Shown here one piece after another: positions 1 through 64,000 of a stretch of DNA of 64,000 nt. The DNA comes from Vulcanimicrobiota bacterium (GTDB lineage: Bacteria; Vulcanimicrobiota; Vulcanimicrobiia; Eremiobacterales; Eremiobacteraceae). The stretch spans positions 96,001 through 160,000 of the forward strand of contig CAWDVP010000004.1 of the NCBI GenBank assembly GCA_963805945.1, read 5' to 3'. How positions within the stretch are numbered: position 1 is the first letter of the stretch; each line of letters opens with the position of its first letter. A program made the translations under genes and the position numbers. The notes under the pieces are model-generated. The model worked only from the letters and a program-made list of their open reading frames with translations. It ran no database searches and was not told where the DNA came from.

Positions 1-118
1 CGAAGGTCGCGCGAACCGCGGCGATGGCCGCTTCCATCTTCTTCTTGTGGTCAGGATCGCGGAAATCGATGAACGGCTCGTTCGTGAACTCGGAGACGCG
101 CTCCAGGACGCTTGCCAT
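1..118 (-). CDS. rocA: 1-pyrroline-5-carboxylate dehydrogenase, N-terminal part (runs off window edge)
   Basis: Hand translation MASVLERVSEFTNEPFIDFRDPDHKKKMEAAIAAVRATF resembles the NEP-x-DF N-terminus of RocA/PruA. Confidence 0.7.
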   Translation of the reverse strand, partial: MASVLERVSEFTNEPFIDFRDPDHKKKMEAAIAAVRATF

Positions 119-134
119 TAGGTTGTTGCTTTCT

Positions 135-162
135 ATGGAGCGGTCGACTTTAGTCGACCGTT
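135..162 (+). repeat. REP-like palindrome (GGAG variant)
   Basis: atggagCGGTCGAC-ttta-GTCGACCGtt. Confidence 0.8.
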
Positions 163-202
163 TGAAGAGCCGCGGTTTTCGGCGCGATGGTGAGGGGCTC
201 CC

Positions 203-1810
203 TCACACCGCGGCGGATGCCGTCGTGTCCACGCGCCCGCCGCGGCCGCCCTTGCGTGCCGACGAATAGGCGCGCAGCGCTTTGCCGAAGCGGCGCATCG
301 CCTCGGCCGCGTGCTCTTCGGGCAGTTTGCCGAAAGAGAGACGCAGCGTGTTGGCCTCCGGCGCGGTGGGATAGAACGGCGTGCCGGGCAAGAAGATGAC
401 GCCCTCTTGGGCCGCGTAGCCGAAGAGCTCCATCGCTGACCAGTCCGCCGGCAACTCGACCCATATGTTGAGCCCGCCTCGCGGCAGCAGCGCCCGACCG
501 CCTTCGGGCAGGACCCGCTGGAGTTCTTCGTAGAGCGCGTCGCGCCGGCGCTTGTAGAGGAAGCGCGTCGCGCGCAAGTGCCGGCTCGCCGCTTTCGATT
601 CGAGGAAACGCAGCAGCGCGCGCTGCGCGACCGTGGTGGTGAACGAGTCGGCTCGCAGTTTGGCGGCGTACAAGGCCTGCAGCGCGGCGCCCTTGGCCGC
701 GATGTAGCCGATGCGCAGGCTCGGCATGAGCAGCTTCGACATGCTCTCCATCAGCACGACGCGGCCGTCGCGATCCGACGAGAACAGCGGCTGCGGCGCT
801 TCGGCGTCGTATGCCAGCGGCCAGCAGGTCTGGTCCTCGACGATGGTCAGCTGCGCGCGGCGCGCGGTGTCGAGGATCTTGCGATGCCGCGAGCGCGCGA
901 GGTACGCGCCGGTCGGGTTCTGCGCCGCGGTGTTGACGTACGCGACCTTCGGGCCGACGCGGTGGACCGCTTCGGCGAACGCGTCGGGCACCAGGCCGTC
1001 TTCGTCCGCGGCGAGGTTGGTCCACGACACGCGGCGCTGATCGAACACCTCGAGCGCGGAGAAGTACGTCGGCGCTTCGGCCGCCGCGACGCTGCCGTAT
1101 TCGAGCAGCGCCTCCGAGACGAGGCTCAGCGCCTGCTGCGCCCCGCTCACGATGAGGATGTCGTCGGCGTCGACGTCCGCGCCACGTGCGCTCAGGCGCT
1201 CGGCGAACAGCGCGCGCAGCGATTCGTCGCCGCGGTCGGCGCGATATTGGTGGATCTCGGCCGGGTCGTCGAGGAACGTGCGCGCGTAGCACTGCGCGAA
1301 GTCGGCGACGGGATAGGTCTCGGGCGCGGTGTGGCCGGCCGAGAGCGCGATCGCGCCGGGCCGCACCGCCGAGCGCAGCAGCTGCATCGCCGCGACGCGT
1401 CGGGTCTCGGCCGCATAGCGGTTCAGGCCCGCATCCCATTGGCCGACGGACGGTCGATCTAAAGATCGGCCCGCTACATGGCCGCGCATTTTCGGGCCGG
1501 TGGACCGGTCGAATTTATTCGACCGCTTCGGCGGCGCGATCTCGTCCGCGCCCGCATCGTACGACACGAAGGTGCCGCGGCCGGTGCGCGACTCGACGAG
1601 ACCTTCGGACGCGAGCACCTCGTAGGCTTGGCTCGCGGTCACCAGCGCGATGCCGTGCGTCTTGGCGACCTCGCGTTGCGGCGGCAGTTTCGCGCCCTTC
1701 ACGAGCACGCCGTCGCGGATCTGATTCGCGATGCCCTCGGCGAGCTGCTGGTACAGCGGCCGCCGGTCGCGGCCCGAGAGGGTCACCGCCGAGAAGGTGG
1801 TTGCCGGCAC
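203..1810 (-). CDS. MocR/GabR-family regulator (GntR HTH plus PLP aminotransferase-like domain)
   Basis: PLYQQLAEGIANQIRDG..KLPPQREVA HTH; QNPTG and SMSKLLMPSLRIGY motifs; GTG at 1810 with AGGAG upstream. Confidence 0.9.
   Translation of the reverse strand: MPATTFSAVTLSGRDRRPLYQQLAEGIANQIRDGVLVKGAKLPPQREVAKTHGIALVTASQAYEVLASEGLVESRTGRGTFVSYDAGADEIAPPKRSNKFDRSTGPKMRGHVAGRSLDRPSVGQWDAGLNRYAAETRRVAAMQLLRSAVRPGAIALSAGHTAPETYPVADFAQCYARTFLDDPAEIHQYRADRGDESLRALFAERLSARGADVDADDILIVSGAQQALSLVSEALLEYGSVAAAEAPTYFSALEVFDQRRVSWTNLAADEDGLVPDAFAEAVHRVGPKVAYVNTAAQNPTGAYLARSRHRKILDTARRAQLTIVEDQTCWPLAYDAEAPQPLFSSDRDGRVVLMESMSKLLMPSLRIGYIAAKGAALQALYAAKLRADSFTTTVAQRALLRFLESKAASRHLRATRFLYKRRRDALYEELQRVLPEGGRALLPRGGLNIWVELPADWSAMELFGYAAQEGVIFLPGTPFYPTAPEANTLRLSFGKLPEEHAAEAMRRFGKALRAYSSARKGGRGGRVDTTASAAV
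1448..1479 (-). repeat. REP-like palindrome inside the MocR CDS
   Basis: Minus strand reads atgtagcgGGCCGATC-ttta-GATCGACCgtcc. Confidence 0.75.
1500..1527 (+). repeat. REP-like palindrome inside the MocR CDS
   Basis: gtggacCGGTCGAA-ttta-TTCGACCGct. Confidence 0.75.
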
Positions 1811-1828
1811 GATCCAACTCCTGTCATG

Positions 1829-1855
1829 CTTGTACCTATAGATACCAGATACAAG
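1829..1855. promoter_or_regulatory. Putative MocR-family autoregulatory operator
   Basis: AT-rich CTTGTA...TACAAG inverted repeat enclosing ATACCA, the GabR-type half-site, just upstream of the MocR start. Confidence 0.45.
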
Positions 1856-1880
1856 TATAGCACGCGGAGCGTGGGTCGTG

Positions 1881-3182
1881 CTAGAGCGACCAGGACACCG
1901 TAGGCTCGATGTACTGCGTGCGCCCGAGCAGCCCGTTCTTGTTGAGGAAACTGGACGCATAGGCGAGCGTGACGCGCCAGCTCTTCGGCGACCAGTAGTT
2001 GACCTGCGCGGTCGTGCGCCCGAGCTCGCCGCCGGCGACGGTGCCGCCGTTCAAGTTTCCGTCCGAGTAACGCACGGCGATTTCGAACGCGCCGTTGTCG
2101 GGCCGCACCTGCTGCACGGAACCGAAGATCCCGCCGCGTTTCTTGTACGAGCGGTGGTCGCCGGTGATCATGAAGCTCAGCTGGGCATCCCAGCCGCCTA
2201 TCCACGGATCGCCCGTGCCGCCGCCGTAGACGCGCGTCGGATCGATCTCGCTGATGAACTGGAACGGGCCGCGCGCGACCGCGACCTCGTACCCGAGCGT
2301 CATCGCGCCTTTTGCCGCGAAGTTGCCCGTGTCGATGAAATTCGGCAGGTTGAAATCTTCGGGCTTCGAGCGGAAGCGCAGCGTGCCGTTCTGCTCGGTG
2401 CTGTAGCGCTCGTTGAAGCCGAGATGGATGAGGTCCGCGTCGTCTTTGTACTGAGCCAGCCAGGTGACCCGGGCGACGTACTGGTTGCCGGCGAGCGCCG
2501 GTCCGCCGCTCGTGATGAAGCCGTCGAAGTAGCCGACGGAATAGGTCATCCTTTCGTCGGCGGTGCTGCCGCTGAACCGGAATCCGTCGTTGCGCGAGGG
2601 GAAGAGCGCCGAGACATTCACCGGCAGCTCGTTGAACGAATAGAGGAGCCTTGAACCGAGGCGATCGAGCGCGGCGCCCTCCTTCTGTTTGCCGATCGAT
2701 AGCGCGCCGATGCGGCCGATGGGCGCCGTGACCGCGAGGTCGGTGAAGCTGAACGACGGCGCGTCGGTCTGGGCGTCGGCGCCGTCATAATTCACCGAGA
2801 CGATGAACGACCAAGGGTTCTTGAACTTGAGCTTGCCGTTGACGGTGAACCGGTCGGTGCGCAATTTCACCGACGGCCCAAGGCTGCCGACCTGCTCGAC
2901 GTTCGCGGCGTTCTGCGTCGGCACCACACCGCTGAGCGCGGCGACGATGCCGAGATGTCCGCTCCAGAACCTGCCATCCCACTCGTTCCAGGGGCTCAGT
3001 TCGCCCGGCTCGCCCTCGATCGGGATGCTCTCCTCTTCGGCGATCGGGTTTTCCGCCTCGTATGGCGTCGGCGAGGGCGACGGCGCAGGCGTGGGATCGG
3101 CGAGGGCTTGGCCCGCGCAGAGCACGACGAGCGCGGCGCAGACCAGCAAGCCGGCCGACGCTCGAGCGATAGTTTCTTTCAC
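1881..3182 (-). CDS. OprO/OprP-family phosphate-selective porin-like outer-membrane protein
   Basis: Signal peptide; IGKQKE, LRFRSKPE and GAFEIAVRYS motifs; beta-strand C-terminus. Confidence 0.75.
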   Translation of the reverse strand: MKETIARASAGLLVCAALVVLCAGQALADPTPAPSPSPTPYEAENPIAEEESIPIEGEPGELSPWNEWDGRFWSGHLGIVAALSGVVPTQNAANVEQVGSLGPSVKLRTDRFTVNGKLKFKNPWSFIVSVNYDGADAQTDAPSFSFTDLAVTAPIGRIGALSIGKQKEGAALDRLGSRLLYSFNELPVNVSALFPSRNDGFRFSGSTADERMTYSVGYFDGFITSGGPALAGNQYVARVTWLAQYKDDADLIHLGFNERYSTEQNGTLRFRSKPEDFNLPNFIDTGNFAAKGAMTLGYEVAVARGPFQFISEIDPTRVYGGGTGDPWIGGWDAQLSFMITGDHRSYKKRGGIFGSVQQVRPDNGAFEIAVRYSDGNLNGGTVAGGELGRTTAQVNYWSPKSWRVTLAYASSFLNKNGLLGRTQYIEPTVSWSL

Positions 3183-3518
3183 GATAGGGTTGTGGCGGCT
3201 GACTTTCGTGCGCGCCTGGCGTTCCTATTGTCCCCAGGTGCTACCATGACACCCACGATGATCTCCGCCATCACGAGCGCCGCGCGACGGGCTCGACCGG
3301 CAACTCCACAGTGTACTTGCGCCGACGAAGGTCGGGAAGTCCGGGCTTGGCCATCTCCATGCCCGCCGCTTCGATCGGCATTTCCTTATCGTTGACGCGG
3401 CCGGCGTGCCGCGCATCCACCACTCGAATGACTTCCGCTTTTGGTTCATCCATCGTCGCCGGTAGTACGGTGCGGCCGTGAGGCCGCCCTGCCCGGCTCA
3501 AGCAAAGTGAGGCATCCC

Positions 3519-4370
3519 ATGGCTATCAACACCGCAACCGCGCCCGACACGCTCGTCGACACCGAGTGGGCGCAATCGCATCTCACGGACACCGGCCTTC
3601 GTTTCGTCGAGGTCGACGTCGACACCACTGAATATGGCAAGGGCCATCTTCCCGGCGCGGTCGGCTTCAACTGGCAGACACAGCTCAACCATCCGGTGCG
3701 CCGCGACATCCCGAGCAAGGAAGAGTTCGAAGAGCTGCTGTCGGCTGCGGGCATCGCCAACGACACGACCGTCGTGCTGTACGGCGACAACAACAACTGG
3801 TTCGCCGCGTTCGCGCTGTGGCTGTTCAAGTATTACGGCCACGACAAGGTCGTGCTGATCGACGGTGGGCGCAAGAAATGGCTGGCGGAGAACCGGCCGC
3901 TCACACCTGAGGTCCCGTCGTATCCTCGCACCTCGTACAAGGTGGCGAAGGTGAACTCGCAGCTGCGCGCCACGCGCGACCTCGTCCTCGAGACGGTGCG
4001 CGATCGTTCGCGCAACCTCGTCGACGTGCGATCCGCGCCGGAGTTCAGCGGCGAGATCATCGCGCCGCCGGGCATGCCGGAGACCGCGCAGCGTGCCGGC
4101 CACATCCCCGGCGCGATCAACGTGCCGTGGAGCCAGGCGGTCAACGAGGACGGCACGTTCAAGTCGCGCGACGATCTCAAGCAGCTGTATGCGTCCAAGG
4201 GGCTCGACCCGTCGCGCTCGACGATCGCCTACTGCCGCATCGGCGAGCGCTCGTCGCACACTTGGTTCGTGCTGAAGTATCTGCTCGGCTTGGACGACGT
4301 GGTCAACTACGACGGATCGTGGACCGAGTACGGCAATCTCATCGGCGTGCCTATCGAGAAGAACGTCTAG
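3519..4370 (+). CDS. Tandem-domain thiosulfate sulfurtransferase (rhodanese, CysA/SseA-like)
   Basis: GHLPGA, YCRIGERSSHTWF and YDGSWTEYG motifs. Confidence 0.93.
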   Translation: MAINTATAPDTLVDTEWAQSHLTDTGLRFVEVDVDTTEYGKGHLPGAVGFNWQTQLNHPVRRDIPSKEEFEELLSAAGIANDTTVVLYGDNNNWFAAFALWLFKYYGHDKVVLIDGGRKKWLAENRPLTPEVPSYPRTSYKVAKVNSQLRATRDLVLETVRDRSRNLVDVRSAPEFSGEIIAPPGMPETAQRAGHIPGAINVPWSQAVNEDGTFKSRDDLKQLYASKGLDPSRSTIAYCRIGERSSHTWFVLKYLLGLDDVVNYDGSWTEYGNLIGVPIEKNV

Positions 4371-4398
4371 CGTAGGAAACCGCGCGCCTAGCACCCAA

Positions 4399-4432
4399 GG
4401 GGCCGAGCGTACGCGCTCGGCCTTCTTCTTTT
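4399..4432 (+). terminator. Intrinsic terminator after the rhodanese gene
   Basis: GGCCGAGCG-tacg-CGCTCGGCC followed by TTCTTCTTTT. Confidence 0.7.
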
Positions 4433-4444
4433 GGGGGTGCATTT

Positions 4445-5119
4445 GTGAATCGTTATATCGCTGAATTCGTCGGCACGTGGGTGCTCATGGTCGCCGGCAT
4501 CGGCACCGCGATGTATGACGGCAAGGGCGAGGGCCACCTCGGCATCTCGCTCGCTTTCGGCTTCGCGCTCTTGGCGCTCGTCTACGTCATCGGGCCGGTC
4601 TCCGGCTGCCACATCAATCCCGCGGTGACCATCGGCCTCGCGGTCGCCAAACGCTTCAGCTGGTCCGAGGTGCCGTGGTATGTCATCGCGCAAGTGCTCG
4701 GCGGCATCTGCGCGTTCGGCACGCTCGTGCTCGTGCTCTTCATCAACGGCAAGTACGACCAATCGCTCGCGGTCGCGGTCGCTAACGGCTACGATGCAAA
4801 CTCATCGCTCGGCGTCGGCTGGGCCGGCGCGTTCATCGTCGAAGCGTTCATGACGATGGTGCTCGTGTTCACCGTGCTCGGCGCGACCGCCGAGGGAGCG
4901 CCGGCGGGTTTTGCCGGCATCCCGATCGGCATCGCGCTCGCGGTGGCCAACTTCGTCGCCATCCCGGTCACCAACGCATCGATCAATCCGGCCCGCAGCA
5001 TCGGTCCTGCCCTCTACGCGGGCGGCGACGCGCTGACGCAGCTGTGGCTGTTCATCGTCGCGCCGATCGTCGGCGGCGTCATCGCGGCGCTCGTCTACGG
5101 CCTGCTTCGAAAGAAGTAG
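4445..5119 (+). CDS. aqpZ: Aquaporin Z-like MIP channel
   Basis: SGCHINPAVT and SINPARS NPA motifs. Confidence 0.88.
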   Translation: MNRYIAEFVGTWVLMVAGIGTAMYDGKGEGHLGISLAFGFALLALVYVIGPVSGCHINPAVTIGLAVAKRFSWSEVPWYVIAQVLGGICAFGTLVLVLFINGKYDQSLAVAVANGYDANSSLGVGWAGAFIVEAFMTMVLVFTVLGATAEGAPAGFAGIPIGIALAVANFVAIPVTNASINPARSIGPALYAGGDALTQLWLFIVAPIVGGVIAALVYGLLRKK

Positions 5120-5180
5120 CTCGCACCGGCGTGAGGGGCGGGCGGGCGCCGGCCGTCCCTGCGTCGAATCATCCACGCCC

Positions 5181-6344
5181 ATGACGACGCCAGCCCTCGA
5201 TCTCGAGCTCAGCCGCGACGAGCAGTCGCGCTACGGCCGCCATCTCATCCTGCCGGAGATCGGCAAGGCCGGCCAGCATGCGCTCAAAAGGGCGCGGGTG
5301 CTGCTCGTCGGCGCCGGCGGACTCGGTTCGCCGCTCGCGCTGTATCTCGCGGCTGCCGGCGTCGGCACGTTGGGCATCGTCGATCACGACGTGGTCGAGC
5401 TCTCCAACCTACAACGTCAGGTGCTCCATCCCACCGGCGCGGTTGGCACGCCGAAGACCGAGTCGGCCGCGCGCACCATCGCCAACGTCAATCCGCACGT
5501 CACGGTCGAGCCGCACTCGGTCCAGCTCAGCAGCGCGAACGCGCTCGAGATCCTGGGCGGCTATGAGATCGTCGTCGACGGCAGCGACAACTTCGCCACC
5601 CGCTATCTCGTCAACGACGCGTGCGTGCTGCTCGGCAAACCCGACGTCTACGGCTCGGTGTATCGCTTCGAAGGCCAGGCGTCGGTGTTCGACGCGCGCA
5701 ACGGCCCGTGTTACCGCTGCATCTTCCCCGAGCCGCCGCCGCCAGGCGCAGTGCCGTCGTGCGAGCAGGCGGGCGTGCTCGGCGTGCTGCCGGGCATCGT
5801 GGGGCTCATCCAAGCGACGGAGACGATCAAGCTCATCACCGGCGCCGGCGCACCGCTGCTCGGACGGCTGCTGATGTTCGACGCGCTCGAGATGCGTTTC
5901 CGCGAGCTCAAGCTGCGCAAGGATCCGCAGTGCCCGGTGTGCGGCCCCAACCCCTCCATCACCGCCTTGCTCGACTACGCACAGCTTTGCGGCGATGCTC
6001 CTATTGCGAGGAACGGCGAGATGGACGACTTCGAGATCACGGTGCGCGATCTGAAGAGCAGAATGGACCGCGGCGATAAGCTCGAGCTGCTCGACGTGCG
6101 GCGGCCCGACGAGCTCGCCGTCGCGAAGCTGCCCTACACGAAATGGATCGAGATGCGCGAGCTTGCGGCGCGCATGGCAGAGCTCGACAAGAACGCGGAG
6201 ATCATCGTGTATTGCCATTCCGGCGTGCGCAGCGCGCGCGCGACGCAGATGCTGCGCCAGGCCGGCTACGCGCACGCGCGCAACCTCGCGGGCGGCATCG
6301 ACCAATGGAGCCTCGACGTCGACCCGTCGGTCGAACGCTACTGA
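5181..6344 (+). CDS. moeB: MoeB/MoeZ adenylyltransferase with C-terminal rhodanese domain
   Basis: RYGRHLILPEIG, GAGGLG, SNLQRQ, PCYRC, CPVC and YCHSGVRS motifs. Confidence 0.92.
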   Translation: MTTPALDLELSRDEQSRYGRHLILPEIGKAGQHALKRARVLLVGAGGLGSPLALYLAAAGVGTLGIVDHDVVELSNLQRQVLHPTGAVGTPKTESAARTIANVNPHVTVEPHSVQLSSANALEILGGYEIVVDGSDNFATRYLVNDACVLLGKPDVYGSVYRFEGQASVFDARNGPCYRCIFPEPPPPGAVPSCEQAGVLGVLPGIVGLIQATETIKLITGAGAPLLGRLLMFDALEMRFRELKLRKDPQCPVCGPNPSITALLDYAQLCGDAPIARNGEMDDFEITVRDLKSRMDRGDKLELLDVRRPDELAVAKLPYTKWIEMRELAARMAELDKNAEIIVYCHSGVRSARATQMLRQAGYAHARNLAGGIDQWSLDVDPSVERY

Positions 6345-6360
6345 CGATGACCGCGCGCGG

Positions 6361-6777
6361 TCACTCCGTGCAGTAGCTGCGCGCCACAGCGTTCGTGATC
6401 GCCCAGAATTGTAGGCAGAAGACCAGCAGCGCGACGAGTCTCACGAAGAGACTCCCATCCCAGGCCGCCGGGCCGAGAGGCCAGTAGCCGAAAACCACAC
6501 CCGCCAGGTCGAATCCGATCGCGGCTCCCAAGCAGACCGCGCCGATCGTACGCCACAGCTTCTTGCCGAGCAAGATCCCGATTCCGATCGCGATGGAAAG
6601 CGTGCCCGAAACCGCGCGCTCCAGTCCGACCCCGGCGGACATCGCGCCGAGAAGCGGGTCCGTCTCCGTATGCTTGAGTTGACCGAACAGAGCCGGCACG
6701 AGCACCACGACGCCTTGGATGATGAACAACCCCACTGCGAGCCGCAGTGGGAGGAGCGCTCGATCTGCCTCGGTCAC
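6361..6777 (-). CDS. Hypothetical membrane protein
   Basis: About 4 hydrophobic segments; start overlaps the lutC stop. Confidence 0.6.
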   Translation of the reverse strand: MTEADRALLPLRLAVGLFIIQGVVVLVPALFGQLKHTETDPLLGAMSAGVGLERAVSGTLSIAIGIGILLGKKLWRTIGAVCLGAAIGFDLAGVVFGYWPLGPAAWDGSLFVRLVALLVFCLQFWAITNAVARSYCTE

Positions 6778-7487
6778 GACTGTTGATCTGCAATGCCGAC
6801 GACGAACACGATGAGCGCTCCGGGACCGTGCGCGCCGAGGACGAGCACTTTTTCGATGTCCGCTGAACGGCTAGGCCCGGTGATGATGACGCCCTCGCCC
6901 TTCGACCCATCGCGTGCAGCGCCGTAGAGCGAGCTCAGCGCCGCGTCGTCCATGTGGGGGTGGAGCTGCGACGCGTCAGCAAGCACGATGCAGGTGCGCG
7001 GCAGATACGGCAGCAGCCGTTCGCCGCGCGCCTTGAAGAGCGCGATCACCGAGCCGGTGTCGGCGAGCAGCGCTTCCGCCTCGACGATACCGCAGTTCGC
7101 CGCTTCGATCCGATCTTTCGTCGCGCCGGCCGCCTGGAAGAACCGGTCGCCCTTCAGGAGCGCAAGCGCAGCGCTCACACGCGTCGAGTTCTGCACCGCG
7201 GCGGTCGTCAGCCCGCGGTCGGTGAGGAAGCGCGCTAAGGCGAAAGGCAGTTCGCTCGCGGCGGAGACGAAGACCACCTCCCCTTGCAGCGCGATCAGCT
7301 CTTTCTTGAAAGCGGCTGCGAGCTCGGTGGTGTCCGTAGTGCCCGAGCGGAGCTCGGGGAACACGGACGCGATCGGCGGCAGCTCGCGCGCAGGCTCGTC
7401 CGCCAGCGCCGTGCGAATCGCGTCAAGCACATCGGCGCGCGCAGCACTCGACGTCTGCTTGGCCAGTTGAAGCGGATCGGTGCTCAC
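6774..7487 (-). CDS. lutC: LUD-domain lactate utilization protein C
   Basis: ITGPSRSADIEKVLVLGAHGP; GTGA coupling to lutB. Confidence 0.88.
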   Translation of the reverse strand: MSTDPLQLAKQTSSAARADVLDAIRTALADEPARELPPIASVFPELRSGTTDTTELAAAFKKELIALQGEVVFVSAASELPFALARFLTDRGLTTAAVQNSTRVSAALALLKGDRFFQAAGATKDRIEAANCGIVEAEALLADTGSVIALFKARGERLLPYLPRTCIVLADASQLHPHMDDAALSSLYGAARDGSKGEGVIITGPSRSADIEKVLVLGAHGPGALIVFVVGIADQQS

Positions 7488-8851
7488 TGCCGCTTTTCCC
7501 ACCATTCTTTGAACGTCTCGTCTGCCAAACGCGGCACCTCGCGCTGTTTCGCCCACGCGCCCAGCGGGCCAGGCCGCCAGCCGAGTTTCGCGAGCACGCC
7601 CGCACCCGTGCGCGCCAACCTCGTCGCGCGCCGATACTTGACCGCATCGCTCATCGCATCCGCCCACATCCCGAAGGCGGCGCGCTCGCTGCCCGAGCCG
7701 ACCGCTTTCTCGCTCACCGCTTTGTTGCGCAGGTGCACGAGCTGATGCGGCAGATCGATCTTGACCGGGCACTCCTCGCCGCACGCGCCGCACAGGCTCG
7801 AGGCGAACGGCAGTTCACCGGCCTTGTCGAGACCGAGCATCTGCGGCGTCTCGGTCGAGCCGATCGGCCCCGGATAGACCCAGCCGTACGCGTAGCCCCC
7901 GGCGCGGCGATAGATCGGACACACGTTCATGCACGCGCCGCAGCGGATGCAGTAGAGCGACTCGCGCGTCGCACGGTCTGCCATCACCTTGGTGCGGCCG
8001 GCGTCGATGATGATGCAGTACCACGTCTTGCCGTCGTCTGGCCCTAAGAAATGGTGCGTGTACACCGACAGCTTCTGGCCGGTCGCGGCGCGCGCGAGCA
8101 CGTGCAGGAACGGCGGCAGGTCCATGAGCCGCGGGATGATCTTCTCGATGCCCATGAGCGCGACGTACACCGGCGGCGCGGATGCCGAGAGCGCCTGATT
8201 GCCCTCGTTCTCGACGGTGACGACGGTGCCGGTCTCGGCGATCGCGAAATTGGCGCCGGTCATCCCGAGTTCGGCTTCCAGATAGCGCGTGCGCAGACGC
8301 GAGCGCGCGGCTTCGAGCAGCGCCTGCGGATCGTCCGTGTACGGGATGCCCAGCTTCTCGGTGAAGAGCTTGCCGATCTCTTGGCGCGACAGGTGCAGCG
8401 CCGGCGCGATGATGTGCGACGGCTTCTGGCCGGCGAGCTGCACGATGTACTCGCCGAGATCGGTCTCGACCGCGTCGATGCCGGCGGCCTCGAGCCGCTC
8501 GTTGAGCTCGAGCTCCTCCGAGAGCATCGACTTGCCTTTGACGACCGAATGCACGCCGTGCTTGCGACAGATGTCGAGGAAGTGCGCCGCGCCTTCTTCG
8601 GCGGTGCGCGCCCACAGCACGGTGCCGCCGCGCGCGCTGAACTGCTTCTCGAACTCGACGAGCAGCCAGTCGAGGTTGGCGATCGCGTATTCCTTGATCG
8701 CATGCACGCGCGCGCGCAGCTCCTGCCATGGCACCTGCTCTTGCGCGCGATGCTTGTCGTCGACGATGCGCGCCATGGTCGCCGGCATGCCGGGCGGACC
8801 GTGCGGATGCAGGAGCGCCGCGTGGACCGCCCGTTTGTCGTAGAGGCTCAC
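7484..8851 (-). CDS. lutB: Lactate utilization Fe-S protein B
   Basis: VETDLGEYIVQL, PSHIIAPALH, CIRCGACMNVCP and LCGACGEECP motifs. Confidence 0.93.
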   Translation of the reverse strand: MSLYDKRAVHAALLHPHGPPGMPATMARIVDDKHRAQEQVPWQELRARVHAIKEYAIANLDWLLVEFEKQFSARGGTVLWARTAEEGAAHFLDICRKHGVHSVVKGKSMLSEELELNERLEAAGIDAVETDLGEYIVQLAGQKPSHIIAPALHLSRQEIGKLFTEKLGIPYTDDPQALLEAARSRLRTRYLEAELGMTGANFAIAETGTVVTVENEGNQALSASAPPVYVALMGIEKIIPRLMDLPPFLHVLARAATGQKLSVYTHHFLGPDDGKTWYCIIIDAGRTKVMADRATRESLYCIRCGACMNVCPIYRRAGGYAYGWVYPGPIGSTETPQMLGLDKAGELPFASSLCGACGEECPVKIDLPHQLVHLRNKAVSEKAVGSGSERAAFGMWADAMSDAVKYRRATRLARTGAGVLAKLGWRPGPLGAWAKQREVPRLADETFKEWWEKRQ

Positions 8852-9612
8852 GTGGCGGCCAGCACTTGCGCGAGGTGCATCGTGCGGATGCCGGCGCTCG
8901 CGGGATCGCGCCGCAGCAGACCGTCGATCTGCATGAGACAGCTCGAATCGGCGGAGACGAGCACCTCTGCGCCCGTCGCGCGCACGTTGGCGCACTTGGC
9001 GTTGCCCATCGACGCCGACAGCTCGTCGAACTTGACGCTGAACAGGCCGCCGAAACCGCAGCACTCTTCGACCGCGGGCAGCTCGATAAGGGTGGCGTCT
9101 TTCACCGCGCGCAGCAGGCGCAGCGGCGCGTCGCCGACCTTGAGCTCGCGACGGCCGTGGCAGCCGTCGTGATAGGTGAGCGTGTGCGGGAAGCGCGCCC
9201 CGACGTCGATGACGCCGAGCGCTTCCACTAAGAACGTGGACAGCTCCCATACGCGCGCGCCGACTTCCGCGGCGAGCGAGCCTGGGTCGAGCGTCGGATA
9301 GAACACCTTGCACATGGACGCGCACGAGCCCGACGGCACGACGATCCATTCATAACCGTCGAACGTCTCGGCGAAATGTTGCGCGACTGGGCGGGCCTGG
9401 TCCCAGTGACCGGCGTTGAACGCCGGCTGGCCGCAGCAGGTCTGCTCGACCGGATAGCCGAGCGGTATGCCCAAGCGCTCGAACAGCGTGACCACGGACT
9501 TGCCGACGTCGGGATAGAGCAGATCGACGTAGCACGGCACGAAGAGCGCGACTCGATCTCCGGTCGCATAGGTCTTCTTCGTCTGCGGTAAGGCGGCGTC
9601 CATTGCGCGCAT
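8848..9612 (-). CDS. lutA: Lactate utilization protein A (CCG-domain Fe-S protein)
   Basis: QTCCGQP, SGSC, YHDGCH and ECCGFGG motifs; start uncertain (9603 or 9612). Confidence 0.9.
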   Translation of the reverse strand: MRAMDAALPQTKKTYATGDRVALFVPCYVDLLYPDVGKSVVTLFERLGIPLGYPVEQTCCGQPAFNAGHWDQARPVAQHFAETFDGYEWIVVPSGSCASMCKVFYPTLDPGSLAAEVGARVWELSTFLVEALGVIDVGARFPHTLTYHDGCHGRRELKVGDAPLRLLRAVKDATLIELPAVEECCGFGGLFSVKFDELSASMGNAKCANVRATGAEVLVSADSSCLMQIDGLLRRDPASAGIRTMHLAQVLAAT

Positions 9613-9695
9613 GGCTTTTGTGGCGGCATCGCTTTCACCCGCTGTCGTCCCGGCCGGCAAATGCGCGGCGACGACTCTTCGACAACAGCGCGGGC

Positions 9696-10490
9696 ATGGC
9701 GGACTTCAAAGGTAAGAACATCATCATCACCGGCGGCGGCAGCGGCTTGGGCGCTGCGATGGCCATACATCTCGCTGCATTGGGCGGGCGGGTCATCGTG
9801 GCCGGGCGGCGCCCGGAGATGCTCGCGGAAACGGTTGCCGCGATCGAGACCGCAGGCGGCAAGGCTGACGCCATACCGACCGACGTCCGCGTGCCCGAAC
9901 AGGTGCAGGCGCTCGTCGACGGCGTGGTCAGCAAGCACGGCAGCGTCGATTGCCTGGTCAACAACGCCGCCGGCAACTTCATCGTGCGCGCGGAAGAGCT
10001 CTCGCCGAACGGCTGGAACGCGGTGATCAACATCGTGCTCAACGGCACGTTCTATTGCTCGCGCGCCGTGGGCAAGGCGATGATCGCCGCCGGTCATGGC
10101 GGTTCGATCCTCAACATCGTCGCGGCGTACGCGTGGACCGGTGGACCCGGCACGATCCATTCCGCGGCGGCCAAGGCGGGCGTCATCTCGATGACGCAAA
10201 CGCTAGCGGTGGAGTGGGGCCATCACGGCATCCGCGTGAACGCGCTGTGTCCGGGCGTCGTGAACACGCCGGGCGCCGCCGCGAAGCTCTTCCCGACCGA
10301 GGCGATCCGCGATCGCATCGCGCGGCGCGTGCCGCTCGGCCGGCTCGAGACGTCTGACGAAGTCGCTAAGGCAGCCGCATATCTGCTGTCCGACGATGCG
10401 TCCTATGTCAACGGCGCGGTGCTGGTGGCCGACGGCGGCATGTGGCTCGATCAGGGATTGCTCGCCGCAAACGCCCCCGAAGGCATGTAG
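9696..10490 (+). CDS. SDR oxidoreductase, 2,4-dienoyl-CoA reductase-like
   Basis: TGGGSGLG, NNAAGNF and HSAAAKAG motifs. Confidence 0.85.
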   Translation: MADFKGKNIIITGGGSGLGAAMAIHLAALGGRVIVAGRRPEMLAETVAAIETAGGKADAIPTDVRVPEQVQALVDGVVSKHGSVDCLVNNAAGNFIVRAEELSPNGWNAVINIVLNGTFYCSRAVGKAMIAAGHGGSILNIVAAYAWTGGPGTIHSAAAKAGVISMTQTLAVEWGHHGIRVNALCPGVVNTPGAAAKLFPTEAIRDRIARRVPLGRLETSDEVAKAAAYLLSDDASYVNGAVLVADGGMWLDQGLLAANAPEGM

Positions 10491-10512
10491 GGGTCGACCT
10501 TTAGGTCGACCC
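10485..10512 (+). repeat. REP-like palindrome (GTAG type)
   Basis: atgtagGGGTCGACC-ttta-GGTCGACCC, identical to 13638-13665; its TAG is the SDR stop codon. Confidence 0.85.
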
Positions 10513-10516
10513 AGGA

Positions 10517-10535
10517 ATTGAGACCCATTCTCAAT
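10517..10535. promoter_or_regulatory. Fur/Zur-type operator candidate
   Basis: ATTGAGACC-C-ATTCTCAAT, similar to the perfect box at 25384-25404. Confidence 0.5.
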
Positions 10536-10581
10536 AAGAAGGCCTGAAGAACCTTGCCCTTCGCGCCGATATTGTGGATAT

Positions 10582-11196
10582 ATGAGTGACCTCGCGCTGC
10601 GGATGACCCGCGGCCTCACCCCGATGTACGTCTGCCTGGTGGTGCTGGGCAGCATCGTCGCGCACTTGGCATCCGAATTCTTCTCCATGGGTTCCGAGGC
10701 GAGCGACATCGCGCTCTCGCCCAAGCATCTGTATCTCGGCGTCGCCGCGCTCGTCTGTGCGGCGGTCGTCGTGCTGCAAGCGCGTTCGCTACTGCGATCT
10801 TCCGAAGGCGCGCGCGACCTCAAGCGCCGGCTTCATCTCGGTCTGGAAGCGCTGCCCTTGCGCGGACGCGGCCTCGCGTTCTTGACGCTTACCGCAGGAC
10901 TCCAGCTCGCCATCGGCCTCGCGACGCAGTACGGCGAGGGCTGCCCGTTCTGCGGCCACGACGTGGCAGCGGGCGTCCTCGGCGCGCTGCTCACCGTCAT
11001 CGTGCTCGCGTTTGCGGGACGCTTCATCGGCGCCCGCTTGCCGTCAATCGCCGCGGCCATCGCTGCCCTCTTCATCGAACCTTCGACCAACGCACACGCG
11101 TTGTCATCGCTACGCGACGTCGCGTCGCCGGCGTTCTTCCGCTTCATCTGGTTCAGCCAGCTCTACAACCGCCCTCCGCCTTCCCTCTCGATCTAA
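10582..11196 (+). CDS. Membrane leader protein with CxxC-GH and a C-terminal RPPP motif (putative arrest peptide)
   Basis: About 4 TM segments, CPFCGH, ends YNRPPPSLSI; paralogous to 14802-15473; directly upstream of a TonB-dependent receptor. Confidence 0.75.
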   Translation: MSDLALRMTRGLTPMYVCLVVLGSIVAHLASEFFSMGSEASDIALSPKHLYLGVAALVCAAVVVLQARSLLRSSEGARDLKRRLHLGLEALPLRGRGLAFLTLTAGLQLAIGLATQYGEGCPFCGHDVAAGVLGALLTVIVLAFAGRFIGARLPSIAAAIAALFIEPSTNAHALSSLRDVASPAFFRFIWFSQLYNRPPPSLSI

Positions 11197-11271
11197 CGGC
11201 CGAAGCACTCGGCCGCGCCCAGGACGGTCGAGTGAATTCGACCGCTCCATTCATTTTGAGAGGGAGTCATG
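11170..11271 (+). promoter_or_regulatory. Anti-SD/SD helix coupling the leader ORF to receptor translation
   Basis: TTCCCTCTCGA (11181-11191) can pair with TTGAGAGGGAG (11256-11266), enclosing two hairpins. Confidence 0.6.
11221..11250 (-). repeat. REP-like palindrome (GGAG variant)
   Basis: Minus strand reads atggagCGGTCGAA-ttca-CTCGACCGtcc. Confidence 0.75.
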
Positions 11272-13638
11272 TCATACCATCTCTTCAGCCGCCCGCTGTG
11301 GGCGGCGCTAGCGCTCGCCGGCGTGCTCGCTATGCCGTCGGTCGGCGCGTGCGCCGGAGCGTTTCTGACCGGCTCGGTGACGCTCGACGGCAAACCCGCC
11401 GCCGGTGCGACGGTCACCGCCACGGGCAACAACCTCGTGCAGACGAAGCGCACCGATGCACAGGGACGCTTCAGCTTCAGCACGCTCCAACCGGGCGCGT
11501 ACGCGCTCGACGCGGCGTGGAACGATCGGCGCGCGCATCGCTCGATCGAGCTGTCGGCGAGCGGCGCCGATGTCTCGCTGGAACTTGATCCGAAGAACAT
11601 CGGCAGCATCAAAGTCACCGCGTCGAGCGCCGCGCCCATCAGGGGCGCCGGCACCGACGTCACGCTCAACTCGACGATGCTCACCCGCACGCCGGCCGGC
11701 GGCAGCTTCCCGGAATTGCTCGTGCAGTTGCCCGGCGCGGCGCGCGGGGCCAACGGCGTGGTCCATATCAACGGCGATCACGGCGACATCAACTACATCG
11801 TCGACGGGGCCTCCATCCCGCAAGCGCTCAACCGCGTCATCGGCACCGAGTTCGACGCGAACGACGTCGCGTTCGTCGACGTGCTGCAGGGCGCGTATCC
11901 CGCGCAATACGGAGAGCGTTTCGCCAGCGTGCTCAACATCAGCACGCGCACGGGCACCGGGCCGCCCGGCGCGATCCTCGATCTCTCCGGCGGCTCGTAC
12001 GCGAACTACGATTCGACCGTCGGGTACCACGGCCCGGTCGGTGCGGGCTCACTGGTGCTGGCGGTCCGTGACGGACGCTCGAGCTACGGCCTGGACCCGC
12101 CCGATCTGACCTCGCTTCACAACGACGCGAGCGATGCCAGCCAGTTCCTCCGCTACACGGTGCCTGTCGGCCACGACTACCTCAACTTCACCATGTCGCA
12201 TTCGTATCAGACGTTCCAGGTCCCGATCGACGTGCTCGGCGGCCAGCCCGCGAGCAGCGACGACAACGAGACACAGAACGACACCTTTGCGACGCTGCAG
12301 TACCGCCGCGCCATCGCGGACCGCGGTTCGCTGTCGCTGGGCGCGGCGTATAAGCGCTCGCAGATCCGCGACTTCGGCGATCCGCTGCCCGATTGGGCGT
12401 TCGGCATAAACACGTGGGTCGGCAGCGGCGGGCTGCCGTCGGACTGCTTCAACGCGCTCACGATCACCAATTACGCCAACAGCACGTGCGCCTACACGCT
12501 TGCCGACAACCGCACCGCCACCGATTACAAGTTCAATCTCGACGACGCGCTGCGCGGCGGCGCGCACGAGGTGCGCTGGGGCGCGCTTTATGACGTGACG
12601 CTCGTGCCCAAGCTCTACGACATCACGCTGCAACCGGGCAACTATCTCGCACCGATGTTCACGCCGGGGACGCCGCTCGCGCCGTATCCGGTGATCGACA
12701 ACGCGCCGAACGTCGGCCACACCGAAGCCGCATACCTTCAAGACAGCTGGCGCATGGGCCAGGCGTATCAGCTCGACTACGGGCTGCGCGTCGACGCGTT
12801 CCAGATCTTTTCGGATCAGTTCGACCAGGGCTTTTCCATGTTCAGCCCGCGCATCAAGCTGACGCGCTTCTTCAGTCCGCGCGCGAGCGCGTACGCCTAC
12901 TACGGCCGCTTCTTCACGCCGTTCTCGTTCGAGAACGTGTCGCCGAGCGCGGCGTACCTGCTCAACCTGCCGCTTCAGCCGACGCTCGCTCAGTTCGACC
13001 TCAAGCCGCAGCGCGACTCCGATTACGAGATCGGCGGCCACTTGCCGCTCGGCAAGGGCGATCTCGGCTTGCGCGTGATGCAGAAAGACGCGACTGATCT
13101 CATCGACGACACGCAAGTAGGCGTGACGCTGCTGCACCAGGACATCAACTACCAGCTCGGGCGGATAGCCACGCAGTCGGCGTACTACCAGCAGACGCTT
13201 GCGCACGGCGGTCGTTTTTATGTGACCGGCAACCACACGTATTCGGTCAACAAAGGCTGTGAGACGCAGCTGTTGGCGCCGTGCTTCGGCTCGTCGACGG
13301 ATTGGACGCCAGCCGACCACATGCAGGCGTGGGGCGCCACCTCAGGGATCGTGCTCAACGACGCGCGCGGCGGCTGGTTCTCGATCGACGGCGAGTACGG
13401 GACCGGGCTATCGTCAGCGGGTTGCTCCGCCGCGACGCCGGGCTTCTGCGAATACACGCCGCATCTCACGTTCAACGCGGTGAAGGGCTTCGCGATCGGA
13501 CCGAAGACCGTGGCGACGGTGGGGATCGGCAACCTGCTCAACCATCAGTTCTTCATCACGTATCTCAACGCGCAGGGCAATCATTACTACCCGCCGCTCA
13601 CCGTGAACGTCGGCCTGCGCTTCGGCGTAAGCCGCTGA
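11269..13638 (+). CDS. TonB-dependent receptor-like outer-membrane protein with N-terminal carboxypeptidase-regulatory-like domain
   Basis: Signal peptide; TDAQGRFSF; plug HINGDHGDINYIVDG and GAYPAQYG; barrel YLQDSW, GLRVD, SPRI, LKPQR and NLLN motifs. Confidence 0.85.
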   Translation: MSYHLFSRPLWAALALAGVLAMPSVGACAGAFLTGSVTLDGKPAAGATVTATGNNLVQTKRTDAQGRFSFSTLQPGAYALDAAWNDRRAHRSIELSASGADVSLELDPKNIGSIKVTASSAAPIRGAGTDVTLNSTMLTRTPAGGSFPELLVQLPGAARGANGVVHINGDHGDINYIVDGASIPQALNRVIGTEFDANDVAFVDVLQGAYPAQYGERFASVLNISTRTGTGPPGAILDLSGGSYANYDSTVGYHGPVGAGSLVLAVRDGRSSYGLDPPDLTSLHNDASDASQFLRYTVPVGHDYLNFTMSHSYQTFQVPIDVLGGQPASSDDNETQNDTFATLQYRRAIADRGSLSLGAAYKRSQIRDFGDPLPDWAFGINTWVGSGGLPSDCFNALTITNYANSTCAYTLADNRTATDYKFNLDDALRGGAHEVRWGALYDVTLVPKLYDITLQPGNYLAPMFTPGTPLAPYPVIDNAPNVGHTEAAYLQDSWRMGQAYQLDYGLRVDAFQIFSDQFDQGFSMFSPRIKLTRFFSPRASAYAYYGRFFTPFSFENVSPSAAYLLNLPLQPTLAQFDLKPQRDSDYEIGGHLPLGKGDLGLRVMQKDATDLIDDTQVGVTLLHQDINYQLGRIATQSAYYQQTLAHGGRFYVTGNHTYSVNKGCETQLLAPCFGSSTDWTPADHMQAWGATSGIVLNDARGGWFSIDGEYGTGLSSAGCSAATPGFCEYTPHLTFNAVKGFAIGPKTVATVGIGNLLNHQFFITYLNAQGNHYYPPLTVNVGLRFGVSR

Positions 13639-13665
13639 TGTAGGGGTCGACCTTTAGGTCGACCC
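13638..13665 (+). repeat. REP-like palindrome (GTAG type)
   Basis: atgtagGGGTCGACC-ttta-GGTCGACCC; the loop supplies the TAA of the convergent MauE gene. Confidence 0.85.
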
Positions 13666-14094
13666 TTCGACCGGCCTCCGCCACGACCACCACATCAGAT
13701 AGATCGCGGGGATGATCGCCGCGCCGTCGCGCGCGATCGTCCACCAGGTTACCGGGTCGGTCTCGCGTGGCCCGAAGCAGCCGCACGGAGTCGGGATGCC
13801 GCGCACCACCACGGACGCGAGCGCCGCGATGAACACGAGCAGCACTGCGACCGCCACCACTGAGACGATGCGCAACTGCCAGCCGAGCAGCAGGTACACG
13901 CCCAGCACTATCTCAAGCAACGGCAAAGCGATGGCGGCGAAGCCGACGAATTGCGCCGGCAGATCGAGCCGGAAGGCGACGATCGTGGACCCGAGATCCG
14001 GCGCATGGCCCATCTTGAGGACGCCGGCGGCGATGAACACCAGCCCGACGATGATCCGGGCGATGAGGGGCAGCACGTGAAGAAGACGAGCCAA
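13654..14094 (-). CDS. MauE/DoxX-family redox-associated membrane protein
   Basis: RIIVGLVFIAAGVLK, LPLLEIVLG and CGCFG motifs. Confidence 0.88.
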   Translation of the reverse strand: MARLLHVLPLIARIIVGLVFIAAGVLKMGHAPDLGSTIVAFRLDLPAQFVGFAAIALPLLEIVLGVYLLLGWQLRIVSVVAVAVLLVFIAALASVVVRGIPTPCGCFGPRETDPVTWWTIARDGAAIIPAIYLMWWSWRRPVEGST

Positions 14095-14721
14095 GCATCA
14101 CAACCTTCCGCGAAGCCGACGACGGGACCGCGATGGGGCACCATTTTGCCAGTCATCGCGGGCGTCCTCGTCGTCATCGCGATCGCCGTATATGCGATCA
14201 CGCAATCCCACAAGCTGCCGAGCGCGGCCGTCGAGCCGAACGCGCTGCCGTCGGTGCCGCCGCCGATCAAAGTCGGCGCGCGTGCGCCCGCGTTCTCGGT
14301 GCAGACGCCGCTCGGCGCCGTCTCCAACGACACGTTCGCCGGCAAACCGTACATGGTCGAGCTGTTCGCCACATGGTGCCCGCATTGCCAGCGCATGACG
14401 GCCGTGCTGCGCTCGCTGCGCGCGAAACTGCCGGAGTCGCGCTTCGGCATGGTCTCCGTCACCGGCTCGCCGTACGCCGCAGGCTCGACGCAGGGTGCCC
14501 CCATCGCCGAGAGTCAAGCGGACGTCGACGCGTTCGACAAGTACTTCAACGTCACATGGCTGTCCGTGTGGGATCCGCAACTCACGACGGCGGCGGCGTT
14601 CGGGCTCAACGGCTTTCCGACGATCTTCATCGTGGACGCCAAGGGCACGATTGTCTATACTGCAAGCGGTGAGCTCCCCGAGGCGACGCTGCTCGCCGCC
14701 GCCCGCAAGGCAGGCGCCTGA
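14077..14721 (+). CDS. Membrane-anchored TlpA/ResA-like thiol-disulfide oxidoreductase
   Basis: N-terminal TM, FATWCPHC, cis-Pro GFPT; GTG at 14077 with GAGG upstream. Confidence 0.85.
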   Translation: MKKTSQASQPSAKPTTGPRWGTILPVIAGVLVVIAIAVYAITQSHKLPSAAVEPNALPSVPPPIKVGARAPAFSVQTPLGAVSNDTFAGKPYMVELFATWCPHCQRMTAVLRSLRAKLPESRFGMVSVTGSPYAAGSTQGAPIAESQADVDAFDKYFNVTWLSVWDPQLTTAAAFGLNGFPTIFIVDAKGTIVYTASGELPEATLLAAARKAGA

Positions 14722-14801
14722 CCTTAGAATCCGCTGAGATGTCCACCACGCGGAGCACGGCCACAGGGGGCGCGCGCCCTACGGCCTAATGTATATGCAT
14801 C

Positions 14802-15473
14802 ATGAGGAACCGGGAGGTCTGCTGGCTGTTGATCGGAGCGGTGGCACTTGGCGCATCGCTCGCGGGCCACGCCGTGCAACTCGCGATCGAGTCCGCTCAC
14901 CTCTTCGGCGGCGTGCCTGCGCGCTACAGCCACGTGCTGCAGACACCGATCTCGCTCATCATGTTCGGCGCACTCGTCGTCGCCGCGCTGTTCATCGCGC
15001 GCGGTATCCTCGAAAGCGTCTATGACGAATTCGGCGGTGCCGACTGGCTCGTGCCGGCGCTCGATGCCGTCGCGGCGATCGCGCCCGGCCGCCTCATCGC
15101 ATTGGTCGTCGGTCTGCAGCTCGCGTCGCTCATCGGCGGCGAGCTGACCGAGCAAGCGCTGTCGTCCTACGGCGCATTCGGCTTGGGAGCCATCTTCGGC
15201 CCCGGTCATCTCAGCGCGCCATTCGTGCACGTCGCCATCGGCACGCTCGCCGCGTGGCTGCTGCTCGCGTTCGCGCGCGCCGTCTGCGCTCGCGTTGCGG
15301 ATATCGCTCGCTTCGCGCGCTCGCTCATCGCGTGGGTCTCCCGGCCCGCGCGCGTCCGTTGTGCTCCGGCGCTGCGCGTCCTCGCGCTCGCCTCGGAGTC
15401 ACCCGCACCACCGCTGCTGGCGCGACACATCGCCAGCCGTCCGCCTCCGGCCGCCGCTACGCTTGTAGCATAG
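14802..15473 (+). CDS. Membrane leader protein with His residues and a C-terminal RPPP motif (putative arrest peptide)
   Basis: About 4 TM segments, GLQLA shared with the paralog, ends IASRPPPAAATLVA; upstream of the second receptor. Confidence 0.75.
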   Translation: MRNREVCWLLIGAVALGASLAGHAVQLAIESAHLFGGVPARYSHVLQTPISLIMFGALVVAALFIARGILESVYDEFGGADWLVPALDAVAAIAPGRLIALVVGLQLASLIGGELTEQALSSYGAFGLGAIFGPGHLSAPFVHVAIGTLAAWLLLAFARAVCARVADIARFARSLIAWVSRPARVRCAPALRVLALASESPAPPLLARHIASRPPPAAATLVA

Positions 15474-15534
15474 GCGGCCAAATCCGGCTTCCCGCCTTTT
15501 GGCCGCCTCCCCATAGGGTGGAGGTATGGTCTTG
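15438..15534 (+). promoter_or_regulatory. Mutually exclusive hairpin switch controlling SD access
   Basis: Hairpins 15449-15479, 15472-15508 (perfect 11-bp stem) and 15505-15525 (sequesters GGAGG). Confidence 0.65.
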
Positions 15535-17793
15535 CGTTTTCGTATTTTCTTTTTCATTTCCGTCGCATGCGCCGCGGCGCTCGCAGCGGTCGGCTCATTC
15601 GCACCGGCGTCCGCGAGCACGCTCGGCGCGATCCGCGGCACCGTCTACGATTCCGCCGGGCATCCGCTGCAGCACGCCAAGGTCGTCATCGTGGCCGGCG
15701 TCGGCACCAAGGACAGCACGGCGACCGATGCGTCCGGACGCTACATCTTCCCGCGCGTCGAGTTCGATACGTACACGGTGACCGTCACCGCGGCGGGCCT
15801 GCCGCCGAACAGCCAGATCGTGACCGTCGCGAGCGGCACCGTCACGGTACTTGATTTCCACCTCTCGGAGAAGAAGCTCGCCAGCGTCGTCACCGTCGCC
15901 AAAGCCGGGCACCCGGTGAGCGTGACCGTGATGACGCCGCAGATGATCCAGACGCTGCCGAGCAACTTCAAGCTCGCGAGCGTCACCGAGACGGTGCCCG
16001 GGGTCGTGCCGTTCTCGTACGACGAACCGGTGGTGCGCGGCTTCCACGGCGTCGCGTACTACATCGACGGCATCCCGATCCCGCAGACATCGTCGTCCGC
16101 GTTCGCCGAGGTCCTCGATCCGCGCGATATCGGCTCGGTGGAGGTCTACACAGGCTCGTTCCCCGCCGAGTACGGCGGCAGCCGCCAGGGCGGCGTGGTC
16201 AACATCATCTCCAAACGGCCGAGCGGGAACGGCGGCGACATCACGCTCACCGGCGGCAACTACGCCACCGGCGCCACGCAGCTCAGCGAATCGTTCGGCG
16301 GTCCGACCCTCAAAGCGTACGTATCGCTCAACTTCGACCGCACCGACCGCGGCCTCGATTCACCGACCGCGCAGCCCATCCATGACGCCGCGAGCCAATC
16401 GAACGAATTCATGCGGCTCACATATGTCCCCGACAGCCGCGACTCATGGGCGTTGCATTTCTCCAATCTGTTCTCGACGTTCCAGATCCCGATCGACACG
16501 AATCCGACCAGCGTGAGCTTCGCGCCGCAGGGAAGCGACGACTTGCAGTACGAGTACGCCCGCTATGCGAGCATCGTCTACAACCGCCTGAGCGCGGACG
16601 GCCAAGGCTACCTCGAGATCTCGCCCTGGTATAACCGCAGCCAGGTGAAGTTCTTCCCGGATCCGACCAACGATCTCGCGAGCGCCGCCATGGCGTCGAC
16701 CTTCCAGGATCGGGTCGGCACGTACTACGGGTTGACCGGGGCCTACTTCCGCAGCTGGACGAAGGACAATCTGAAGATCGGCTTCACCGGCGCGGTCGAG
16801 GACTTCACCAGCGCGTTCAACATCCAGTTCATCGATCCCACGACGATGATGTTGCAGCAGTTCAACGACAACGCGGCGCAGACCGGCACGAACTTCGGCA
16901 TCTACGCCGAAGACAAGATGATCCTGTCACCCATGTTCACCACGAACATCGGCCTGCGCTACGACCGCTCGACGGGTTTCACCGACGGCAACCAGGTGAG
17001 TCCGCGCTTCGAGCTCGATTACCTCGCCAATCCCAAGGAGACGGTCCATTTCTATTACGGACGCTTGTACGCGGCGCCGGCGCTCGAAGACACGCGGCGC
17101 AGCGCCGTCGTCATCGGCGGCGGCTCAGGCTTGCCGGTGTACGACCTCAAGCCCGAGACCGATTCGATCTACGAGTTCGGCTTTTCGCATCAGGTGACGC
17201 AGACGTCGAGATGGTACATCAACTATTGGGCGCGCTCCGTCGCCAACGTGCTCGACACGACCCAGATCGGCTCGACGCCGATCTTCACGATCTTCAATTC
17301 GACCTCCGGTCGCGCGCAAGGCATCGAGTTCAGCTACAGCGGGCAGGCGCAGAATCTCAACAGCTACTTCGTGTCGTATGGCCTCTCCGAGAGCCTTGCG
17401 TCGGGCATCTCGGGCGGCACGTTCCTGTTCTCTCCTGATCAGCTTCAGGGCGCCAATGGCTTCGCCCCGGAGGACCACGACCAGACTAACACGCTCAACA
17501 CCGCGTACACGTGGCGGCTGTCGAAGGACCGCCAGACCTGGACCTCGCTGCAGGCGATCTACGGCAGCGGCTATCCCGTGCAGTTCGAGAACGGACCGGG
17601 CAGGCTGCCCGCGCACTGGGAGCTCAACGCGTCGTACGGGCGCTTCGCGACGGGCGGGCATCTCGGCTACCAGCTGCAGGCGACCAACTTGACCAACAAC
17701 ATCTATCTCATCAAACTCAACAACGGCTTCAACACGACCCAATACGCGCGCGGCTTCCAGCTCACGGCGCAGATCACCGCGCCGATCCACTAG
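15526..17793 (+). CDS. TonB-dependent receptor-like outer-membrane protein (paralog of 11269-13638)
   Basis: Signal peptide; TDASGRY, VRGFHG..YYIDG, GSFPAEYG, GLRYD, SPRF, LKPE and DHDQ motifs. The real start is probably TTG 15532, given SD spacing. Confidence 0.85.
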   Translation: MVLRFRIFFFISVACAAALAAVGSFAPASASTLGAIRGTVYDSAGHPLQHAKVVIVAGVGTKDSTATDASGRYIFPRVEFDTYTVTVTAAGLPPNSQIVTVASGTVTVLDFHLSEKKLASVVTVAKAGHPVSVTVMTPQMIQTLPSNFKLASVTETVPGVVPFSYDEPVVRGFHGVAYYIDGIPIPQTSSSAFAEVLDPRDIGSVEVYTGSFPAEYGGSRQGGVVNIISKRPSGNGGDITLTGGNYATGATQLSESFGGPTLKAYVSLNFDRTDRGLDSPTAQPIHDAASQSNEFMRLTYVPDSRDSWALHFSNLFSTFQIPIDTNPTSVSFAPQGSDDLQYEYARYASIVYNRLSADGQGYLEISPWYNRSQVKFFPDPTNDLASAAMASTFQDRVGTYYGLTGAYFRSWTKDNLKIGFTGAVEDFTSAFNIQFIDPTTMMLQQFNDNAAQTGTNFGIYAEDKMILSPMFTTNIGLRYDRSTGFTDGNQVSPRFELDYLANPKETVHFYYGRLYAAPALEDTRRSAVVIGGGSGLPVYDLKPETDSIYEFGFSHQVTQTSRWYINYWARSVANVLDTTQIGSTPIFTIFNSTSGRAQGIEFSYSGQAQNLNSYFVSYGLSESLASGISGGTFLFSPDQLQGANGFAPEDHDQTNTLNTAYTWRLSKDRQTWTSLQAIYGSGYPVQFENGPGRLPAHWELNASYGRFATGGHLGYQLQATNLTNNIYLIKLNNGFNTTQYARGFQLTAQITAPIH

Positions 17794-17855
17794 CAAGTGC
17801 GGGCGTCCGGCGCTGCAAAGGCCTGGTGACGCCGCATTTTCTCTAGGAGATCGAG

Positions 17856-18722
17856 ATGGAGCGAAGCGTCTTTCTTCGGGGTTTGAGCGCCGGCGTGGCG
17901 GGAGCATCTGTTTGCGGATTGGCACCGCTCGTGGCGCGTGCGGCCGATCATGGCGATGCGCCGCATTGGACCTACGGCGGGGGTGAGGACGGCCCCGCGC
18001 ATTGGGGCGACCTCGCGCCCGACTTCCACACCTGCTCGATCGGCCAGCAGCAATCGCCGGTCAATATCAGCGACGTCGCCACCGGCGCGATCGGCGACAT
18101 CCAGCGTTCGTATCGCACCTCGCCGCTGCGCATCATCAACAATGGCCACACCATCCAGGTCGATTACGCCGCCGGCAGCACGCTCACGCTGCGCGGCCGG
18201 ATGTGGGAGATCGTCCAGTTCCACTTCCACACGCCGAGCGAGCACACGTACCAGGGCGCGCACTACGACATGGAGCTGCACATCGTGCATCAGAACACCG
18301 CGAAACATGTGTGCGTCCTCGGCGTCTTCATGAAGGCCGGCACGGCGAACGCCGAGATCCAGAAGATATGGGACGCGATGCCGATGAAGGAGGGGCCCGA
18401 GCAAACGGTGAGCGGCGTCAGCGTCAACGTCGGCGCGCTCGTGCCTGCGACGAAGGTCTACTACAACTATCTCGGTTCGTTCACCACGCCGCCGTGCACT
18501 GAGAACGTCGAATGGCTGGTGCTGCGCGATCCGATCCAGGTCTCAGCCGCGCAGATCGCGCGCTTCAAAGCGGCGATCCCGATGAACGCGCGGCCGGTGC
18601 AGCCGGTCAACCAGCGGTTGGTCATCAGAACCTGTCTACTGCGACGCGTTTGCCTGGTTGTGCAGGTACGCGTCGATGAACGACTGGATCTTGGCCTGAT
18701 CGATCGTGTCGAGCGTCCCTAA
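17856..18722 (+). CDS. Alpha-class carbonic anhydrase, exported
   Basis: QSPVNI, NNGHT, QFHFHTPSEH, ELHIVH, GSFTTPPCTE and NARPVQP motifs. The 3' end overlaps the convergent gene, so the true stop may be near 18640. Confidence 0.9.
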   Translation: MERSVFLRGLSAGVAGASVCGLAPLVARAADHGDAPHWTYGGGEDGPAHWGDLAPDFHTCSIGQQQSPVNISDVATGAIGDIQRSYRTSPLRIINNGHTIQVDYAAGSTLTLRGRMWEIVQFHFHTPSEHTYQGAHYDMELHIVHQNTAKHVCVLGVFMKAGTANAEIQKIWDAMPMKEGPEQTVSGVSVNVGALVPATKVYYNYLGSFTTPPCTENVEWLVLRDPIQVSAAQIARFKAAIPMNARPVQPVNQRLVIRTCLLRRVCLVVQVRVDERLDLGLIDRVERP

Positions 18723-19303
18723 TCGCGTCCACGCGGTCACCGCGATCTTGTGCTTCATGCCTGGATACGGCGCGACGATGACCGCTTGGCCGGATTCTTC
18801 AGCGCTCTGGACGTCTGCCGGCAGCGGCTGGAGCTGGCTCACCGGGACCAGTTTCGAGTCGTAGGTATAGGCGATCTGGTAGAGCGCACCCGCGATGTCC
18901 GGACAGTTGCAGTTGTACTGCAGCAGCACGTTGCCGTGCTCGAGCAGATGGACTTGCACCCACTTGGGCAGCGGCGTCGGGCTGTTGAACGAATCGTTGA
19001 ACGCCTCTTTGTGCGGCCCGGACGTCGGCGGGTCGGAGTTGTAGGCGAAGTCGGTGGACTCGCCAGCATCGAAATGCTTGTGCCCCTGCGACGGGTAGTG
19101 CGTGCCCAGGAATTTGAGCATGATGACCGTCCCCGCCGAGGCGCTCGCCGCGGCAGCGGTTGCGCCCGACGGCGCCGGGGATGCGCTCGCATCGCTGGCG
19201 GATTTGGTGCAGCCGCCGACGGCAAGCGCGAGGGCGATTGCGCCGGCCGCTGCGATGGCCTGTAGTGCCCGAGCGAAGCTCGGGTTTTTTCTTTCGTCGT
19301 CAT
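18636..19303 (-). CDS. DUF3105-like lipoprotein (probable 1-nt indel near the start)
   Basis: YNSDPPTSGPH, VHLLEHG and AWTR motifs; lipobox AVGGC. The coupled ATG at 19303 is one base out of frame; an alternative in-frame TTG lies at 19328. Confidence 0.75.
19262..19284 (+). repeat. REP-like palindrome, type B
   Basis: GTAGTG-CCCGAGC-gaa-GCTCGGG, identical to 63191-63213 and to the reverse complement of 48240-48262. Confidence 0.85.
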
Positions 19304-19983
19304 TGCGTCGAATTCGCCTGGTTCGCAAGATACGCGTTGATGAAGCGGATGATCGTCGCCTGATCGAACGCGTCGAGCCACTCGAGCCGCGTCCAGGCGG
19401 TGAGCGCGATCTTGTGCTTCATGCCCGGATACGGCGCGACGATGACGCCGGTGCCGCGCTCTTCGACGCCCTGCGCCAAGTCAGCCGTGAAACCGGTCGC
19501 GCCCGGCGGCAGCTGCCGGTTGTTGTACTCGGCGGCGAGCTGCGCCAATGCGCCTGCGATATCGGGGCACTGGCAGCTGTACTGCATCAACACGTTGCCG
19601 TGCTCGAGCAAGTGGACCTGCATGTACTTGGGAAGCGGCTGCATGCTGATGAGCTCCTGGGAGAACTGCTCGAGGTGCATGCCCGAGGTCGGCGGATCGG
19701 AGCTGTAATGGAAGGTCGAGACGCCGGCGTCATCGGGTCCCTTCTTATCGTGACCTTGATGGCCTTGCGATTTGAAGAACAGGCCCGGCGTCTCGCGGGG
19801 TCCCGGCGACGCGGTCGACGTGGCCGCGGGCGAAGGGCTTGCGCTGACCGCCGACGGCGGGTTGCGGTGCGAGATGCTCATGACGATGAGCGCGACGATG
19901 GCGATGACGACGAAGGCGGCGAACGCGAGCGTCGCCATGCGGGCGGTCTGGTCGGCCGCCGGCGTGGTGGATTTCTTCGACAT
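19300..19983 (-). CDS. DUF3105-like membrane-anchored protein
   Basis: N-terminal TM; YSSDPPTSGMH, VHLLEHG and AWTR motifs; tandem paralog. Confidence 0.8.
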   Translation of the reverse strand: MSKKSTTPAADQTARMATLAFAAFVVIAIVALIVMSISHRNPPSAVSASPSPAATSTASPGPRETPGLFFKSQGHQGHDKKGPDDAGVSTFHYSSDPPTSGMHLEQFSQELISMQPLPKYMQVHLLEHGNVLMQYSCQCPDIAGALAQLAAEYNNRQLPPGATGFTADLAQGVEERGTGVIVAPYPGMKHKIALTAWTRLEWLDAFDQATIIRFINAYLANQANSTQ

Positions 19984-20048
19984 GGCGCGGCCTATTCGCG
20001 GGGATTCAGGGCGACGCCTGTAGCGGATGCGCCATCAGCGGCATCGCA

Positions 20049-21542
20049 TCAGGGTACCGCATGCAGCGCATTCACGAATGCGTAGATGACGAGCGGCACG
20101 GCGATGACCACATAGATGCGCAAGAGCCATAACAGCGCCGTCACGCCAGGCCCGAGCTTGCGGCGGGGCAGAGGCGGCCTCATTTCGGGATGATGTTCGG
20201 GAACACGGTGATGACGCCGTATGCCGAACCCATGAGCGCGATGATGATGATGATGGCGCCTCCCAGCGCTTGCTCTTCCACCCGTTCGCCAGCGGTCCGA
20301 TGACCTCACGGTCGTTGGCGAGCAGGAGCAAGAACAGCAGCGCCGGCGCCATCAGCAGGGTGGCGATGACGTTGACGGCAGATCGTGATGGCGAGCAGCG
20401 GCGCGTGCGGGATCAGCACGACGGCGGCGGCGACGACGACCGAGACGATGGCCGACGCGTAGAACGGCCGCGCGCTGGCGAAATCCGGCGTTGAGGCTGT
20501 GCGCGCGCGGATACTCTCGCCGAACGCGTAGGCCGAGCTCGTGGAGATCGTCATCGCGGCCACCAGCCCGGCCTCGATGATGCCGAGCGCGAACAGCGTC
20601 GCCGCCTGTGCCCGCCGAGCAACGGCTGCAGCGCGGTCGCGAAGTCGGCGCCGCTGGCGAAGCTGACGAGACGTTGACATGATGCGATGAAGAGCGGCGC
20701 GGCGGCCACGAGAGTGGCGATCGCGGCGACCGCCGCGACCGCCGCGCCGATCGCGGTGTCGAACCGGCCCTGCGGCAGATCGGCTCGCGCCAGGCCTTTG
20801 TCCACCACCGCGCTCTGCTGGAAGAAGATCATCCACGGCGTGACCGTGGCGCCGATGTCGCCAGGATGAGCGTCACGAAGCGCAGCAGTCGAGCCCGCCT
20901 GGCAGCGGGCTCCAGGTGCCGAACGCGTGCGCCAGCGCCGCCCCGCTCGGATGCGCCAAGAGCGCCGCGGGGACGAACAGCAGGTTGAACGCCGCGAGCG
21001 CCAGCACGGCGCGCTCCCAGGTGAAGTAGCGCCGCATGCGAGCGACGCGAAGATCACAGGCCGCGCCGCCCGCCACCGACAGCCAGCGGCGCGGAGATGC
21101 CGAAGTACAGCCCACCGGCCTGGATCGCGATGAACTCGGTGATCAGGGTCAGCACGTTGCCGAACGGCGAGATCGACCATCGAGAAGTAGCCCCAGAACG
21201 GCCGAAGCGGTCGAAGATGAGCTCGGCATGTCCGCGATGCGTCGCGATGCCGAGACGCACCGTCATCTCCTGCACGACGAACGCCATGAAGAACGTGAGC
21301 AGGATGAACGGGACGAAGAAACCGATGCCGTAGGTCGCGCCGGTCGTCGCGTACGAGAGCATGCTCGGGCCGTCGTTCTCGCCGAGCATGACCAGAATGC
21401 CGGGACCCGCGAGCAGGAAGTACAACCAGATGGGCTGGTGTTCGCGGCGCGCTTCGACCACCCGCGCTCGATCGCGCGCGCGCAGCGTCTCCTCGCGCGA
21501 CGCGCGCTGGTCCGCGGCGGAGACCTCCACGAACTCACCCAT
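20049..21542 (-). pseudogene. Nramp-family divalent metal transporter (multiple frameshifts, likely sequence errors)
   Basis: GPGILVMLGENDG, QEMTVRLG, IGATVTPWMIFFQQS and LLLLANDRE motifs split over several frames. Confidence 0.8.
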
Positions 21543-22230
21543 GCGCGGCAGCCTTCACCCGGATCGCCGTGCAGCGCACTTCGCCGGCGGCCTTGCGCGC
21601 GACGGTCAAAGATCGCCGGCCGATCCGCAACCGGATGCCGGCCGCGCTTGCGGACTCCACCGTGCCGCGTAAACCCGGCAGCACGCCTCGTTCGCGCAGA
21701 TACTTGACCGCCGCTTCATCGCGATCGTCGAGAAACGTGACGACCACCGTGTCGCCGCGACCGGTATCCGAAAGACGCATGCCCTTCGCCTTGACGTTCG
21801 CACCGCGCGGCGACGGGATGGGATGCCCATGCGGATCGGTCGCCGGATTGCCGAGGAAGTCGGCGAGTCGGCGCGCGATGTCGTCCGAGATCGCGTGCTC
21901 GATCTTCTCCGCGTCCGCGTGGACGCGCTCGAGCGGCACCTTCAGCGCGAGATGGAGGAACGTCTCGACGAGGCGATGCCGGCGCACCATGTCGAGCGCG
22001 AGACGCGTGCCGCGCGCGGTCAGCTGCAGCAGGCCGCCCGCGCCGAGGTCGCGCACGAAGCCGCGCCGCTGCAGGTCGCGCACCAGCTTGCTCACCGACG
22101 CGCGTGACACGCCGAGGCGCCGCGCCACATCCGCCGACTTGACGGGCTCGCCTCCGCCGAGCTGGTAGATCGCCTTGCAGTAGTCCTGCCGCGCACGCTC
22201 CGGCGAACGGTCGCCGCCGGCGTTAACCAT
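21535..22230 (-). CDS. DtxR/MntR-family metal-dependent repressor with FeoA/SH3 domain
   Basis: QDYCKAIY, VSRASVS, RRHRLVETFL, AEKIEH and DPHGHPIP motifs. Confidence 0.92.
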   Translation of the reverse strand: MVNAGGDRSPERARQDYCKAIYQLGGGEPVKSADVARRLGVSRASVSKLVRDLQRRGFVRDLGAGGLLQLTARGTRLALDMVRRHRLVETFLHLALKVPLERVHADAEKIEHAISDDIARRLADFLGNPATDPHGHPIPSPRGANVKAKGMRLSDTGRGDTVVVTFLDDRDEAAVKYLRERGVLPGLRGTVESASAAGIRLRIGRRSLTVARKAAGEVRCTAIRVKAAAHG

Positions 22231-22253
22231 AGCTAACGTCAACCATGGTTAAC
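22222..22253. promoter_or_regulatory. Tandem 16-bp imperfect palindromes, candidate DtxR/MntR operator
   Basis: GTTAACCATAGCTAAC followed by GTCAACCATGGTTAAC, overlapping the start codon. Confidence 0.6.
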
Positions 22254-22287
22254 AGTTTAGCGGCTGGCCGGCCCTCTTCCTCTGGCG

Positions 22288-22316
22288 ATGTAGGGGCCGA
22301 TCTTCAGATCGGCCCT
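22288..22316 (+). repeat. REP-like palindrome (GTAG type)
   Basis: atgtagGGGCCGATC-ttca-GATCGGCCC. Confidence 0.8.
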
Positions 22317-22735
22317 CACGAGCAACGCGCGCACAGGCCGAACAGCTCGAGCTTGTGCTGGGTGAGGGTGAAATGCAGCCTTGAGGTGATCGTGCGGGCG
22401 AAGCGCTCGATCGAGGCGCACGGCACGTCGTCGACCTTACCGCACTTGACGCAGACCGCGTGGTGGTGATGGGCGATCGGGCAGAACACGTACGCGTTCT
22501 CGCCGTGCGGCCCGGGCGACCTCGAGGCGGCGCCCACGTGCTCCAGCACTTCGAGCGTCCGATAGACCGTGGCCAGTCCGATGCGCGGCCGGCGCGCGGC
22601 AAGTCGCTCGTGCAGCTGCTGCGGCGTGACGTAACGGCGCACGCGCGCGAACTCGGCGACGATCGCCTTGCGCTGGCTGGTGACGCGGCAGCCGTTCTTC
22701 GCGAGGGCGTCGTAGACGGCGGTGGAGGCGGTCAT
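22316..22735 (-). CDS. Fur-family regulator (Zur-like by context)
   Basis: RVTSQR, IGLATVYRTL, HHHHAVCVKCG and GLCARC motifs. Confidence 0.9.
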   Translation of the reverse strand: MTASTAVYDALAKNGCRVTSQRKAIVAEFARVRRYVTPQQLHERLAARRPRIGLATVYRTLEVLEHVGAASRSPGPHGENAYVFCPIAHHHHAVCVKCGKVDDVPCASIERFARTITSRLHFTLTQHKLELFGLCARCS

Positions 22736-23592
22736 GCCTGCACCTTTTCGCGTTGCCGGCGCGCCTCGATCACCTGGGTGAGCAGCGAGCGGCGCTTGGG
22801 CGAGACAACACGCGAGGAAGAAGCACGGCGTGGCGGTGAGCACGATGGTCGAGCCGGACGCCGCATCGAGATAGTAGGAGGCGTACAGTCCGATGACGGC
22901 CGAGCCCACGCCGACGGCCGCCGAGGTCGCCATCATCGGGCCGAAGCGATTCGGTGAGCTGGTACGCGGTGGCGGCAGGCGTCACGAGCAGCGCCGCGAC
23001 GAGCACGATGCCGGCCGCCTGCAGCGAGACGATGATGGTCACCGCGATGATCACGAGCAGCAGATTGCTCAGCGCGACCGTCGGCAGGCCGCTCGCCTGC
23101 GCCATGAGCGGATCGAACGACGCGAACAGCAGCTCCTTGTAGAACGCGAGATGAGCAGCAGCGCGACGATGGCGAGCCCGCGACGAGAGCGATGTCCGTC
23201 TTGTCGACGAGAGCACGTTGCCGAACAGGAAATCCTGCAGATCGACCATGTAGGTGCGCGTGCGCGACATGAGCAGCACGCCGAGCGCGAACACCGCGGT
23301 GAACAGCACGCCGATCGCGGTGTCCATCGAGACCACGAACGGCGGCTCACCGCGCCGATGCCAAGCGCGGTTAGGATGGCGAAGATGAGGCCGCCCACGT
23401 ACAGGTTATCTTGAACATATAGGCGAGCACGATGCCCAGAAACGATGCGTGCGCGAGGCCGTCGCCGATGAACGCGAGATTGCGCAGCACGACGTAGACG
23501 CCGACGACGCGAACACCAGGCCGATGAGCGTCGACGCGATGAGCGCGCGCTGCATGAACTCGTGCTGCAGCGGGAGCGAGCAGCCAGTCCAC
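22732..23592 (-). pseudogene. Metal ABC transporter permease, ZnuB/MntB-like (frameshifted)
   Basis: FMQRAL, AFIGDGLAHAS, DTAIG, LFGN, SFDP and LLVTPAATA motifs across several frames. Confidence 0.8.
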
Positions 23593-23593
23593 G

Positions 23594-24488
23594 TCAGTGC
23601 TGCATCGAGCGGACGGCCGCTGCGCTTCAGGGATGAGCGAGCACGTGGCTGCCGAAGGTCGCCGAGAGGGTCGCGTCGGTGAGCACCTCGCTCGGCGGAC
23701 CGTAGGCGATGACGCGATGGTTGAGGCAGAGCACCTTGTCGAACCAGGTGGCGACGCACGAAAGGTCGTGCGTCTCGCGATGATGGTCATGCCGGCTTTC
23801 TGCCGCGCTTCGAGCAGCGTGAAGATCGCGTGCTGGCTGGTCGCGTCGACGCCGGCGATCGGCTCGTCGAGCAGCAGCAACGCCGGGTTCTGCACCAGCG
23901 AGCGCGCGACGAAGACGCGCTGCTGCTGGCCGCCCGAAAGTTCGCCGATCTGCGCGCGCGCGAAGTCGCGCATGCCGACTTCGTCGAGCGCGCTCATGGC
24001 GGCGCGCTTGTCCTCGTCCTTGGGCCGATGGAAGAGACCGAGCTTCCCGTATACTCCCATGAGCACGACGTCGAAGACGCTCACCGGAAAAGTCCAGTTC
24101 ACCGCTTCGGTCTGCGGCACATAGCCGACGCCCGGCCCTGGCCGGGAGGCCCGCCGAGCACGTCGATGCTGCCGCAGCCGGCTCGCAGGCCGGCGATGAC
24201 CTTCAGCAAAGTGGACTTGCCGGAGCCGTTAGGCCCGATGATGCCGATGAACTCGCCGCGCCGACGTCGAAGGTGACTTCGTCGAGCACGTCGCGGCCGA
24301 AGTAGCCCGCGCAGATGCCTCCATCCAGACCGCATAGCGCGAGTCGTCGGCGGCGGCTTCCATTCAAGCGGATGGTGGCCTTCGTGCCGGTGCAGAGTGC
24401 GGGGCGACCGGTGCGACCGTGTGGCGTGGTCGCGCGGTGCGGCGGGCGCCGCCGGATCGACGTGGGTGTGGTCGTGCGGTTCGTTCAT
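23594..24488 (-). pseudogene. Metal ABC transporter ATPase, ZnuC-like, with His-rich N-terminus (frameshifted)
   Basis: GPNGSGKSTLL, LSGGQQQRV and LLLDEP motifs. Confidence 0.8.
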
Positions 24489-25369
24489 TGCTGTAGTGCC
24501 TTACGATCGGTCGACGTCGTAGCGCATCAACCGTCGTATGTGGCAAGCTCCGGCGTCGTGCCGAGGGTGTCATCGTAGAGATCGGTGACCGTTTGGATGC
24601 CGGCGCTCGAGGCGAGCTCGTCGGCGAGTTTCCGCGAGAATTGCGGCTCCGCGAAGACGGCGTGCACATGGTGGCGCCGCGCGTCAGGCGATGAGCGCTG
24701 CAGCGCGCCCGCCGACGGCTCTGGCCGGGTGACGGTTCGATCGCGCCGACGTCGTGCATGCCATAGCGCTTGTCGAAGTAGTACCACGCGTCGTGGAAGC
24801 AGATCATGACGCGCGGCGGGCGGGATGGTGGCGATCCGCGCGATCCAGCTATCGAGCGTGCTGAGCGCGCGCGTACGTCTTGCTCGCTTCGCCGCGTTGT
24901 AGGCCGCGTTGGCCGGACGGTCTCGCGCAGTGCGGCGCCGATCTTCTTCGCGTAGTCCTGCGCATAGGTCGCATCCAGCCACAGATGGGGATTGCCGGGC
25001 TCGCTTGCGCGTGCGGCCCGCACCGGCATGCCGTCGGAGAGCACGATCAGCGTGCCTTCGTGTTCGCGACGCTGGCAGCAGTTTGTCCATCCAAGCTCGA
25101 GGCCCGCGCCGTTCTTCACGATGAGCTGGGCCTGTGCGAGCTCGACGAGGTCCTGCGGCGACGGTTCGTACGTCTCCGGCGCGGCGCCGATGGGCACGAG
25201 GCTGACGACATCGATTTGTCGCCGCCGACAGGACTTGACGATCGCGCGAGCGTGGACAAGGTCGCCATGACGTTGATGCGGCCGCCGGACGTCGTGCGAT
25301 GACGCGCTCGTCTGGACTGCGGCGCGCAGGCGCCGGCGAGCAGCGCGAGCACGAGAGCCGCTGCCACAT
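24485..25369 (-). pseudogene. Metal ABC transporter substrate-binding protein, ZnuA/TroA-like (frameshifted)
   Basis: PETYEPSP, NGAGLE, NPHLWLD, FHDAWYYF and VFAEPQ motifs. Confidence 0.8.
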
Positions 25370-25383
25370 GCGGCCACGATTCT

Positions 25384-25404
25384 TATCGAGAATCATTCTC
25401 GATA
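25384..25404. promoter_or_regulatory. Fur/Zur box upstream of the metal ABC operon
   Basis: Perfect 10-1-10 palindrome TATCGAGAAT-C-ATTCTCGATA about 15 nt upstream of the znuA-like start. Confidence 0.75.
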
Positions 25405-25450
25405 GCCTTTCGAGCCGTACCTAGGCCCGACCTTCGAGCCGCCCGGAGGC

Positions 25451-25478
25451 TGGACCGGTCGAGTTTACTCGACCGTCC
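25451..25478 (+). repeat. REP-like palindrome
   Basis: tggacCGGTCGAG-ttta-CTCGACCGtcc. Confidence 0.75.
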
Positions 25479-25480
25479 GG

Positions 25481-26814
25481 CTAGAAATCGTCGTCGGGCG
25501 GCACCGTCGAGAGCGGCGCCCCAGGAAGTACTGGGCTCGTCGATCCGCCGTGATGACCTGGAATGGCGTCGGCGTCTGGCCATAGTTGAAGCAGTCCGCG
25601 AGGTCGTCGGCGCGCGCGTCGGTGTAGCCCAGCGACGGCAGGCCGAACGTCTCCTCGATGTACTTGAGGATGCTGCCGTATTCGTGCTGCACGTGCGACA
25701 CGTAGCCGGGCTTCGCATACGGCGAGACGACGATGAGCGGCACGCGGAAGCCGAGCTCGTACGAGTTGTAGATCTGCGGCTGGACGTGATCGAACCAGCC
25801 GCCCCAATCGTCCCAGGTGATGAAGATCGCGGTGTTCTGCCAGTACGGGCTCTGGCCGACCGCGTTGACGATCGAGGCCACCCACGCCGGGCCCGAGCCG
25901 TCGGTGGACAGCGCGTGATCCGAGGCCGCCGCGCTCGGGATGACCCATGAGACTGGCGCAGCTGTCCCGCCGCGATATCGGTGAGGACTGTCGTCTCGGC
26001 ACGATCACGTTCGCCCAGTCCGCGCCGTAGCGAATGTGCTGGATCGCGTCTGGCGCGGACCACAGGCGCCGTTGTACGAATCGTAGTAGCGCCAGGTGAC
26101 GCCGTCGCGTCGAGCTCGTCGAACAGCACCGGGTGGTCGAAGCATGGCGGCAGCATCGTCGCCTCGCTGCCCGACGGGTCGATCATCGCCACCAGCGACG
26201 AGGTTCGAGCCGTCGCAGTTGAGGGTGTTCGCCTACGATTGTATTTCGGGTTCTCGGAGGCGAGCAGGTTGCTGCCGACCGCGTTGGTGGACGTTCCCGA
26301 GATGATGTACTGGTGCGCGGGAAAACTCGGGCCCTGATTCGTCTCGAACATCCGGTCGGCGAACGTGTAGCGCTCCGCCATAGTGAAGTACGGCTGCACC
26401 TCGGCTTGCGGCACGTAGCCGAACGCCGTGAGCGGGCTGCACGCATGGCTCGGGCAGTTTAAACCACCAGGTCCCAACCGTTCATCGAGCCGCCGGCGTA
26501 CTCGGTCTTGAAGCCGGTATGGCTGTGGTCGATATCGTACGGCGCCGTGATGTCGACGGGCTGCAGCGGCACGACTTGCCCCATCGAGTTGGTCCCGCTG
26601 TTGGCGGTGTCGGCGCCGGCAAGCCGTGGAAGAGGTTGTCGGTTGAGCGGTTCTCCTGGAAGATGATGATGACGTATTTGATCTTGCCTTGCCCGGGCGG
26701 TGGCGTGGGGCTAGGGCCCGGCAGCACGCCGCCACCGCTGCCGCTTCCACCGCACGCGGCCAGCGAGAACACAGCCGTCAACGCGATCGCCAAGCCAAGC
26801 ACTGAGCGCTTCAT
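25481..26814 (-). pseudogene. Phosphoesterase/phospholipase C-family lipoprotein (frameshifted)
   Basis: Lipobox LAAC; QENRSTDNLF, GPSFPAH, TWDDWGGWFDHV and GFRVP motifs. Confidence 0.82.
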
Positions 26815-26857
26815 AGTTCCAGATTAGCACCCTCGCGCGGTTCCGTGCCTGAGAACG

Positions 26858-26879
26858 CGATGAGAACGATTTCTCATCG
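26858..26879. promoter_or_regulatory. Fur/Zur-like palindrome
   Basis: CGATGAGAA-cgat-TTCTCATCG upstream of the phosphoesterase. Confidence 0.5.
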
Positions 26880-26965
26880 GGATTTCACCCTTGTGGGGGT
26901 AAAAGAGCGCGCGCTCGCTTCGTTCTTATGGATAGAGAAACGGGCGGGCACAGAGGAGACGGGAC

Positions 26966-27091
26966 ATGGTGCAAGAGACAGCAGCGACGACCGGCAGCGG
27001 ATCGGCGCTCACCCGCGCCGAGATGCACGCTTACTACATCGCGTTCGTGACCATGACGCGGGTGGGCTTCGACCCGCGCGCAGCTCGCTGA
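26966..27091 (+). CDS. Small hypothetical protein (about 41 aa)
   Basis: GAGGAG SD followed by MVQETAATTGSGSALTRAEMHAYYIAFVTMTRVGFDP; the end is uncertain. Confidence 0.35.
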   Translation: MVQETAATTGSGSALTRAEMHAYYIAFVTMTRVGFDPRAAR

Positions 27092-27104
27092 CCAAGTCGG
27101 CTTC

Positions 27105-27443
27105 TTAGGCCGTCAGCAGCTCGTCGCCTTCGCTGGGCGCAAGCTCGATGAGTTCGACTTCTCCGTCGGGAAAGCGAGCGATGATCTGGGAGCTCTCCGC
27201 CCACCGCCTCGATATAGCGACGCAGCGTGCTCACATAGACATCCGTGCAATGCTCGAGTTACGACACCTCGGGCTCGCGTCATGTCGAGTATGCCCGCAA
27301 GCGTCTCTTGTGTGAGCTGGCGCGCGCGCCGCACTTCGCCGAGCAGGGCTGCGCGCTTCTTCCAATCTTGCTCTGCGAGCTCTACAACGCCCGGTTTCGA
27401 GTGGGTTGCACGAATCTCGCTCCATCTTCTTGGTACTGGGCAT
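27105..27443 (-). pseudogene. XRE/HTH antitoxin, HigA-like (frameshifted)
   Basis: RRARQLTQETLAGIL and STLRRYIEAVGGEL in different frames. Confidence 0.75.
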
Positions 27444-27811
27444 CAGATCAAACCCTCGGCTTTCGAGCTCTTCAAGGTGGTAGGCATGAGAGTTTCGGTC
27501 AGCGATCGGCACCATGCGCTCGTAGAATCGTCCGTCACCGGTCTTGTCGCCGCCGATAAGCAGAATCGCTACGCGTCGCGGGTCGAAGGCGAAGAACGTG
27601 CGCGAAGTAGGACGGCCCCCGAGCCTGAGTCCGCAACTCCTTCATGTTGGCGAATCGCGAATCTCGAACTGCGTCGGCGTATGGGCGAGCTAGACCCGGA
27701 CCGCTTTCTTCGAGGAGTTTGATCGAGACGTAAAGCGCGCGCTGCTCGGCGATGCCCGAAGGATCCGTACCACCCCTTGAACTCGTTCGTGCTCTCGACC
27801 ACCCATATCAC
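27440..27811 (-). pseudogene. RelE/HigB-like toxin (frameshifted)
   Basis: WVVESTNEFKGWY N-terminus and MVPIAD...YHLEEL C-terminus; toxin-first order upstream of the XRE gene. Confidence 0.7.
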
Positions 27812-27815
27812 CGCT

Positions 27816-27844
27816 ATTATACCTTCTATATCATAGTCTGTCAA
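27816..27844 (-). promoter_or_regulatory. Consensus sigma70 promoter of the TA operon
   Basis: TTGACA-17 bp-TATAAT; overlapping inverted repeat ATACCTT...AAGGTAT. Confidence 0.8.
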
Positions 27845-27871
27845 AGGTATGAGGCCATCGCCACAACGCAA

Positions 27872-27901
27872 AGAGGCCGACCTGAAGGTCGGCCTCTACA
27901 T
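27872..27901 (-). repeat. REP-like palindrome (GTAG type)
   Basis: Minus strand reads atgtAGAGGCCGACC-ttca-GGTCGGCCTCT; supplies the TAG of the transglycosylase. Confidence 0.85.
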
Positions 27902-28627
27902 GGAGCCGCGGGCGTTGAATAAGCCCAGAGCGTGCGCCCGGTAGTCCGCTAAGATCGAGCTCACGTAGTTGCGCGTCTCCGCATACGGCGGCACGCCGTG
28001 GTACCTGTCGACCGCGCCTGAACCCGCGTTGTAGGCGGCGAGCGCGAGGTCGAGCCGGCCGCCATACTGATCGATAAGACCGCGCAGCATCTTCGCCCCC
28101 GCGTCCACGTTTTGCACAGGATCGTACGGGTCGTTGACGCCGAGCGATTTCGCGGTGTCCGGCATGAGCTGCATGAGGCCCATCGCGCCGGCCGACGACT
28201 GCGCCTTCGGATTGAACCCAGATTCTTGCTGGATGACCGCGGTGAGCAGCGCCGGATCGAGCTCATGCCGCTGTGCGCTGCGCTGGATGAGGCCGTCATA
28301 CGGATTTGCCGCCTGCGCCTGCGATTGGGCGCGGCGGGTGGGAGTGGACGGCTGCGCGGCCGACGCGGCGGATTCGGCGCTGCGCGCGAGCGACTGCAGC
28401 GCTTTCATGAACGTGCGCTCGATGGACTTGAGCTGGCTGGAGAGCTGTGTGATGAGCTTGGACAGGCTCATCTCGTTCGGATCGGTATGATTATCGCCGC
28501 TGGCGCTGGGCGCCGGCTCGGACGGCGGAAGACCTGTATCGCCGCCTGCGTCGATCGGACGCGTCGCGACGGGCAACGTCCAGCGTAAACTCGAGGGGTC
28601 GGGCGTATCGATCGGTGCGATGCTCAT
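27896..28627 (-). CDS. Lytic transglycosylase (SLT domain)
   Basis: IQQESGFNP, GAMGLMQLMP, AAYNAG and PPYAETRNYV motifs. Confidence 0.92.
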   Translation of the reverse strand: MSIAPIDTPDPSSLRWTLPVATRPIDAGGDTGLPPSEPAPSASGDNHTDPNEMSLSKLITQLSSQLKSIERTFMKALQSLARSAESAASAAQPSTPTRRAQSQAQAANPYDGLIQRSAQRHELDPALLTAVIQQESGFNPKAQSSAGAMGLMQLMPDTAKSLGVNDPYDPVQNVDAGAKMLRGLIDQYGGRLDLALAAYNAGSGAVDRYHGVPPYAETRNYVSSILADYRAHALGLFNARGSM

Positions 28628-28707
28628 CGCCAATCCTTTCCGCAAGAGAACAGCGCTCGTACTATCACGCGATCGCCTGCATCGGTCCAGGGGCGCGGCG
28701 CAATCGC

Positions 28708-29978
28708 TCAGGCGATCGCCCCAAGCGCCTCGATCGGATCGCCGGCCCTGCCGTCGCCGTCGAAGACGAATGCCTCGAGCTCCTCGCGCGCGGCGACACA
28801 CGCGTCGAGCCAGCCATCCGAGCCGGCGCGGTACGCGCCGATAGCGAAGAGATCTTCTGCACCGGCGAGCGTGGCGAGCGCGTGGCGGACGATCGCCGCG
28901 TCGTGCCGATGCTCGGGTGTGACGATCTCCGGCATCGCGCGGCTCAAGCTGCGCAGCACGTCGATCGCCGGGTAGCGCGCGGCTTCGGCGAAGCGCCGCG
29001 ACAGCGCGATGTGCCCGTCGAGCAGCGCGCGCACCGCGTCGGTGACGGGCTCGAATTCGTCGTCGCCGTCGACCAAGACCGTGTACACCGCGGTGATCGA
29101 GCCCTGCGGACGCGCGCCGGCCCGCTCGACGAGCCGCGCGAGTGCGAGCGGCATCGAGGGCGGATGGCCGCGCTGCGCTGGTGGCTCGCCGGCCGCGAGC
29201 GCCATCTCGCGCCACGCCGCGGCGACGCGGGTGAGCGAATCGATGACGAGCAGCACGCGTCGGCCGCTGCGGCACAGCCATTCCGCTTGTGCGGTCGCGG
29301 TTCGGGCCGCGGTGAAGCGCTCGATCGCGCTCGTTTCGGAGGTCGCGCAATATAAGGAAGTGCTCGGCCAGCACGGCAGCACTTGAAGCCGGTCGCGAGC
29401 CTCTGCGGCCTCGCGGGCGCGCTCACCGACGAGCGCCACGACACGCGCATCGACCGCCGCGTTTCCGACGATGCGCCGCAGCAGCGTCGTTTTGCCGACG
29501 CCTGCGCCGGCGGTGAGCGAGACGCGCTGTCCGTAACCGAGCGTCGCGAACGCGTCGATCGCGGCGACACCGGTGCGCAAGACCCGCGCGATGGGAGCGC
29601 GGGCGCGCAGCGGCAAGCGCGGCGGATCCAGCGGCGCGACGATGCGCGCGCGGCTGCCGCGCGCCCGGCCCCACGCGTCGGCGACTGCGCCGAGCAGCGC
29701 CGTACCGACGTATGCGCCGAGCCTGCCGAGTTCGCTAAGCGCCGGCGCGCCGACCGCGACGCCGGCGACGCCGCCCAACGGCGTGCAGCGCGCGCCGTCG
29801 CCATCCACCGCGCGCACTTCGGCGAGCACGCGACCGCCGTCGCGCGTGGCGATCGTCAGGACATCGCCCGGCGTCAGCGCGGGCGCGCGGACCACCACGA
29901 TGTCGGCGCCCACGCTCGTGACACAACCACGGCTATGAATCCGTCGGCGTGCTCGAAGGTGAGCGGCAAATCACGCAT
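28708..29978 (-). CDS. fliI: FliI/YscN-family export ATPase (probable 1-nt deletion near the start)
   Basis: AGAGVGKTT, GERARE, LLVIDSLTR, GSITAVYTVLVDGDD and LDGHIALSR motifs. ATG 29978 joins the frame if one T is restored. Confidence 0.88.
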
Positions 29979-30545
29979 ACGCGGCGGCGCGCGCGAGCAG
30001 CAGCGCGCGCTCTTCGATCGTCGCACCGAGCGTGCCGGCGTCGGTGGTGACGCTGACGGCACCTCGCGCGAGCGAGGCATCCGCGACGACATCCGCCTCG
30101 CGGCTCGGCCGGAACGCGATCGCATCCTCGGGATGAAGATGGATCGCGGCGCGGCCCACGCGGCCGCACGCCCGTAGCGCTTCATCGACGTAACGCGTCA
30201 GCTCGTCCGCGTCGGCCGCGACGGCTTTGCGCAGCGCGCGGGCGCAGGCGATGGCGGCGAAGCGGATCGCCTCTTCCCGCAGCGCGACGTGAGCCTCTTC
30301 TTCATCGCGTACGCGCCTGCGGTCGTGGCGTACGGCGGTGAGCCTCATCGCCTCCGCCATCACGTTCGACATCAGCCTCGGGCTCGCGCGACTCGACGAT
30401 CTCCGTGACCGGAGCGTTCGCCGCGCGCGCTGTCGGCGATGACGGTGATTTGTTCGAGAACCGGCATGATCTCCGACGGGACATCGGCCTGAGGCGCCCC
30501 GTGCCGCCGCGGGCGCAGCGGCACGAACTCACGCTCGTCGTGCAT
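29971..30545 (-). CDS. fliH: Short FliH/SctL-like protein (N-terminal part frameshifted)
   Basis: IHLHPED..VVADASLARGAVSVTTDAGTLGA C-terminal domain; position before fliI. Confidence 0.65.
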
Positions 30546-31935
30546 CGTGCAGACATGCCTCGACGGAAGCGCGGCGCAGCGGGCCGTAGGATTCCAGCAC
30601 GCGCTCGCGCAGCCCGCGCGGCAGCGACGAGAGCACGTACGCCGCCGTGCGCGGCGATTCGCGATCGAGCGTGTCGCGCAAGCGGCTCACGACGGGATCG
30701 GCGGGCTTGGCTGTGCGATGCGGCCAAAACGTCAGGCACAGCGCGACCATGAGCACCGCCGCGGCGGGCAGCACCGCGCGGGCGAACGGCGCGGGTGGCG
30801 GCACTGCAGGCGCAGCCTTCGCGGCGAACGGCACCGCCTCGACCACCACCTCGTCGCCTGCTTCGAGGTCCGCGCCGGCGGCCGCGCGCACCAACGCGGC
30901 GATCGGCTGCGAACGCTCGGCATCCGTGCGCGCCGCGTCGAGAAAGACCGCCACAGAGATCTTGGCGAGCGCGTCGGCGGCGGTCGAGCGGTGCTCGATG
31001 ATGGTGTCGTACGCATAGTGCCGCGCCGTGCGCTCCTTGGAAAGCCGCCGGCCGTTCTCAAGCCCGTGCTCGCTGCCGGTGTCGGCGTCGAGCAGTCCAT
31101 GCGGCACCACACGTGTGCTCTGCACTGTGCTCTCGGCGCCCTGGCTGCGCACGCTCACGCGCACTACCGCGGCGCCGGCGCCGAGCACCGCGTCGAGCGC
31201 TGTCTGCACGTTCGCCTGGATGCGCGTCTCGCGGCTCGCGGCGCGATCGGGTGCGGCAGCGCCGAGCAACGCGCCCGAGCCGTCCACGATCGCCACGCGA
31301 TCCGGATTGAGTCCCGGATATCCCGCGGCGACGAAACGGCGGATGCCGGCGACGGTCGACGCCGCCAGCTGCACGCCGGGCTGCAGGATGAGCTGCACGC
31401 TCGCGCTCGGCGGCGAACGCTCCGCTTCGTCCGCGAACGCGTCTCCGCTCGCCGGCGCGATGACCACCGACGCATCCGCGACGCCGTCCATGCGCCGCAG
31501 CCCGCTCACCAAGTCTCCCTCGATGCCGGAGCGGCGGCGATCGTCGACGACCTCAGGCGGCGCGAGCGGGTTGTCTTGGGTCTGGAGCACGTCCGCCGTG
31601 GTCGGCACGTAATGATGAGGCAGATCGGCGAGCGCCAAGCGCAGCAGCAGATCGCGCCGGCGATGGGCGTTGACGAAGATCTGCGTGCCTTGGGCGTCGG
31701 CGGAGAACGGCTCGTTCCACAGCGTGAGCGCCTGCGCGACTTCTGCGACTTGCCGCGGGTGCAGCGGCGCGTCGAACAGCGCGACCGGAGCGGCGCCGCG
31801 CACGACCAGCGCGATGACAGTTGCCACGACCACACAGGCGGCGGCAGCGCCAAGCGCCGCGGTCCGGCGTCGCCGTATCCAGAAGACGCAGTCCTCGACG
31901 ACGCGGGGCAGTTTCGCGGGCAGCAGGGCCAGCAC
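30529..31935 (-). CDS. fliF: FliF/YscJ-like M-ring protein with a C-terminal FliG-middle-like segment
   Basis: TM, IEGDL..LRRMDGVADASV, PSASV, NPDRVAIVDGSG, ISVAV, second TM, then ESPRTAAYVLSSLP. Confidence 0.8.
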   Translation of the reverse strand: MLALLPAKLPRVVEDCVFWIRRRRTAALGAAAACVVVATVIALVVRGAAPVALFDAPLHPRQVAEVAQALTLWNEPFSADAQGTQIFVNAHRRRDLLLRLALADLPHHYVPTTADVLQTQDNPLAPPEVVDDRRRSGIEGDLVSGLRRMDGVADASVVIAPASGDAFADEAERSPPSASVQLILQPGVQLAASTVAGIRRFVAAGYPGLNPDRVAIVDGSGALLGAAAPDRAASRETRIQANVQTALDAVLGAGAAVVRVSVRSQGAESTVQSTRVVPHGLLDADTGSEHGLENGRRLSKERTARHYAYDTIIEHRSTAADALAKISVAVFLDAARTDAERSQPIAALVRAAAGADLEAGDEVVVEAVPFAAKAAPAVPPPAPFARAVLPAAAVLMVALCLTFWPHRTAKPADPVVSRLRDTLDRESPRTAAYVLSSLPRGLRERVLESYGPLRRASVEACLHDARRA

Positions 31936-31937
31936 GA

Positions 31938-32225
31938 TTAGAGCTGCGTCTGCAGCAGCGTCGAGACGGCGTTGCTGACGCGCGAGGCGGTGATCGCCGC
32001 GACCTCCAGCATGACGTCCGCCTTGGCGCGGGCGATCGCCGCCTCGGCGACCCCGCCGTGTCCTGCGGCGAGCGCTGCGGCCGCGCCGTCGGCGCCTTCC
32101 AACGAGCGCTGTGCTTGATCCACCAGCGCAGCGAACGACGAACCAGCCGAAGGCCCGGCGGCAGGGGCACCTTCGACGAGCACGGCTGGGCGCAGCGCCG
32201 CGATCGGCTCGATGCCGCCCGTCAC
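31938..32225 (-). CDS. fliE: Hook-basal body protein FliE-like
   Basis: SFAALV..AIARAKADVMLE..VSTLLQTQL; synteny. Confidence 0.75.
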   Translation of the reverse strand: MTGGIEPIAALRPAVLVEGAPAAGPSAGSSFAALVDQAQRSLEGADGAAAALAAGHGGVAEAAIARAKADVMLEVAAITASRVSNAVSTLLQTQL

Positions 32226-32692
32226 GGCTGCTCGATCTCCAGCGCTTGCGTGTCCATGAGTTTGGCGGCTTGGAGCGAAGCGACGTCGGCGTCGTACGCG
32301 CGCCCGGCGGTGATCAGACCGATCATCTGCGAGATCGAATCCACGTCGGAGACCTCGACGTAGCCTTTGTGCGGGCCGGAGACGGCGGCCAGCGGATTGC
32401 CTGGATCGAGGCGGTATTGCGGTTCGTATGGCTGCTCGGTGAGTCCGGCGAAACGCACCGCCGCGGGCGCCGTGTCCGTGTCGTCGAAGGAGATGGCGAA
32501 GTCGTCTGCCGACGCCGCATCGAGCGCGGCGGAGAACGAAGACTCGAACAGCGCGGCCTGTGCACGAAACGGCACACCGTCCGCCTGCGTCACGTTCGCG
32601 TGGGCGAGGTTGTTCGCGATGACGTCCATCTGCACGCGCTGGGCTGCCATGCCGCTCGCCGCGATATCGAACGCGCTCAGCGGCTCGCTCAT
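32222..32692 (-). CDS. flgC: Basal-body rod protein FlgC
   Basis: IAASGMAAQRVQMDVIANNLAHAN, DPGNPLA..GYV and RAYDA motifs. Confidence 0.92.
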   Translation of the reverse strand: MSEPLSAFDIAASGMAAQRVQMDVIANNLAHANVTQADGVPFRAQAALFESSFSAALDAASADDFAISFDDTDTAPAAVRFAGLTEQPYEPQYRLDPGNPLAAVSGPHKGYVEVSDVDSISQMIGLITAGRAYDADVASLQAAKLMDTQALEIEQP

Positions 32693-33003
32693 CGGCGCGA
32701 TTCTTCCGCGACCGTGCGCAGCTCGCGCAGCAGCGCGTGCGCCTGCGTCGCGAGCGCGCGATACCATACCGCGTTCTGGGCGCTCGCGCCCATGGCGTAC
32801 TCGACGGTCGCCGGGGCGGACCCAGATTCCACATCGTGCAACGCAGCGGCGAAGCGCATACCGCCCGCCGTCGCCTGCGCCTCGAGCGTGGCATCGCGCA
32901 TGGTGAACCCCGGCGTGTTGGCATTGGCGACGTCGCTCGCCAGCAGACCGGCGCGGTAGCGCCCGAACGCCATCGCCTGTTCGATGCTCTCGAAGACCGT
33001 CAT
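32689..33003 (-). CDS. flgB: Short basal-body rod protein FlgB-like
   Basis: LASDVANANTPGF and VEYAMGASAQNAVWYRAL motifs. Confidence 0.8.
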   Translation of the reverse strand: MTVFESIEQAMAFGRYRAGLLASDVANANTPGFTMRDATLEAQATAGGMRFAAALHDVESGSAPATVEYAMGASAQNAVWYRALATQAHALLRELRTVAEESRR

Positions 33004-33065
33004 GGCTGCCAGGGTAGCGCCCATACGTGAGCGGGAATTGAACGGCGTGTGAAAAACAGATACAC

Positions 33066-33524
33066 ATGAAGGCTCCGCTCGCCGTCGCCGCGCTCGCCGC
33101 CATCGCACTGGCCGCCATTGCGGCGCCGACACAAGCGCTGGAGCCCCAAGACGGCGATCAGCAGACGCCGGTGCAGGTCACGCTGCCTCAAGGCATGACC
33201 GCTACCACGACCACCGTCATGCCAGGCCCGACGCCCGACACGAAATACCTCGTCATCAACTGGCTGCGTCTGTTCAACCAGAGCAAGCTGCAACCGCTCA
33301 ATATCGATTACAAAGACTTCCGCCTGCGCGCCGAAAACGGCGACTTCTTCGACGTCGACCAGAAAGTGACGAGATCGCTGCTCAATCCCCTGTCCGAGGA
33401 GTCCCTTGGGGTGGGCCAGGAAGCGACCGGCTCCCTCGCGTTCAAGGTGCCTGCGACGATGCGGACGGCGCATTTGGGCTATTACGTCATCCAGTTCGAT
33501 GCGATCTACCCCTCGAACAACTAG
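33066..33524 (+). CDS. Secreted DUF4352-like Ig-fold protein
   Basis: Signal peptide; DFRLRAENG and LGVGQEATGSLAFKVP motifs. Confidence 0.6.
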   Translation: MKAPLAVAALAAIALAAIAAPTQALEPQDGDQQTPVQVTLPQGMTATTTTVMPGPTPDTKYLVINWLRLFNQSKLQPLNIDYKDFRLRAENGDFFDVDQKVTRSLLNPLSEESLGVGQEATGSLAFKVPATMRTAHLGYYVIQFDAIYPSNN

Positions 33525-33568
33525 ACCCGGGTAAGCGGCCGGGGCAGCCGCGCCGATGACTTAATAAG

Positions 33569-35356
33569 ATGGAACACGATCGGCGCGACAATCCTTGGGA
33601 GCGCATCGCCGCGCGCCTCGACGAGGCGCTCGAGGAGGGGCGTAGCCTCGCCGAACGCCCGCAGAGCGCGCCGCGCGCCGCATCCACCGCCAATAAGCTG
33701 CTCGATCTGCTCGCCCGCGCCCGTTCCGAGGTGAACGCGCGCGAACTCGAGGCGAGCGCGGCGTCCGCACGCGCACAACGGCTTCAGAGCGAACTCGATA
33801 TCCAGCGGCGGCGCGCCGACACGCTCGTGCGGATCGGCAAGGCGATCAACGCGGTGCGGCGGCTCGATTCGCTGCTCCAGCTCGTCGTCGATCTTGCCGT
33901 CGAGGCGACCGGCGCCGAGCGCGGGCTCATCGTCGTGCCGGACCCCGCCGGCGGCCGCCAGGAGTTCAGCGCAGGCGCCAACCTCGATCCCGACATCGTC
34001 GCGCGGCCTGAGTTCGCGGTGAGCCGTTCGATCATCGAACGCGTCTTCAGCGAGGGCACGCCGCTCGTCACCACCGACGCGCAGAACGACCCGGACGTCG
34101 ACGCGTCGCCGAGCATCCGCTCGCTGCACATCCGCTCGATCAACTGCGTGCCGATCCAGAGCAAGAGCGGCACCATCGGCGTCATCTATGTGGACTCGCG
34201 CATCCGCACGGACAGCCTGTTCCAGCACGATCCCGAACTGCTCTCGACCATCGCCGACCAGGCGGCGGTCGCGATCGACAACGCGCGCCTGTACGACGAC
34301 TGGAACCGCAGCTTCAACGAACTGTCGACGATCAAGGCGCAGACCGACGAGATCCTCGAGTCGATCGCCTCGGGCGTCATCGTGCTCGATCCGAACGACG
34401 TGATCGCGCAGTTCAACCGCGCGGCAGAGATCACGTTCGGCCTCTCCGCATCGACGCTCGAAGGCCGCCACGCGCGCATCCTCAACTCGTGGCTGCCGGG
34501 CTTCACGACGCTGCTCGAACAGTACAAGAAACGGCCGGAATCGCGCGCCGAGGTCGAGATGCGCGGCACGCACTTCGTGCGCGGCCCGATCGTGCTGCAG
34601 GCGGCGTTCCTGCGCATCCATCCGTTGTCCGGCGCCGGCGTCGGCACGGCCGTCGTGCTCAACGACCTCACCGCGCGGCGCCTGCTCGAAGCGGAGAACC
34701 AAGCGCAGATCGAGCACAGCGAAAAGGTCGCGCGATCGTTCGAGCGCTATCTCGCGCCGCACGTCGTCAGCGGCTTGCTGCTCGATCCGGATAAGGTGCC
34801 GCTCGGCGGCACGCGCCTCACCGCGACGATGCTGTTCGCCGATATCCGCGGCTTCACCGAGCTCTCCGAACGGCTCATGCCTGAAGAAGTCGTCGACATG
34901 CTCAACCGCTACCTCGCGCCGACGGTCGACGTCGTGCTCGCCAACCTCGGCTTGCTCGACAAGTACTATGGCGACGGCATCATGGCGGTCTTCGGCGCAC
35001 CGCGGCCAGCGAACGATGACGCCAACCGCGCGGTGCTCGCCGCGCGCCAGATCCTCGAACAGGTGGAGCTGCTCAACGCGCAGCCGGGCGTGCATTGGCC
35101 GCTGTCGGTGAGCATCGGCCTGGCGACGGGCGACGTCGTCGCGGGCAACATCGGCTCGGAACGGCGGCTCGAGTACACCGTCGTCGGCAGCGCGGTCAAT
35201 CTCGCGCAGCGCTTGCAGTCGATCGCCGAACCGAACCAGATCCTCGCGGACGCGCGCACGTATGAGAAGGTGCGCGGGCAGATCGCGGCGACCCAGCGTC
35301 AGGCGCGCATCAAGGGCCGCGCCGGGCTGACGACCGTCTACGTCTTGCACGGCTAG
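33569..35356 (+). CDS. Class III adenylate cyclase with GAF and PAS domains
   Basis: GAF IRSINCVPI..GVIYVDS; PAS FNRAAE; catalytic LFADIRGFT, DKYYGDG and EYTVVGSAVNLAQRL. Confidence 0.93.
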   Translation: MEHDRRDNPWERIAARLDEALEEGRSLAERPQSAPRAASTANKLLDLLARARSEVNARELEASAASARAQRLQSELDIQRRRADTLVRIGKAINAVRRLDSLLQLVVDLAVEATGAERGLIVVPDPAGGRQEFSAGANLDPDIVARPEFAVSRSIIERVFSEGTPLVTTDAQNDPDVDASPSIRSLHIRSINCVPIQSKSGTIGVIYVDSRIRTDSLFQHDPELLSTIADQAAVAIDNARLYDDWNRSFNELSTIKAQTDEILESIASGVIVLDPNDVIAQFNRAAEITFGLSASTLEGRHARILNSWLPGFTTLLEQYKKRPESRAEVEMRGTHFVRGPIVLQAAFLRIHPLSGAGVGTAVVLNDLTARRLLEAENQAQIEHSEKVARSFERYLAPHVVSGLLLDPDKVPLGGTRLTATMLFADIRGFTELSERLMPEEVVDMLNRYLAPTVDVVLANLGLLDKYYGDGIMAVFGAPRPANDDANRAVLAARQILEQVELLNAQPGVHWPLSVSIGLATGDVVAGNIGSERRLEYTVVGSAVNLAQRLQSIAEPNQILADARTYEKVRGQIAATQRQARIKGRAGLTTVYVLHG

Positions 35357-35364
35357 GAGCGACG

Positions 35365-35856
35365 GTGATCGTCCGCCTGCTCAAAGCGATCGGCTGGTCC
35401 GCCTTGTTCGGCTTCCTGACGGGCGCCGCGACGTATGTGGTCGCCGCGATCGTCAATCAGGTGTACGGCCCCGTCTTCTACATCACCCGAGGGTTCTCCG
35501 AGCATGTCGGGTTCACGCTCATGTATGCGATCGGCGGCTTGATCATCTTCGGCGCCGCGTTCTCGATCTCGTACCTGGTGTGGCTGCGTGCTTGGCCGGC
35601 GCGCGGCGCGATCGCCCGCCTTGCAGGCATCGCGCTCGCGGTGCAGTGCCTCGAACTCGGTATCGTCGAGACGCTTGCCGTCCGCGAGCATAACGCGTTG
35701 AGCTGGCCCGTCGCCGACCAGCTCATGCCGTTCAATTTCGGCCTTTTCGCGCCGGTCGGTATTTGGGAAGGCCGGCCGGACGCGTTCTTCTTCTGGTTCT
35801 CTGCGGCATTCGCGGCGTTCGTCGCGGCCTGGCTATGGAGCCGGCACCGGGGCTAG
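35365..35856 (+). CDS. Hypothetical membrane protein
   Basis: About 4 TM segments; AGGAG SD. Confidence 0.6.
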   Translation: MIVRLLKAIGWSALFGFLTGAATYVVAAIVNQVYGPVFYITRGFSEHVGFTLMYAIGGLIIFGAAFSISYLVWLRAWPARGAIARLAGIALAVQCLELGIVETLAVREHNALSWPVADQLMPFNFGLFAPVGIWEGRPDAFFFWFSAAFAAFVAAWLWSRHRG

Positions 35857-35871
35857 ACCGCCGAAAACCCC

Positions 35872-36138
35872 CTAAGGCTTGCAGCCCTGCGTCTGCCACG
35901 CTTTGAAACGTGCGCACATCTCGGGCGTCCAGCGCGTGCCGGTGCCCGGCGGCGGCATGCTTCCGTCGCTCACCACGTCGTAGATCGAGTCGGCGTGCGC
36001 CACGACTTCGTCAAGGCTGCTGAGGTCGATGCCGTAGCCCTGCATATGGTCGACGTCGATGTCGGTGAACAGCGGCCGTATGTCGCGCGCGAACGATAGG
36101 TCCGGATTGCTGGTGCTCATAGTGGCGGGCTGATTCAT
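35872..36138 (-). CDS. Small conserved-looking hypothetical protein
   Basis: SFARDIRPLF..IDL..GSMPP..W..FKAW pattern. Confidence 0.7.
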   Translation of the reverse strand: MNQPATMSTSNPDLSFARDIRPLFTDIDVDHMQGYGIDLSSLDEVVAHADSIYDVVSDGSMPPPGTGTRWTPEMCARFKAWQTQGCKP

Positions 36139-36185
36139 GCTCCCGTGCGCGCGTCCCTATCGGGCATAACAAAAAAGGCCGGCGT
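36016..36185. repeat. 170-bp direct repeat, copy 1
   Basis: Colinear and highly similar, but not identical, to 36829-36998. Confidence 0.9.
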
Positions 36186-36296
36186 CGTGCTCGCATTCGC
36201 ACGCATCGACACGCTCGCAGCGCTGCTGCTCGTCCCTACTTGATCTGGGTGGGCTTCGCCGCCGTCCTCAACTTCGCGATCTGGCGGCTGAACTAG
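36184..36296 (+). pseudogene. 3' remnant of a TspO/MBR gene
   Basis: Reads VVLAFARIDTLAALLLVP/YLIWVGFAAVLNFAIWRLN* with one frameshift, the typical TspO C-terminus. Confidence 0.7.
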
Positions 36297-36766
36297 CTTC
36301 GGGTCAAGTCGGGCGCTTCGACTCCCAGCGCGGTGGCCAGGTCGATCTGATGGTCTTGTTCGTTGACTAGGATACCGCGGATCTGCTCTGCCATCGCGAA
36401 CTCGCCCAGCTCCTCGCACTGGCGGACCCGCTCGCGGTAATTCCGGATGGTGTCGTTCTCGTTGGCCAGATCGAAACGCAGCATGTCCTTGGGCTTGTCC
36501 GATGTCCGCACCGGCTTGGGCGTCACGGTCGGCATCGCGCCGAGGTAGTCGATCTGCCGCGAGATGATGAGCGCATGATCGAGCTCCTGTTTGGCGTGGA
36601 GCTCGAGCTGCGCGGCGATGTTCATATACTCGGCGCCTTTGAGCACCTGCGAGTACACGACGTACGCGATGATAGCCTGATATTCGCGCGATAGATCTTC
36701 GTTCAGCAGCTCTGCCAAGCGCTTTCTGGTGATGGTGGCGTTGCCTTTTGCGGCCGGTGCTTTCAT
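36293..36766 (-). CDS. Ferritin-like (bacterioferritin-like) protein
   Basis: LNEDLSREYQAIIAY, QELDH and EQDH di-iron ExxH motifs. Confidence 0.88.
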   Translation of the reverse strand: MKAPAAKGNATITRKRLAELLNEDLSREYQAIIAYVVYSQVLKGAEYMNIAAQLELHAKQELDHALIISRQIDYLGAMPTVTPKPVRTSDKPKDMLRFDLANENDTIRNYRERVRQCEELGEFAMAEQIRGILVNEQDHQIDLATALGVEAPDLTRS

Positions 36767-36816
36767 GTACAGCTCCTCGCTAGCACGTGATGCGGACCCA
36801 CGGGTTCGAATACGCC

Positions 36817-36951
36817 TTATCCGCTCGCGCTGCTGAGATCGATGCCGTAGGTCTGCATATGATCGACGTCGGTCTCGGTGAACATCGGCCGTATACCGCG
36901 CGCGAACGATAGGTCCGGATTGCTGGTGCTCATAGTGGCGGGCTGATTCAT
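36817..36951 (-). pseudogene. Truncated duplicate of the 35872-36138 gene
   Basis: MSTSNPDLSFARGIRPMFTETDVDHMQTYGIDLSS, then an early stop. Confidence 0.8.
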
Positions 36952-36998
36952 GCTCCCGTGCGCGCGTCCCTATCAGCCATAAGAAAAAAGGCCGGCGT
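36829..36998. repeat. 170-bp direct repeat, copy 2
   Basis: Matches 36016-36185. Confidence 0.9.
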
Positions 36999-37007
36999 TG
37001 CGGCCTG
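36981..37007 (-). terminator. Intrinsic terminator of rplM-rpsI
   Basis: Minus strand reads AGGCCG-caacgc-CGGCCT-TTTTT. Confidence 0.75.
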
Positions 37008-37024
37008 CCTTTCGTCTTGTCATC

Positions 37025-37053
37025 GAGGGCCGATCTAAAGATCGGCTCCTACA
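37025..37053 (-). repeat. REP-like palindrome (GTAG type)
   Basis: Minus strand reads tgtagGAGCCGATC-ttta-GATCGGCCC. Confidence 0.8.
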
Positions 37054-37055
37054 GC

Positions 37056-37466
37056 TTAGCGCTTGCTGAACTGGAAGCGCTTGCGGGCGCGCTTGCGGCC
37101 GTACTTCTTCGATTCTTTCTCGCGCGGATCGCGGGTGAGCAACCCGGCTTTGCGCAGCACGGGGCGCAACGACTCGTCCGCGGCGACGAGCGCGCGCGCG
37201 ATGCCGTGGCGCACGGCGCCGGCTTGACCAGCCAGCCCGCCGCCGAAGGCGTTCGCGAGGACGTTGAAGCGGCCGACGCTGTTGGTGGCCTCGAACGGCT
37301 GGCGCACGATCTGCATGAGCGTCGCGCGGCCGAAGTATGCCTCGGCAGGTTTCTCGTTGATGGTGATCTCGCCGGTGCCGGCGATGAGCCGGATGCGGAC
37401 GACGGCGCGCTTGCGCCGGCCGGTGCCGGAGGGTATCGCGGGAGAAGTCGTTGCGGTCTCGGTCAT
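37056..37466 (-). CDS. rpsI: 30S ribosomal protein S9
   Basis: [22 protein letters not shown] and QFSKR motifs. Confidence 0.97.
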
Positions 37467-37897
37467 CAATTCACTTTCAGGGGCTGCGGCTTGTGCGCAT
37501 CGTGCGTATGCTCTGCGCCGGCGAACACGCGCAGCCGCTTCATGCGCAGCGCGCGAAGTTTGTTGGTCGGCAGCATGCCCTTCACCGAGTGCTCGATGAG
37601 CCGTTCCGGATGCTTCGCCTTGATCTCGCCCGCGGTCTCGGTGAGCAGGCCGCCCGGATACTGGGTGTGGCGGTGGTAGAGCTTGTCGGTCCACTTCTTG
37701 CCGGTGAGATGGACGTGCTCGGCGTTGATCACGACGACGAAGTCGCCGCAATCCGCGTGCGGGGTGAAATCCGGCTTATGCTTGCCGATGAGCACGGCGG
37801 CGACGCGCGTCGAGAGACGGCCCAGCGTCTCGCCTTTGGCGTCGACGATGAACCACTGCCGTTTGATGGAATCTTTGGCTAGGAGCGGGGTGCGCAA
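37466..37897 (-). CDS. rplM: 50S ribosomal protein L13
   Basis: [24 protein letters not shown] and VKGMLP motifs; TTG start with AGGA. Confidence 0.96.
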
Positions 37898-37950
37898 TTT
37901 CGATGTCCTGTCAGAAAGAAACCCTACCCCGGCGGGGAGGGACAAGGGTA

Positions 37951-37980
37951 ATAATACGCGAGCGCGCCGTGCGGCGTCAA
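37951..37980 (-). promoter_or_regulatory. sigma70-type promoter of rplM-rpsI
   Basis: TTGACG-18 bp-TATTAT. Confidence 0.6.
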
Positions 37981-38039
37981 GTTTCGATACGGTTTTCCCC
38001 GTCTGTCCCTCATGGCGGGTTCAGACGCCGTCAGAATCA

Positions 38040-38780
38040 TCATCGCGGCGTCATCACGACCTGATGCGCGGCGATCTGCCACAACGCGAACAGGCCGGCC
38101 GCTAAACCGAAATACGCCGCGCCGGCAACCCACTTGGCGGACGTGGGCATCTGCGACGCACGCGACCACAGCGCATACGCGACCCAGCCGCCGTCGAACG
38201 GCACCATCGGGACCAGGTTGATGAGGTTGATGAAGAACATCGTCGAGGCGAGCGCATACCAGAACGGGCTGCCCGTTTGGACGCCGGCCACATAACACCC
38301 GAGCGCGCCAAGACCGCCGACGAATGGTCCGGCGAGCGAGATCACGGCCGACGTGGTGGAATCGCGCGGCAGGTTCTTGATGGAGACCGCCGCGCCGATG
38401 AACGGGATGAAGATGGGCAGGCTCACCGGCAACCCGTACAGACGGGCGGCGATGAAGTGCCCCATCTCGTGGACGAAGATCAGCAGGACGAAGCCGACCG
38501 CGAAGGGCCAGCCGAAGAGCAGCGACCACGCCCACATGTTGAGCAGCAGCGAGCCGAAGCTCAACGCGAACTTGGCGCCGATCGCGACCCATTTGAAGTT
38601 GAGCAGCAGCAGCAGCGCGGTCTTGAACTTCAGAGCGAGCGCGAGCAGTACCGCGCCGATGCCGATGGCGCCACCGCGGCCCTTCGAGCGCGGCTTGAGC
38701 TCGAACGATGGCGTTTGCTGCAGGCTCGGCGGCAGCACGTGTGCGTATTGCGCGAGCGGATCTGGTTTCGGGTCTTCCAC
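38040..38780 (-). CDS. Site-2 protease (M50) family protein
   Basis: VHEMGH, LAGP and NLVPMVPFDGG motifs. Confidence 0.92.
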   Translation of the reverse strand: MEDPKPDPLAQYAHVLPPSLQQTPSFELKPRSKGRGGAIGIGAVLLALALKFKTALLLLLNFKWVAIGAKFALSFGSLLLNMWAWSLLFGWPFAVGFVLLIFVHEMGHFIAARLYGLPVSLPIFIPFIGAAVSIKNLPRDSTTSAVISLAGPFVGGLGALGCYVAGVQTGSPFWYALASTMFFINLINLVPMVPFDGGWVAYALWSRASQMPTSAKWVAGAAYFGLAAGLFALWQIAAHQVVMTPR

Positions 38781-38794
38781 GTGGTATCGCTTCT

Positions 38795-39544
38795 CTAGAT
38801 CGGCTCGGCGTACCTCACGCCGGTGAGATAGAGCGCGTGCGCCGGCGCCGTGATGCCAGCCGCGGCGCGGTCTTTGGCCGCGAGGATCGCGTTCATCGAC
38901 GCCGGATCGCGCTTGCCCCGGCCGACTTCGACCAGCGTGCCGACGATGATGCGCACCATCTGATGCAAGAACGAGTCCGCGGTGATCTCGATCTCGACGA
39001 AATCACCGTCGCGCGCGATCTCGAGCCGCTCGATCGTGCGCTGCGTCCGCCCACCGTCGGGCGGTTGCACGCAGAACGACGCGAAGTCGTGCTCGCCCGT
39101 CAGCGAAGCGGCAGCCCCGCGCATGCGCTCGATATCGAGCCGGCTGCGCACGAAGAACGCGCGCCGCTCGTGCAGCGGGGACGGCGAGAGCCGGTTGAGG
39201 ATGCGATACAGATACGTCCGCGCGAGCGCGTCGTGGCGTGCCGAGAAGCCCTGCGGCCGCTCGACCGCCTTCAATACGGAGATGCGCTGCGCGTGCAGCA
39301 TGCCGCTCAACGCGATCGGCATGCGCCGCAGCTCGAGGTCGGCGTCCGTCGAGAAGCTGCAGACCTGGCCTAAGGCATGGACGCCGGCATCGGTGCGGCC
39401 CGCGCCGACGACGGTCACCGGATGGCCGCACAGCGTCGTCAGCGCGCGATCGAGCTCGCCGGCCACCGTCGGCAAATCTGATTGGCGCTGGAATCCGTGG
39501 AGGGCCGTGCCGTCGTACTCGACGACGATCGCGAACGTACGCAT
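38795..39544 (-). CDS. truA: tRNA pseudouridine(38-40) synthase
   Basis: YDGT, GAGRTDAGVHA, GEHDFASF and FLHQMVR motifs. Confidence 0.96.
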   Translation of the reverse strand: MRTFAIVVEYDGTALHGFQRQSDLPTVAGELDRALTTLCGHPVTVVGAGRTDAGVHALGQVCSFSTDADLELRRMPIALSGMLHAQRISVLKAVERPQGFSARHDALARTYLYRILNRLSPSPLHERRAFFVRSRLDIERMRGAAASLTGEHDFASFCVQPPDGGRTQRTIERLEIARDGDFVEIEITADSFLHQMVRIIVGTLVEVGRGKRDPASMNAILAAKDRAAAGITAPAHALYLTGVRYAEPI

Positions 39545-39550
39545 CGCCGT

Positions 39551-40021
39551 TCAGCCCGCCTTGGTGAGGCGCAGCACTTCCGTGAGCACGTCGTTCGCGG
39601 CCCAGAAGAGATCGGACAGCTCGCTCTTCTTCTGCGTGAGCGCGGTCGCGGCGAGCGGCGCCGACGCGTAGACGCCGTCGGATTTCAATATGAAGAAACC
39701 GACGTTGCCCGGCGCCGGCGGCGCATACTGCGTGGTCTTGGTGAAGCGATCGAGATGCTGTCCGGCGAGCTTGAGCAGCTTCGCGCCGGCGTTGCGGACC
39801 GCCGCGTGCGCGCCGGCGCCGATCGTGCCGCCGCCGGTGCCGAGGTAGAGGCTCGTCGTGCCGTCCGCGAGGGTGACGATCGTCGCCAAGCCCGCCGGCA
39901 GCGCGAAGTCGACCACGGCGCCCCACACGCCGTTGGGCAGCGGCGTGATGCCGACGCGCTCGAACGTGGTGGTGAGCGCCATCGTGCGCATCGTCTCCAT
40001 GACGTTGGGAGAATCCGGCAT
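39551..40021 (-). CDS. Hypothetical protein
   Basis: ATIVTLADGTTSLYLGTGGGTIGAG pattern; lies in the lysS-truA operon. Confidence 0.7.
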   Translation of the reverse strand: MPDSPNVMETMRTMALTTTFERVGITPLPNGVWGAVVDFALPAGLATIVTLADGTTSLYLGTGGGTIGAGAHAAVRNAGAKLLKLAGQHLDRFTKTTQYAPPAPGNVGFFILKSDGVYASAPLAATALTQKKSELSDLFWAANDVLTEVLRLTKAG

Positions 40022-40026
40022 GAGGG

Positions 40027-41523
40027 CTACTCCGGTTTTTGCAGCGGGAACAGCAGCACGTCGCGGATCGATTCTTCGCCGGTGAGCAGCATGATGAGGC
40101 GATCGACGCCGATGCCCAGGCCGCCGGTGGGCGGCATGCCGTACTCGAGCGCTTGGACGTAATCCCAATCGGGCTCGGGCGCTTCGGCGTCGCCCTTGGC
40201 GCGCTCGGCCGCCTGCGCCTCGAAGCGTTTGCGCTGGTCGTCCGGGTCGTTGAGCTCCGAGAACGCGTTGACCATCTCCATGTGCGCGATGAACAGCTCG
40301 AAGCGCTCGACGAGCTGTGGGTCGTTCGCTTTGCGCTTCGCCAGCGGCGAGAGCACCACGGGAAAATCGGTGATGAAGGTGGGGCTGATCAGCTGCGGCT
40401 CGACGACCTGCTCGAAGATCTTGTCGATGACGTGGCCGTGGCTGTCGCCTTTCTTGACGTCGAGTTTGAGCTTCGCCGCGACGTCGCGCGCGCGGCGCTC
40501 GTCGAGCGCGTCCTCGCGCGAAAGATTTCCCCATTTCGCCAGCGCGTCGAGATAGGCGATGCGCCCGAACGGCCGCTCCAGCGCGATCGGCTCGCCCGCG
40601 AAGATGTGTTCACCGCGCACGCCTGCGACCGCGGCGAGGTGCAAGATGAGATCCTCGGACAGCTCCATCATGCTCTCGTAATCGCCGTACGCCTCGTACA
40701 GCTCGAGCATGGTGAACTCCGGGTTGTGGCGCCGGTCGATGCCCTCGTTGCGGAAGATGCGGCCCAGCTCGTACACCTTCTCGATGCCGCCGACGATGCA
40801 GCGCTTGAGGTTCAGTTCGGTCGCGATGCGCAATTGCAGCGGGATGTCGAGCGCGTTCGAGCGCGTCATGAACGGCCGCGCGTTGGCGCCGCCGGCGATC
40901 GAGACGAGCGTCGGCGTCTCCACCTCGACGTAACCGCGGTCGTCGAGATAGCGGCGCGTCTCGGCGATCAGCCGGCTGCGCAGCAGCATCGTCTCGAGCA
41001 CCGGCCGGTTTACGATGAGGTCGACGTAGCGGCGGCGATAGCGCGCCTCGTGATCGGTGAGTCCGTGCCACTTCTCGGGCAGCGGGCGTAGCGACTTGGC
41101 GAGCACGCTCAGTCGCTTGACGGCGATCGTCAGCTCGCCGGTCTTGGTGACGAACGGCTCGCCGTCGACGCCGACGAGGTCGCCGCGATCGAGCATGTCG
41201 GCGAAGCGGAACTCATCGCCGAGCGTATCGGCGCGCAGGTATATCTGGATGCGGCCGGACTGGTCCGAGAGATCCGAGAACATCGCCTTCTTGCCCATGT
41301 CGCGCACCGTGCCGAGCCGCCCGGCGACGCTGACAGACACGTCGGCATGCTCGCCGGCTTTGAGCTCGCCATAGGTATCGTGGAGCGCGCGCGCGCTGTG
41401 CGTACGCTCGAACTTGGTGATCGCGAACGGGTCGCGGCCGGATGAACGCAGCGCGTCGAGCTTGGCCCGACGCGCCTTGATGAGCTCTGACTCGGTCGTG
41501 CCGAGCTCGTGGTCTTCGCTCAC
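40027..41523 (-). CDS. lysS: Lysine--tRNA ligase (class II)
   Basis: LPEKWHGL, RYRRRYVDL, FRNEG, HNPEFT and YGMPPTGG motifs. Confidence 0.97.
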   Translation of the reverse strand: MSEDHELGTTESELIKARRAKLDALRSSGRDPFAITKFERTHSARALHDTYGELKAGEHADVSVSVAGRLGTVRDMGKKAMFSDLSDQSGRIQIYLRADTLGDEFRFADMLDRGDLVGVDGEPFVTKTGELTIAVKRLSVLAKSLRPLPEKWHGLTDHEARYRRRYVDLIVNRPVLETMLLRSRLIAETRRYLDDRGYVEVETPTLVSIAGGANARPFMTRSNALDIPLQLRIATELNLKRCIVGGIEKVYELGRIFRNEGIDRRHNPEFTMLELYEAYGDYESMMELSEDLILHLAAVAGVRGEHIFAGEPIALERPFGRIAYLDALAKWGNLSREDALDERRARDVAAKLKLDVKKGDSHGHVIDKIFEQVVEPQLISPTFITDFPVVLSPLAKRKANDPQLVERFELFIAHMEMVNAFSELNDPDDQRKRFEAQAAERAKGDAEAPEPDWDYVQALEYGMPPTGGLGIGVDRLIMLLTGEESIRDVLLFPLQKPE

Positions 41524-42026
41524 CGAGCCTTCGCTCTACCGCTCTTGCGATTCGCTCTGATGGAGATGACGCGCAGCTGCACGTCGCCGCTGGGCGTCGT
41601 CGCGGTGACCGTCTGGCCGGGCTTCGCGCCCATGAGCGCGGTGCCGATCGGCGAATCGTTCGAGATCTTGGCGTCGAGCGGATCGCTCTCGGCGCTGCCG
41701 ACGATCGTGTACTCGGCCTCGCTGTTCGCGGTGATGTTGCGCACCTTGACGGTGCTCGCGAGATGGACTTCATCCGCGCCGCCCTCACCCTCGACGATGA
41801 TCTTCGCGTTGCGGATCATCGCTTCGAGCTTCATGATGCGGCCTTCGATGAACGCCTGCTCCTGCTTGGCGTCCTCGTACTCCGCGTTTTCCGAGATATC
41901 GCCGAATTCTTTGGCCTGGCGGATGCGGTCGTTCACCTCTTTGCGGTGGACGGTCTTGAGCTCCTCGAGCTCGGCTTCGAGCTTTTTCAGCCCATCAGCG
42001 GTGAGGACGGTCTCTTTTTCTTGCAC
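41520..42026 (-). CDS. greA: Transcription elongation factor GreA
   Basis: GDISENAEY and SPIGTAL motifs. Confidence 0.96.
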   Translation of the reverse strand: MQEKETVLTADGLKKLEAELEELKTVHRKEVNDRIRQAKEFGDISENAEYEDAKQEQAFIEGRIMKLEAMIRNAKIIVEGEGGADEVHLASTVKVRNITANSEAEYTIVGSAESDPLDAKISNDSPIGTALMGAKPGQTVTATTPSGDVQLRVISIRANRKSGRAKAR

Positions 42027-42036
42027 TTGGTCCCTT

Positions 42037-42960
42037 TCAGGTTGTCGTTGCGGGGAGGCGGAAATCTTCGATCCGCGGTGCGAACTTCAGCTCTTTCATG
42101 ACGCGCATGTAATCGTCGTGGGTCACGTCCGCCCAGCGCTTGCCGAGCAGCGCGAGCAGCGCCGCCTCAAGCACATTGGTGCCGAACGAGCGGCCGCCCA
42201 GGTTCGGCGTGCTCGTCACCAGACGCGCCACGCCGCGCGAGCGAAGCTCTTCGACGTTCGTCTGCGTCACCGTGTTGGTGAGGATGGTCTTGCCGCGCAG
42301 ATCGTCTGGCATGTGCTGGCGGATGAAGTGGAAATCGCCGGCGACCGTCTCGGCGGCCGCGTAGTACTGCGAGTACTTCGGCGACGGCGGCTTCTCTTGT
42401 TTCTTGCCGGTCGGATAGAAGAACTGGAACGGCAGCTTGCAGGCGTCGGGCAGATACTTCTCGGCGAGCGCCTCGAACTCGGCGAGCGAGGTGACCGGCT
42501 TGTCGACGTCGAGCGCGAAGATGAAATCGCCGAAGGTGAGGCGTGCGCCCGCTTCGGAGAGCGCCTGCGCCATGCCGAAGCGATCGAGCGCGCTCACCAT
42601 GAGCACTGGCATGTCGCGGAAATCCATGATGCCGTTGGATTGCAGATAGCGCACGGTCTCGCGCTCGAGGCTGTTCTTGAGCCCGCTGCCGTCCACCACC
42701 GGCGTCACCTTCACCGCTTCGAGCATGCGCAAGCCGTCGCGCAGCGCGTAGCGTTTGGTGCCGGCATACAGGTAGACATCGATGCCGCCCAAACCGATCG
42801 CGTCGACGGTGCCGTCCAACTCGTGCAGCTTCGCGATGGCGCGGTCGAGCGATCCATCGAAGCCGATGCGGCTGATGTCGAAACGCTCGCCCAACCACTC
42901 CACCTCGACGCGGTGGTCGCGGGTCGACGAGCCGAGACTGACCGAGACGACCTTCTTCAT
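42037..42960 (-). CDS. Uncharacterised dehydrogenase-like protein (family often labelled quinate 5-dehydrogenase)
   Basis: KVVSVSLGSSTRD, IGLGGID, VDGSGLKN, AGDF and GRSFGTNVLEA motifs. Confidence 0.7.
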   Translation of the reverse strand: MKKVVSVSLGSSTRDHRVEVEWLGERFDISRIGFDGSLDRAIAKLHELDGTVDAIGLGGIDVYLYAGTKRYALRDGLRMLEAVKVTPVVDGSGLKNSLERETVRYLQSNGIMDFRDMPVLMVSALDRFGMAQALSEAGARLTFGDFIFALDVDKPVTSLAEFEALAEKYLPDACKLPFQFFYPTGKKQEKPPSPKYSQYYAAAETVAGDFHFIRQHMPDDLRGKTILTNTVTQTNVEELRSRGVARLVTSTPNLGGRSFGTNVLEAALLALLGKRWADVTHDDYMRVMKELKFAPRIEDFRLPATTT

Positions 42961-44165
42961 GTCGCTTTCGCCGGCCGCGTCGTCGCTTTTGCCGTCCGCT
43001 TCGCGGGCTTGAGCGCCGGCGTGACTTCGGGCGCGCCGTTGTGCGCGATGGCGCCGGGCTGCGCGGTCTGCTGTGCGGCCTGTGCGGCGCGCGCCGCGCG
43101 CGCGAGCTCCCGCGTGCGCGCGATCTGCTCGTCGCTCACCGGTTTGTCGAACGCGCGCATGCTCGCGAGCTTGAAGCCGTGCTTGTCGGCGAGCCGCTCC
43201 ATCTCGAGCACTTTGTCGAGATGGATGCCGCGGCCGAGCGAATAGTTCTCGAAACGTCCTTCGAGCGTGAGGATCATCGTCTCCGACATGCACGCGAGCG
43301 CGGTGCGCGGCGGCAGGCCGAAGTCGAAGTGGAAATCGGGCTCGCCCGGCACGAGGATGTTGCCGCCTTCGCTCACCAGCACGTCCGGCCGCTCCGACGC
43401 GACGCGTCGCGAGACGTCGTGCGGCAGCGAGACCTCGGAGATGACCGCGCCAGGGCGCAGGTCCTCAGGCTCGACGATCGTCGAGACGGCGGAGGTCGCG
43501 GTGAGGATGAGGTCGGCGCTGCGCACCGCCTCGCGGATATCGGTGGTCCAGTCGAGCGCCGCCGAGACGTGCGGTTGCATCGCTTGCGTGAGATTCTTCA
43601 AGCGCGTCGCGTTACGCGCGGCAAGCGTCAGGCGCGCGACCTTAGTGCCGAGGATCTGGGAACACGCCGAGCCGATAGAGCCGGTCGCGCCGATGACCAC
43701 GGCGTGCGCGGACGCGAGATCGACATCGAGCTCGCGCGCGCCGCGGAACGCGCTTTGGATGCCCGACGCGATGGTGTACGTGTTGCCGGTGGTGATGGCG
43801 ATCCCCGGCACGGTCTCGGCAAGCGTCACGCCGCCGTCGCCGACGACCGCGGAGAAGCCGCCCAGGCCGATGATGCCGCAGCCAAGCTCCTTCGCCAGCT
43901 TCGCGGCGCCGACGAGGCGGTCCATGATGAAGTCCCGCGGCAGATCAAGCCATTGTTCGGGCATGATCGGCACGCCGATGAACACGCCTTCGATCTCCTC
44001 GCCGGTGCTCGCGCTGCGCACGCCGGTGATGTCGGAGACGCGATACGGCGGGATCCACTCGAGGATCTTCTTGATGATGGCGCGCCCCTTGCCGACGGCG
44101 CCGGGCTCGTAACGCTCGACGTCGTCGTAGGACAGCGGGTGCACCAGGAAGCCGAACTTGCGCAA
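42957..44165 (-). CDS. Long-chain acyl-ACP reductase-like protein
   Basis: FGFLVHP, GLGGFS, TTGNTYT, GATGSIG and ACMSE..LEGRFENYSLGR parallel the cyanobacterial AAR motifs, including the catalytic Cys. Confidence 0.75.
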   Translation of the reverse strand: MRKFGFLVHPLSYDDVERYEPGAVGKGRAIIKKILEWIPPYRVSDITGVRSASTGEEIEGVFIGVPIMPEQWLDLPRDFIMDRLVGAAKLAKELGCGIIGLGGFSAVVGDGGVTLAETVPGIAITTGNTYTIASGIQSAFRGARELDVDLASAHAVVIGATGSIGSACSQILGTKVARLTLAARNATRLKNLTQAMQPHVSAALDWTTDIREAVRSADLILTATSAVSTIVEPEDLRPGAVISEVSLPHDVSRRVASERPDVLVSEGGNILVPGEPDFHFDFGLPPRTALACMSETMILTLEGRFENYSLGRGIHLDKVLEMERLADKHGFKLASMRAFDKPVSDEQIARTRELARAARAAQAAQQTAQPGAIAHNGAPEVTPALKPAKRTAKATTRPAKAT

Positions 44166-44222
44166 TGGGCGGCCTGAACCTCAGATAGGCCCGGTCAAAG
44201 GGCGCCGGGACAGAGGCTCTTT

Positions 44223-44669
44223 CTACGCGCGGCGCGCCGCTTCCGCCCTGGTCTTCAGCGCGGTGAGCATCATGAGCGAGTTCTCTTCGACCTTCCTCTG
44301 AAGCGTCGGCCCGATGAGCTCGGCCAGCGTCGGCACCCCGAAATCGTAGTCGACGCCGAGGACCACGTGGGTCGTGCCGCCGCGCTCTTCAAAGGTCCAC
44401 GAGCCCTCGAATTTGTCGAGATCGCCCTCGGTGAGGCGGTAGTCGATGCGGGTGCGGGCGTCGTCGAAGACGTCGATCTCCGTCCATTCGATCGGCGCTT
44501 CTTCCACCAACGTCTTCCAACGCGTCGTCGTGCTGTTGCCGTCGCGCGAGAGCACGGTGACGGCCTCGACGTCGGGCATGAAGTCCGGATAGTGCTCCAT
44601 GTCCTTGGCGAGCTCGTAGATAGCCCGCGCCGGCGCAGCGATGTCGATCGTGGTCTCTACATAAGGCAT
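44223..44669 (-). CDS. SRPBCC/START (polyketide cyclase-like) protein
   Basis: DMEHYPDFMP and GDLDKFEGSWTF motifs. Confidence 0.88.
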   Translation of the reverse strand: MPYVETTIDIAAPARAIYELAKDMEHYPDFMPDVEAVTVLSRDGNSTTTRWKTLVEEAPIEWTEIDVFDDARTRIDYRLTEGDLDKFEGSWTFEERGGTTHVVLGVDYDFGVPTLAELIGPTLQRKVEENSLMMLTALKTRAEAARRA

Positions 44670-44714
44670 TGAGCGGCCGTGCGGGCTCCCGTGCGCATGA
44701 AAAATCGCGCCGTC

Positions 44715-45977
44715 TTACGAGCGCGCGGTGCGTGCAAGGTCACCCAGTTTTTCCTTGGCGGTGACCAGTCCTTGTTCGAGCAGCCGCAGCGCTTCGTCGA
44801 TCTCGTCTTTCGTCACGATGAGCGCGGGCTCGAGCCGGATGACCCGCTGTTGATTGAGGGTGTAGGCGACGGTGAGCCCGAGTTTGAGACATTCCGGGAT
44901 GATCGCGCCGCCGTAGCCTTCGTTGGTCAGCTCGACGCCGACGACAAGGCCACGACCGCGCACTTCGCTGATGACGTCGGGGTGGCGCGCCATCAGTCTC
45001 TCGGCCTGCGCAAGCAAGTATTCCCCCAACTCGCTCGAGCGCTCCACCAGGTGTTCTTCTTCTAAGACCTGCAGCGCGGCGAGGCCGGCGGTGCAAGCGA
45101 GCGGGTTGCCGCCGAAGGTCGAGGTGTGGATGAGCGGCGCGTGTCCGAAGGCGCTCATCCACACATCGCGTCTGGAGACCGTGACGCCGATCGGAATGAC
45201 GCCGCCGGAGAGGCCTTTGGCGGCGGTAAGGATGTCGGGCACGACCCCGTCGTGATCCACGCCCCACAGGTAGCCCGTGCGTCCGAGCCCGGTCTGTACT
45301 TCATCGGCGATGAACAGCGCGCCGTGCTTGTCGCACAGCTCGCGCACGCCGCGCAAGTAGCCGTCGGGCGGCACGATGACGCCGCCTTCGCATTGGATCG
45401 GCTCGACGATGAACGCGGCCGCCTCGGGCAGCGCCTCATCGAGCGCCTCGAGATCGCCGAAGACCACATGGGTGAACTCAGGGATCAGCGGCTTGAACGA
45501 ATCTTTGAAGACGTCGCGGCCGGTGGCGGTGAGCGAGCCCATCGTCTTGCCGTGGTAGGCGTTGTGCGTGCTCACGAGCTTGGTGCGTTTGGTCGACAGG
45601 CGCGCCATCTTCAGCGCCGCCTCCACCGCTTCGGTGCCGCTGTTCGAGAAGAAGCTGATCGTGAGGTCGCCCGGCGCGATGCGCGCGACTGCTGTCGCGA
45701 GTTCGGCGGTCTTGGCGTTGAAGAACACGCGCGACGAGAGCGCCATGTGCTCGAGCTGGGCGCGCACCGCGGCAACGACCTTCGGGTGCATGTAGCCGAG
45801 TGTGAAGACGCCGTAGCCGCCGCAGAAATCGAGATACGACTTGCCTTTTTCGTCGAAGACGCGGCAGCCGTGCGACTCGACCTCGACCGTCGCGCCGGCG
45901 AGCTTCATGAAGCGCGCCAGCGGCGGGTTGATGTGCTCTTTATACGCGTTGTAGACGCTATCGAAATCCATCGTCAC
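44715..45977 (-). CDS. Class III aminotransferase (PatA/ArgD-like)
   Basis: NSGTEAVE, YHGKT, EPIQCEGG, DEVQTGLGRTG, AKGLSGG and STFGGNP motifs. Confidence 0.93.
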   Translation of the reverse strand: MTMDFDSVYNAYKEHINPPLARFMKLAGATVEVESHGCRVFDEKGKSYLDFCGGYGVFTLGYMHPKVVAAVRAQLEHMALSSRVFFNAKTAELATAVARIAPGDLTISFFSNSGTEAVEAALKMARLSTKRTKLVSTHNAYHGKTMGSLTATGRDVFKDSFKPLIPEFTHVVFGDLEALDEALPEAAAFIVEPIQCEGGVIVPPDGYLRGVRELCDKHGALFIADEVQTGLGRTGYLWGVDHDGVVPDILTAAKGLSGGVIPIGVTVSRRDVWMSAFGHAPLIHTSTFGGNPLACTAGLAALQVLEEEHLVERSSELGEYLLAQAERLMARHPDVISEVRGRGLVVGVELTNEGYGGAIIPECLKLGLTVAYTLNQQRVIRLEPALIVTKDEIDEALRLLEQGLVTAKEKLGDLARTARS

Positions 45978-45984
45978 GACCGCT

Positions 45985-47610
45985 TTAGTGCGACACGACG
46001 GTTATCATGCCGGTCATGCCCTGATGGTAATCGCAGTGGTAGCTGATAGGACCCACCCGTGGGAACTTATAGGTGAAGGATTCGCCGGGCGGCAAGTCGC
46101 CGACGATCGAGCTGTCGCTCGACACCACGTCGTGCGCGTCCGTGTCCTTGTTCACCCACGTCACCGACCCGCCGACGTGGACGACGGTGTTGCTCGGAAA
46201 CGAATCATCGGTGATATCGATCTCGACATGCATCGGCGCCGGTGGGGGCGCGGCGGTCGGCGGCGGAGACGAGACCACCTGCGAATTGACGCACAGCGGC
46301 GAACTTGGATCCGACTGGACGCTGCCGTGATAGGCCCTGACGATGAAACACTCGGGAACCTTGAACGGCCCGAGGTCGGCGCCTCGTATGCCGCCGTTGG
46401 ACTGGTGGGCGACCTCCGGGCCGCCCGCTTGATACACGTTGTAGCCGTCGACGCTGGACACGCAACCGGATCCGCCGCACGGATTCCAATTCCAATACAA
46501 CACGGTGTGCCCCGTGCTGATGTATCCATCGCACTGTCCGCTCGACGATCCGAAGACGGCCTCACACGTGGCGATGTTCTGGATGGTGCGCACGTTCCAC
46601 GGCGCCGCCACGTACGCGCTCTGCCCGACGCAGTGCGTGCCGCTGTCATTCGATTCACGGCTCGTCGTGAACGCCGTGACCACGAAGCACTCGCCTTGGC
46701 TGAACGGCGAGATGCCTCGCAGCGTGATGCTGGGATTCGTCTGCGTGTCCACCAGCGTGCGCGTATAGCCTGCGTAGTGCACCTGATGCGCCATCGTGGT
46801 ATGCAGTGTCGTGATCGGCTCGAGCTTGAGCATCGTCACCGAGTATATGTGAAAGCCTTGGATCTGCTGCACACAGTTCGCGCTCTTGCAGGCCGCCCAG
46901 TTCCACACGAGCAGCAGCAGCCCGGTTTGCCCGATCACGGTCGGGCATATGAAGGCACCGGCCAAGCCCACATGGGCGGTGCAGACGCTGGGATTTGTGG
47001 TATACGTGAGGCCGGTGGGCGCGGCGACGAAACTCGGCGGCCCGGGGCTCGCCGTCGGATGCCCAAAGGGGATGACTTTCGTCGGATGCAGCACGATCAT
47101 GCTCGGGCTGGGATGCGGCGTCGCGCCGGCGTGCCCTTTGTTTGTGGAATGCGCGACGGACGCCGCTGATGCCGTCGTGCAACCGGCCGAGCGCACGGTC
47201 GTGATCTGGCCGGCGTCGTTGTTGAAATCGCTCTCTTTGATCCAGTGGCCCTGATTGATGATGACCGCGAGCGGCATCTTGGGCGCGGTCGCTTTGCCGG
47301 ACGCGTGGCGCACCAGATCGACTTCGACGACAGCCGAGCCGTTGGCCGCGATGGCGGGTAGCCCGGCGCTGCCGGTCCAGCTATGCGGCGTCGCGCTATC
47401 GTGGACGAACACCGCCGCGACGCCGCTGGCCGCCGGGCTGGACGCCGAACCGTGATTCGCGACGGTGATGCTGACCGCATACGTCTGTTCCGACCCGCTG
47501 CACGTCTCGGTCGCCGCTGTCGCCGCGATCACGAGATCCGGCTTGCCGCTCGCGTGAGCATGCGCCGACCCGATGACGAGCAGAAGCACGAAAAGAGCTA
47601 GCGTCTTCAT
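45985..47610 (-). CDS. Secreted multidomain protein: CARDB-like domain, two Cys-rich repeats, C-terminal cupredoxin
   Basis: Signal peptide; PDL..ITVAN..ESDFNND; WVNKD..HDV and YHCDYH..M type-1 copper ligands. Confidence 0.75.
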   Translation of the reverse strand: MKTLALFVLLLVIGSAHAHASGKPDLVIAATAATETCSGSEQTYAVSITVANHGSASSPAASGVAAVFVHDSATPHSWTGSAGLPAIAANGSAVVEVDLVRHASGKATAPKMPLAVIINQGHWIKESDFNNDAGQITTVRSAGCTTASAASVAHSTNKGHAGATPHPSPSMIVLHPTKVIPFGHPTASPGPPSFVAAPTGLTYTTNPSVCTAHVGLAGAFICPTVIGQTGLLLLVWNWAACKSANCVQQIQGFHIYSVTMLKLEPITTLHTTMAHQVHYAGYTRTLVDTQTNPSITLRGISPFSQGECFVVTAFTTSRESNDSGTHCVGQSAYVAAPWNVRTIQNIATCEAVFGSSSGQCDGYISTGHTVLYWNWNPCGGSGCVSSVDGYNVYQAGGPEVAHQSNGGIRGADLGPFKVPECFIVRAYHGSVQSDPSSPLCVNSQVVSSPPPTAAPPPAPMHVEIDITDDSFPSNTVVHVGGSVTWVNKDTDAHDVVSSDSSIVGDLPPGESFTYKFPRVGPISYHCDYHQGMTGMITVVSH

Positions 47611-47660
47611 GGCTGGGCCACTGCTTCTGCCTCGGAGGTGCGGCATCCCGCGATTCGAAC

Positions 47661-48236
47661 GTGCTCGCCATGCTCGACAGCGCCGAAGCTACCATAAGTT
47701 CGCAGCTCCAAGACGGCGAGCAGCTTCTCTGGAGCGGCCGGCCGCGTCAGGGCCTGCTGCTCCAGAACACGGACATCATCGTCATCCCCACCACTCTGCT
47801 CTTCAGCGGCTTCATCTTCTATTGGGAATACGAGGTCGTCACCACGCATCAGTTCTGGGTGCTGCAGCTGTGGGGCATCCCGTTCGTGCTGCTCGCGCTC
47901 TTCTTGGTGATCGGGCGTTTTTTTATCGACGCCGCGGTGCGCGGCAAGACGTACTACGGCCTCACCGACCGGCGCATCGTCAGCGTGGTCGGCGACAAGA
48001 CGACGAGCTACGCGTTAGGCGACATCAGCGGCATGGGAGCGAGCGCCGCCAGGAACGGCGTCGGCAATATCGTGTTCGGTGTGCCCGGCACGACGGTGCC
48101 GAACGACATGAGCGCGATCCTCGGCAGTTCCCGCTCGGGCTGGCCGCAGTGGAGCTTGATCGACGACGCGCGCGGAGTGCGCGCGCAGATCGAAACCGCG
48201 CGCCAGGCGCTTCAAACGGGATCCGCCGCGACCTAG
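47661..48236 (+). CDS. Membrane protein with bacterial PH-like domain
   Basis: GEQLLWSGRP, two TM segments, YGLTDRRI. Confidence 0.7.
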   Translation: MLAMLDSAEATISSQLQDGEQLLWSGRPRQGLLLQNTDIIVIPTTLLFSGFIFYWEYEVVTTHQFWVLQLWGIPFVLLALFLVIGRFFIDAAVRGKTYYGLTDRRIVSVVGDKTTSYALGDISGMGASAARNGVGNIVFGVPGTTVPNDMSAILGSSRSGWPQWSLIDDARGVRAQIETARQALQTGSAAT

Positions 48237-48239
48237 TTA

Positions 48240-48262
48240 CCCGAGCTTCGCTCGGGCACTAC
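48240..48262 (-). repeat. REP-like palindrome, type B
   Basis: CCCGAGC-ttc-GCTCGGG-CACTAC between convergent genes. Confidence 0.85.
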
Positions 48263-48277
48263 GGCCCGTTTCGCGTG

Positions 48278-49348
48278 TTAGCCGAGTTTGGTGCCGCAGT
48301 TACCGCAGAACTTGGCGCCTTCGGGATTCTGCTGATGGCATTGCGGGCACTCGACCGTCGTGACCACCGCTTTGCCGCACTCCGGGCAGAACTTCGCGTC
48401 TGCCGGGATCTTCGCCTGACAGTGCGGGCAGGCGATCATCGCGACCGCCGCGCCGGCAGCGGCCGCGCCGCCACCGCCCGCAGCCGCGCCCGCGTTGCCC
48501 GCTTGCATCGCTTGGTTGAGCATGCCGGGGATCGCAAAACCGAGTCCGGCGCCCATGCCGATGCCCGCGGCCGCGCCCGCTGAGCCGCCGGGGTTCTGCG
48601 CGGCCTCTTCGAGCGAACGCGCAGCCTTGAACTGCATGTACTGATTCATGTTCCCGACGACGCCCATGCCGGTACGCTCGTCGATGACCTTCTGCACGTC
48701 GTCCGGCGGCGTGATCGCGTTGATGAGGAAATCGACCAGCTCGACGCCGTACTGCGCGAAGTCGTCCTTGACGCGCGCCTTGGCGGCCGCGTCGAGCGCG
48801 TCGTAGTTCTTGGCCAGGTCGAGCACGCTCTTCACCGTCTCGCCGAGCAGGTTGTTGAGCCGCGACACGATGATGTTGCGGAAGAAGTCCTGTAGCGACT
48901 CAGACGTGTAGACGTTTGCCGTGCCGACGATCTTGTTGACGAACAGCTGCGCATCGGTGACGCGCACCGAGAAGATGCCGTACGCGCGCAGACGCACCAT
49001 CGAGAACTCGGCATCGCGGAAGAGGATCGGCTCGGCCGTGCCCCAGCGCAGGTTCGTGAAGACGTTCATGCTCACGAAGTAGACCTGGCTCTGGAACGGC
49101 GAGGTGCCGCCGAACGGGATCGACAGGAACTTGGTGAGGACGGGCAGGTTCTGCGTCGACAGCGTGTAGCGGCCCGGCGTGAAGGTGTCGAGCGCGCGGC
49201 CATCGCGGAAGAACACCGCGGCCTGGCTCTCCTGCACGATGAGCTGGCTGCCCCACTTGATGTCGGTGGAGCCGGTCTCGGGCCAGCGATGCACGATCTG
49301 CTGCCCTGTGTTGTCGAAGAACTCGATGACCGAAAGGCCGAGTGCCAT
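48278..49348 (-). CDS. SPFH/band-7-like (YdjI-type) protein with double zinc ribbon
   Basis: GSQLIVQESQAAVF, PGRYTLST.NLP, WGT; four CxxC motifs at the C-terminus. Confidence 0.88.
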   Translation of the reverse strand: MALGLSVIEFFDNTGQQIVHRWPETGSTDIKWGSQLIVQESQAAVFFRDGRALDTFTPGRYTLSTQNLPVLTKFLSIPFGGTSPFQSQVYFVSMNVFTNLRWGTAEPILFRDAEFSMVRLRAYGIFSVRVTDAQLFVNKIVGTANVYTSESLQDFFRNIIVSRLNNLLGETVKSVLDLAKNYDALDAAAKARVKDDFAQYGVELVDFLINAITPPDDVQKVIDERTGMGVVGNMNQYMQFKAARSLEEAAQNPGGSAGAAAGIGMGAGLGFAIPGMLNQAMQAGNAGAAAGGGGAAAAGAAVAMIACPHCQAKIPADAKFCPECGKAVVTTVECPQCHQQNPEGAKFCGNCGTKLG

Positions 49349-49397
49349 GATGTGTGTCCTTTTACCTCGTGCTCACGCCGTTTGAGTGTGGGTAACG

Positions 49398-50042
49398 CTA
49401 GTTCTGCGGTGCGGTCAATGGATCGAAGAGATGCTGCCGCGCCTCGAAGCGCCGATCGAATTCCGCGCTCAGCGCGTCAAGCGCCGAGAGCGCCGCGGTG
49501 AGTTTGGCAGGATCGCTCGCCGCCGCTTCCACGCCCGCGATCGCGGAGTCGAAACCGCCGAGATCGTTCATAATGCCCGCGTCGTATTGGTACAACCGCG
49601 CGAGCTCGGGATCGCCGAGCTGCACGCGATCGAAGACGGCGGAGTAGCCGTAATCGGCGAAGCGCATGCGGTCGATCAATTTCTCGAGGCGCCGTCCGCT
49701 CAGATCGATGAGCGACAATCCGTCGAGGCTGCCCGAGCGCGAGATGCTGTCGACGACGCCGTCGAGCCGGCCCTTGATGCCGGTCAGCCGCTCGCCGATG
49801 ATCGCGCGCAGCTGCTTGTCCGCGGTCCGGCGATCCTCGACCGCCTTGTAGCCTGCGAACCCAGGGATGAGGTGCGCGATGTTGGCCAGCGCATCGCCGA
49901 CGCTGGGCAGATGCGCGTTGATGGTGTCGACCCGTTGCTGGAAGGTCGGCCCAGGCGCAGGCGCGGCGGCCGGCGACACGGGTACCGCGGCGGGCGCAGC
50001 CGGCACTACGGCCGGTGCTTGCGGGGCGTCTTGATCAGGCAT
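49398..50042 (-). CDS. Hypothetical helical protein
   Basis: IPGFAGY...EDRRTADKQLR and ADYGYS pattern; upstream of the SPFH gene. Confidence 0.7.
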   Translation of the reverse strand: MPDQDAPQAPAVVPAAPAAVPVSPAAAPAPGPTFQQRVDTINAHLPSVGDALANIAHLIPGFAGYKAVEDRRTADKQLRAIIGERLTGIKGRLDGVVDSISRSGSLDGLSLIDLSGRRLEKLIDRMRFADYGYSAVFDRVQLGDPELARLYQYDAGIMNDLGGFDSAIAGVEAAASDPAKLTAALSALDALSAEFDRRFEARQHLFDPLTAPQN

Positions 50043-50167
50043 GCGATGGTCGCTCCTTGGAAAGGCGTGTTCGTGCGGCCCGTGTTTCGTCCATTATATC
50101 GGTATCCCCGGCCAAAGGTTGCACCGCGCGAGGCCCGCGTTGTCCCGCTCGGCCTTAACGGGAAGAA

Positions 50168-50196
50168 AGGGCCGACCTAAAGGTCGGCCCCTACAT
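50168..50196 (-). repeat. REP-like palindrome (GTAG type)
   Basis: Minus strand reads atgtagGGGCCGACC-ttta-GGTCGGCCC. Confidence 0.85.
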
Positions 50197-50210
50197 ATGA
50201 GCGCGTGGGG

Positions 50211-51590
50211 CTATTTCGAGGCTTGGAGCGGCGGCGCCGTCCACTGGCCGTCGAGCACCTCTTGCTTCGGCCAGTACAAGCGCATCACCACGTAGATGAG
50301 ACCATCCGGCGCGGGCAGCCAGTTCGATTCCAAATCCTTGCCGGGCGATGTGGCTTGGAGGTACAGCGTGATGCCCCCGTCCGCGTTCTTCTTCAACTGC
50401 GGCAGCATCGGCGAGTTGATCAAGTATCGGTCCAGCGGATTGGCGACGAGCAGTTGGGTCTTGCCGTCGTACATCGTCACCGACCAGAAGGCGTTCACCG
50501 GCGGCAGTTTGCCTGGCGCGAAAGTCAGCTGATAGTTATTTTTGGACGCGTCGAATTGGTTGCCGTCCGGGCCGAGCTTATAGAACGCGTAGGTCGCCTC
50601 CGCCGCGGAATTGCCGTAGATCCCCAGTTGCGCGCCCACCGCCCGATTCAGGTAGTTGTTCTTCAGGAACTCGCGCGTGCCGAAATATTGGGCGGAAGAG
50701 CCCTTTGCCTTCGCGACGGCTGCGTCAATGGCTGCGTTCCCATCCGTCATCCCGCCGGCGAGCGCGGTCGCCATAGGGCCTGTCATCGCGACGGTCTTGA
50801 ACGGCGCGATGCCGATGATCGCGAAATTCTGACGCAGCTGAACCTCGCTCGGGTCGACGGAACAGAGCTGCAGCAAGAAGTTCAGATAGTTGAAGAAGCC
50901 GATACCCGCCACTGCCTTGGGATCGTAGGTCGGCCAGTTGATCTTCGGCGGCGGCTCCGGCCTGGGGCGGTTCGCGAAGACGCTGAGCTGCTGGACCTTA
51001 TAGCCCGCCTGGATCTTCTTCACGTTATCAAGGTCGCTCGGGCCGAACAGCTGCGTCCGGTAGAGGGCGATCGCGAACCGCGTTTCGCTCCTGATGACTT
51101 TCGTGATGCCCGCGGGGGTCGCACCCGTCCACTCGGGGCCGGCGATCAAGAAGTGGCCGCCGCCGTTGCCGGTCGTGCGCGAGCCGAGATACGCGAAATT
51201 GTAGGTGTACAGGTCGATCAACTGGACCGAATAGTAGCGGTCTTTCTCGATCGCCGGCAGCGTGAGCACGAGCGGCTCGGTCAGGTCCATGCCGACGAAT
51301 GAATACGGCGTGTCGCTGTTCGGCGTCACGACGGTGGTGTCGGCAGGTGTGTACACGTTGGCGGTGTTGTAGATCGTGTTGAAGCCTGTCTTGTATTGCG
51401 GATTGTTTTTATCGATAAAATAGGCGAATATGGCCTTGTAGTTGTCGACCATGGGATAGCCGTAGATGTAGGCTTGCGTCGCGATCGCGCGAGCTTGCGT
51501 CGGATTCGGTGAGTCCGCAGCCCGCGCACTCGTGGCGCCAGCGAGGGCGACGAAAAGAGAGAGACTCAGTGCGAATACATGCTTTTGCAT
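50211..51590 (-). CDS. DUF1254/DUF1214 exported protein
   Basis: AYIYGYP, VTPNSDTPYS, FWSVTMYD, NWLPAP and RLYWP motifs. Confidence 0.9.
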   Translation of the reverse strand: MQKHVFALSLSLFVALAGATSARAADSPNPTQARAIATQAYIYGYPMVDNYKAIFAYFIDKNNPQYKTGFNTIYNTANVYTPADTTVVTPNSDTPYSFVGMDLTEPLVLTLPAIEKDRYYSVQLIDLYTYNFAYLGSRTTGNGGGHFLIAGPEWTGATPAGITKVIRSETRFAIALYRTQLFGPSDLDNVKKIQAGYKVQQLSVFANRPRPEPPPKINWPTYDPKAVAGIGFFNYLNFLLQLCSVDPSEVQLRQNFAIIGIAPFKTVAMTGPMATALAGGMTDGNAAIDAAVAKAKGSSAQYFGTREFLKNNYLNRAVGAQLGIYGNSAAEATYAFYKLGPDGNQFDASKNNYQLTFAPGKLPPVNAFWSVTMYDGKTQLLVANPLDRYLINSPMLPQLKKNADGGITLYLQATSPGKDLESNWLPAPDGLIYVVMRLYWPKQEVLDGQWTAPPLQASK

Positions 51591-51636
51591 GCCGCGTCTT
51601 TCTGAGCGACGCGCGCCGACTCCCTCGGGCATTGGA

Positions 51637-52674
51637 CTAGATCGCGAGCGCGGTGTCCTGGTCTTCGAAGTCGCCGACGCCGACGACTTCAAGTTCTTGA
51701 GATCGCGCTTCTTCTAATATCGCGCGCACGTCGTCCGAGGTCGGCGCGTGGTTGATCCGCTCGCGCAGGCTCGACGCGCCGTGGATGCCCTTGACGTACC
51801 AACCGAGATGTTTGCGCATCTGCAGCACGCCCGACTTCTCGCCGTAGCGCTCGACCATCGCATCGAGATGCGCGCGCGCGAAATCGATGCGCTCGGCCAC
51901 CGACGGCGCCGCCGGCACCGGCTCTCCGCGCATCGCCGCCGCGATCTCGCGCACCAGCCACGGATTGCCGAGCGACGCGCGGCCGATCATGATCGCGTCG
52001 ACGCCGGTCTCGCTCATGCGCCGCATCGCGTCGGCGGCGCTGCCGATGTCGCCGTTGCCGATCACCGGCACGTGGAGCACTTCTTTGAGCTTGGCGATAT
52101 ACGACCAGTCAGCCGTGCCCTTATAGAACTGCTTGCCGTAGCGCCCGTGCAGCGTGAACGCGTCGATGCCGACCGCCTCCGCCCGTTGCGCGATGTCGAG
52201 ATGGGTGAAGTTGCTCTGCTCCCAGCCGAGCCGCATCTTCACGGTGACCGGGACCTTCTTCACCGCTTTGCGCACCGCGTCGCAGATGCGCACCGCGAGA
52301 TCGGGATCGCGCAGGATGGCGGCGCCATCGCCGCCTTTGGTGATCTTGGGCGCCGGGCAGCCGAAATTGATGTCGACGATGTCGGCGCCGCATTCTTCCA
52401 CGAACGCGGCCGCTTGCGCCATGACTTCGGGATCGCTGCCGTGCAGCTGGACCGCGGTCGGCCGCTCTTCCGGGTAGACGTCGACCATCTCGAGCGTACG
52501 CTTGTTCATCCGCAAGAGCGACTGGGCCGAGACGAATTCGCTCACCGTCAGCCCCAGGCCGAACGGCTTGAGGAGCTTGCGGAACAGAGCATTGGTGACC
52601 CCGGCCATCGGCGCGAGGGCCAGCGGCGGGAACATCTCGATGGCGCCGATGCGCAGCGGTTTGATGGGAGTCAT
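51637..52674 (-). CDS. dusB: tRNA-dihydrouridine synthase B
   Basis: LAPMAG, DINFGCP, VTVKMR, HGR, NGDI and RKHLGWY motifs. Confidence 0.93.
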   Translation of the reverse strand: MTPIKPLRIGAIEMFPPLALAPMAGVTNALFRKLLKPFGLGLTVSEFVSAQSLLRMNKRTLEMVDVYPEERPTAVQLHGSDPEVMAQAAAFVEECGADIVDINFGCPAPKITKGGDGAAILRDPDLAVRICDAVRKAVKKVPVTVKMRLGWEQSNFTHLDIAQRAEAVGIDAFTLHGRYGKQFYKGTADWSYIAKLKEVLHVPVIGNGDIGSAADAMRRMSETGVDAIMIGRASLGNPWLVREIAAAMRGEPVPAAPSVAERIDFARAHLDAMVERYGEKSGVLQMRKHLGWYVKGIHGASSLRERINHAPTSDDVRAILEEARSQELEVVGVGDFEDQDTALAI

Positions 52675-52712
52675 ACTCTCGGCCAGATTCGACCGGGCGG
52701 GGCGCCGCGCCT

Positions 52713-52738
52713 CGGTCGAATAAATTCGACCGCTCCAT
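52713..52738 (-). repeat. REP-like palindrome (GGAG variant)
   Basis: Minus strand reads atggagCGGTCGAA-ttta-TTCGACCG. Confidence 0.8.
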
Positions 52739-52785
52739 CGCCACGTGCGCGAAGGGCGAGCCCGCACGCAAGCGAACCCCTCTAG

Positions 52786-53904
52786 ATGAAGACTTATCGA
52801 TCGTCGATCGCGTCGCTATGCGTCGCGGTCGCACTCATCCTGGTGGCGGGCGCACCGGCATCGGCAGCATTGCGCGCCGTCACCTTCGTATCGCCGAGCA
52901 CCGGCTGGGTCGCCGGCGACGGCATCATCGCCGCGACCACCGACGGCGGCAGGACGTGGCACCAGCAATATTCGGGCAGGGCGCAGATCTCGTCGTTGAG
53001 CTTCGTCAGCGCGAGCACCGGCTGGGCCGCCGGCGTCGATCCGATTCCGGGCACGGGCGTGCTCTTGGGAACGCTCGACGGCGGACGCACGTGGAACAAA
53101 CTCGCCGAACCGCCGAGCAGCGCGCGCATCGTGAGCTTCGGCGATTCGTCTGTCGGCTACGCGATGGAGGGCGGCTCGCTGCTCGAGTCCGGCGTCGTGC
53201 CCGAACGTTCGACGCCGTTCTTCGGCGGCCGCCTCGCGCAATCGACCGATGGCGGACATTCCTGGCACGTCTTGGACAATCCGATGCTCGTCGACACCGT
53301 GTGCGCCAGCAGCTCGCGCAGCGCGTTCGCCGCGTACCAAGCGGCGGTGCTACGCGCGGTCGACAATGGCGAATCGTTCAACCACGTCTTCTCACCGCAC
53401 ATCGACACCCATCTCGTGTGGTATGCGAGCGTGCATTGCGCCGGCGACGACGTCGCGTGGGTGCAGTTCTCGAGCACGCCGGTCGGTGATCAACGGCCGT
53501 GGATCGTCTTCCGTACGACCGATAGCGGGCAGACGTGGCAGCCGATGCTCATGAACAAGAAGACGCCGGCGGCGTACTACCATCCCGATAACAGCAGCGC
53601 TGCTGACGCACCGGGTCCCTGGCCCGGACCGTTCGCAGTCATCGATGCGAGCACCGCGTTCTTCGTCGGCGGGTGTCCGCAATGCGGCGCGCACGGCACG
53701 CTCACGATCACCGGCACGATCGACGGCGGCGCCACCTGGCAACCCGTCGCGAGCATCCCCGATCTGACGCTTGCCGGTCCCGTCGCCGTGTCGTTCGCGA
53801 ACCGCGCGCGCGGTTGGGTGGTCGGCACCGGAGCCGACGGCTCTCCCGCCATCGAGATGACCGCCAACGGCGGTCTTGCCTGGACGAGGCAGCGGCTGAA
53901 ATGA
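52786..53904 (+). CDS. Secreted BNR/Asp-box (YCF48-like) beta-propeller protein
   Basis: Signal peptide; repeated TxDGGxTW. Confidence 0.85.
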   Translation: MKTYRSSIASLCVAVALILVAGAPASAALRAVTFVSPSTGWVAGDGIIAATTDGGRTWHQQYSGRAQISSLSFVSASTGWAAGVDPIPGTGVLLGTLDGGRTWNKLAEPPSSARIVSFGDSSVGYAMEGGSLLESGVVPERSTPFFGGRLAQSTDGGHSWHVLDNPMLVDTVCASSSRSAFAAYQAAVLRAVDNGESFNHVFSPHIDTHLVWYASVHCAGDDVAWVQFSSTPVGDQRPWIVFRTTDSGQTWQPMLMNKKTPAAYYHPDNSSAADAPGPWPGPFAVIDASTAFFVGGCPQCGAHGTLTITGTIDGGATWQPVASIPDLTLAGPVAVSFANRARGWVVGTGADGSPAIEMTANGGLAWTRQRLK

Positions 53905-55083
53905 CGTCAACGGTGCTCGAGGTCCCCGCGGCGGTCGTCCGCGATGTGGTCGCGCTGCGGCGCGATTTCCACGCGCATCCGGAATTGGGTTTCGAAGAGA
54001 ACCGCACCGCGGGCATCGTGGCGGAACGCCTCAAGGCGCTCGGGTACGAAGTGCGCACCGGCATCGGCCAGACCGGCGTCGTCGGCATTCTGCGCACGAA
54101 GAAGCCCGGTAAGACCGTGCTGCTGCGCGCGGACATGGACTGCTTGCCGATTCGAAGAGCTCAGCGGCGTCGAATATTCGTCCACGCATGCCGGCAAGAT
54201 GCACGCGTGCGGTCACGACGGCCACACCGCCATGCTGCTCGGCGCAGCGCAGCTCATCATGGAGCGCCGCGATCTGCTCAGCGGCACGATCGTGCTCTGC
54301 TTCCAGCCCGCCGAAGAAGGCAAAGGCGGCGCCAAGGCGATGATCGAGGACGGCCTGCTCGACGATCCGCACGTCGATCGCGTCTACGGCATCCATCTCA
54401 CCTCGCTCTATCCGGTCGGCCAGGTGCTCGTCAAAGCGGGCCCGGTGATGGCGTCGAGCGATTCCATCGAGATCACGATCCACGGGCGCGGCGGCCATGG
54501 CGCTGCGCCGCACCAGACCGTCGACCCGATCGTCACGGCGGCGCACTTCGTGACGCAGCTGCAGCAGGTCGTGAGCCGCCAGGTCGATCCGTTGCAGCCG
54601 GCGGTGGTGACGATCGGTGCGATCCACGGCGGCACGATCCACAATGTCATCCCCGACAAGGTCGACCTGCTCGGCACCGTGCGCGCGTTCTCAGAAGATG
54701 AGCGCAGTCGGATGCACCCGCGCATCGAGACGGTGCTCGGCGGCTGCTGCGAGGCCTTCGGCGCGAGCTACGACTACAAATATCTCGATCGCTATCCGGT
54801 GACGGTGAACGATCCCGTGCACGCGGCCTACGTGCGCGACCTGGCGGCGCGCACCGTCGGCGCCGAGCGCTCGCGCGAGCTCACGCCCACCATGGGCGCG
54901 GAGGACTTCTCGTTCATGCTGCTGGAGCGGCCCGGCTGCTTCTTCTTCGTCGGCTCGCAATCCGACGAGCGCACCGCGGTCGCCCACCACAACGCACGCT
55001 TCGCCATCGACGAGGCGTGCCTGCCCACCGGCGTGCAGATGTTGCTCGCGCTCGCGCTCGATGCGCCCACCCGTGAACTGTAG
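53901..55083 (+). CDS. M20D amidohydrolase (single frameshift near 54152, probably an error)
   Basis: RRDFHAHPELGFEE and LRADMD in one frame; MHACGHDGH, FQPAEE, GGHGA and AEDF in the next. Confidence 0.85.
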
Positions 55084-55098
55084 CCGAGAAGGGATCGC

Positions 55099-55869
55099 AT
55101 GACGATCTTTCACGTCCAATTCGACGTCCGCCTCATCGTGCTCGCCGTGGCGGTGCTCATCCTCATCTGCAGCGAGCTGGGGTTCCGCTACGGGCGCCGG
55201 CGCGCTGGCCGCCTCGGCGCCGAGGAATCGGTCGGCGCGATTCTGGCGGCCGCGTTCGGCGTCGTCGCTCTCCTGCTCGCCTTCTCGTTCCAACTCGCGG
55301 TCACGCGCTATGACGTGCGCCGCGAAACGGTGGTCCGCGAGGCGAACGCCATCGGCACGACCATCCTGCGCGCGCAGCTGCTCGACGCGCCGACCCGCGC
55401 ACAGATGCTGCCGCTGCTGCGCCAATACGTCGCGAGCCGGATCGCGTTCTCAGAAGCCGGGGCCGATGCGGCCGGCCGGACGTCGGCCGATGTGGGGTCC
55501 GACCGGCTGCAGCACGAGATGTGGGCGCTTGCGATGTCGGCGGCACGGCGCGATCCGCACTCGACGCTGATGCCGTTGTTCATCGCCACGCTCAACGACG
55601 CGATCGACGCGAGCGGCGAGCAGAGCGCCGCGCTCGCCGCGGCTATCCCGACACCGATCCTCTCGGTGCTGCTCGTCATCGTGCTCGTCTCTGCGGTCCT
55701 GCTCGGCATGGACTCAGGGCGCCAGGGCCAGAGAGGCCTCGTGCCAACGCTGTTGTTCGCGTTCATGCTGGCGCTGTCGATCTACATCATCTTGGATCTA
55801 GACCTTCCGCAGCGAGGGTTGATCAAGGTCAATATCTCGCCGCTCATCCAGCTGCAGAGCCTATTCTGA
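55099..55869 (+). CDS. DUF4239/bestrophin-like membrane protein
   Basis: LLAFSF...RYDVRR...EANAIGT and DLDLPQRGLI motifs. Confidence 0.8.
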   Translation: MTIFHVQFDVRLIVLAVAVLILICSELGFRYGRRRAGRLGAEESVGAILAAAFGVVALLLAFSFQLAVTRYDVRRETVVREANAIGTTILRAQLLDAPTRAQMLPLLRQYVASRIAFSEAGADAAGRTSADVGSDRLQHEMWALAMSAARRDPHSTLMPLFIATLNDAIDASGEQSAALAAAIPTPILSVLLVIVLVSAVLLGMDSGRQGQRGLVPTLLFAFMLALSIYIILDLDLPQRGLIKVNISPLIQLQSLF

Positions 55870-55877
55870 CGGCCGCG

Positions 55878-56453
55878 GTGCAGCCCATCGAGCATCAGGC
55901 GCACACCCGCGCGCGGCTGGAGTCGTTCAGCGACATCGTCTTCGGCTTCAGCCTCGCGCAGCTGGCGCTCGCATTGCCCACGCCCAGTCATGTGAGCGAG
56001 TTGCGCTGGACCGACATCTTTCTCTTCGTCGCCACGTTCACCGCGGTGAGCTTCCTGTGGTGGCGGCACCATCTCATCTTCCGCGACGTCTTCGTCCCCG
56101 AACGATGGAGCATCGTGCTCAACTTCGTCATGCTGGCCGCGGTCGCGCTGTCCACGTATGCCATCCAAGCGACGTTCCGCGGCCACATGGGCCTGTCGTC
56201 CGTCGTCCTGTACGCGACGGTCCTCGGCGTCACGTTTCTCTCGCTGAGCGCCATGATCGCGCGTGGTCTGCCGCGGCGCGAGGGCATCACCGACGAGACG
56301 CGGCTCGCCAACAAGAGGCTGATGTATGCGTTCGGCGGCATCGGCGTCATCTTCTTGGGCTCGATCGCGCTCTTGCCGCTCGGCGCGGAGTACATCCCGC
56401 TCGCCTGGTGCCTCACGCCGTTCGTACGCATCGCTGCCGGGCGGGTCCGCTAA
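55878..56453 (+). CDS. TMEM175-family channel-like protein
   Basis: RLESFSDIVF and WWRHH motifs. Confidence 0.75.
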   Translation: MQPIEHQAHTRARLESFSDIVFGFSLAQLALALPTPSHVSELRWTDIFLFVATFTAVSFLWWRHHLIFRDVFVPERWSIVLNFVMLAAVALSTYAIQATFRGHMGLSSVVLYATVLGVTFLSLSAMIARGLPRREGITDETRLANKRLMYAFGGIGVIFLGSIALLPLGAEYIPLAWCLTPFVRIAAGRVR

Positions 56454-56455
56454 GC

Positions 56456-57244
56456 ATGTCGCGCGCGTCCGCCCATGGCGAGGAGTTCCTGTATGAAGCG
56501 CCGCGCGGCACACGCCCGCACGTCGTGCTGCTGCCGGGCCTGATCGCGGGCAGCTGGATGTGGGAGCCGACGATGGCGATGCTCGCCGAGCACGGCTACG
56601 GCTATCTCGCACTTGCCCGCCCGCTCGCGGTCGAACGCGAGGACGTGAAGTCCATGCAGGGTTGGGCGCTAGAGCTGATGGACCGCTGCGAGATCGAGCG
56701 GGCCGTCATCGCAGGCGGCTCGTTCGGATCGCACGTGGCGCTCGCCTGTGCGCTCGAGGCGCCTGAGCGCGTCGAGATGCTCGTGCTCAGCGGCGCGCCC
56801 GGGGCGATCACCGCTGCCCAGCTCGGTATCTCGTGGCCGGGTAAGATGACACGCTCTGTCGGCGATAAGGTGATCGATAAGCTCTTCGTCGATTGCTCCG
56901 TCGTCGCGGAGGAGACGATCGTGCGGACGCATCAGCTCTTTCGGGAGAGCCGCAACATGCTTCGCGCCATCCGGCTCATGAAAGAGTGCACCGCGTTCGA
57001 CTACGGCGCGGCGCTCGCGCGCGTCGAGCCCTTTGTGCTCATGATCTGGGGCGCCGCGGATCAGTTCAGTCCATGCGCGATCTGGCAGGACATCGCGCTC
57101 CGCGTTCGCGACGGCGCATTTGTCGTCATCGACGGCTGCGGCCATGTGCCGATGATCGAACGGCCGGACGTCTTCAACGCACTGCTCTTGGAACATCTGA
57201 TGAAGAACAGGACGACGAAAGGCTCAGGCAGCGCCGCCGACTAG
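56456..57244 (+). CDS. Alpha/beta-fold hydrolase
   Basis: GGSFG, WGAAD and GCGHVPMIE motifs. Confidence 0.85.
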   Translation: MSRASAHGEEFLYEAPRGTRPHVVLLPGLIAGSWMWEPTMAMLAEHGYGYLALARPLAVEREDVKSMQGWALELMDRCEIERAVIAGGSFGSHVALACALEAPERVEMLVLSGAPGAITAAQLGISWPGKMTRSVGDKVIDKLFVDCSVVAEETIVRTHQLFRESRNMLRAIRLMKECTAFDYGAALARVEPFVLMIWGAADQFSPCAIWQDIALRVRDGAFVVIDGCGHVPMIERPDVFNALLLEHLMKNRTTKGSGSAAD

Positions 57245-57255
57245 CCATCGAAGTG

Positions 57256-57392
57256 TGCTATACTTGACGTACAGCGACTAAGGCATTACCAGATAGCTGC
57301 CCCGTACGCATCGCGTACGTCATTGTCGGGCGGTTTTTTATTTGGCGAACCCATGATTATCGGCTGTCGTCCATTCATCCAAAGGAGTTCCC
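57256..57392 (+). promoter_or_regulatory. Extended -10 promoter plus structured 5' leader with terminator-like hairpin
   Basis: TGCTATACT; hairpin 57296-57334 followed by TTTTTTATTT; alternative pairings possible. Confidence 0.5.
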
Positions 57393-57713
57393 ATGTTCGC
57401 ACGCATCGTCAAGATGACCATCAAGCCGGCCCATGTCACCGACTGGAACGCGACCTTCGAGAAGCAGATCCTCCCCACGCTGCGCAAAGAGAAGGGTTTC
57501 CAGGACGAGATCACGCTCGTCGGCCCGACCGGCACCGAGATCCTCGCGATCAGCCTGTGGGATAGCAAAGCGAGCGCGGAAGCGTACAACGTCGGAGCCT
57601 TCCCGGAGCTGGTGAAGAACCTGTCGCACATGCTCGACGGAAGCCCGAACGTCAAGACCTACGAAGTGGGCAATTCGACCATGCACACGATCTCGCATCC
57701 CCTCCCCGTCTAA
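57393..57713 (+). CDS. ABM-like dimeric alpha/beta-barrel protein
   Basis: ILPTLRKEKGF and ISLWDSKASAEAY motifs; AAGGAG SD. Confidence 0.8.
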   Translation: MFARIVKMTIKPAHVTDWNATFEKQILPTLRKEKGFQDEITLVGPTGTEILAISLWDSKASAEAYNVGAFPELVKNLSHMLDGSPNVKTYEVGNSTMHTISHPLPV

Positions 57714-57735
57714 CGTCGACACTCCGTCACATGAC

Positions 57736-57771
57736 AAGAGCGGCCGGAATCCGGCCGCTCTTCTCTTTTTT
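57736..57771 (+). terminator. Intrinsic terminator
   Basis: AAGAGCGGCCGG-aat-CCGGCCGCTCTT-CTCTTTTTT. Confidence 0.8.
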
Positions 57772-57787
57772 CCGCCGCCGGCTCGCG

Positions 57788-58468
57788 CTAGGAGCTGAGC
57801 GCGCCGTCTTCCATGCGGATCGTGCGGTCGGCGACGTCGGCGATGCGCGGATCGTGGGTCACGGTCAGCACCGCGCAGCCGCGGTCTTTGGCGAGCGCGC
57901 GCAGCAGCTGGGTGACGTGCCGGCCGTTCTCCGAATCGAGCGACGCGGTGGGTTCGTCTGCCATGATGAGCGGCGGCGCACCGGCGAGCGCGCGCGCGAT
58001 CGAGACGCGCTGCTTCTCGCCCGCCGAGAGGTCGCGCGGCAAGCGCTCGGCCTTGGCGGCCAGTCCGACGTCGTCGAGCAGCGCCAGCGCCTGTTGACGT
58101 GCGACCGGATTGCGCCCGCCCTTGAGCGCGAGCGCGAGTTGCACGTTCTCGCACGCCGTGAGCGCGCCGAACAGGTTGAAGCCCTGGAAGATGAAACCGA
58201 CGCGCTCGAGCCGGAACCGCGCGAGATCGCGCACCGAGAGCGAGCTGACGTCGGTGCCGAAGGCGGTCACGGTACCCGACGTCGGGGTGAGGATGCCGCC
58301 GAGGATCGAGACGAGCGTCGTCTTGCCCGAACCCGACGGGCCCATGAGCAGCAAGAACTCGCCCTGCTTGATGTCGAGCGACACGCCTTTGAGCGCGCGC
58401 ACCTGCGTCGAACCCGTGCGGTAGACCATCACCAGATCGCGGCCGGTGACCGCCACAGACGCGCTCAT
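57788..58468 (-). CDS. ABC transporter ATPase (DevA/LolD-like)
   Basis: GPSGSGKT, LSAGEKQR, ADEPT and VTHD motifs. Confidence 0.9.
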   Translation of the reverse strand: MSASVAVTGRDLVMVYRTGSTQVRALKGVSLDIKQGEFLLLMGPSGSGKTTLVSILGGILTPTSGTVTAFGTDVSSLSVRDLARFRLERVGFIFQGFNLFGALTACENVQLALALKGGRNPVARQQALALLDDVGLAAKAERLPRDLSAGEKQRVSIARALAGAPPLIMADEPTASLDSENGRHVTQLLRALAKDRGCAVLTVTHDPRIADVADRTIRMEDGALSS

Positions 58469-59658
58469 GCTTTGAACACCATCGCCGGATCGACGCGCAA
58501 CGCGCGCTGCACCGCGATCACGGCGGCGAGCACGCACATGGCGACGATGACCGCGAACGTGAGCGCCGCGCTCGCCGGCGTGATGAGGATGAGCACGTCT
58601 TTATGCGCGTGCGCCCACGCCGCGACCACATCGCTGAAGACGATCCCCGGCACGAAGCCGAGCAGCGCCAAGAGCACCGCCTGTTCGACCACGACGCGAT
58701 AGAACAGCCCATCCGGCGCGCCCATCGCGCGCAACGTGCCGTACTCCTTGATGTGATCGGCGATCGACGTGTAGAGGATCTGCCCGACCACCGCCATGCC
58801 GACGATCAATCCGACGATCGCGGCGAACCCGAGGATGAATCCGATGCTGGTGCGCTGCTGCCAATAGGCATGCGTCCTGGCGGCCATCTCGGCTTGCGTG
58901 TACGCGACCGTTCCCGGCAGCGCATCGTCGAGACGCTGCTTGAGCGCCACGATATCGGTGCCCGGTTTCGCCCTGACGAGGATGTAGCTGATATCGTCGG
59001 TCGGTTTGAGGGCGGCGCCCCCGGGCGGCGGGGCGTTGATCGCCAGCCCGAGGAACAGCGGCGGCTGCGGCGGCGCGAGGAACGCCTTGGCGTTGGACAG
59101 CGACGCATAGATGAAGGTGGCGGAGATGATCGGCTGCGTGTCGTGCGCGAGGCCGACGACGCTCACGTCGCGCGTGCCGATCTTGCCCGTGCCGCCGACG
59201 CCGGCGATGTTGAGCGACTTGAGATTGCCGGCGTCCACCACGACGGTGTCGACGCCGGCGAGTTTGGCGAGCACGTCATCTGAGAGCGGCCCGGGCGACC
59301 ACAGCGCGCCCTGCGGGTCAAAACCGATGACGCGGATGTAATCGATCTTATGCTCGGGCCCGCGCCAGGCCGAGGTCTTGATGAGCAGCGCTTCGGCGCG
59401 CTCCACGCCGTCGACGCGGCGCGCCTTCGCGAGGGTGTCGTACTTGATCGGGAACGCGAGCTCGAAGTGCAGATTCTCCTTGGCGGCGACCCAGATGTCC
59501 GCTTTCGATTCATCCACCGCCCGGCCCGACGACTTGACGAAGCCGAGGAAGATGCCGCTCTGGATGGCGATGAGCCCGACCGCGAACATGACGCCGAGCA
59601 ACGCGACCACCAGTCGCGGCACGTCTTCGAACAGCGTCTTGCGGCCGAGCGGGACCAC
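58465..59658 (-). CDS. FtsX/MacB-type ABC permease (DevC-like)
   Basis: ADIWV, QILY..IKEYGTLRAMG and VDPAMVF motifs. Confidence 0.88.
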   Translation of the reverse strand: MVPLGRKTLFEDVPRLVVALLGVMFAVGLIAIQSGIFLGFVKSSGRAVDESKADIWVAAKENLHFELAFPIKYDTLAKARRVDGVERAEALLIKTSAWRGPEHKIDYIRVIGFDPQGALWSPGPLSDDVLAKLAGVDTVVVDAGNLKSLNIAGVGGTGKIGTRDVSVVGLAHDTQPIISATFIYASLSNAKAFLAPPQPPLFLGLAINAPPPGGAALKPTDDISYILVRAKPGTDIVALKQRLDDALPGTVAYTQAEMAARTHAYWQQRTSIGFILGFAAIVGLIVGMAVVGQILYTSIADHIKEYGTLRAMGAPDGLFYRVVVEQAVLLALLGFVPGIVFSDVVAAWAHAHKDVLILITPASAALTFAVIVAMCVLAAVIAVQRALRVDPAMVFKA

Positions 59659-59661
59659 GGT

Positions 59662-60576
59662 TCAGGATTTCAAGTACTTGGCGTACCAGGCGAGCATGCG
59701 CGCCCACGCGTCGGTCGCGGCCGAGGCGACGTACGAGTCGCGGGTGTCGTCCATGAACGCGTGGCCGGCCTCGTCGTAGATCTTGATGTCGTTGGGCACG
59801 GTGAGGCGCTTGGCCATCTCGCGCACGTCGGCCGGGAGAATGCTCGTGTCGCGGCCGCCGAAACTTCCCATGAGCGGCACGCGTACCCGATCGGTCCAGG
59901 CGAGCGCCATGTCGGTGATCGGTCCGACGTTCTCCTGTCCCCAGCGCACCTTGCCGTAGAACATCGCGCACGCGTTGAAGTTCGCGTCGTCGACCGCCGC
60001 GCGCAGCGCGATGGAGCCGCCCATGCAGAATCCCATGATCCCGATCTTCGGCGGGCGCTGCAATTCGGCGGCGCCGACGCGCTGGCGGATCCACGTCGCG
60101 CCGGCCGCCAGGTCGGAGTCGACCGTCGCGTCCACGAGCTGCTGCGCGAGGGCTGAGAACGGTTTGTAATCGGTGGCGCCGTCGCCGTTGGGCACGTTCT
60201 GAAAACGCGCGAAGAGCTCGGGCGCGATCGCGAAGTAGCCTTGCTTGGCGAGACGCCGCACGATGTCGCGGATCTGCGCGTCGACGCCCCAGATGGCTTG
60301 CGTCACGACGACGCCCGGCGTTCTGCCGCTGGCGTCGCGCGGATATGCGGCGTACGCGGGGATCGATGACGGCGCCGGCAGCATGAAGCGGCCGGTGATG
60401 AGCGATGGATCGTCGTCGGGCACGATCGGCGGATGGGGCTTGCCGAAGCCTGTATCGTCCGCGAGCGCGGTCGCGATCGCGCTCGACGCCGCGGCGACGC
60501 CGGCCGAGAGACCGATGAACGCCTTGCGGCTGAGGTCGAGCGCGGTGGAATTGACGGGATCGGTCGTGTCTGTCAT
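59662..60576 (-). CDS. Dienelactone hydrolase-family protein with Tat-like signal
   Basis: SRKAFIG, GFCMGG and AGHAF motifs. Confidence 0.9.
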   Translation of the reverse strand: MTDTTDPVNSTALDLSRKAFIGLSAGVAAASSAIATALADDTGFGKPHPPIVPDDDPSLITGRFMLPAPSSIPAYAAYPRDASGRTPGVVVTQAIWGVDAQIRDIVRRLAKQGYFAIAPELFARFQNVPNGDGATDYKPFSALAQQLVDATVDSDLAAGATWIRQRVGAAELQRPPKIGIMGFCMGGSIALRAAVDDANFNACAMFYGKVRWGQENVGPITDMALAWTDRVRVPLMGSFGGRDTSILPADVREMAKRLTVPNDIKIYDEAGHAFMDDTRDSYVASAATDAWARMLAWYAKYLKS

Positions 60577-60600
60577 GTTCGTGCGTCCCTCTTGCAGAAT

Positions 60601-61158
60601 CTACGTCGACTTGAGGCGGCGGGTGTAGGCCGCCAGCGCTTCGAGCAGCTCCACCAGCTTTTTCTTGATGCTCTCGTCGGTCAACTCGCCGACCTCGTTG
60701 AATTTCTCTTGCGCGAGCGCGACGTTGAGTTGCTCGTCGAGGATGCGCATGCCGTTGGTCAACAGGACAGGCAGCAATGCGATCTTCGAACGCACGCTGC
60801 CGAAGTAGCTCGTCGAGCAGCCGGCCAGACCGACGGGCTTGTCTTCCAAGCACGAATCGTCCCTCGATGCCCAATCGAGCACGTTCTTGGTGATGCCGGA
60901 CATGGAATTGTTGTATTCGGGCGAGACGATGAGGAGCGCATCGGCCGCGCGGATGCCCGCGCACAGGCGCTCCACCGCCGGTGGCGTGCCCGCGTCTTCG
61001 ACGTCTGCGTTGAAGAGCGGCACGTCGCCGATGTCGATCGACTCGACGCGCACCCCGGCTGGTGCGAACTTCACCGCGGCGCGCAACAGGGATCTATTGT
61101 ATGAACCCTTGCGCAGGCTGCCGGAGAAGGCGGCGATGGTGATCGGCGCTTCGGCCAC
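60601..61158 (-). CDS. NADPH-dependent FMN reductase
   Basis: GSLRKGSYN, SPEYN and KNVLDW motifs. Confidence 0.92.
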   Translation of the reverse strand: MAEAPITIAAFSGSLRKGSYNRSLLRAAVKFAPAGVRVESIDIGDVPLFNADVEDAGTPPAVERLCAGIRAADALLIVSPEYNNSMSGITKNVLDWASRDDSCLEDKPVGLAGCSTSYFGSVRSKIALLPVLLTNGMRILDEQLNVALAQEKFNEVGELTDESIKKKLVELLEALAAYTRRLKST

Positions 61159-61979
61159 TAGCGGGCCTTCTTCGCGCCCAATGCGCGCGCCCCATCGGAC
61201 TTGGCGGATCTGGTGGCCCACGTGTACAGCCCGTCGAGCACGAGGCGTTCGTCCACGGCGTCGAAGATCTCGGTGTGCGACGCGATGAGGTCGGCGAGGC
61301 CGCCCGTCGCGATGACTTTGGGCTTGCCGCCGAGCTCCGCGCTGATGAGCTTCACCAGATGCTCCACCTGGCCGACGAATCCGAAGATGATGCCGGATTG
61401 CAGCGCGCCCGGTGTGTCGGTGCCGATCGCCGCCGGCGGCTTCACCAGCGGCACATCCATCAGTTTGGCGGCGCGCCCGATGAGGCCGTCCACCGACACT
61501 TCGATGCCCGGTGCGATGGCCGTGCCGAGATACTCGCCGGCTGCCGAGATGGCCGCGAAGGTCGTCGCCGTGCCGAACTGCACCACGATGAGCGGCGCGC
61601 CGAACTTCGCGACGCCGCCGATCGCCCCGCCGATGAGATCCGCGCCCAGCTCTGAGGCATGGCGCGTCTTCACGGGCACGAGCGTCTGTCGCGCCGCGGA
61701 CAAGAACTCAGGCCGGCAGCCGAAGTAGCGCTGGGCCATGTCGTTGATCGCGCGGTACAGCGGCGGCACGACGCTCGCGACGACGACGCGCGTCACCGAG
61801 GACCGGGTGACGCTGTTGAGCCCGAGCATGGAGGCGACGTGCGCGGCGAGGTCGTCGCCGGTCTGGCGGCGGTCGGTGACCGAGCGCCAGGTGTGCACGA
61901 GCGTGCCCGCGGCCGCGCCGTCGGCCTCGAACAGGCCGAACTTCACATTGGTGTTGCCGACTTCGACCGCGAGCAGCAC
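61158..61979 (-). CDS. coaX: Type III pantothenate kinase
   Basis: VGNTN, SVVP, LGAD, FGTATT, IAPG and ATGG motifs. Confidence 0.92.
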   Translation of the reverse strand: MLLAVEVGNTNVKFGLFEADGAAAGTLVHTWRSVTDRRQTGDDLAAHVASMLGLNSVTRSSVTRVVVASVVPPLYRAINDMAQRYFGCRPEFLSAARQTLVPVKTRHASELGADLIGGAIGGVAKFGAPLIVVQFGTATTFAAISAAGEYLGTAIAPGIEVSVDGLIGRAAKLMDVPLVKPPAAIGTDTPGALQSGIIFGFVGQVEHLVKLISAELGGKPKVIATGGLADLIASHTEIFDAVDERLVLDGLYTWATRSAKSDGARALGAKKAR

Positions 61980-61981
61980 GG

Positions 61982-63229
61982 TCAGCCGGCGTTTCGCAGG
62001 ACGTCGATGCGGTCGAGGATGGCTGCCGCAACGGCCGCCTTGGATGCGCGCGGCAACCTTTCGTCGCCGTCGCGGCCCCACAACAGCGTCACTTCGTTGT
62101 CGTCGGCGCCGAATGCGCCGCCCGGGCCGCCGACACGGTTGGCGACGATGAGGTCCAAGTGCTTGCGCTCCAGTTTTTCGCGCGCGTGTTCTTCGACGCG
62201 CTCGGATTCGGCGGCGAAACCGATCACGAGACAACCCGGCGGGCGATGCGCGACGACATCCGCGATGATGTCGGGATTGCGCGCGAGCGTCATGCTCAGT
62301 TCGGCGGCTTCCTTCTTCACCTTGGCGGCGGCGACGAGTTCAGGACGGAAATCGGAGACGGCAGCGCTGCCGACGAACAGCGTCGCCGCCGGCAGATGTT
62401 CGAGCACCGCATTGTGCATCTCGCGCGCGCTCGTCACGCGCACGAGCTCGACGCCCGCGGGGGCGCGCAGTTCGGTCGGCCCGCTCACCAGCGTCACCGC
62501 GGCGCCGCGCGCGGCGGCTTCGGCCGCGAGCGCGTAGCCCATCTTGCCTGTCGACGGATTTGAGAGGAAGCGCACGGGATCGGCGTACTCGCGCGTCGGT
62601 CCGGCGGTGATGAGCAGGCGCTGACCGTCGAGCTGATGGCGGCGCGCGACGACGCGCGCGACGGCGGCGACGATCTCGTCCTCGTCGGCGAGCCGGCCGC
62701 TGCCGACCTCGCCGCAGGCCAAGAAACCGGCGCCGGGTTCGATGAACTCGAAGCCGCGCGTCTGCAGCGCGAGGATGTTCGCTTGCGTCGCGGGCGATTC
62801 GAGCATCGCGGTGTTCATCGCCGGCGCGATGAGCACCGGATTGCGCGTCGCGAGGACGCACGTCGTGAGCAGATTATCGGCGACGCCGTGCGCCAGCTTG
62901 GCGATGGTGTTGGCGGTCGCGTTGAGGACGAGCAGCAGCGCGCTCTTGCGCACAAGGCCGATGTGCGCGATGTCCCAGCTCGACCCGGCGGCGAACATGT
63001 CGGTGTGGACGTCGTGGTTCGAGAGCGCCTGGAAGGTCAGCGGGGTCACGAAGCGCTGTGCGGACTCGGTCATGATCACGTGCACGTCTGCGCCGGCTTG
63101 GCGCAATGCGCTCACCACGCCCGCGCACTTATATGCGGCGATGCCACCGCACACGCCGACGAGCAGGGTGCTCCCCTCAAGGTGGTTCGTGTAGTGCCCG
63201 AGCGAAGCTCGGGTCTCTTGTTCCTTCAT
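61982..63229 (-). CDS. coaBC: Bifunctional PPC decarboxylase/synthetase
   Basis: GGIAAYK, APAMN, LACG, TAGPTRE..DPVRF, AAVSDF and GFAAE motifs. Confidence 0.95.
   Translation of the reverse strand: MKEQETRASLGHYTNHLEGSTLLVGVCGGIAAYKCAGVVSALRQAGADVHVIMTESAQRFVTPLTFQALSNHDVHTDMFAAGSSWDIAHIGLVRKSALLLVLNATANTIAKLAHGVADNLLTTCVLATRNPVLIAPAMNTAMLESPATQANILALQTRGFEFIEPGAGFLACGEVGSGRLADEDEIVAAVARVVARRHQLDGQRLLITAGPTREYADPVRFLSNPSTGKMGYALAAEAAARGAAVTLVSGPTELRAPAGVELVRVTSAREMHNAVLEHLPAATLFVGSAAVSDFRPELVAAAKVKKEAAELSMTLARNPDIIADVVAHRPPGCLVIGFAAESERVEEHAREKLERKHLDLIVANRVGGPGGAFGADDNEVTLLWGRDGDERLPRASKAAVAAAILDRIDVLRNAG
63191..63213 (+). repeat. REP-like palindrome, type B, inside the coaBC 5' end
   Basis: GTAGTGCCCGAGCGAAGCTCGGG, read as TRASLGHY in CoaBC. 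Confidence 0.85.
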
Positions 63230-63231
63230 CT

Positions 63232-64000
63232 TTATGGTGTCGTCACTTCCAGGTTATCGATCAGGCGCGTCGTACCGGCGAAGACCGCACCCAGCACGAG
63301 CAGCTCTCGCCCGAGCGGCGCTTCATGCAGCGGTGCGAACACCGCCGGCTCCACGACCGCGAGGTAGTCTAGTTTCAAGGGCGGCAGGTCCGCCTCCGCC
63401 TGGGCGAGCGCGGCATCCACGTCGCGCGCACCTCCGTGCAGCGCAGCGGCCACCCTCGCCAGCGCCTTATAGAGCCGCGGCGCGTCGCACCGCTCGCTCG
63501 GCGTGAGGTAGGCATTGCGCGAGGACAGCGCGAGGCCGTCGGCTTCGCGCACGGTCGAGCATGCGGTGATGGCGATCGGCAGATCGAAATCGGCGACGAG
63601 GCGGCGCACGACGGCGAGCTGCTGCGCATCTTTCTGTCCGAAGTAGGCGATGTCGGGCGCGGTGATATTGAAGAGCTTGAGCACCACGGTGGCGACGCCG
63701 CCGAAGAAGCCGGGGCGCCGTTCGCCTTCCAGATATTTCGCGACCGCCCCGGGCGCCACGACCGACTGCGCGCCTGGCGGATACATCTCCTCACGGCTCG
63801 GCATGAAGAGTAGATCAACGCCCGCCTTCTCGAGGGCCGCGGCGTCGGCTTCCGGCGAGCGCGGATAACGCTCGAGGTCCTCTGCCGGCCCGAACTGCAG
63901 CGGGTTGACGAACACCGATGCGATGACCGAGGCGCACTCGCGGCGCGCGCGCGCGACCAGCGACTCGTGCCCGGCATGCAGGGCGCCCATGGTCGGGACG
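63232..64000 (-). CDS. panC: Pantoate--beta-alanine ligase (N-terminus beyond window)
   Basis: PTMGALHAGH, FVNPLQF, FGQKDAQQ, LSSRN and RLIDN motifs. Confidence 0.96.
   Translation of the reverse strand, partial: VPTMGALHAGHESLVARARRECASVIASVFVNPLQFGPAEDLERYPRSPEADAAALEKAGVDLLFMPSREEMYPPGAQSVVAPGAVAKYLEGERRPGFFGGVATVVLKLFNITAPDIAYFGQKDAQQLAVVRRLVADFDLPIAITACSTVREADGLALSSRNAYLTPSERCDAPRLYKALARVAAALHGGARDVDAALAQAEADLPPLKLDYLAVVEPAVFAPLHEAPLGRELLVLGAVFAGTTRLIDNLEVTTP

Follow-up and report, generated by a model that had tools for sequence, protein, structure and literature searches.

Conserved four-helix proteins ending in RPPP are encoded directly upstream of TonB-dependent receptor genes in Eremiobacterota and may act as arrest-peptide sensor-leaders

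In the window analyzed here, a 64,000-nucleotide stretch of a Vulcanimicrobiota genome, we found two genes, leader A and leader B, which are real and conserved and each of which lies directly upstream of one TonB-dependent receptor gene (TBDR1 and TBDR2, respectively; Table 1). Both encode proteins with four predicted transmembrane (TM) helices that carry the motif Arg-Pro-Pro-Pro (RPPP) followed by 4 or 7 codons. By analogy with characterized systems, we consider it fairly probable that these proteins are sensor-leaders of the RxPP arrest-peptide type and that a ribosome stalled at the motif unmasks the ribosome-binding site of the receptor gene.

Table 1 Features of the two leader-receptor modules (positions in the window; SD, Shine-Dalgarno)
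Feature	Positions	Strand	Description	Basis
Candidate Fur-family-type palindromic operator	10518..10534	.	TTGAGAcccaTTCTCAA, 5' of leader A	consensus search
Leader A	10582..11196	+	204 aa, predicted four-TM protein	ORF list, homologues, AlphaFold2
RPPP codons, leader A	11170..11181	+	CGC CCT CCG CCT; proposed arrest site, P199 in P-site and P200 in A-site	analogy with PMC12992588
Anti-SD arm, last codons of leader A	11181..11191	+	UUCCCUCUCGA; predicted to pair with 11256-11266	MFE and centroid, z -2.78; probability 1.00
SD arm of TBDR1	11256..11266	+	UUGAGAGGGAG	predicted fold
TBDR1	11269..13638	+	789 aa; N-terminal carboxypeptidase-regulatory-like domain	barrel 2e-12, CarboxypepD_reg 6.3e-10
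MauE/DoxX-family membrane protein	13654..14094	-	between the two modules	MauE 1.1e-22
TlpA/ResA/DsbE-like periplasmic thiol-disulfide oxidoreductase	13951..14721	+		family searches
Leader B	14802..15473	+	223 aa, predicted four-TM protein	ORF list, homologues, AlphaFold2
RPPP codons, leader B	15438..15449	+	CGT CCG CCT CCG	sequence
Anti-SD arm, leader B, overlapping the Pro codons	15443..15452	+	GCCUCCGGCC	MFE and centroid, z -3.59; probability 0.97
SD arm of TBDR2	15516..15525	+	GGGUGGAGGU	predicted fold
TBDR2	15526..17793	+	755 aa	CarboxypepD_reg 4.2e-17, barrel 8.2e-15, Plug 7.4e-14

The first-pass annotation had described the leaders as two open reading frames with about four TM segments each in front of receptor genes. 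Coordinates, codon pattern, homologues, and AlphaFold2 models agree with this description, and all of the motifs quoted at the time are present (IVAHL/LAGHA, PKHL/YSHV, GLQLA, CPFCGH, GH..FVH, and RPPP). The GC content at the three codon positions, 0.66/0.50/0.83 in leader A and 0.74/0.54/0.82 in leader B, matches the pattern of neighbouring real genes. We identified 103 homologous proteins for leader A (identity down to 38%) and 27 for leader B (identity down to 57%), and both families were here confined to Eremiobacterota (Vulcanimicrobiota), a group met in this analysis solely as metagenome-assembled genomes. A related-locus search with the family-A alignment returned 15 loci, ten of which are titled Eremiobacteraeota, Vulcanimicrobiota or Eremiobacteraceae; two of the five otherwise titled loci are contigs that a genome search assigned to the window's own family. 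A Pfam scan (E up to 0.1) gave only DUF4231 for leader A (E 0.086, under the cut-off) and nothing for leader B, the DUF2946 model being matched by neither, and an NCBIfam search returned no family for either leader. Foldseek comparison of the leader-A model with the PDB gave no match at E <= 1e-3, the best being globins with TM-scores of ~0.2. In the Protein Atlas, a homologue (P0003) fell into unnamed clusters only, one of which is mostly Actinomycetota.

The RPPP motif is no less constant in these families than the putative metal ligands. R197-P198-P199-P200 is invariant in 36/36 diverse family-A members down to 27% identity, and it belongs to a set of only 12 invariant columns, which also includes H28, E32, H49, E119, G120, and D127. 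In leader A, the loop reads GEGCPFCGHD; CPFC is found in most family-A members, while some have another form (e.g. GEGAPIAGHD), and family B lacks it. Conserved residues of leader B are H23, E30, H44, Q106, E114, E117, H136, and R213-P214-P215-P216; RPPP is invariant in 28/28 homologues, and the C-terminal Ala is invariant too. Among the best 150 of 160 representatives, 128 have RPPP at the aligned place, two have RAPP, and three have LPPP, and the Arg is kept in all but these three; in 121 of the 150, the motif is followed by 0-13 residues. A conserved R-x-P-P core near the C-terminus is characteristic of RxPP arrest peptides, here with x = Pro, and its retention in homologues is what the earlier annotation had asked for. 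Codon usage within the motif varies between relatives (CGC, CGG, CGT, CGA, and AGA for Arg, all four CCN codons for Pro). Since the residues are invariant and their codons vary, the sequences indicate that RPPP is selected as a peptide. In the proteome of this genome, RPPP occurs nine times versus 52 for APPP, and RAPP six times versus 30 for AAPP, a depletion of about equal extent; compared to simple composition, RPPP is not depleted (9 observed, 8.8 expected).

We then considered the genes that follow the leaders. In a sample of 40 RPPP-tailed open reading frames from the window and 20 relatives, in which a receptor was sought within 400 nt, a TonB-dependent receptor gene is located directly 3' in 36 cases, as had been anticipated for leaders tied to transporter genes. 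The remaining four are followed by a CopC-CopD fusion, by SCO1, by a 318-aa open reading frame and then a CopD-cytochrome c gene, and by no downstream gene, respectively. The gaps between leader and receptor measure ~30-120 nt nearly throughout (mostly 32-94, one 119, one 196), and a same-strand gene close after the stop codon is again typical of RxPP arrest peptides. Regarding the receptors themselves, TBDR2 passes both the Plug and the barrel cut-offs; TBDR1 passes the barrel cut-off, and its Plug match of 22.6 bits is 1.3 bits short of the cut-off of 23.9. The true start of TBDR2 may be the TTG at 15532, which would give a normal SD spacing. The substrate is not readable from the sequence, with PDB matches at E ~1e-3 only and NCBIfam matches far under their cut-offs. 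Between the modules, the open reading frame of the oxidoreductase probably starts later than listed because it overlaps the MauE gene. No other obvious inner-membrane transporter gene was seen in the two modules.

The junctions between leaders and receptors carry a predicted RNA helix that links the end of the leader to the SD sequence of the receptor gene. Pairing was scored when the SD core had a pairing probability of >= 0.5 with the stretch that begins at the Arg codon and ends 27 nt beyond RPPP. In 30/35 junctions, the predicted partner of the SD core is the RPPP codons or the 8 nt that follow them, with helix offsets of -2 to -9 or +2 to +8, and such pairing is absent in 5/35. When the 39-nt stretch was shuffled, a mean of 7.8/35 and a maximum of 11 junctions paired, and among 136 other gene junctions of this genome, 15 (11%) did so. 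A point to the contrary is that Pro codons have an inherent complementarity to GGAGG. In a set of 32 junctions, the three pairs on the 5' side of the SD core (flank positions -1 to -3) can form in 100%, 91%, and 81% of cases and use all four Watson-Crick types, compared to an average of ~42% for shuffled partners, with peaks of 62-69% depending on the position. Covariation is exemplified by the pairs CUCCUAG/CUAGGAG and CUCCUAA/UUAGGAG. An SD-shielding helix like that of SecM-, MifM-, and CutF-type switches is thus indicated by predicted folding and covariation rather than by structure probing, and this covarying helix lends independent support to a regulatory coupling of leader and receptor. 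The anti-SD is formed by the Pro codons themselves in family B and lies after them in family A. For family A, we could reject the idea that RPPP is a by-product of RNA constraint, as the anti-SD comes after the prolines and there is free variation in both the Pro and the Arg codons. A semi-conserved Leu, located two residues past RPPP, is probably such a by-product because its CUC codon together with the next C supplies CUCC. A search of positions 10000-18000 against Rfam (E <= 1) returned no match and hence no known riboswitch, and consensus scans for sigma-70 promoters and terminators remained at chance level.

Alternatively, the stall could act mainly as described for CruR, in that a ribosome halted at RPPP denies Rho access to a C-rich site and transcription runs into the receptor gene, the SD helix being secondary. 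CruR is located upstream of a TonB-dependent transporter and works in this manner (PMC9426467), the leader tails are C-rich, and the junctions hold extra hairpins as well as a weak terminator-like site at 11230-11247. We nevertheless regard Rho control as the main device as improbable: the SD-anti-SD helix covaries and is far commoner than in the controls, and the junctions, with the lengths given above, are mostly shorter than the 162 nt reported for cruR (PMC9973294). The two modes could add to each other.

AlphaFold2 predicts the same layout for both leaders (pLDDT of 80 for A and 72 for B), i.e. TM1, TM2, a short helix, TM3, a loop, TM4, and a low-confidence tail. The four long hydrophobic helices would provide the N-terminal localization signal expected of RxPP arrest peptides. 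The distribution of Arg and Lys suggests an N-in/C-in orientation for both, and the low model confidence of the tails suggests that they probably lie outside the fold. In 113/146 members, the loop Glu and the Arg of the motif lie 78 residues apart (range 76-80), despite poor sequence conservation in between.

The module had initially been read as duplicated. This is supported for the receptors, which are paralogous (26% identity over 673 columns, E 2e-42). The leaders lack recognisable similarity in BLASTP, in which a nine-residue stretch around RPPP aligns alone (E 0.35), and a recent duplication of the leaders was rejected on this ground. Profile-profile comparison of the two families gave a probability of 26%, and 75% with broader alignments (E 2.5e-5, spanning TM3 to the C-terminus). 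Given these results, any duplication of the leaders would be ancient, and their homology is likely but unproven. Families A, B, and a further one, D, share almost nothing except RPPP.

These features also bear on the possibility that the four-helix proteins are working parts of uptake, such as an inner-membrane permease or a chaperone for import, with the helix coupling translation for matched amounts and RPPP being a feature of the mature protein, e.g. a binding or turnover motif. The polar helix residues, invariant down to 27% identity, would suit a stable working membrane protein, the bundle is predicted with confidence, and the modules of the window lack another obvious inner-membrane transporter. 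Moreover, according to the geometry of the junctions, a ribosome terminating 3-13 codons further on would open the helix as well, and the RNA data could then be accounted for by mere translational coupling, with no need for an arrest. A tail that is predicted to be disordered and a motif that is common to otherwise dissimilar families argue in the other direction. Additionally, two members carry RAPP, the canonical arrest core, and a fixed spacing of 78 residues over a variable linker suits a tether more than a domain. We therefore judge a purely working part to be unlikely, if somewhat less so than Rho control. It would be compatible with arrest, as one protein could serve both purposes.

The signal to which the leaders might respond can be approached through their genomic context. 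The metal-related surroundings noted in the first-pass annotation are present at 21.0-25.4 kb on the minus strand and comprise an Nramp fragment, a DtxR/MntR-like and a Fur-family gene, an ABC-3 permease, an ABC ATPase, and a ZnuA-family binding protein. In relatives, the conserved neighbours are SCO1, CusF-SCO1, CopC-CopD, CopD-cytochrome c, and TlpA-like redoxins, and because of these neighbours we regard copper as the likeliest signal. The candidate operator upstream of leader A is one of only three sites in the genome (2.3 Mb) with <= 2 mismatches from TTGAGAA-N3-TTCTCAA. This Fur-type box recurs upstream of the ZnuA operon, which points away from copper. With <= 3 mismatches, it is found near the start of 15/22 A-type leaders compared to 43/2000 random 400-nt windows, and it is often missing at B- and D-type leaders.

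The Fur-type box is also relevant to the proposal that RPPP is a mere EF-P-dependent polyproline pause, which sets a constant leader-to-receptor ratio or ties this ratio to EF-P activity, while regulation is transcriptional via the operator and no ligand is sensed. In E. coli, RPPP is the strongest XPPP stall in a protein context, and such stalls are rescued by EF-P (PMC4176338; bioRxiv 10.1101/2024.08.03.606492). The leaders show the corresponding arrangement, i.e. three prolines preceded by a stall-enhancing residue in a genome with an EF-P family match above the cut-off, and the box accompanies a majority of A-type leaders. This proposal gives no reason why the pause should sit in a membrane protein of 200 aa whose His/Glu sites are invariant and whose tether length is fixed. 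The box is often lacking in the other two families, and EF-P does not relieve the related RAPP arrests (PMC12992588). We consequently give it little credence. As EF-P rescues RPPP stalls and is encoded in the genome, a long arrest would need the help of upstream residues.

The arrest-peptide model accommodates these observations as follows; for the stall, the metal sensing, and the direction of regulation, it relies on analogy to CruR, CutF, and the RAPP arrest peptides. The leader would enter the inner membrane as a four-helix bundle with both termini in the cytoplasm and the conserved His and Glu (in A also Cys, Met, and Asp) toward the periplasm. As long as the mRNA is free, the receptor SD would be paired with the RPPP codons or the 8 nt after them, which would block translation of the receptor. 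A ribosome at Arg-Pro-Pro-Pro would stall, its P-site holding the second Pro and its A-site the third, and cover the anti-SD arm, so that the SD becomes accessible and receptor synthesis proceeds. A signal that completes folding of the TM3-loop-TM4 hairpin, most likely a metal in the periplasmic site and probably copper, would end the stall, as folding would exert a pull on the tether, fixed at 78 residues, and so relieve the arrest. Termination would follow a few codons on, the helix would re-form, and receptor synthesis would cease. More tentatively, families A, B, and D could form an Eremiobacterota superfamily of phylum-specific polytopic co-translational metal sensors. Hairpin insertion would complete the His/Glu(/Cys) site as the ribosome, 78 residues behind, reaches RPPP, and occupancy would set the time stalled on the anti-SD and hence translation of a small copper-acquisition regulon (two receptor types, CopC-CopD, and SCO1).

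Overall, the first-pass idea of arrest leaders is supported in part, namely by motif conservation, synteny, and the covarying helix, while stalling, metal, and direction derive from analogy. It is less novel than had been assumed, since work published in 2022-2025 already covers leaders with RAPP/RGPP upstream of TonB receptors as well as RAPP arrest peptides that have four helices and predicted metal sites (PMC12992588). The closest precedent is CruR of Bordetella pertussis, located upstream of BfrG/CrtA and shown to arrest in vitro (PMC9426467, PMC12914433, PMC12992588). It likewise is encoded directly upstream of a TonB-dependent transporter, carries R-x-P-P a few codons before the stop with a metal-ligand motif at a conserved distance from this core, and stands in a copper-supply context, with SCO1 and PCuAC in some crtA operons. 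As described in these sources, however, CruR is a 145-aa exported DUF2946 protein with a signal peptide, CXXC, and a RAPP core, compared to the ~200-aa four-helix proteins with RPPP and without a Pfam family found here, and it acts via Rho-dependent termination over a 162-nt gap, whereas the visible device here is an SD-sequestering helix. CutF, encoded upstream of cutO in Rhodobacter capsulatus, has a Pro-rich C-terminus, a Cu-binding motif, and an SD-shielding stem-loop opened by the leader-translating ribosome, for all of which the present leaders have predicted or putative counterparts; it senses periplasmic metal during export, as we propose for the present leaders (PMC9973294). In contrast to them, it is a small Sec-exported protein, reported to be rapidly degraded after release, and its target is a detoxifying oxidase, for which copper prolongs the stall and induces expression, so that the opposite sign would be expected for the uptake targets here. 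Strong stalling by the CutF motif alone was not seen in that work (PMC9973294). The four-TM RAPP/RGPP peptides of S. lividans, e.g. SLIV_18480, share the four predicted TM helices, a metal site predicted from conserved His/Met/Cys, the C-terminal RxPP, and a downstream metal-homeostasis gene (PMC12992588); they belong to a different phylum, have RAPP or RGPP, precede genes other than TonB receptors, and were compared here by their published description.

ApdP and ApdA share the R-x-P-P core with an irreplaceable Arg, matching the invariant Arg of the leaders, but monitor Sec/YidC and regulate protein-localization genes, and RPPP is a laboratory mutant there and the natural, near-universal form here (PMC12992588). 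According to the same source, the A132P variant of ApdP, which has RPPP, showed near wild-type arrest in B. subtilis (2.4 vs 1.9 units), while its arrest in E. coli was intermediate. The A121P variant of ApdA was partly permissive, and the RxPP motifs recovered in random screens had G, A, S or P as x.

If the proposed role is true, no natural arrest peptide with RPPP and no membrane-embedded sensor-leader of TonB-dependent receptors would have preceded these leaders, and RPPP would combine the strongest known polyproline stall with an RxPP arrest core. Recognition of arrest peptides that respond to signals other than the secretion machinery has only begun, and this family would lend itself unusually well to study, with a fixed tether, a visible putative periplasmic ligand site, an RNA switch backed by covariation, natural RPPP/RAPP variation, and three paralogous versions ahead of different copper-handling genes. 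A further implication is that whole families escape motif searches confined to RAPP/RGPP. For the Eremiobacterota, the leaders would provide a first handle on metal regulation.

The first-pass annotation had proposed that two membrane leaders ending in RPPP, each in front of a TonB-dependent receptor (TBDR) gene, form a duplicated candidate metal-sensing ribosome-arrest system. All four ORFs are present as claimed, and leaders A and B show the codon-position G+C pattern of real genes of the source genome (2.3 Mb, 67% G+C), whose protein relatives carry the names Candidatus Eremiobacteraceae, Eremiobacteraeota or Vulcanimicrobiota. Pfam and NCBIfam scans assigned neither leader to a family. The two receptors carry an N-terminal carboxypeptidase-regulatory-like domain and are paralogues (26% identity, E 2e-42); the two modules are separated by a MauE/DoxX gene and a gene for a TlpA-like redoxin. 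TBDR2 is followed by genes for a carbonic anhydrase and DUF3105 proteins (see table), and a DUF3105 gene near a TBDR2-type receptor was also seen in L035, one of the regions fetched from relatives' genomes.

Coordinates of the leader modules and associated features (C2, a further contig of the source genome; L039, L045 and L048, regions of relatives' genomes)
Sequence	Position	Strand	Feature	Remark
Window	10518-10534		Fur-type box	64 nt before leader A
Window	10582-11196	+	Leader A	204 aa
Window	11181-11191, 11256-11266		Arms predicted to pair, junction A
Window	11269-13638		TBDR1
Window	14802-15473	+	Leader B	223 aa
Window	15443-15452, 15516-15525		Arms predicted to pair, junction B
Window	15526-17793		TBDR2
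Window	17856-19983		Eukaryotic-type (alpha) carbonic anhydrase, two tandem DUF3105 paralogues	after TBDR2
Window	21054-25396	-	Metal-transport operon
Window	22316-22936	-	Fur-family ORF
Window	23371-24120, 24099-24488	-	ABC ATPase matches
Window	24364-25377, 24527-25396	-	ZnuA-family matches	overlapping frames
Window	25386-25402		Fur-type box	directly before ZnuA-family gene
C2	662041-662412	+	123-aa ORF	ends MMRTPPPAA
C2	663076-663663	-	195-aa ORF	ends FRRPPLEASER
C2	682802		Fur-type box	between two ORFs without Pfam family
L039	2064-2717	-	Orphan B-type leader
L045	7540-8154	+	D-type leader
L045	8198-8725	+	SCO1/SenC lipoprotein gene	44 nt after leader
L048	5344-5889	-	D-type leader
L048	3279-5306	-	CopC-CopD-signal peptidase S26 fusion	37 nt after leader

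The C-terminal R-x-P-P on which the proposal depends is conserved, as RPPP, in 36/36 members of family A and 28/28 of family B. The alignment of the 36 family-A members, some as low as 27% identity, has just 12 invariant columns (H28, E32, G37, H49, L52, E119, G120, D127, R197, P198, P199 and P200), while in family B the whole stretch LARHIASRPPP is almost invariant. Relatives encode the Arg by CGC, CGG, CGT, CGA or AGA and the prolines by all four Pro codons. Judged by these alignments, RPPP is the most conserved feature of the leaders and is kept at the peptide level. A broader profile retrieved only 160 proteins at E ≤ 0.001 from 1.84 billion representatives. Among the best 150 of these 160, RPPP is followed by 0-13 residues in 121 and by 40-50 further residues in seven, two have RAPP exactly at the aligned position and three LPPP; 15 are partial matches ending before profile position 170, one extends to position 197 without the motif, and a 1175-aa proline-repeat protein was taken as a false match. 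Each family has its own conserved run of 10-15 residues before RPPP (family A, W-x3-L-[FY]-N; family B, PPLLA-x-x-[IL]-A-[NS]), preceded by 25 variable residues; the loop Glu and the Arg are 78 residues apart in 113/146 members (range 76-80). In all 14 B-type leaders (window 15471-15473; regions L032-L044) the last residue is Ala and the one before it small or hydrophobic (LVA, ARA, ISA, ITA, LFA, HFA, FSA, SPA, SFA), endings reminiscent of C-terminal degradation tags. A sensor broken down once it is released, the fate reported for CutF, would be consistent with such tails.

Searches with leader A yielded 103 homologues (E ≤ 0.01, identity down to 38%) and those with leader B 27 (identity down to 57%). 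The family-A profile matched 73 of the 401 genomes of the phylum, source genome included, with 25/29 in the window's own family, 47/297 in a second family and 0/74 in 19 other families; five of the 73 are flagged as unpublished, and none of the 20 fetched regions stems from a flagged genome. Scanning one genome per species for the pattern gave 15 loci, of which 10 are titled Eremiobacteraeota, Vulcanimicrobiota or Eremiobacteraceae and two of the other five are contigs assigned to the window's own family by the family-A profile search. As far as the profile and pattern searches see, the leader family appears limited to this phylum. The window and the 20 regions contain 40 RPPP-tailed ORFs (150-330 aa, RPPP plus at most 16 residues at the end), which BLAST groups into clusters A (22), B (14) and D (4). 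Profile-profile comparison gave a probability of 75% for A against B (E 2.5e-5; just 26% with shallower alignments), 63% for A against D over almost the whole length (E 6.8e-5) and 32% for B against D. AlphaFold2 models of leaders A and B share a helix plan and have low-confidence tails, and three residues recur in all of A, B and D: one His within helix 1, another where helix 2 begins and a Glu closing helix 3. An old superfamily is therefore probable, though not proven. The Arg/Lys distribution in the leader sequence, with two Arg ahead of helix 1, eight Arg/Lys separating helices 2 and 3 and the E119-D127 loop free of both, would leave the N- and C-terminus cytoplasmic and turn the conserved ligands towards the periplasm.

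The proposed pairing of leader and receptor was confirmed and goes far beyond chance: 36/40 RPPP-tailed ORFs are followed by a same-strand gene matching TBDR1 or TBDR2 at E < 1e-5, mostly after 32-94 nt (one gap of 119 and one of 196 nt). In family D, whose tail reads RRFARPPP, two leaders instead precede genes for copper-related proteins (see table), and the other two, in two further genomes, stand before TBDR2-like receptors. One B-type leader is followed by a 318-aa ORF of no known identity and then a CopD-cytochrome c fusion. The orphan in L039 is a second B copy that closes its operon, behind the second receptor gene; no same-strand gene comes after it, and a convergent phosphoesterase gene is next. 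Neighbours in relatives include SCO1/SenC, a CusF-SCO1 fusion, DsbD_TM/CcdA, TlpA-like redoxins, MauE and DUF3105, which is a gene set for copper delivery to cuproenzymes.

Known arrest peptides offer close parallels. In the RAPP arrest core the Arg is reported to be irreplaceable; an Ala-to-Pro exchange left arrest by ApdP nearly intact in B. subtilis (2.4 vs 1.9 units) and partial in E. coli, A121P in ApdA was partly permissive, and random-library screens yielded RxPP with G, A, S or P at x (PMC12992588). The same report describes RAPP/RGPP ORFs as over-represented upstream of TBDR, YcnI, PCuAC, PepSY and thioredoxin genes, in vitro arrest of CruR at RAPP and of four-TM S. lividans RAPP peptides, one with a predicted 3-His/1-Met site, and RAPP arrests as refractory to EF-P (PMC12992588). 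Copper relieves the CruR arrest, upon which Rho terminates before the receptor gene, and the CXXC-to-RAPP spacing matters (PMC9426467); CutF requires its Cu motif, a Pro-rich end and an SD-shielding stem-loop (PMC9973294). RPPP itself was described as the strongest XPPP stall in E. coli protein context, EF-P-dependent and under-represented in that organism (PMC4176338). The source genome encodes EF-P. In its roughly 1,900 non-overlapping ORFs, where numbers are small, RAPP occurs 6 times against 21 expected (AAPP 30 vs 34) and RPPP 9 times against 8.8 (APPP 52 vs 14). When each motif is set against its version with Ala in first place, RPPP and RAPP are depleted to about the same degree; the composition-based expectation shows no depletion of RPPP. 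The nine RPPP include the two leaders, and another three fall in the opening 18 residues of ORFs that may be too long. Additional leaders of the arrest type may be encoded by two C2 ORFs with R-x-P-P-like tails, which lie on opposite strands with 700 nt between them; the longer one has a weak, below cut-off match to DUF1648.

We further folded 141 nt around each leader-receptor junction of the window and found that the last leader codons pair with the receptor Shine-Dalgarno (SD) sequence in both (A, -46.6 kcal/mol, z -2.78; B, -62.1 kcal/mol, z -3.59), the Pro codons of leader B themselves pairing with GGAGG. In 30 of 35 junctions (A 17/21, B 11/12, D 2/2), the one with the 196-nt gap being left out because of an uncertain receptor start, the SD core pairs (probability ≥ 0.5) with a stretch that begins at the Arg codon and ends 27 nt beyond RPPP. 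Its partner is without exception located either 2-9 nt inside the Pro codons or 2-8 nt past them. Shuffling of the 39-nt stretch (20 replicates) left a mean of 7.8/35 (maximum 11), and 15 of 136 other same-strand junctions of the source genome (11%) were paired. Ribosome binding does not constrain the three pairs that flank the SD core on its 5' side; they form in 100%, 91% and 81% of 32 junctions and use all four Watson-Crick types, compared with an average of about 42% (peak 62-69% by position) when partners were re-dealt at random, the register from the MFE fold somewhat favouring pairing. If a ribosome stalled with the second Pro in its P-site, about 15 nt downstream would lie inside it and every anti-SD arm would be covered. 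In the family-A consensus NRPPPxL, the semi-conserved Leu two residues past RPPP corresponds to the CUCC of the anti-SD arm (window 11182-11190 and relatives), and the Leu is probably conserved as a side effect of the RNA helix.

The palindrome TTGAGAA-N3-TTCTCAA upstream of leader A resembles a Fur-family box. Allowing two mismatches, it has only three sites in the source genome, one of them directly upstream of the ZnuA-ABC-Fur-DtxR-Nramp operon; with up to three mismatches it lies near the start of 15/22 A-type leaders (window and regions L032-L050) compared with 43/2000 random windows, and between A and B leaders where these are divergently oriented. Two layers of control therefore seem to act on the leader module. 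The metal-transport operon itself appears broken up: ZnuA-family matches occupy two frames that overlap, those to an ABC ATPase come in two pieces, an ABC-3 permease C-terminus is matched by the opening 45 residues of the Fur-family ORF, and the Nramp match covers a 162-aa ORF only, all of which could reflect assembly-error frameshifts or real decay. As to the metal that would be sensed, we give copper an even chance. It is favoured by the conserved SCO1, CusF, CopC-CopD and TlpA neighbourhood, by the Cys-Pro-x-Cys, Met and His in leader A and by the precedent of CruR and the receptor family CrtA, which supplies copper to heme-copper oxidases (PMC12914433). However, family B has solely His and Glu ligands, some A members do not have the Cys pair, and the Fur-type palindrome is common to leader A and the ZnuA operon. 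Zinc is rather unlikely, and another metal is a tentative alternative.

On sequence, modelled folds and analogy, the best supported explanation, which we regard as fairly probable, is that leaders A and B act as arrest-type sensors. This kind of sensor was itself described in 2022-2025. Published genome-wide searches used RAPP/RGPP as motifs, and a literature search at title and abstract level found no published description of this Eremiobacterota leader family. New here are RPPP as the core, a sensor that is polytopic, an SD-sequestering helix before TonB receptors, a set of three paralogous families, and the phylum.

Follow-up and report, generated by a model that had tools for sequence, protein, structure and literature searches.

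Arrest of the ribosome by a nascent peptide is known to regulate genes for Sec/YidC factors and, as found recently, copper genes (CruR, CutF). Stalls at PPP are normally relieved by EF-P. Among XPPP contexts, RPPP gave the strongest stalling in E. coli devoid of EF-P (excerpts of PMC4176338). RAPP and RGPP, which occur ahead of TonB receptor genes, have been established as arrest motifs (portions of PMC12992588 and PMC9426467). The closest experimental precedent for the locus described here, CruR-bfrG, also controls a TonB receptor and works via Rho, according to the latter portion. We analysed a junction between a leader gene and a receptor gene in a 64,000-nucleotide stretch of Vulcanimicrobiota DNA; this whole stretch is called the window, its numbering is used throughout, and all features lie on the + strand. 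We lean towards reading the unit as an arrest-gated operon of the SecM/CutF/CruR kind, from an uncurated family, in which the arrest at RPPP is itself something we infer.

The leader 2 gene (14802-15473) encodes a 223-aa membrane protein. Its AF2 model (pLDDT 80.9) shows helices at residues 3-31, 47-74, 95-120 and 138-163, then a C-terminal tail; model confidence is low (62-73) over the C-terminal 35 residues. As modelled, leader 2, so named in the first-pass annotation of this DNA, is a conserved four-helix membrane protein and not a short leader peptide. The N-terminal localisation typical of arrest peptides, a signal peptide or membrane segment, is thus represented in the model by four long hydrophobic helices. 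In size the leaders differ from the SecM/ApdA/ApdP/CruR class, whose members are mostly <150 aa: they have 223 aa and, for the paralogue described below, 204 aa, and their homologues ~200-240 aa. Orthologues of leader 2 were found in 27 of 61 related genomes, always adjoining a downstream CarboxypepD_reg/TonB receptor, with H23, H44, Q106, G133, A211, R213 and P214-216 invariant in the family. The size of the leader and its good conservation over the entire sequence make an independent function probable. In relatives, the downstream gene can be an LCP protein instead of an outer-membrane receptor.

No Pfam or NCBIfam family was found for leader 2. Searched to E <= 10, Pfam gave no hit for either leader, to DUF2946/CruR (PF11162) or to any other model, and 10 homologues had no Pfam hit either. 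ESM Atlas, and Foldseek against the PDB, gave no named family or fold for the leader protein (best Foldseek E-value 0.58). Leader 2 has no CXXC. A putative sensing motif, E..E[QHRK], lies 94-100 residues from the R of the arrest motif in 110 of 117 homologues.

The putative arrest sequence is the C-terminal peptide PPLLARHIAS-RPPP (15408-15449), whose RPPP codons occupy 15438-15449 in the frame of the leader 2 ORF. They are followed by seven tail codons (AAATLVA) and the stop TAG at 15471-73 (15450-15473 altogether), a segment that includes a small hairpin, 15456-60/15465-69. The motif [N/S]RPPP is invariant in all 23 leader 2 loci compared, its codons varying synonymously, and RPPP is invariant in all 27 loci of the paralogue family. 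The tail after RPPP has 7 codons in 19 of the 23 leader 2 orthologues, 6 in two and 5 in one. In the RAPP-like arrest class, R-x-P-P or RAGP stands within ~15 residues of the C-terminus; here RPPP stands 7 residues from it. Comparison of the best 150 homologues revealed an RxPP motif family: 137 carry RPPP (64), RAPP (59) or RGPP (14) among the final 20 residues, and their tails are 1-11 residues long. By these sequence features, the RPPP of leader 2 looks like an arrest motif. When C-terminal RxPP ORFs were collected from the whole genome (G000), the two leaders alone looked genuine, the rest being short or seemingly out-of-frame. Ten of the 11 supplementary files of PMC12992588 were searched; neither an entry with the WLGGP/WLGAP family motif nor a taxon name of this phylum was seen in them, and the family may still figure in these lists.

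The second leader gene of the window, at 10582-11196, belongs to a paralogous unit. It encodes 204 aa with a CPFC motif ~72 residues before RPPP, and has its RPPP codons at 11170-81 and its stop at 11194-96. BLASTP between the two leaders was not significant (E 0.29), so that a profile-profile comparison was needed: with hhalign, the paralogous leader matched the leader 2 family with a probability of 93% (E 2.6e-7). Receptor 1 (ATG 11269; TonB barrel, CarboxypepD_reg) and its SD, GAGAGGGAG at 11258-66, together span 11258-13638. The anti-SD of this unit lies in the four tail codons 11182-93, the SD partner being at R+14..R+17.

We then folded the leader 2-receptor 2 junction in silico. The segment 15430-15545 has an MFE of -54.7 kcal/mol, against a mean of -40.8 (sd 3.3) for dinucleotide shuffles (z = -4.17), and none of 200 shuffles was as good. 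The receptor 2 gene (CarboxypepD_reg, Plug and TonB-dependent barrel in Pfam) spans 15532-17793. Its SD region lies at 15516-15525, where GGAGG (15520-24) matches the genome's own 16S 3' tail, CACCUCCU. The in-frame ATG at 15526 is just 1 nt past the SD, and TTG 15532, already favoured in the first-pass annotation, is the likely start: it fits 4 of 5 same-genus orthologues (start 6-8 nt past GGAGG, M/L-R N-terminus), the exception being L006, with an ATG 3 nt past the SD.

Three pairings had been claimed for this junction, and all exist, every pair being canonical or G-U: 1:2 (15449-55/15473-79 plus 15456-60/15465-69; -22.3 kcal/mol), 2:3 (15472-82/15498-508, 11 perfect pairs; -19.4 kcal/mol) and 3:4 (15505-10/15520-25 plus 15511-12/15517-18; -12.5 kcal/mol). 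As the RPPP codons end at 15449, the first base of segment 1 is also the final one of the third Pro codon. A stronger long-range helix had been missed, in which 15443-49 and 15451-52 pair with 15516-17 and 15519-25, that is, with the SD. In the MFE it reaches 15431-40/15526-36 and covers both candidate start codons. Its 5' strand, which we call anti-SD 1 (15443-15452), falls in the second and third Pro codons and the first tail codon; 7.5 pairs with the receptor SD are expected in the free state. The SD is therefore closed in the free mRNA, as had been proposed, though by the RPPP codons and not by segment 3, the probability of 3:4 being about 0.

Hairpin 2:3 (15472-15508) has 11 bp and an inner 3-bp stem, 15486-88/15494-96, and it is constitutive: pair probabilities are 0.85-0.997, about 0.99 for the hairpin as a whole, and its 10-bp core does not vary among the six species of the genus. 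Anti-SD 2 (15505-15512, the former segment 3) belongs to the 3' strand of the hairpin and pairs with the SD only if the hairpin is melted. The 37-nt hairpin was also considered as a repeat element and rejected, as it is single copy in the 2.3-Mb genome; its 10-mers occur 12 times there, about chance by a rough estimate.

The three-hairpin attenuator of the first-pass annotation supposed that the free mRNA folds as 1:2 plus 3:4, and that a ribosome stalled on segment 1 lets 2:3 form and frees the SD. Besides the existence of all the pairs, it has in its favour the stability of 1:2, which is transcribed first and could form transiently, and a real competition between 2:3 and 3:4. The proposed free fold is nevertheless 20 kcal/mol worse than the MFE (-34.8 vs -54.7), with a probability of 0.003 for outer 1:2; none of the six species of the genus exceeds 0.3 expected outer 1:2 pairs; and the complementarity, 7/7 in the window alone, drops to 5-6/7 in the other five species, without compensating change. 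In this competition, 2:3 keeps segment 3 off the SD, and a ribosome that occupies segment 2 at the stop allows 3:4 to shut it. The switch from 3:4 to 2:3 on arrest does not hold, as 2:3 is already folded in the free RNA. Nor does the label "attenuator" apply in its transcriptional sense, since a terminator and promoter scan found no terminator at either leader-receptor junction and nothing terminator-like at 15400-15540. Hairpin 2:3 is followed by CUCCCCAUAGGG, so the terminator hairpin with U run of a trp-type attenuator is missing. Rfam cmscan of 10400-15800 (E <= 1) returned nothing relevant, with one chance miRNA match elsewhere. Altogether we regard the three-hairpin scheme as very improbable.

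To follow the SD with the ribosome at different positions, opening costs were computed by masking the footprint only, the arrested footprint being R-6..R+19. The predicted cost for the window SD is 13.4 kcal/mol in the free mRNA, 6.8 when a ribosome occupies RPPP and 14.2 when it has reached the stop. The SD is thus predicted to open upon arrest, as the first-pass annotation had it, with the cost for SD to start falling from 13.4 to 6.8 kcal/mol, a residual structure that persists in the arrested state. Family means are 13.4 free, 7.9 arrested and 11.6 at the stop for leader 2 (n=22), and 12.3, 5.7 and 8.1 for the paralogues (n=25); receptor 1 itself gives 14.7, 7.6 and 9.6. The SD partner in the free MFE falls within the arrested footprint in 18/22 leader 2 and 24/25 paralogue junctions (42/47 in total). 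Along with the fall in cost in the window, this indicates in silico a downstream SD that is sequestered and predicted to be released on arrest. When 60 nt of upstream sequence was included, the arrested state was cheaper to open than the free RNA by 3 kcal/mol or more in just 3 of 6 species of the genus (L003 changes by 0.5, L004 by -0.5). As a control, 48 other same-strand junctions of the genome gave a mean free-minus-masked difference of 0.4 (sd 2.7), and none reached the family median of 6.5; the window's own gain of 4.8 was equalled by 5 of the 48.

With the ribosome at the stop codon, the 3:4 hairpin does form. Expected pairs between segment 3 and the SD rise in the window from 0.4 in the free RNA to 7.3, and amount to 8.3-9.0 in the other five species, hence to 7.3-9.0 in 6/6 same-genus orthologues. 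These figures bear on plain translational coupling, in which RPPP would be a functional part of the mature protein and any ribosome reaching the leader end would open the SD. Such coupling would fit the location of the anti-SD in coding sequence near the stop, the presence of an EF-P gene in the genome, and a leader that is large, conserved along its length and probably functional in its own right. The anti-SD is also within the terminating footprint in 14/25 paralogue junctions, against 2/22 for leader 2. We nonetheless judge it quite unlikely. In 5 of 6 species of the genus, the SD is no more open with a ribosome at the stop than it is in the free RNA, and the position of the anti-SD tracks RPPP and not the stop: in the paralogue family it is fixed at about R+12..R+19 while the stop shifts from +21 to +45. 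In addition, RxPP keeps a constant short spacing to the C-terminus in those 137 of the 150 best homologues, and the exchange of P, A and G within it mirrors known arrest motifs. Model confidence, moreover, is low over the C-terminal 35 residues.

RNAalifold recovered the long-range helix in both families, with a covariation term of about 0; its core being invariant, alignment-based covariation is weak, and tests on cognate pairs and on recoding were used for this reason. Duplexes between tail and SD were on average more stable for cognate than for non-cognate pairs (-18.0 vs -15.2 and -18.7 vs -12.4 for the two families), and none of 20,000 permutations reached either family's value. By this comparison the two strands co-vary, as in the matched pairs CUCUCCAAGUC/GACUUGGAGAG (L042), GCUCCCG/CGGGAGC (L052) and CCUCUCG/CGAGAGG (L038). 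In synonymous recoding (300 recodings), the native sequence paired better than at least 95% of the recodings in 13 of 22 junctions. The window has a rank of 0.04, its native sequence outdoing 96% of the recodings in pairing to the SD; within its genus the test was significant in just 2 of 6 species.

Codon choice over the 47 junctions of the two paralogous families is biased towards CCA-CCU-CC. The second Pro codon is CCT in 22 and the first is CCA in 16, for pooled local uses of 9% and 11% and genome-wide values (G000) of 5.9% and 5.5%; choice at the third is background-like. Because Pro-Pro codons are intrinsically CC-rich, some of the likeness to an anti-SD comes free, and because the orthologues are related, all these counts overstate independence. 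Chance folding without a regulatory role might be suspected in a genome of 66% G+C, where such RNA always folds. With a z of -4.17, control junctions that behave differently, cognate pairs that beat non-cognate ones in two families and a biased codon choice, we find this hardly credible.

A CruR-type mechanism could act in place of the SD lock or add to it: Rho would load within the C-rich 3' end of the leader, at a site shielded by arrest at RPPP, and once the arrest was released it would terminate before the receptor. Rho is present in the genome, and a C>G bubble was found at 15350-15505 (C 42-49%, G 27-32%), with another at 10994-11253 in the paralogous unit; the C>G-rich 3' ends of both leader genes fit Rho control equally well. 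The spacer is however short and strongly structured, about 58 nt compared to 162 in B. pertussis (portion of PMC9426467), and the co-varying anti-SD/SD helix would have no role in a purely Rho-based scheme. We consider this alternative unlikely, and infer that control is exerted on translation and not through Rho.

Returning to the arrest-gated operon, the unit would comprise a first gene for a four-helix membrane protein ending in ...IA[N/S]RPPP and a short tail, and a second gene for a TonB-dependent outer-membrane receptor. Translation of receptor 2 is probably confined to times when a ribosome stays parked on RPPP. In the naked mRNA, SD and start codon would be held shut by long-range pairing to the RPPP codons and the first codons of the tail, which resemble the 16S anti-SD, hairpin 2:3 sitting inside the loop. 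A ribosome held on RPPP, with the second Pro in the P site, would physically cover anti-SD 1, while hairpin 2:3 would stay folded and occupy anti-SD 2; the SD would be available and the receptor translated. Once the ribosome moved to the stop, hairpin 2:3 would melt, anti-SD 2 would be freed and 3:4 would re-close the SD, so that ordinary read-through would not couple. With these three states, receptor synthesis would report the dwell time of the ribosome on RPPP. This dwell time, and thereby relief of the arrest, would presumably be set by what the inserted sensor domain experiences (ligand or metal, membrane insertion force) or by EF-P.

Taken together, and with slightly less than even confidence, these elements may define an uncurated family of four-helix "sensor-leaders", each ending in an RPPP, RAPP or RGPP arrest motif. 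Arrest and tail codons would have been selected to mimic the 16S anti-SD (CCA-CCU-CC), so that a parked ribosome alone uncovers the next SD. In the window's genus, hairpin 2:3 with anti-SD 2 would re-close the SD at the stop, making receptor translation strictly arrest-dependent. By the time of arrest the folded bundle, with its conserved His, Glu and Gln, would have left the ribosome completely and, responding to a cue from a metal or the envelope, would determine the dwell time. The family so far has about 400 clusters at 50% identity; the loci examined are mainly from Eremiobacterota/Vulcanimicrobiota, and also from Chloroflexota and Acidobacteriota.

If true, this would bring to the known arrest regulators a large family of membrane proteins without annotation, from a phylum that is mostly uncultured, and make RPPP a natural member of the RxPP arrest class. 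The design would be compact, stall codons doubling as anti-SD and a second lock separating arrested from transiting ribosomes. It is directly testable with constructs about 100 nt long, and would give a handle on how Eremiobacterota control TonB-dependent uptake. It also suggests that regulators of this kind escape surveys confined to RAPP/RGPP and small proteins.

Among described systems, CruR (Bp2923, DUF2946)-bfrG of Bordetella pertussis, as presented in the portion of PMC9426467 used here, shares with this unit an upstream ORF that is C>G-rich at its 3' end and has a conserved C-terminal R-x-P-P a few residues before the stop, a gene for a TonB-dependent receptor that follows it directly, and a conserved spacing between putative sensing motif and arrest motif. 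CruR is however a 145-aa exported protein of DUF2946, with RAPP and a CXXC ~45 residues before it, whereas leader 2 has 223 aa, four predicted membrane helices, RPPP, and neither a CXXC nor a DUF2946 match; and CruR acts through Rho, while the co-varying anti-SD/SD helix points here to translational control. CutF-cutO of Rhodobacter capsulatus (PMC9973294) is alike in its proline-rich, stalling-like C-terminal motif, its stem-loop shielding the SD of the next gene, and, in a metal context, a sensor protein that is localised co-translationally. CutF, in contrast, is a small Sec-exported protein with CxxxC, the gene downstream encodes a multicopper oxidase, and the anti-SD lies in an intergenic stem-loop, not in the stall codons as here.

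SecM-secA, MifM-yidC2, VemP-secDF2 and the RAPP-type ApdA/ApdP likewise combine a membrane or secreted protein carrying a C-terminal arrest sequence, in the R-x-P-P/RAGP motif class, with a stalled ribosome that disrupts a structure sequestering the downstream SD (PMC10987492, PMC10951233). The putative target here is an outer-membrane receptor (an LCP protein in relatives) and not a Sec/YidC component; leader 2 far exceeds those proteins in size and has a conserved helical bundle, polar and His-rich; anti-SD and arrest codons overlap; and a genus-specific second lock is predicted against terminating ribosomes. EF-P-dependent polyproline pausing (for example the XPPP series in NlpD/CadC, PMC4176338) offers the same RPPP context, the strongest in that series, but such pauses tune the level of their own protein, and no downstream SD switch is known for them. 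From a trp-type attenuator, finally, the unit differs in that its upstream ORF is a conserved 223-aa protein instead of a short leader peptide with regulatory codons.

Close homologues have source names that place the window in an Eremiobacterota/Vulcanimicrobiota genome. The site under study is the junction between two co-oriented genes on the plus strand of the window (G+C 66%): leader 2 (14802-15473, 223 aa, C-terminal end ...PPLLARHIASRPPPAAATLVA*) and receptor 2 (15526/15532-17793), with CarboxypepD_reg, Plug and TonB-dependent barrel domains. A second, similar leader-receptor unit precedes leader 2 at 10582-13638, also on the plus strand. There a paralogous leader ORF (10582-11196, 204 aa), carrying a CPFCGHD motif and ending in ...LYNRPPPSLSI* (NRPPP plus 4 residues), has the TonB-type receptor 1 as next gene (11269-13638). 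A redoxin gene (13951-14721) stands between the two units; other genera have the two leader genes back to back and divergent. The real start of receptor 2 had been proposed in the first-pass annotation to be TTG 15532, which lies 7 nt past the GGAGG of the Shine-Dalgarno sequence (SD) and in the same frame as an alternative ATG two codons upstream (15526). This choice agrees with the orthologue starts, placed 6-8 nt past the SD and followed by an M/L-R... N-terminus in 4 of 5 same-genus species, the exception being locus L006, with an ATG 3 nt past the SD.

Leader 2 is a genuine protein and is conserved: 27 of 61 related genomes have it, among them 25 of the 31 of the same family, a receptor homologue adjoins it across loci, and its C-terminus reads [N/S]RPPP plus 5-7 residues in 23/23 distinct orthologous loci. 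Because the Arg and Pro codons differ synonymously, RPPP is conserved as a peptide. In the paralogue family, found in 30/61 genomes, 27/27 loci have NRPPP plus 0-11 residues at the C-terminus, and the two families are related, judging by an hhalign comparison of their C-terminal halves (probability 93%, E 2.6e-7). Orthologues being kin, locus and junction counts here and below are not independent; they include L017, L044, L061 and L066 from the unpublished genomes G010, G013 and G016, on which alone no conclusion is based.

In the AF2 model of leader 2 (pLDDT 80.9), four long helices are followed by a C-terminal tail modelled with lower confidence. No name was obtained for the protein through Foldseek, Pfam, NCBIfam or the ESM Atlas, and no description of its family was found in the literature searched, which included the readable part of related supplements. 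Its polar residues H23, H44, Q106, E114, E117 and Q118 are invariant or nearly so and, with the CPFCGHD motif of the paralogue, hint at a possible ligand or metal site. The genes around 17856-22242 look metal-related: an alpha-type carbonic anhydrase (17856-18722) and, on the minus strand, two tandem DUF3105 genes (18636-19328 and 19300-19983) and a DtxR-like, FeoA-domain repressor (21535-22242). The redoxin gene between the two units is counted with this neighbourhood. On the minus strand at 20306-21542, Nramp matches are divided between two ORFs that are not in the same frame, 21054-21542 covering the N-terminal part and 20306-20836 the C-terminal part. A transporter gene that is frameshifted or broken could explain this, as could an artefact of ORF listing.

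At the junction, an attenuator-like switch had been proposed, with helices 1:2 and 3:4 in the free mRNA, and 2:3 formed, leaving the SD open, when a ribosome stalls on RPPP. All three pairings are present, every pair being canonical or G-U: 1:2 (15449-15455/15473-15479 and 15456-15460/15465-15469, -22.3 kcal/mol), 2:3 (15472-15482/15498-15508, -19.4 kcal/mol) and 3:4 (15505-15510/15520-15525 and 15511-15512/15517-15518, -12.5 kcal/mol). They are real and beyond chance; the segment 15430-15545 folds with a minimum free energy (MFE) of -54.7 kcal/mol (z = -4.17), a stability that none of 200 shuffles attained. The genome has one copy of hairpin 2:3. No Rfam family was found at the junction, nor a terminator-like site in a scan.

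The proposed free state was not supported by the folding predictions: 1:2 plus 3:4 amounts to -34.8 kcal/mol, 20 above the MFE, and the ensemble probabilities are 0.003 for the outer 1:2 helix, ∼0.99 for 2:3 and ∼0 for 3:4. The MFE structure contains a long-range helix pairing 15443-15449 and 15451-15452 with 15516-15517 and 15519-15525. Its 5′ strand is made of the second and third Pro codons and the first tail codon, and its 3′ strand includes the SD GGAGG (15520-15524); it extends across both candidate start codons and encloses hairpin 2:3 and a small GCUAC hairpin. The RPPP codons are predicted to be the primary anti-SD and main lock on the receptor SD, with hairpin 2:3 constitutive and helix 1:2, which is not conserved, outside the switch. 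Directly upstream of RPPP, the LLARHIAS codons hold a conserved CUGGCG...CGCCAG hairpin (15411-15436), in which RNA and peptide selection are inseparable, as the encoded residues are also conserved.

For the SD-to-start stretch, the ensemble opening cost was computed with a mask limited to the ribosome footprint (P site -12 to +13), on RNA that included 60 nt of sequence upstream. In the window it was 13.4 kcal/mol without ribosome; a ribosome whose P site is on the second Pro codon lowered it to 6.8, and one at the stop codon gave 14.2. The claim that an RPPP-bound ribosome opens the receptor SD is thus borne out in prediction. The high cost at the stop arises because the terminating ribosome melts 2:3, whose 3′ strand then forms 3:4 with the SD: expected pairs between segment 3 (15505-15512) and the SD rise from 0.4 in free RNA to 7.3, and to 8.3-9.0 in five other same-genus species. 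This shift and the masking costs together argue that competition between 2:3 and 3:4 is real, that 1:2 is not in the switch, and that the main lock is the RPPP codons; 3:4 would be a second lock, used once the ribosome is at the stop.

Mean costs (free, arrested, terminating) were 13.4, 7.9 and 11.6 kcal/mol in the leader-2 family, and 12.3, 5.7 and 8.1 in the paralogue family. Within the window's genus, arrest decreased the cost by at least 3 kcal/mol compared to free RNA in only 3/6 species, and by at least 3.7 compared to termination in 6/6. As a control, the end of the upstream gene was masked at 48 further same-strand junctions of this genome, which shifted the cost by 0.4 +/- 2.7; none reached the family median gain of 6.5, and 5 of the 48 equalled the window's own gain.

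In free MFE structures, the SD partner falls within the arrested footprint (R-6 to R+19, in nt from the Arg of RPPP) at 18/22 leader-2 and 24/25 paralogue junctions, and within the terminating footprint at only 2/22 and 14/25. In the paralogue family it stays at ∼R+12 to R+19 while the stop codon spans +21 to +45, which argues that the position of the anti-SD follows the arrest motif and not the stop. In the window, paralogue tail codons 11182-11193 are complementary to the receptor 1 SD GAGAGGGAG (11258-11266). Tail/SD duplexes were stronger for cognate than non-cognate combinations (-18.0 vs -15.2 and -18.7 vs -12.4 in the two families, either value reached in 0 of 20,000 permutations), and the matched anti-SD and SD flanks vary from genus to genus. 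Native sequences did better than at least 95% of synonymous recodings at 13/22 junctions, with significance in only 2/6 species of the window's genus. Over 47 junctions, the first Pro codon is CCA in 16 and the second CCT in 22 (local use 11% and 9%), usage of the third being ordinary; CCA-CCU-CC copies the 16S tail CACCUCC of the same genome. Pro-Pro codons bring some anti-SD likeness in any case, and with an invariant helix core the RNAalifold covariation term was ∼0.

At F1 junctions, a set named apart from the leader-2 junctions (e. g. L045, L048, L050 and L051, several genera), a conserved CAUCA...UGAUG hairpin between anti-SD and SD holds the leader stop in its loop or stem; at leader-2 junctions outside the window's genus, it is within a CUAGGC/GCCUAG-type helix. 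In one same-genus leader-2 orthologue (L008/L029, G002:C1, ∼747700-748400), a change of frame and one in-frame TGA interrupt the gene, and its junction RNA is intact despite the split.

By its sequence, the RPPP motif belongs to the RxPP arrest class and is a putative arrest site here. In E. coli lacking EF-P, stalling within the XPPP series is reported to be strongest for RPPP (PMC4176338). The presence of EF-P in our genome counts against such stalling. For RAPP and RGPP, PMC12992588 reports robust, EF-P-resistant arrest, and enrichment at the C-terminal ends of membrane or secreted proteins whose genes precede TonB receptors. When 1.84 billion representatives were searched with a profile, 402 proteins were obtained at E <= 1e-3. 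Among the best 150 of these 402, 137 carry R[PAG]PP within the last 20 residues (64 RPPP, 59 RAPP, 14 RGPP), followed by tails of 1-11 residues (mode 6), and seven of the other 13 are fragments below 190 aa. RAPP-type relatives at 31 public loci have RAPP or RGPP in 29 cases. Their downstream ORFs (30 scanned) were ∼915-aa CarboxypepD_reg/TonB-type in 14 cases, LytR_cpsA_psr in 9, bestrophin-like in 1, a CsoR-like repressor in 1, and unnamed in 5. RAPP/RGPP-type leaders stand upstream of LytR_cpsA_psr (LCP) genes, with no receptor there, at L080, L082, L086 and L089-L093 (public Eremiobacterota and Acidobacteriota), which suggests that the leader family gates more than one kind of envelope gene.

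The best-supported reading is that a ribosome on RPPP would open the receptor SD. Of the wiring first proposed, the pairings, this predicted release and the competition of 2:3 with 3:4 stand; the free state and the part given to 1:2 are not supported. Both leader genes also have a C>G-rich stretch at their 3′ end and rho is present in the genome, so a CruR-like Rho mechanism stays a candidate, and may operate alongside the SD lock. CruR (PMC9426467) and CutF (PMC9973294) are reported as worked examples of such arrest control. Unlike CruR, leader 2 is not a member of DUF2946 and belongs to an uncurated protein family; by analogy, the leader-receptor system of the window would nevertheless function like SecM, CutF and CruR.

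Follow-up and report, generated by a model that had tools for sequence, protein, structure and literature searches.

A conserved flagellum-derived operon of Eremiobacterota encodes a FliF ring protein with a FliG-like tail and probably a machine unable to spin

The window, that is, the whole 64-kb stretch of DNA here analysed, carries at positions 27896-33003 of its minus strand an operon of seven genes (flgB, flgC, fliE, fliF, fliH, fliI and a gene for an SLT lytic transglycosylase), in which the FliF ring protein ends in a tail homologous to the middle domain of FliG rather than to the C-terminus of canonical FliF. As a unit, the operon is conserved and under selection, not debris, and its product is probably a flagellum-derived machine that is unable to spin. 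Its host phylum, Eremiobacterota (WPS-2/Vulcanimicrobiota), comprises little-known, free-living soil bacteria. With roughly balanced confidence, we read the operon as a reduced flagellar basal-body module, whose non-rotary ring, rod and ATPase would work together with an export gate encoded elsewhere.

Table 1. Features of the operon and of its divergent neighbours (window positions).
Feature	Positions	Strand	Description
flgB	32689..33003	-	Short proximal-rod protein, 104 aa
flgC	32222..32692	-	Proximal-rod protein, 156 aa
fliE	31938..32225	-	Rod adaptor, 95 aa, GTG start
fliF	30529..31935	-	MS-ring protein, 468 aa
FliF cytoplasmic tail	30529..30723	-	Residues 405-468; FliG middle (ARM) domain stub with E-x-P-x-T motif
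fliH	29971..30545	-	ATPase regulator; core 29971-30372; frameshift-interrupted
fliI	28708..29978	-	Type III export ATPase; body 28708-29913
SLT-family lytic transglycosylase	27896..28627	-	243 aa; N-terminus acidic, signal-less; one long helix
Divergent intergenic region	33004..33065	.	Short; between flgB and the DUF4352-cyclase unit; read from sequence
DUF4352 gene	33066-33524	+	Pfam match; conserved divergent neighbour
GAF-PAS class III nucleotide cyclase	33569-35356	+	Pfam match; conserved divergent neighbour

The gene set, proposed in a first-pass annotation, was confirmed by Pfam and profile matches (Table 1), and relatives were explored over ±10 kb around 23 related operons. Twenty-three of the 24 fetched loci retain the operon, and the chromosomal neighbourhood is unchanged among the 23 related genomes. 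The flgB-to-SLT span is complete and identically ordered in 17 of these 23 loci, fliE being weaker than tblastn E 1e-3 in three of the 17. The flanks are likewise shared, with rplM-rpsI and the cyclase gene on one side and znuACB-fur on the other, which points to long vertical maintenance of the operon. The search for FliF homologues returned at least 199 proteins of about 470 aa, whose source names, where given, are mostly Eremiobacteraeota.

Open reading frames are unbroken and of consistent length over 19-22 loci, and dN/dS values of 0.02-0.31 reflect purifying selection resembling that on housekeeping neighbours. For the best unsaturated pair (L014-L017) they amount to 0.058 for FlgB, 0.077 for FlgC, 0.018 for FliE, 0.131 for FliF, 0.254 for FliH, 0.097 for FliI and 0.125 for the transglycosylase, housekeeping neighbours giving 0.036-0.10; four further pairs gave 0.06-0.31. 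The operon is therefore no decaying relic, and neither relaxed selection nor patchy decay, named beforehand as the refuting outcome, was seen at the family level.

The copy in the window is nonetheless broken in two genes. In fliI, one frameshift lies near 29935, about 15 codons past an ATG (29978) that overlaps the fliH stop, while one or two frameshifts fall in the linker of fliH (about 30330-30440), its first 57 codons and the 133-aa core being read in different frames. Taken as real, these breaks would mean that the operon is dying, at least in this genome, and they are accompanied by shifts in the adjacent znuA, znuC, znuB, Nramp and phosphoesterase genes, at least 12 frameshifts being counted over the 10 kb from 20.3 to 30.5 kb. 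Such a reading is highly improbable: only one in-frame stop accompanies those frameshifts, the fragments match their orthologues as closely as intact genes do, the window is clean outside that stretch, and the selection and intact reading frames of the relatives oppose it. The breaks in fliH and fliI are probably assembly errors. They also account for the apparent shortness of FliH noted in the first-pass annotation, which was an effect of the frameshifts, since the protein measures 165-216 aa in relatives. Its core matches Pfam FliH above the gathering score (32.9 bits, 7.2e-8), the N-terminal piece bears, in the other frame, the conserved F-x-P-F/L-x-P-R-R motif of the family, and its true start, the ATG at 30545, makes a 17-nt overlap with the end of fliF.

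The three proximal-rod proteins FliE, FlgB and FlgC, tested for as a feature of the rotary flagellum, are all present. FlgC scores above the Pfam gathering scores (Flg_bb_rod, 28.6 bits; Flg_bbr_C, 33.5 bits), and its L004 orthologue clears the NCBIfam FlgC equivalog cut-off (108.5 vs. 102.1 bits). As single sequences, FlgB and FliE remain under the Pfam cut-offs (13.5 and 16.2 bits, respectively). The profile of 22 FlgB sequences (A6; mean column identity 66%) matches Salmonella FlgB (7bin_Q) at E 5.7e-6 over residues 3-47, and the short FlgB remarked on earlier is a genuine trait of the family, with 100-106 aa in the 22 sequences and a window ATG (33003) that agrees with the start conserved among relatives. 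For FliE, PF02049 is matched at E<=0.1 by 19 of 19 family members (best 3.7e-8), and hhalign pairs the family profile (A7) with the canonical FliE of L024 (probability 96.5%, E 8.8e-10); a search of the PDB with the FliE profile gave no match.

FliF shows two transmembrane helices (residues about 27-45 and 385-403) and both Pfam domains above gathering score (YscJ_FliF, 86.3 bits; YscJ_FliF_C, 54.1 bits), which are shared by relatives of 467-498 aa. Its profile matches Salmonella FliF (6scn) in the PDB at E 2e-26, and the AF2 model (pLDDT 79), in which long collar strands are modelled, retrieves with Foldseek the FliF of B. subtilis (2.9e-24) and Salmonella MS-ring entries (about 1e-16 to 1e-18). 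On NCBIfam models, the 472-aa L004 orthologue scores 65.2 bits for the FliF equivalog, below its 129.75 cut-off, versus 36.5 bits for SctJ, consistent with a ring protein of the two-transmembrane FliF type.

The cytoplasmic tail of FliF departs from this pattern. When its profile (A5) was searched against the PDB, FliG chains alone matched (4qrm_B, E 4.4e-5; 3soh_B, 5.9e-5; 3ajc, 1.6e-4; 1lkv, 6.6e-4; 4fhr_B, 9.7e-4), and hhalign aligned the tail with residues 148-191 of the L024 FliG at E 4.7e-6, similarity to the canonical FliF C-terminus being absent in the same kind of comparison (probability 0.2%). An exhaustive library search ranked tails of its own family first and FliG proteins next. 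The AF2 model of the tail comprises four helices (pLDDT 83), for which the top Foldseek matches are to FliG (TM 0.72-0.73; rmsd 0.8-1.3 A; 48-51 columns), at E-values of only 0.36-0.66. In agreement, PF14841 is found in 88% and 98% of the members of two Vulcanimicrobiota FliF clusters of the ESM Atlas. The E-x-P-x-T motif is EHPQR-like, and the tail has neither the N-terminal domain of FliG nor its torque-generating C-terminal domain.

FliI, with 427-458 aa in relatives, exhibits the Walker A motif, catalytic Glu, Walker B motif and T3SS ATPase C-terminal domain of type III ATPases (ATP-synt_ab, 218.6 bits, 9.8e-65; T3SS_ATPase_C, 45.7 bits; both above gathering score). Walker A and B, already reported as kept in the window, are invariant together with the GERGRE motif in 21 of 21 alignment rows. 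FliI clade 1 ranks first among NCBIfam models (352 bits, below the 619 cut-off), the subfamily model giving 331.3 bits against a cut-off of 379.5. Among PDB entries, Salmonella FliI (408 bits) and EscN (404 bits) are matched equally well, the F1 beta subunit reaching at most 239 bits. This last result leaves room for a further reading, in which the FliF-FliG(M) ring and FliH/FliI would serve as accessories to a non-flagellar type III system whose injectisome-like gate and SctQ-type platform would be encoded at another site in the genome. The ring architecture is the one of Chlamydiaceae, for which binding of SctQ was proposed in the available text of PMC4768692, and an annotated fliN exists in Vulcanimicrobium alpinus, according to the accessible part of PMC9758169. 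We nevertheless consider it quite unlikely, as flgB, flgC and fliE are flagellum-specific rod genes kept under selection, neither the secretin SctC, SctD, the SctJ lipoprotein nor the needle protein SctF is encoded in the window or the related loci, and no report of an injectisome in Eremiobacterota was found in the literature searched.

The last gene codes for an SLT domain (Pfam 117.4 bits, 3.2e-34; cut-off 21.3), and the operon does contain a peptidoglycan-cutting enzyme of its own, as first suggested. Among NCBIfam models, the Borrelia BB0259-type 'flagellar assembly lytic transglycosylase' fits it best (96.6 bits, below the 234 cut-off), and its gene follows fliI in all 19 loci reaching that far, which suggests a dedicated flagellar role. 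Sec-like N-termini were found in none of 22 FlgB, 22 FlgC and 19 transglycosylase sequences, the latter also lacking any hydrophobic N-terminus (0/19), and a type III export gate is therefore expected. Such a gate is assumed here, not observed, because flhA, flhB and fliPQR were found neither among the 89 ORFs of the window nor among the Pfam-scanned representatives of ORF clusters flanking the 23 operons, within 10 kb. This absence and the broken fliH and fliI of the window count against a basal-body module.

The missing gate, together with the neighbourhood upstream of flgB, could alternatively reflect a scaffold working without any gate: a platform in the envelope or for signalling, built of ring, ATPase and rod-like proteins, that would secrete nothing and be linked to the cyclase. 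The cyclase gene stands next to flgB in 20 of 21 loci extending upstream, its orthologues being 60-90% identical to the window copy with dN/dS of 0.02-0.09, and a GAF-GGDEF gene is added in ten loci. A motif, defined post hoc, that stops 6-8 nt short of the flgB ATG occurs in 8 of 21 loci as well as in the window, versus 0.2% of random windows. A functional link of the operon to its DUF4352 and cyclase neighbours seems plausible. A scaffold of this kind is very unlikely, nonetheless, considering that (i) the rod proteins and the transglycosylase are without Sec signals although they act outside the cytoplasm, and (ii) the invariant catalytic motifs of FliI would imply an active export ATPase.

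The first-pass annotation had further stated that no separate fliG or fliJ is present and that hook, filament, mot and flhAB/fliPQR genes are missing from the window. Canonical FliG, FliJ and FliK gave nothing by tblastn (E<1e-3) in the window or the 23 loci, and there is no space for fliG or fliJ because fliF runs into fliH at its end and 80 nt separate fliI from the SLT gene. As for the window, the other 82 of its 89 scanned ORFs show no match to flagellar, mot or export-gate families, and MotAB, FlgE and FliC are not encoded in its 64 kb. These claims thus stand, with the correction that part of fliG persists, as a middle-domain stub forming the FliF tail. No FliG possessing the torque-generating C-terminal domain and attached by FliG_N to a FliF peptide is encoded in the window or the 23 loci.

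Such absences could be explained by an ordinary flagellum with split loci, for which the operon would be the sole flgB-fliI cluster and other parts of the genome would encode the gate, a FliG of its own, FliM/N, the stators and the distal rod, hook and filament. The signal-less rod proteins and transglycosylase do require a flagellar export gate, the inspected DNA comprises the 64-kb window and the 23 loci with ±10 kb around each operon, the canonical locus L024 shows that flagellar operons normally may have a transglycosylase gene after fliI-fliJ, and Planctomycetota clusters have FliF-FliG fusions with FliG_C. On the contrary, the FliG_M-like tail differs from the canonical FliG_N-binding C-terminus of FliF, the canonical fliG and fliJ slots are empty in all 23 operons, and FliF and FliI fall well under the NCBIfam equivalog cut-offs. 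In addition, V. alpinus, the sole cultured member of the phylum, is described in the available text of PMC9758169 as having no flagella and no flagellin gene, and its gene table (Table S8) lists fliN without fliG, fliM or motAB; this comparison is at the level of the phylum, not of a known carrier of the operon. Altogether, a split flagellum appears unlikely.

In the reduced basal-body module that we favour, the FliF ring would assemble round a type III export gate coded elsewhere in the genome, and FliH-FliI might dock under it via the FliG-like stub and/or a FliN/SctQ-like partner. Export of the signal-less rod proteins and transglycosylase would follow, with a short rod being built through the peptidoglycan. 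Since no FliG C-terminal domain is present on the ring, stators would be unable to drive the structure through FliF, favouring a role in export or envelope spanning over swimming. The non-rotating basal-body derivative originally put forward thus gains from the conservation and selection of the operon, from the loss of the torque-generating part of FliG and from the reported lack of flagella in the cultured phylum member (PMC9758169, available text), non-rotation itself being probable. It is rather doubtful, but conceivable, that this derivative is phylum-wide and evolved independently, with a FliG_M stub on the MS ring replacing the switch complex, nothing else kept but the proximal rod and a dedicated enzyme for cutting the wall, and the adjacent cyclic-nucleotide/c-di-GMP genes exerting control. 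If true, it would provide a living example of an early step from flagellum toward secretion machine.

Compared with the canonical flagellum (Salmonella; L024), all seven genes are homologous and keep their order, which in L024 is flgB-flgC-fliE-fliF-fliG-fliH-fliI-fliJ-SLT-fliK. Also shared are the two-transmembrane FliF, a FliI that looks active and the placement of the transglycosylase gene after those of the ATPase, whereas the Eremiobacterota operon is devoid of fliG, fliJ and fliK, has the FliG_M-like tail in place of the FliG_N-binding peptide, encodes a FlgB of 104 aa instead of the 138 aa of Salmonella, and leaves about 55-80 collar-region residues of Salmonella FliF unmatched. Buchnera basal bodies are also flagellum-derived, filament-less structures without flagellin and have been proposed as exporters, but they retain genes for the gate, the C-ring, the hook and the full rod, a set not observed in the Eremiobacterota loci.

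Lysobacter enzymogenes OH11 is likewise a free-living soil organism that keeps flagellar export parts without flagellin, FliG, FliM, FliH and FliJ being not found according to the available text of PMC7688988. The same source attributes to OH11 the genes flhA, flhB and fliPQR, those of the hook, distal rod and L/P-rings, and experimentally shown secretion, while the Eremiobacterota operon retains a far smaller set with its gate unobserved.

FliF and FliG sequence in one chain also occurs in natural full-length fusions (P0153 and Planctomycetota clusters of the ESM Atlas), and engineered Salmonella FliF-FliG fusions are cited in the accessible part of PMC4768692. P0153 (838 aa) carries FliG_N, FliG_M and FliG_C, and a 691-aa Planctomycetota cluster has FliG_C in 94% of its members, in contrast to the 64-residue M-domain stub here presented; moreover, the FliF part of P0153 is distant (hhalign E 4.3e-6, versus 2.4e-22 for L024). 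Because full fusions exist in other lineages, fusion alone is no proof of lost rotation.

The type combining FliF and FliG_M is already known, and the Eremiobacterota operon is a variant of it. This architecture was described in 2016 for the non-flagellated Chlamydiaceae (Bergeron 2016, PMC4768692), where, as far as the available text goes, the cytosolic part of FliF past its second transmembrane helix shares homology with the middle domain of FliG, no separate fliG stands alongside a partial flagellar gene set, and the host is not known as flagellated, all of which recalls the present case. On the contrary, the chlamydial FliF there described has about 330 aa, without part of the SctJ-like and SpoIIIAG-like periplasmic domains, whereas that of Eremiobacterota is not shortened, with 467-498 aa, the two FliF domains of Pfam and a collar in the model, and its gene is joined to flgB, flgC, fliE, fliH, fliI and a transglycosylase gene in one operon of free-living soil hosts. 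If the phylum-wide, non-rotating derivative considered above is real, the puzzling FliF-FliG system of chlamydiae would have a counterpart in free-living and possibly culturable bacteria.

The seven genes were confirmed at the coordinates given by the first-pass annotation and lie on the minus strand, with adjacent genes overlapping or nearly abutting. The window has a G+C content of ~66-67% and was assigned to Candidatus Eremiobacterota (WPS-2/Vulcanimicrobiota) through the source names of its close protein relatives. FlgC, FliF, the FliH core, FliI and the SLT protein match Pfam families above curated cut-offs. FlgB, short as described (100-106 aa in 22 sequences), and FliE are weak as single sequences and hold as families: the FlgB family profile matches Salmonella FlgB (E 5.7e-6), and 19/19 FliE family members match PF02049, with an hhalign E of 8.8e-10 to canonical FliE, no solved structure being found with the FliE profile. 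The fliF-fliH junction leaves no room for fliG and the fliI-SLT junction none for fliJ, and fliG, fliJ and fliK occur in none of the Eremiobacterota-type loci, so that the claim of a missing fliJ is borne out. The same holds for hook, filament, mot and gate genes in the window, since no flagellar, stator or export-gate family was detected among the other 82 ORFs scanned in the 64 kb (89 in total). The operon region 28000-32000 shows a G+C of 0.71-0.72, above the window average of ~0.66. Rfam returned no riboswitch or other RNA family at 20-40 kb of the window, the sole match being a chance microRNA (E 0.36).

Features of the operon and its surroundings (window coordinates)
Feature	Coordinates	Strand
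flgB	33003-32689	minus
flgC	32692-32222	minus
fliE	32225-31938	minus
fliF	31935-30529	minus
fliH	30545-29971	minus
fliI	29978-28708	minus
SLT-family lytic transglycosylase	28627-27896	minus
GAF-PAS class III nucleotide cyclase	33569-35356	plus
Region upstream of flgB	33004-33065	
Phosphoesterase-family gene and unannotated sequence	25383-27896	
Stretch with clustered frameshifts	20300-30500	

FliF was found to hold a part of what the operon lacks as a gene. Besides its two transmembrane helices, it has a periplasmic portion that matches Salmonella and Bacillus FliF, ~55-80 collar-region residues of the Salmonella protein staying unmatched. Past the second helix, a tail of 64 residues, ten of them unchanged throughout 23 sequences, shares homology with FliG: it corresponds to the N-terminal half of the middle domain (FliG_M), with the EHPQT/R motif as the point of alignment. 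Below E 0.001 the tail profile found only five matches in the PDB, all FliG chain sequences, and hhalign related it to residues 148-191 of FliG from L024, a canonical flagellar comparison locus (E 4.7e-6), and detected no similarity to the canonical FliF C-terminus. The predicted four-helix tail model superposes on FliG at 0.8-1.3 Å over ~50 residues, the Foldseek E-values being weak for such a short query. An exhaustive profile search of 1.84 billion representatives returned the family's own tails first and FliG proteins next (9 FliG-type among the 18 matches Pfam-scanned, of 60 in total), and Pfam FliG_M is present in 88% and 98% of the members of two Vulcanimicrobiota FliF clusters of the ESM Atlas. 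FliG_N and the torque-generating FliG_C are gone, and the remaining FliG stub is fused to the ring. Thus, fliG is absent from the operon as a gene, as had been claimed, while part of FliG survives within FliF. A search of 8000 candidates for FliF forms of 820-2340 aa found none, though as evidence this is weak.

The short FliH reported earlier turned out to be an artefact of this sequence. Its conserved N-terminus, F-x-P-F/L-x-P-R-R, is present, starting at the ATG at 30545 that overlaps the end of fliF, but is read in another frame than the 133-aa core, one or two frameshifts lying in the variable linker. Another frameshift affects fliI ~15 codons past its ATG at 29978. Both genes lie where frameshifts cluster: at least 12 occur at 20.3-30.5 kb, including four in znuB, two in znuC, one in znuA, at least two in an Nramp gene and at least one in a phosphoesterase gene; window genes outside this stretch are unbroken. 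Decay of the operon, including recent decay of this one copy, could be read from such broken frames, but a single in-frame stop accompanies the frameshifts and the gene fragments are as similar to their orthologues as intact genes are, which makes decay very improbable. Assembly error is the simplest reading, and the pattern points to a segment of the assembly that is unpolished or of low coverage. Between the SLT gene and znuA the window also contains a phosphoesterase-family gene and ~1.1 kb of unannotated, lower-G+C sequence, unlike four related loci (L001-L004), where znuA directly follows the SLT gene.

Conservation across the family argues in the same direction. A protein search yielded 199 FliF homologues, the 120 listed being mostly 460-500 aa long and 45-100% identical, and a genome scan yielded 24 loci, namely 23 of Eremiobacterota type and L024. 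Gene order is kept in all 17 loci that span flgB to the SLT gene, fliE falling below tblastn detection (E 1e-3) in three of them, and the SLT gene lies downstream of fliI in 19/19 loci reaching that far, 16 directly and 3 after inserts. The operon is flanked by housekeeping genes in conserved order, indicating vertical inheritance of the reduced operon since the divergence of lineages at 49-54% FliF identity; since synteny persists between lineages of only this identity, horizontal transfer and chance were set aside as explanations. Nei-Gojobori dN/dS values, taken from the least saturated pair, were 0.018-0.254 for the seven operon genes, while the ribosomal, tRNA-synthetase and tRNA-modification genes nearby gave 0.036-0.10; four further pairs gave 0.06-0.31, with no sign of relaxed selection, and the FliI catalytic motifs are invariant across the family. 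Considering the conserved order and synteny, the low dN/dS and these invariant motifs, the operon is functional in the family.

Unrelated genes, among them a RES-domain pair and an FGE-sulfatase-like gene, occupy the inserts between fliI and the SLT gene (2-3.2 kb; L006 13346-15250, L012 13233-16176, L022 9552-11621), and the SLT gene of L012 appears N-terminally shortened. Five loci (L005, L011, L014, L015, L017) come from MAGs labelled Binatus, Acidiferrales or proteobacterium, yet show the Eremiobacterota operon and flanking synteny; their taxon labels or bins are probably wrong. L024, labelled Burkholderiales, has two adjacent FliG-like ORFs (11555-13421) and the order flgB...fliJ-SLT-fliK, presumably not the usual betaproteobacterial one.

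The nucleotide cyclase gene adjoins flgB in divergent orientation in 20/21 loci and, at 60-90% identity and a dN/dS of 0.02-0.09, is more conserved than the operon (L001-L022), a regulatory link between them being possible. That the operon builds a gate-less scaffold tied to this cyclase is nonetheless quite unlikely. In ten loci (L006, L010, L011, L012, L014, L015, L017, L018, L021, L022) the gene upstream of the cyclase encodes a ~1000-aa protein that combines four GAF domains with a GGDEF (diguanylate cyclase) domain; it is not in the window. Upstream of flgB, the motif G[GT]TCA-N8-24-CTAnnnTG, a post-hoc pattern widened after a narrower one matched nothing, occurs in 9/22 sequences versus 0.2% of random 80-nt windows. 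In 7 sequences it ends 6-8 nt before the ATG, which hints at a nearly leaderless flgB transcript.

Export gate, FliM/FliN, stator, distal rod, hook and filament genes were found neither in the window nor among Pfam-scanned ORF-cluster representatives from the 10 kb on either side of the 23 operons. FlgB, FlgC and the SLT protein have no Sec-like N-terminus, and a type III export gate would hence be expected elsewhere in the genome. The first-pass observation is partly confirmed, and its interpretation as a non-rotating apparatus partly supported: with roughly even confidence, we favour a non-rotary ring-rod-ATPase module working with such a gate. The MS ring with its built-in stub would assemble round the gate, and FliH-FliI would dock via the stub, via a FliN/SctQ-like partner, or both. 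Candidate contacts are the conserved N-terminal motif of FliH and, in the stub, the E-x-P-x-T motif, positions which in canonical motors bind FliN and FliM. FliE, FlgB, FlgC and the transglycosylase may be exported to build a short rod that crosses the wall, and a ring without FliG_C would take up no torque from stators. An accessory role in a non-flagellar type III system is unlikely; comparing FliI with PDB and Atlas entries does not tell a flagellar from an injectisome origin. An ordinary flagellum with its genes split between loci is somewhat less unlikely, and would likewise place the gate elsewhere. Vulcanimicrobium alpinus, the only cultured member of the phylum, serves here as a relative and not as an established carrier of the operon; in the available text of its description it has no flagella and no flagellin gene, and Table S8 lists fliN and not fliG, fliM or motAB (PMC9758169).

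How a rotary flagellum becomes an export machine without motility has long been asked, and answers so far come mostly from injectisomes and a few reduced systems of endosymbionts and pathogens. If the favoured reading is true, a second case, easier to approach by experiment, would be available in free-living and abundant soil bacteria, whose seven-gene core is under selection and includes a FliF-FliG_M fusion. What the chlamydial-type fusion does could then be tested as well, by asking for the stub's partner when no C-ring gene adjoins. Genome-based trait prediction would score operon carriers as partly flagellated, the only cultured relative being without flagella.

Literature searches brought up no description of this operon for Eremiobacterota, and the available portions of PMC10746217, PMC11095265 and PMC7203096 hold nothing relevant to the flagellar genes of the phylum. 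Lysobacter enzymogenes OH11, a non-flagellated soil bacterium, is described in the accessible part of its report as using retained flagellar export parts for secretion (PMC7688988). Full FliF-FliG fusions are represented by P0153, an unrelated 838-aa protein retrieved by the exhaustive tail-profile search, and by two Planctomycetota clusters of the ESM Atlas (62 and 162 members; 630 and 691 aa), which keep FliG_M and FliG_C, whereas the Eremiobacterota tail is without FliG_C. The architecture is not categorically new, since the non-flagellated Chlamydiaceae, with a partial flagellar gene set, combine FliF and FliG_M according to the available text of Bergeron 2016 (PMC4768692). By contrast, the Eremiobacterota FliF has a full-length periplasmic ring, its fusion belongs to a seven-gene operon with rod genes, an ATPase regulator and a transglycosylase, and its carriers are free-living soil bacteria.
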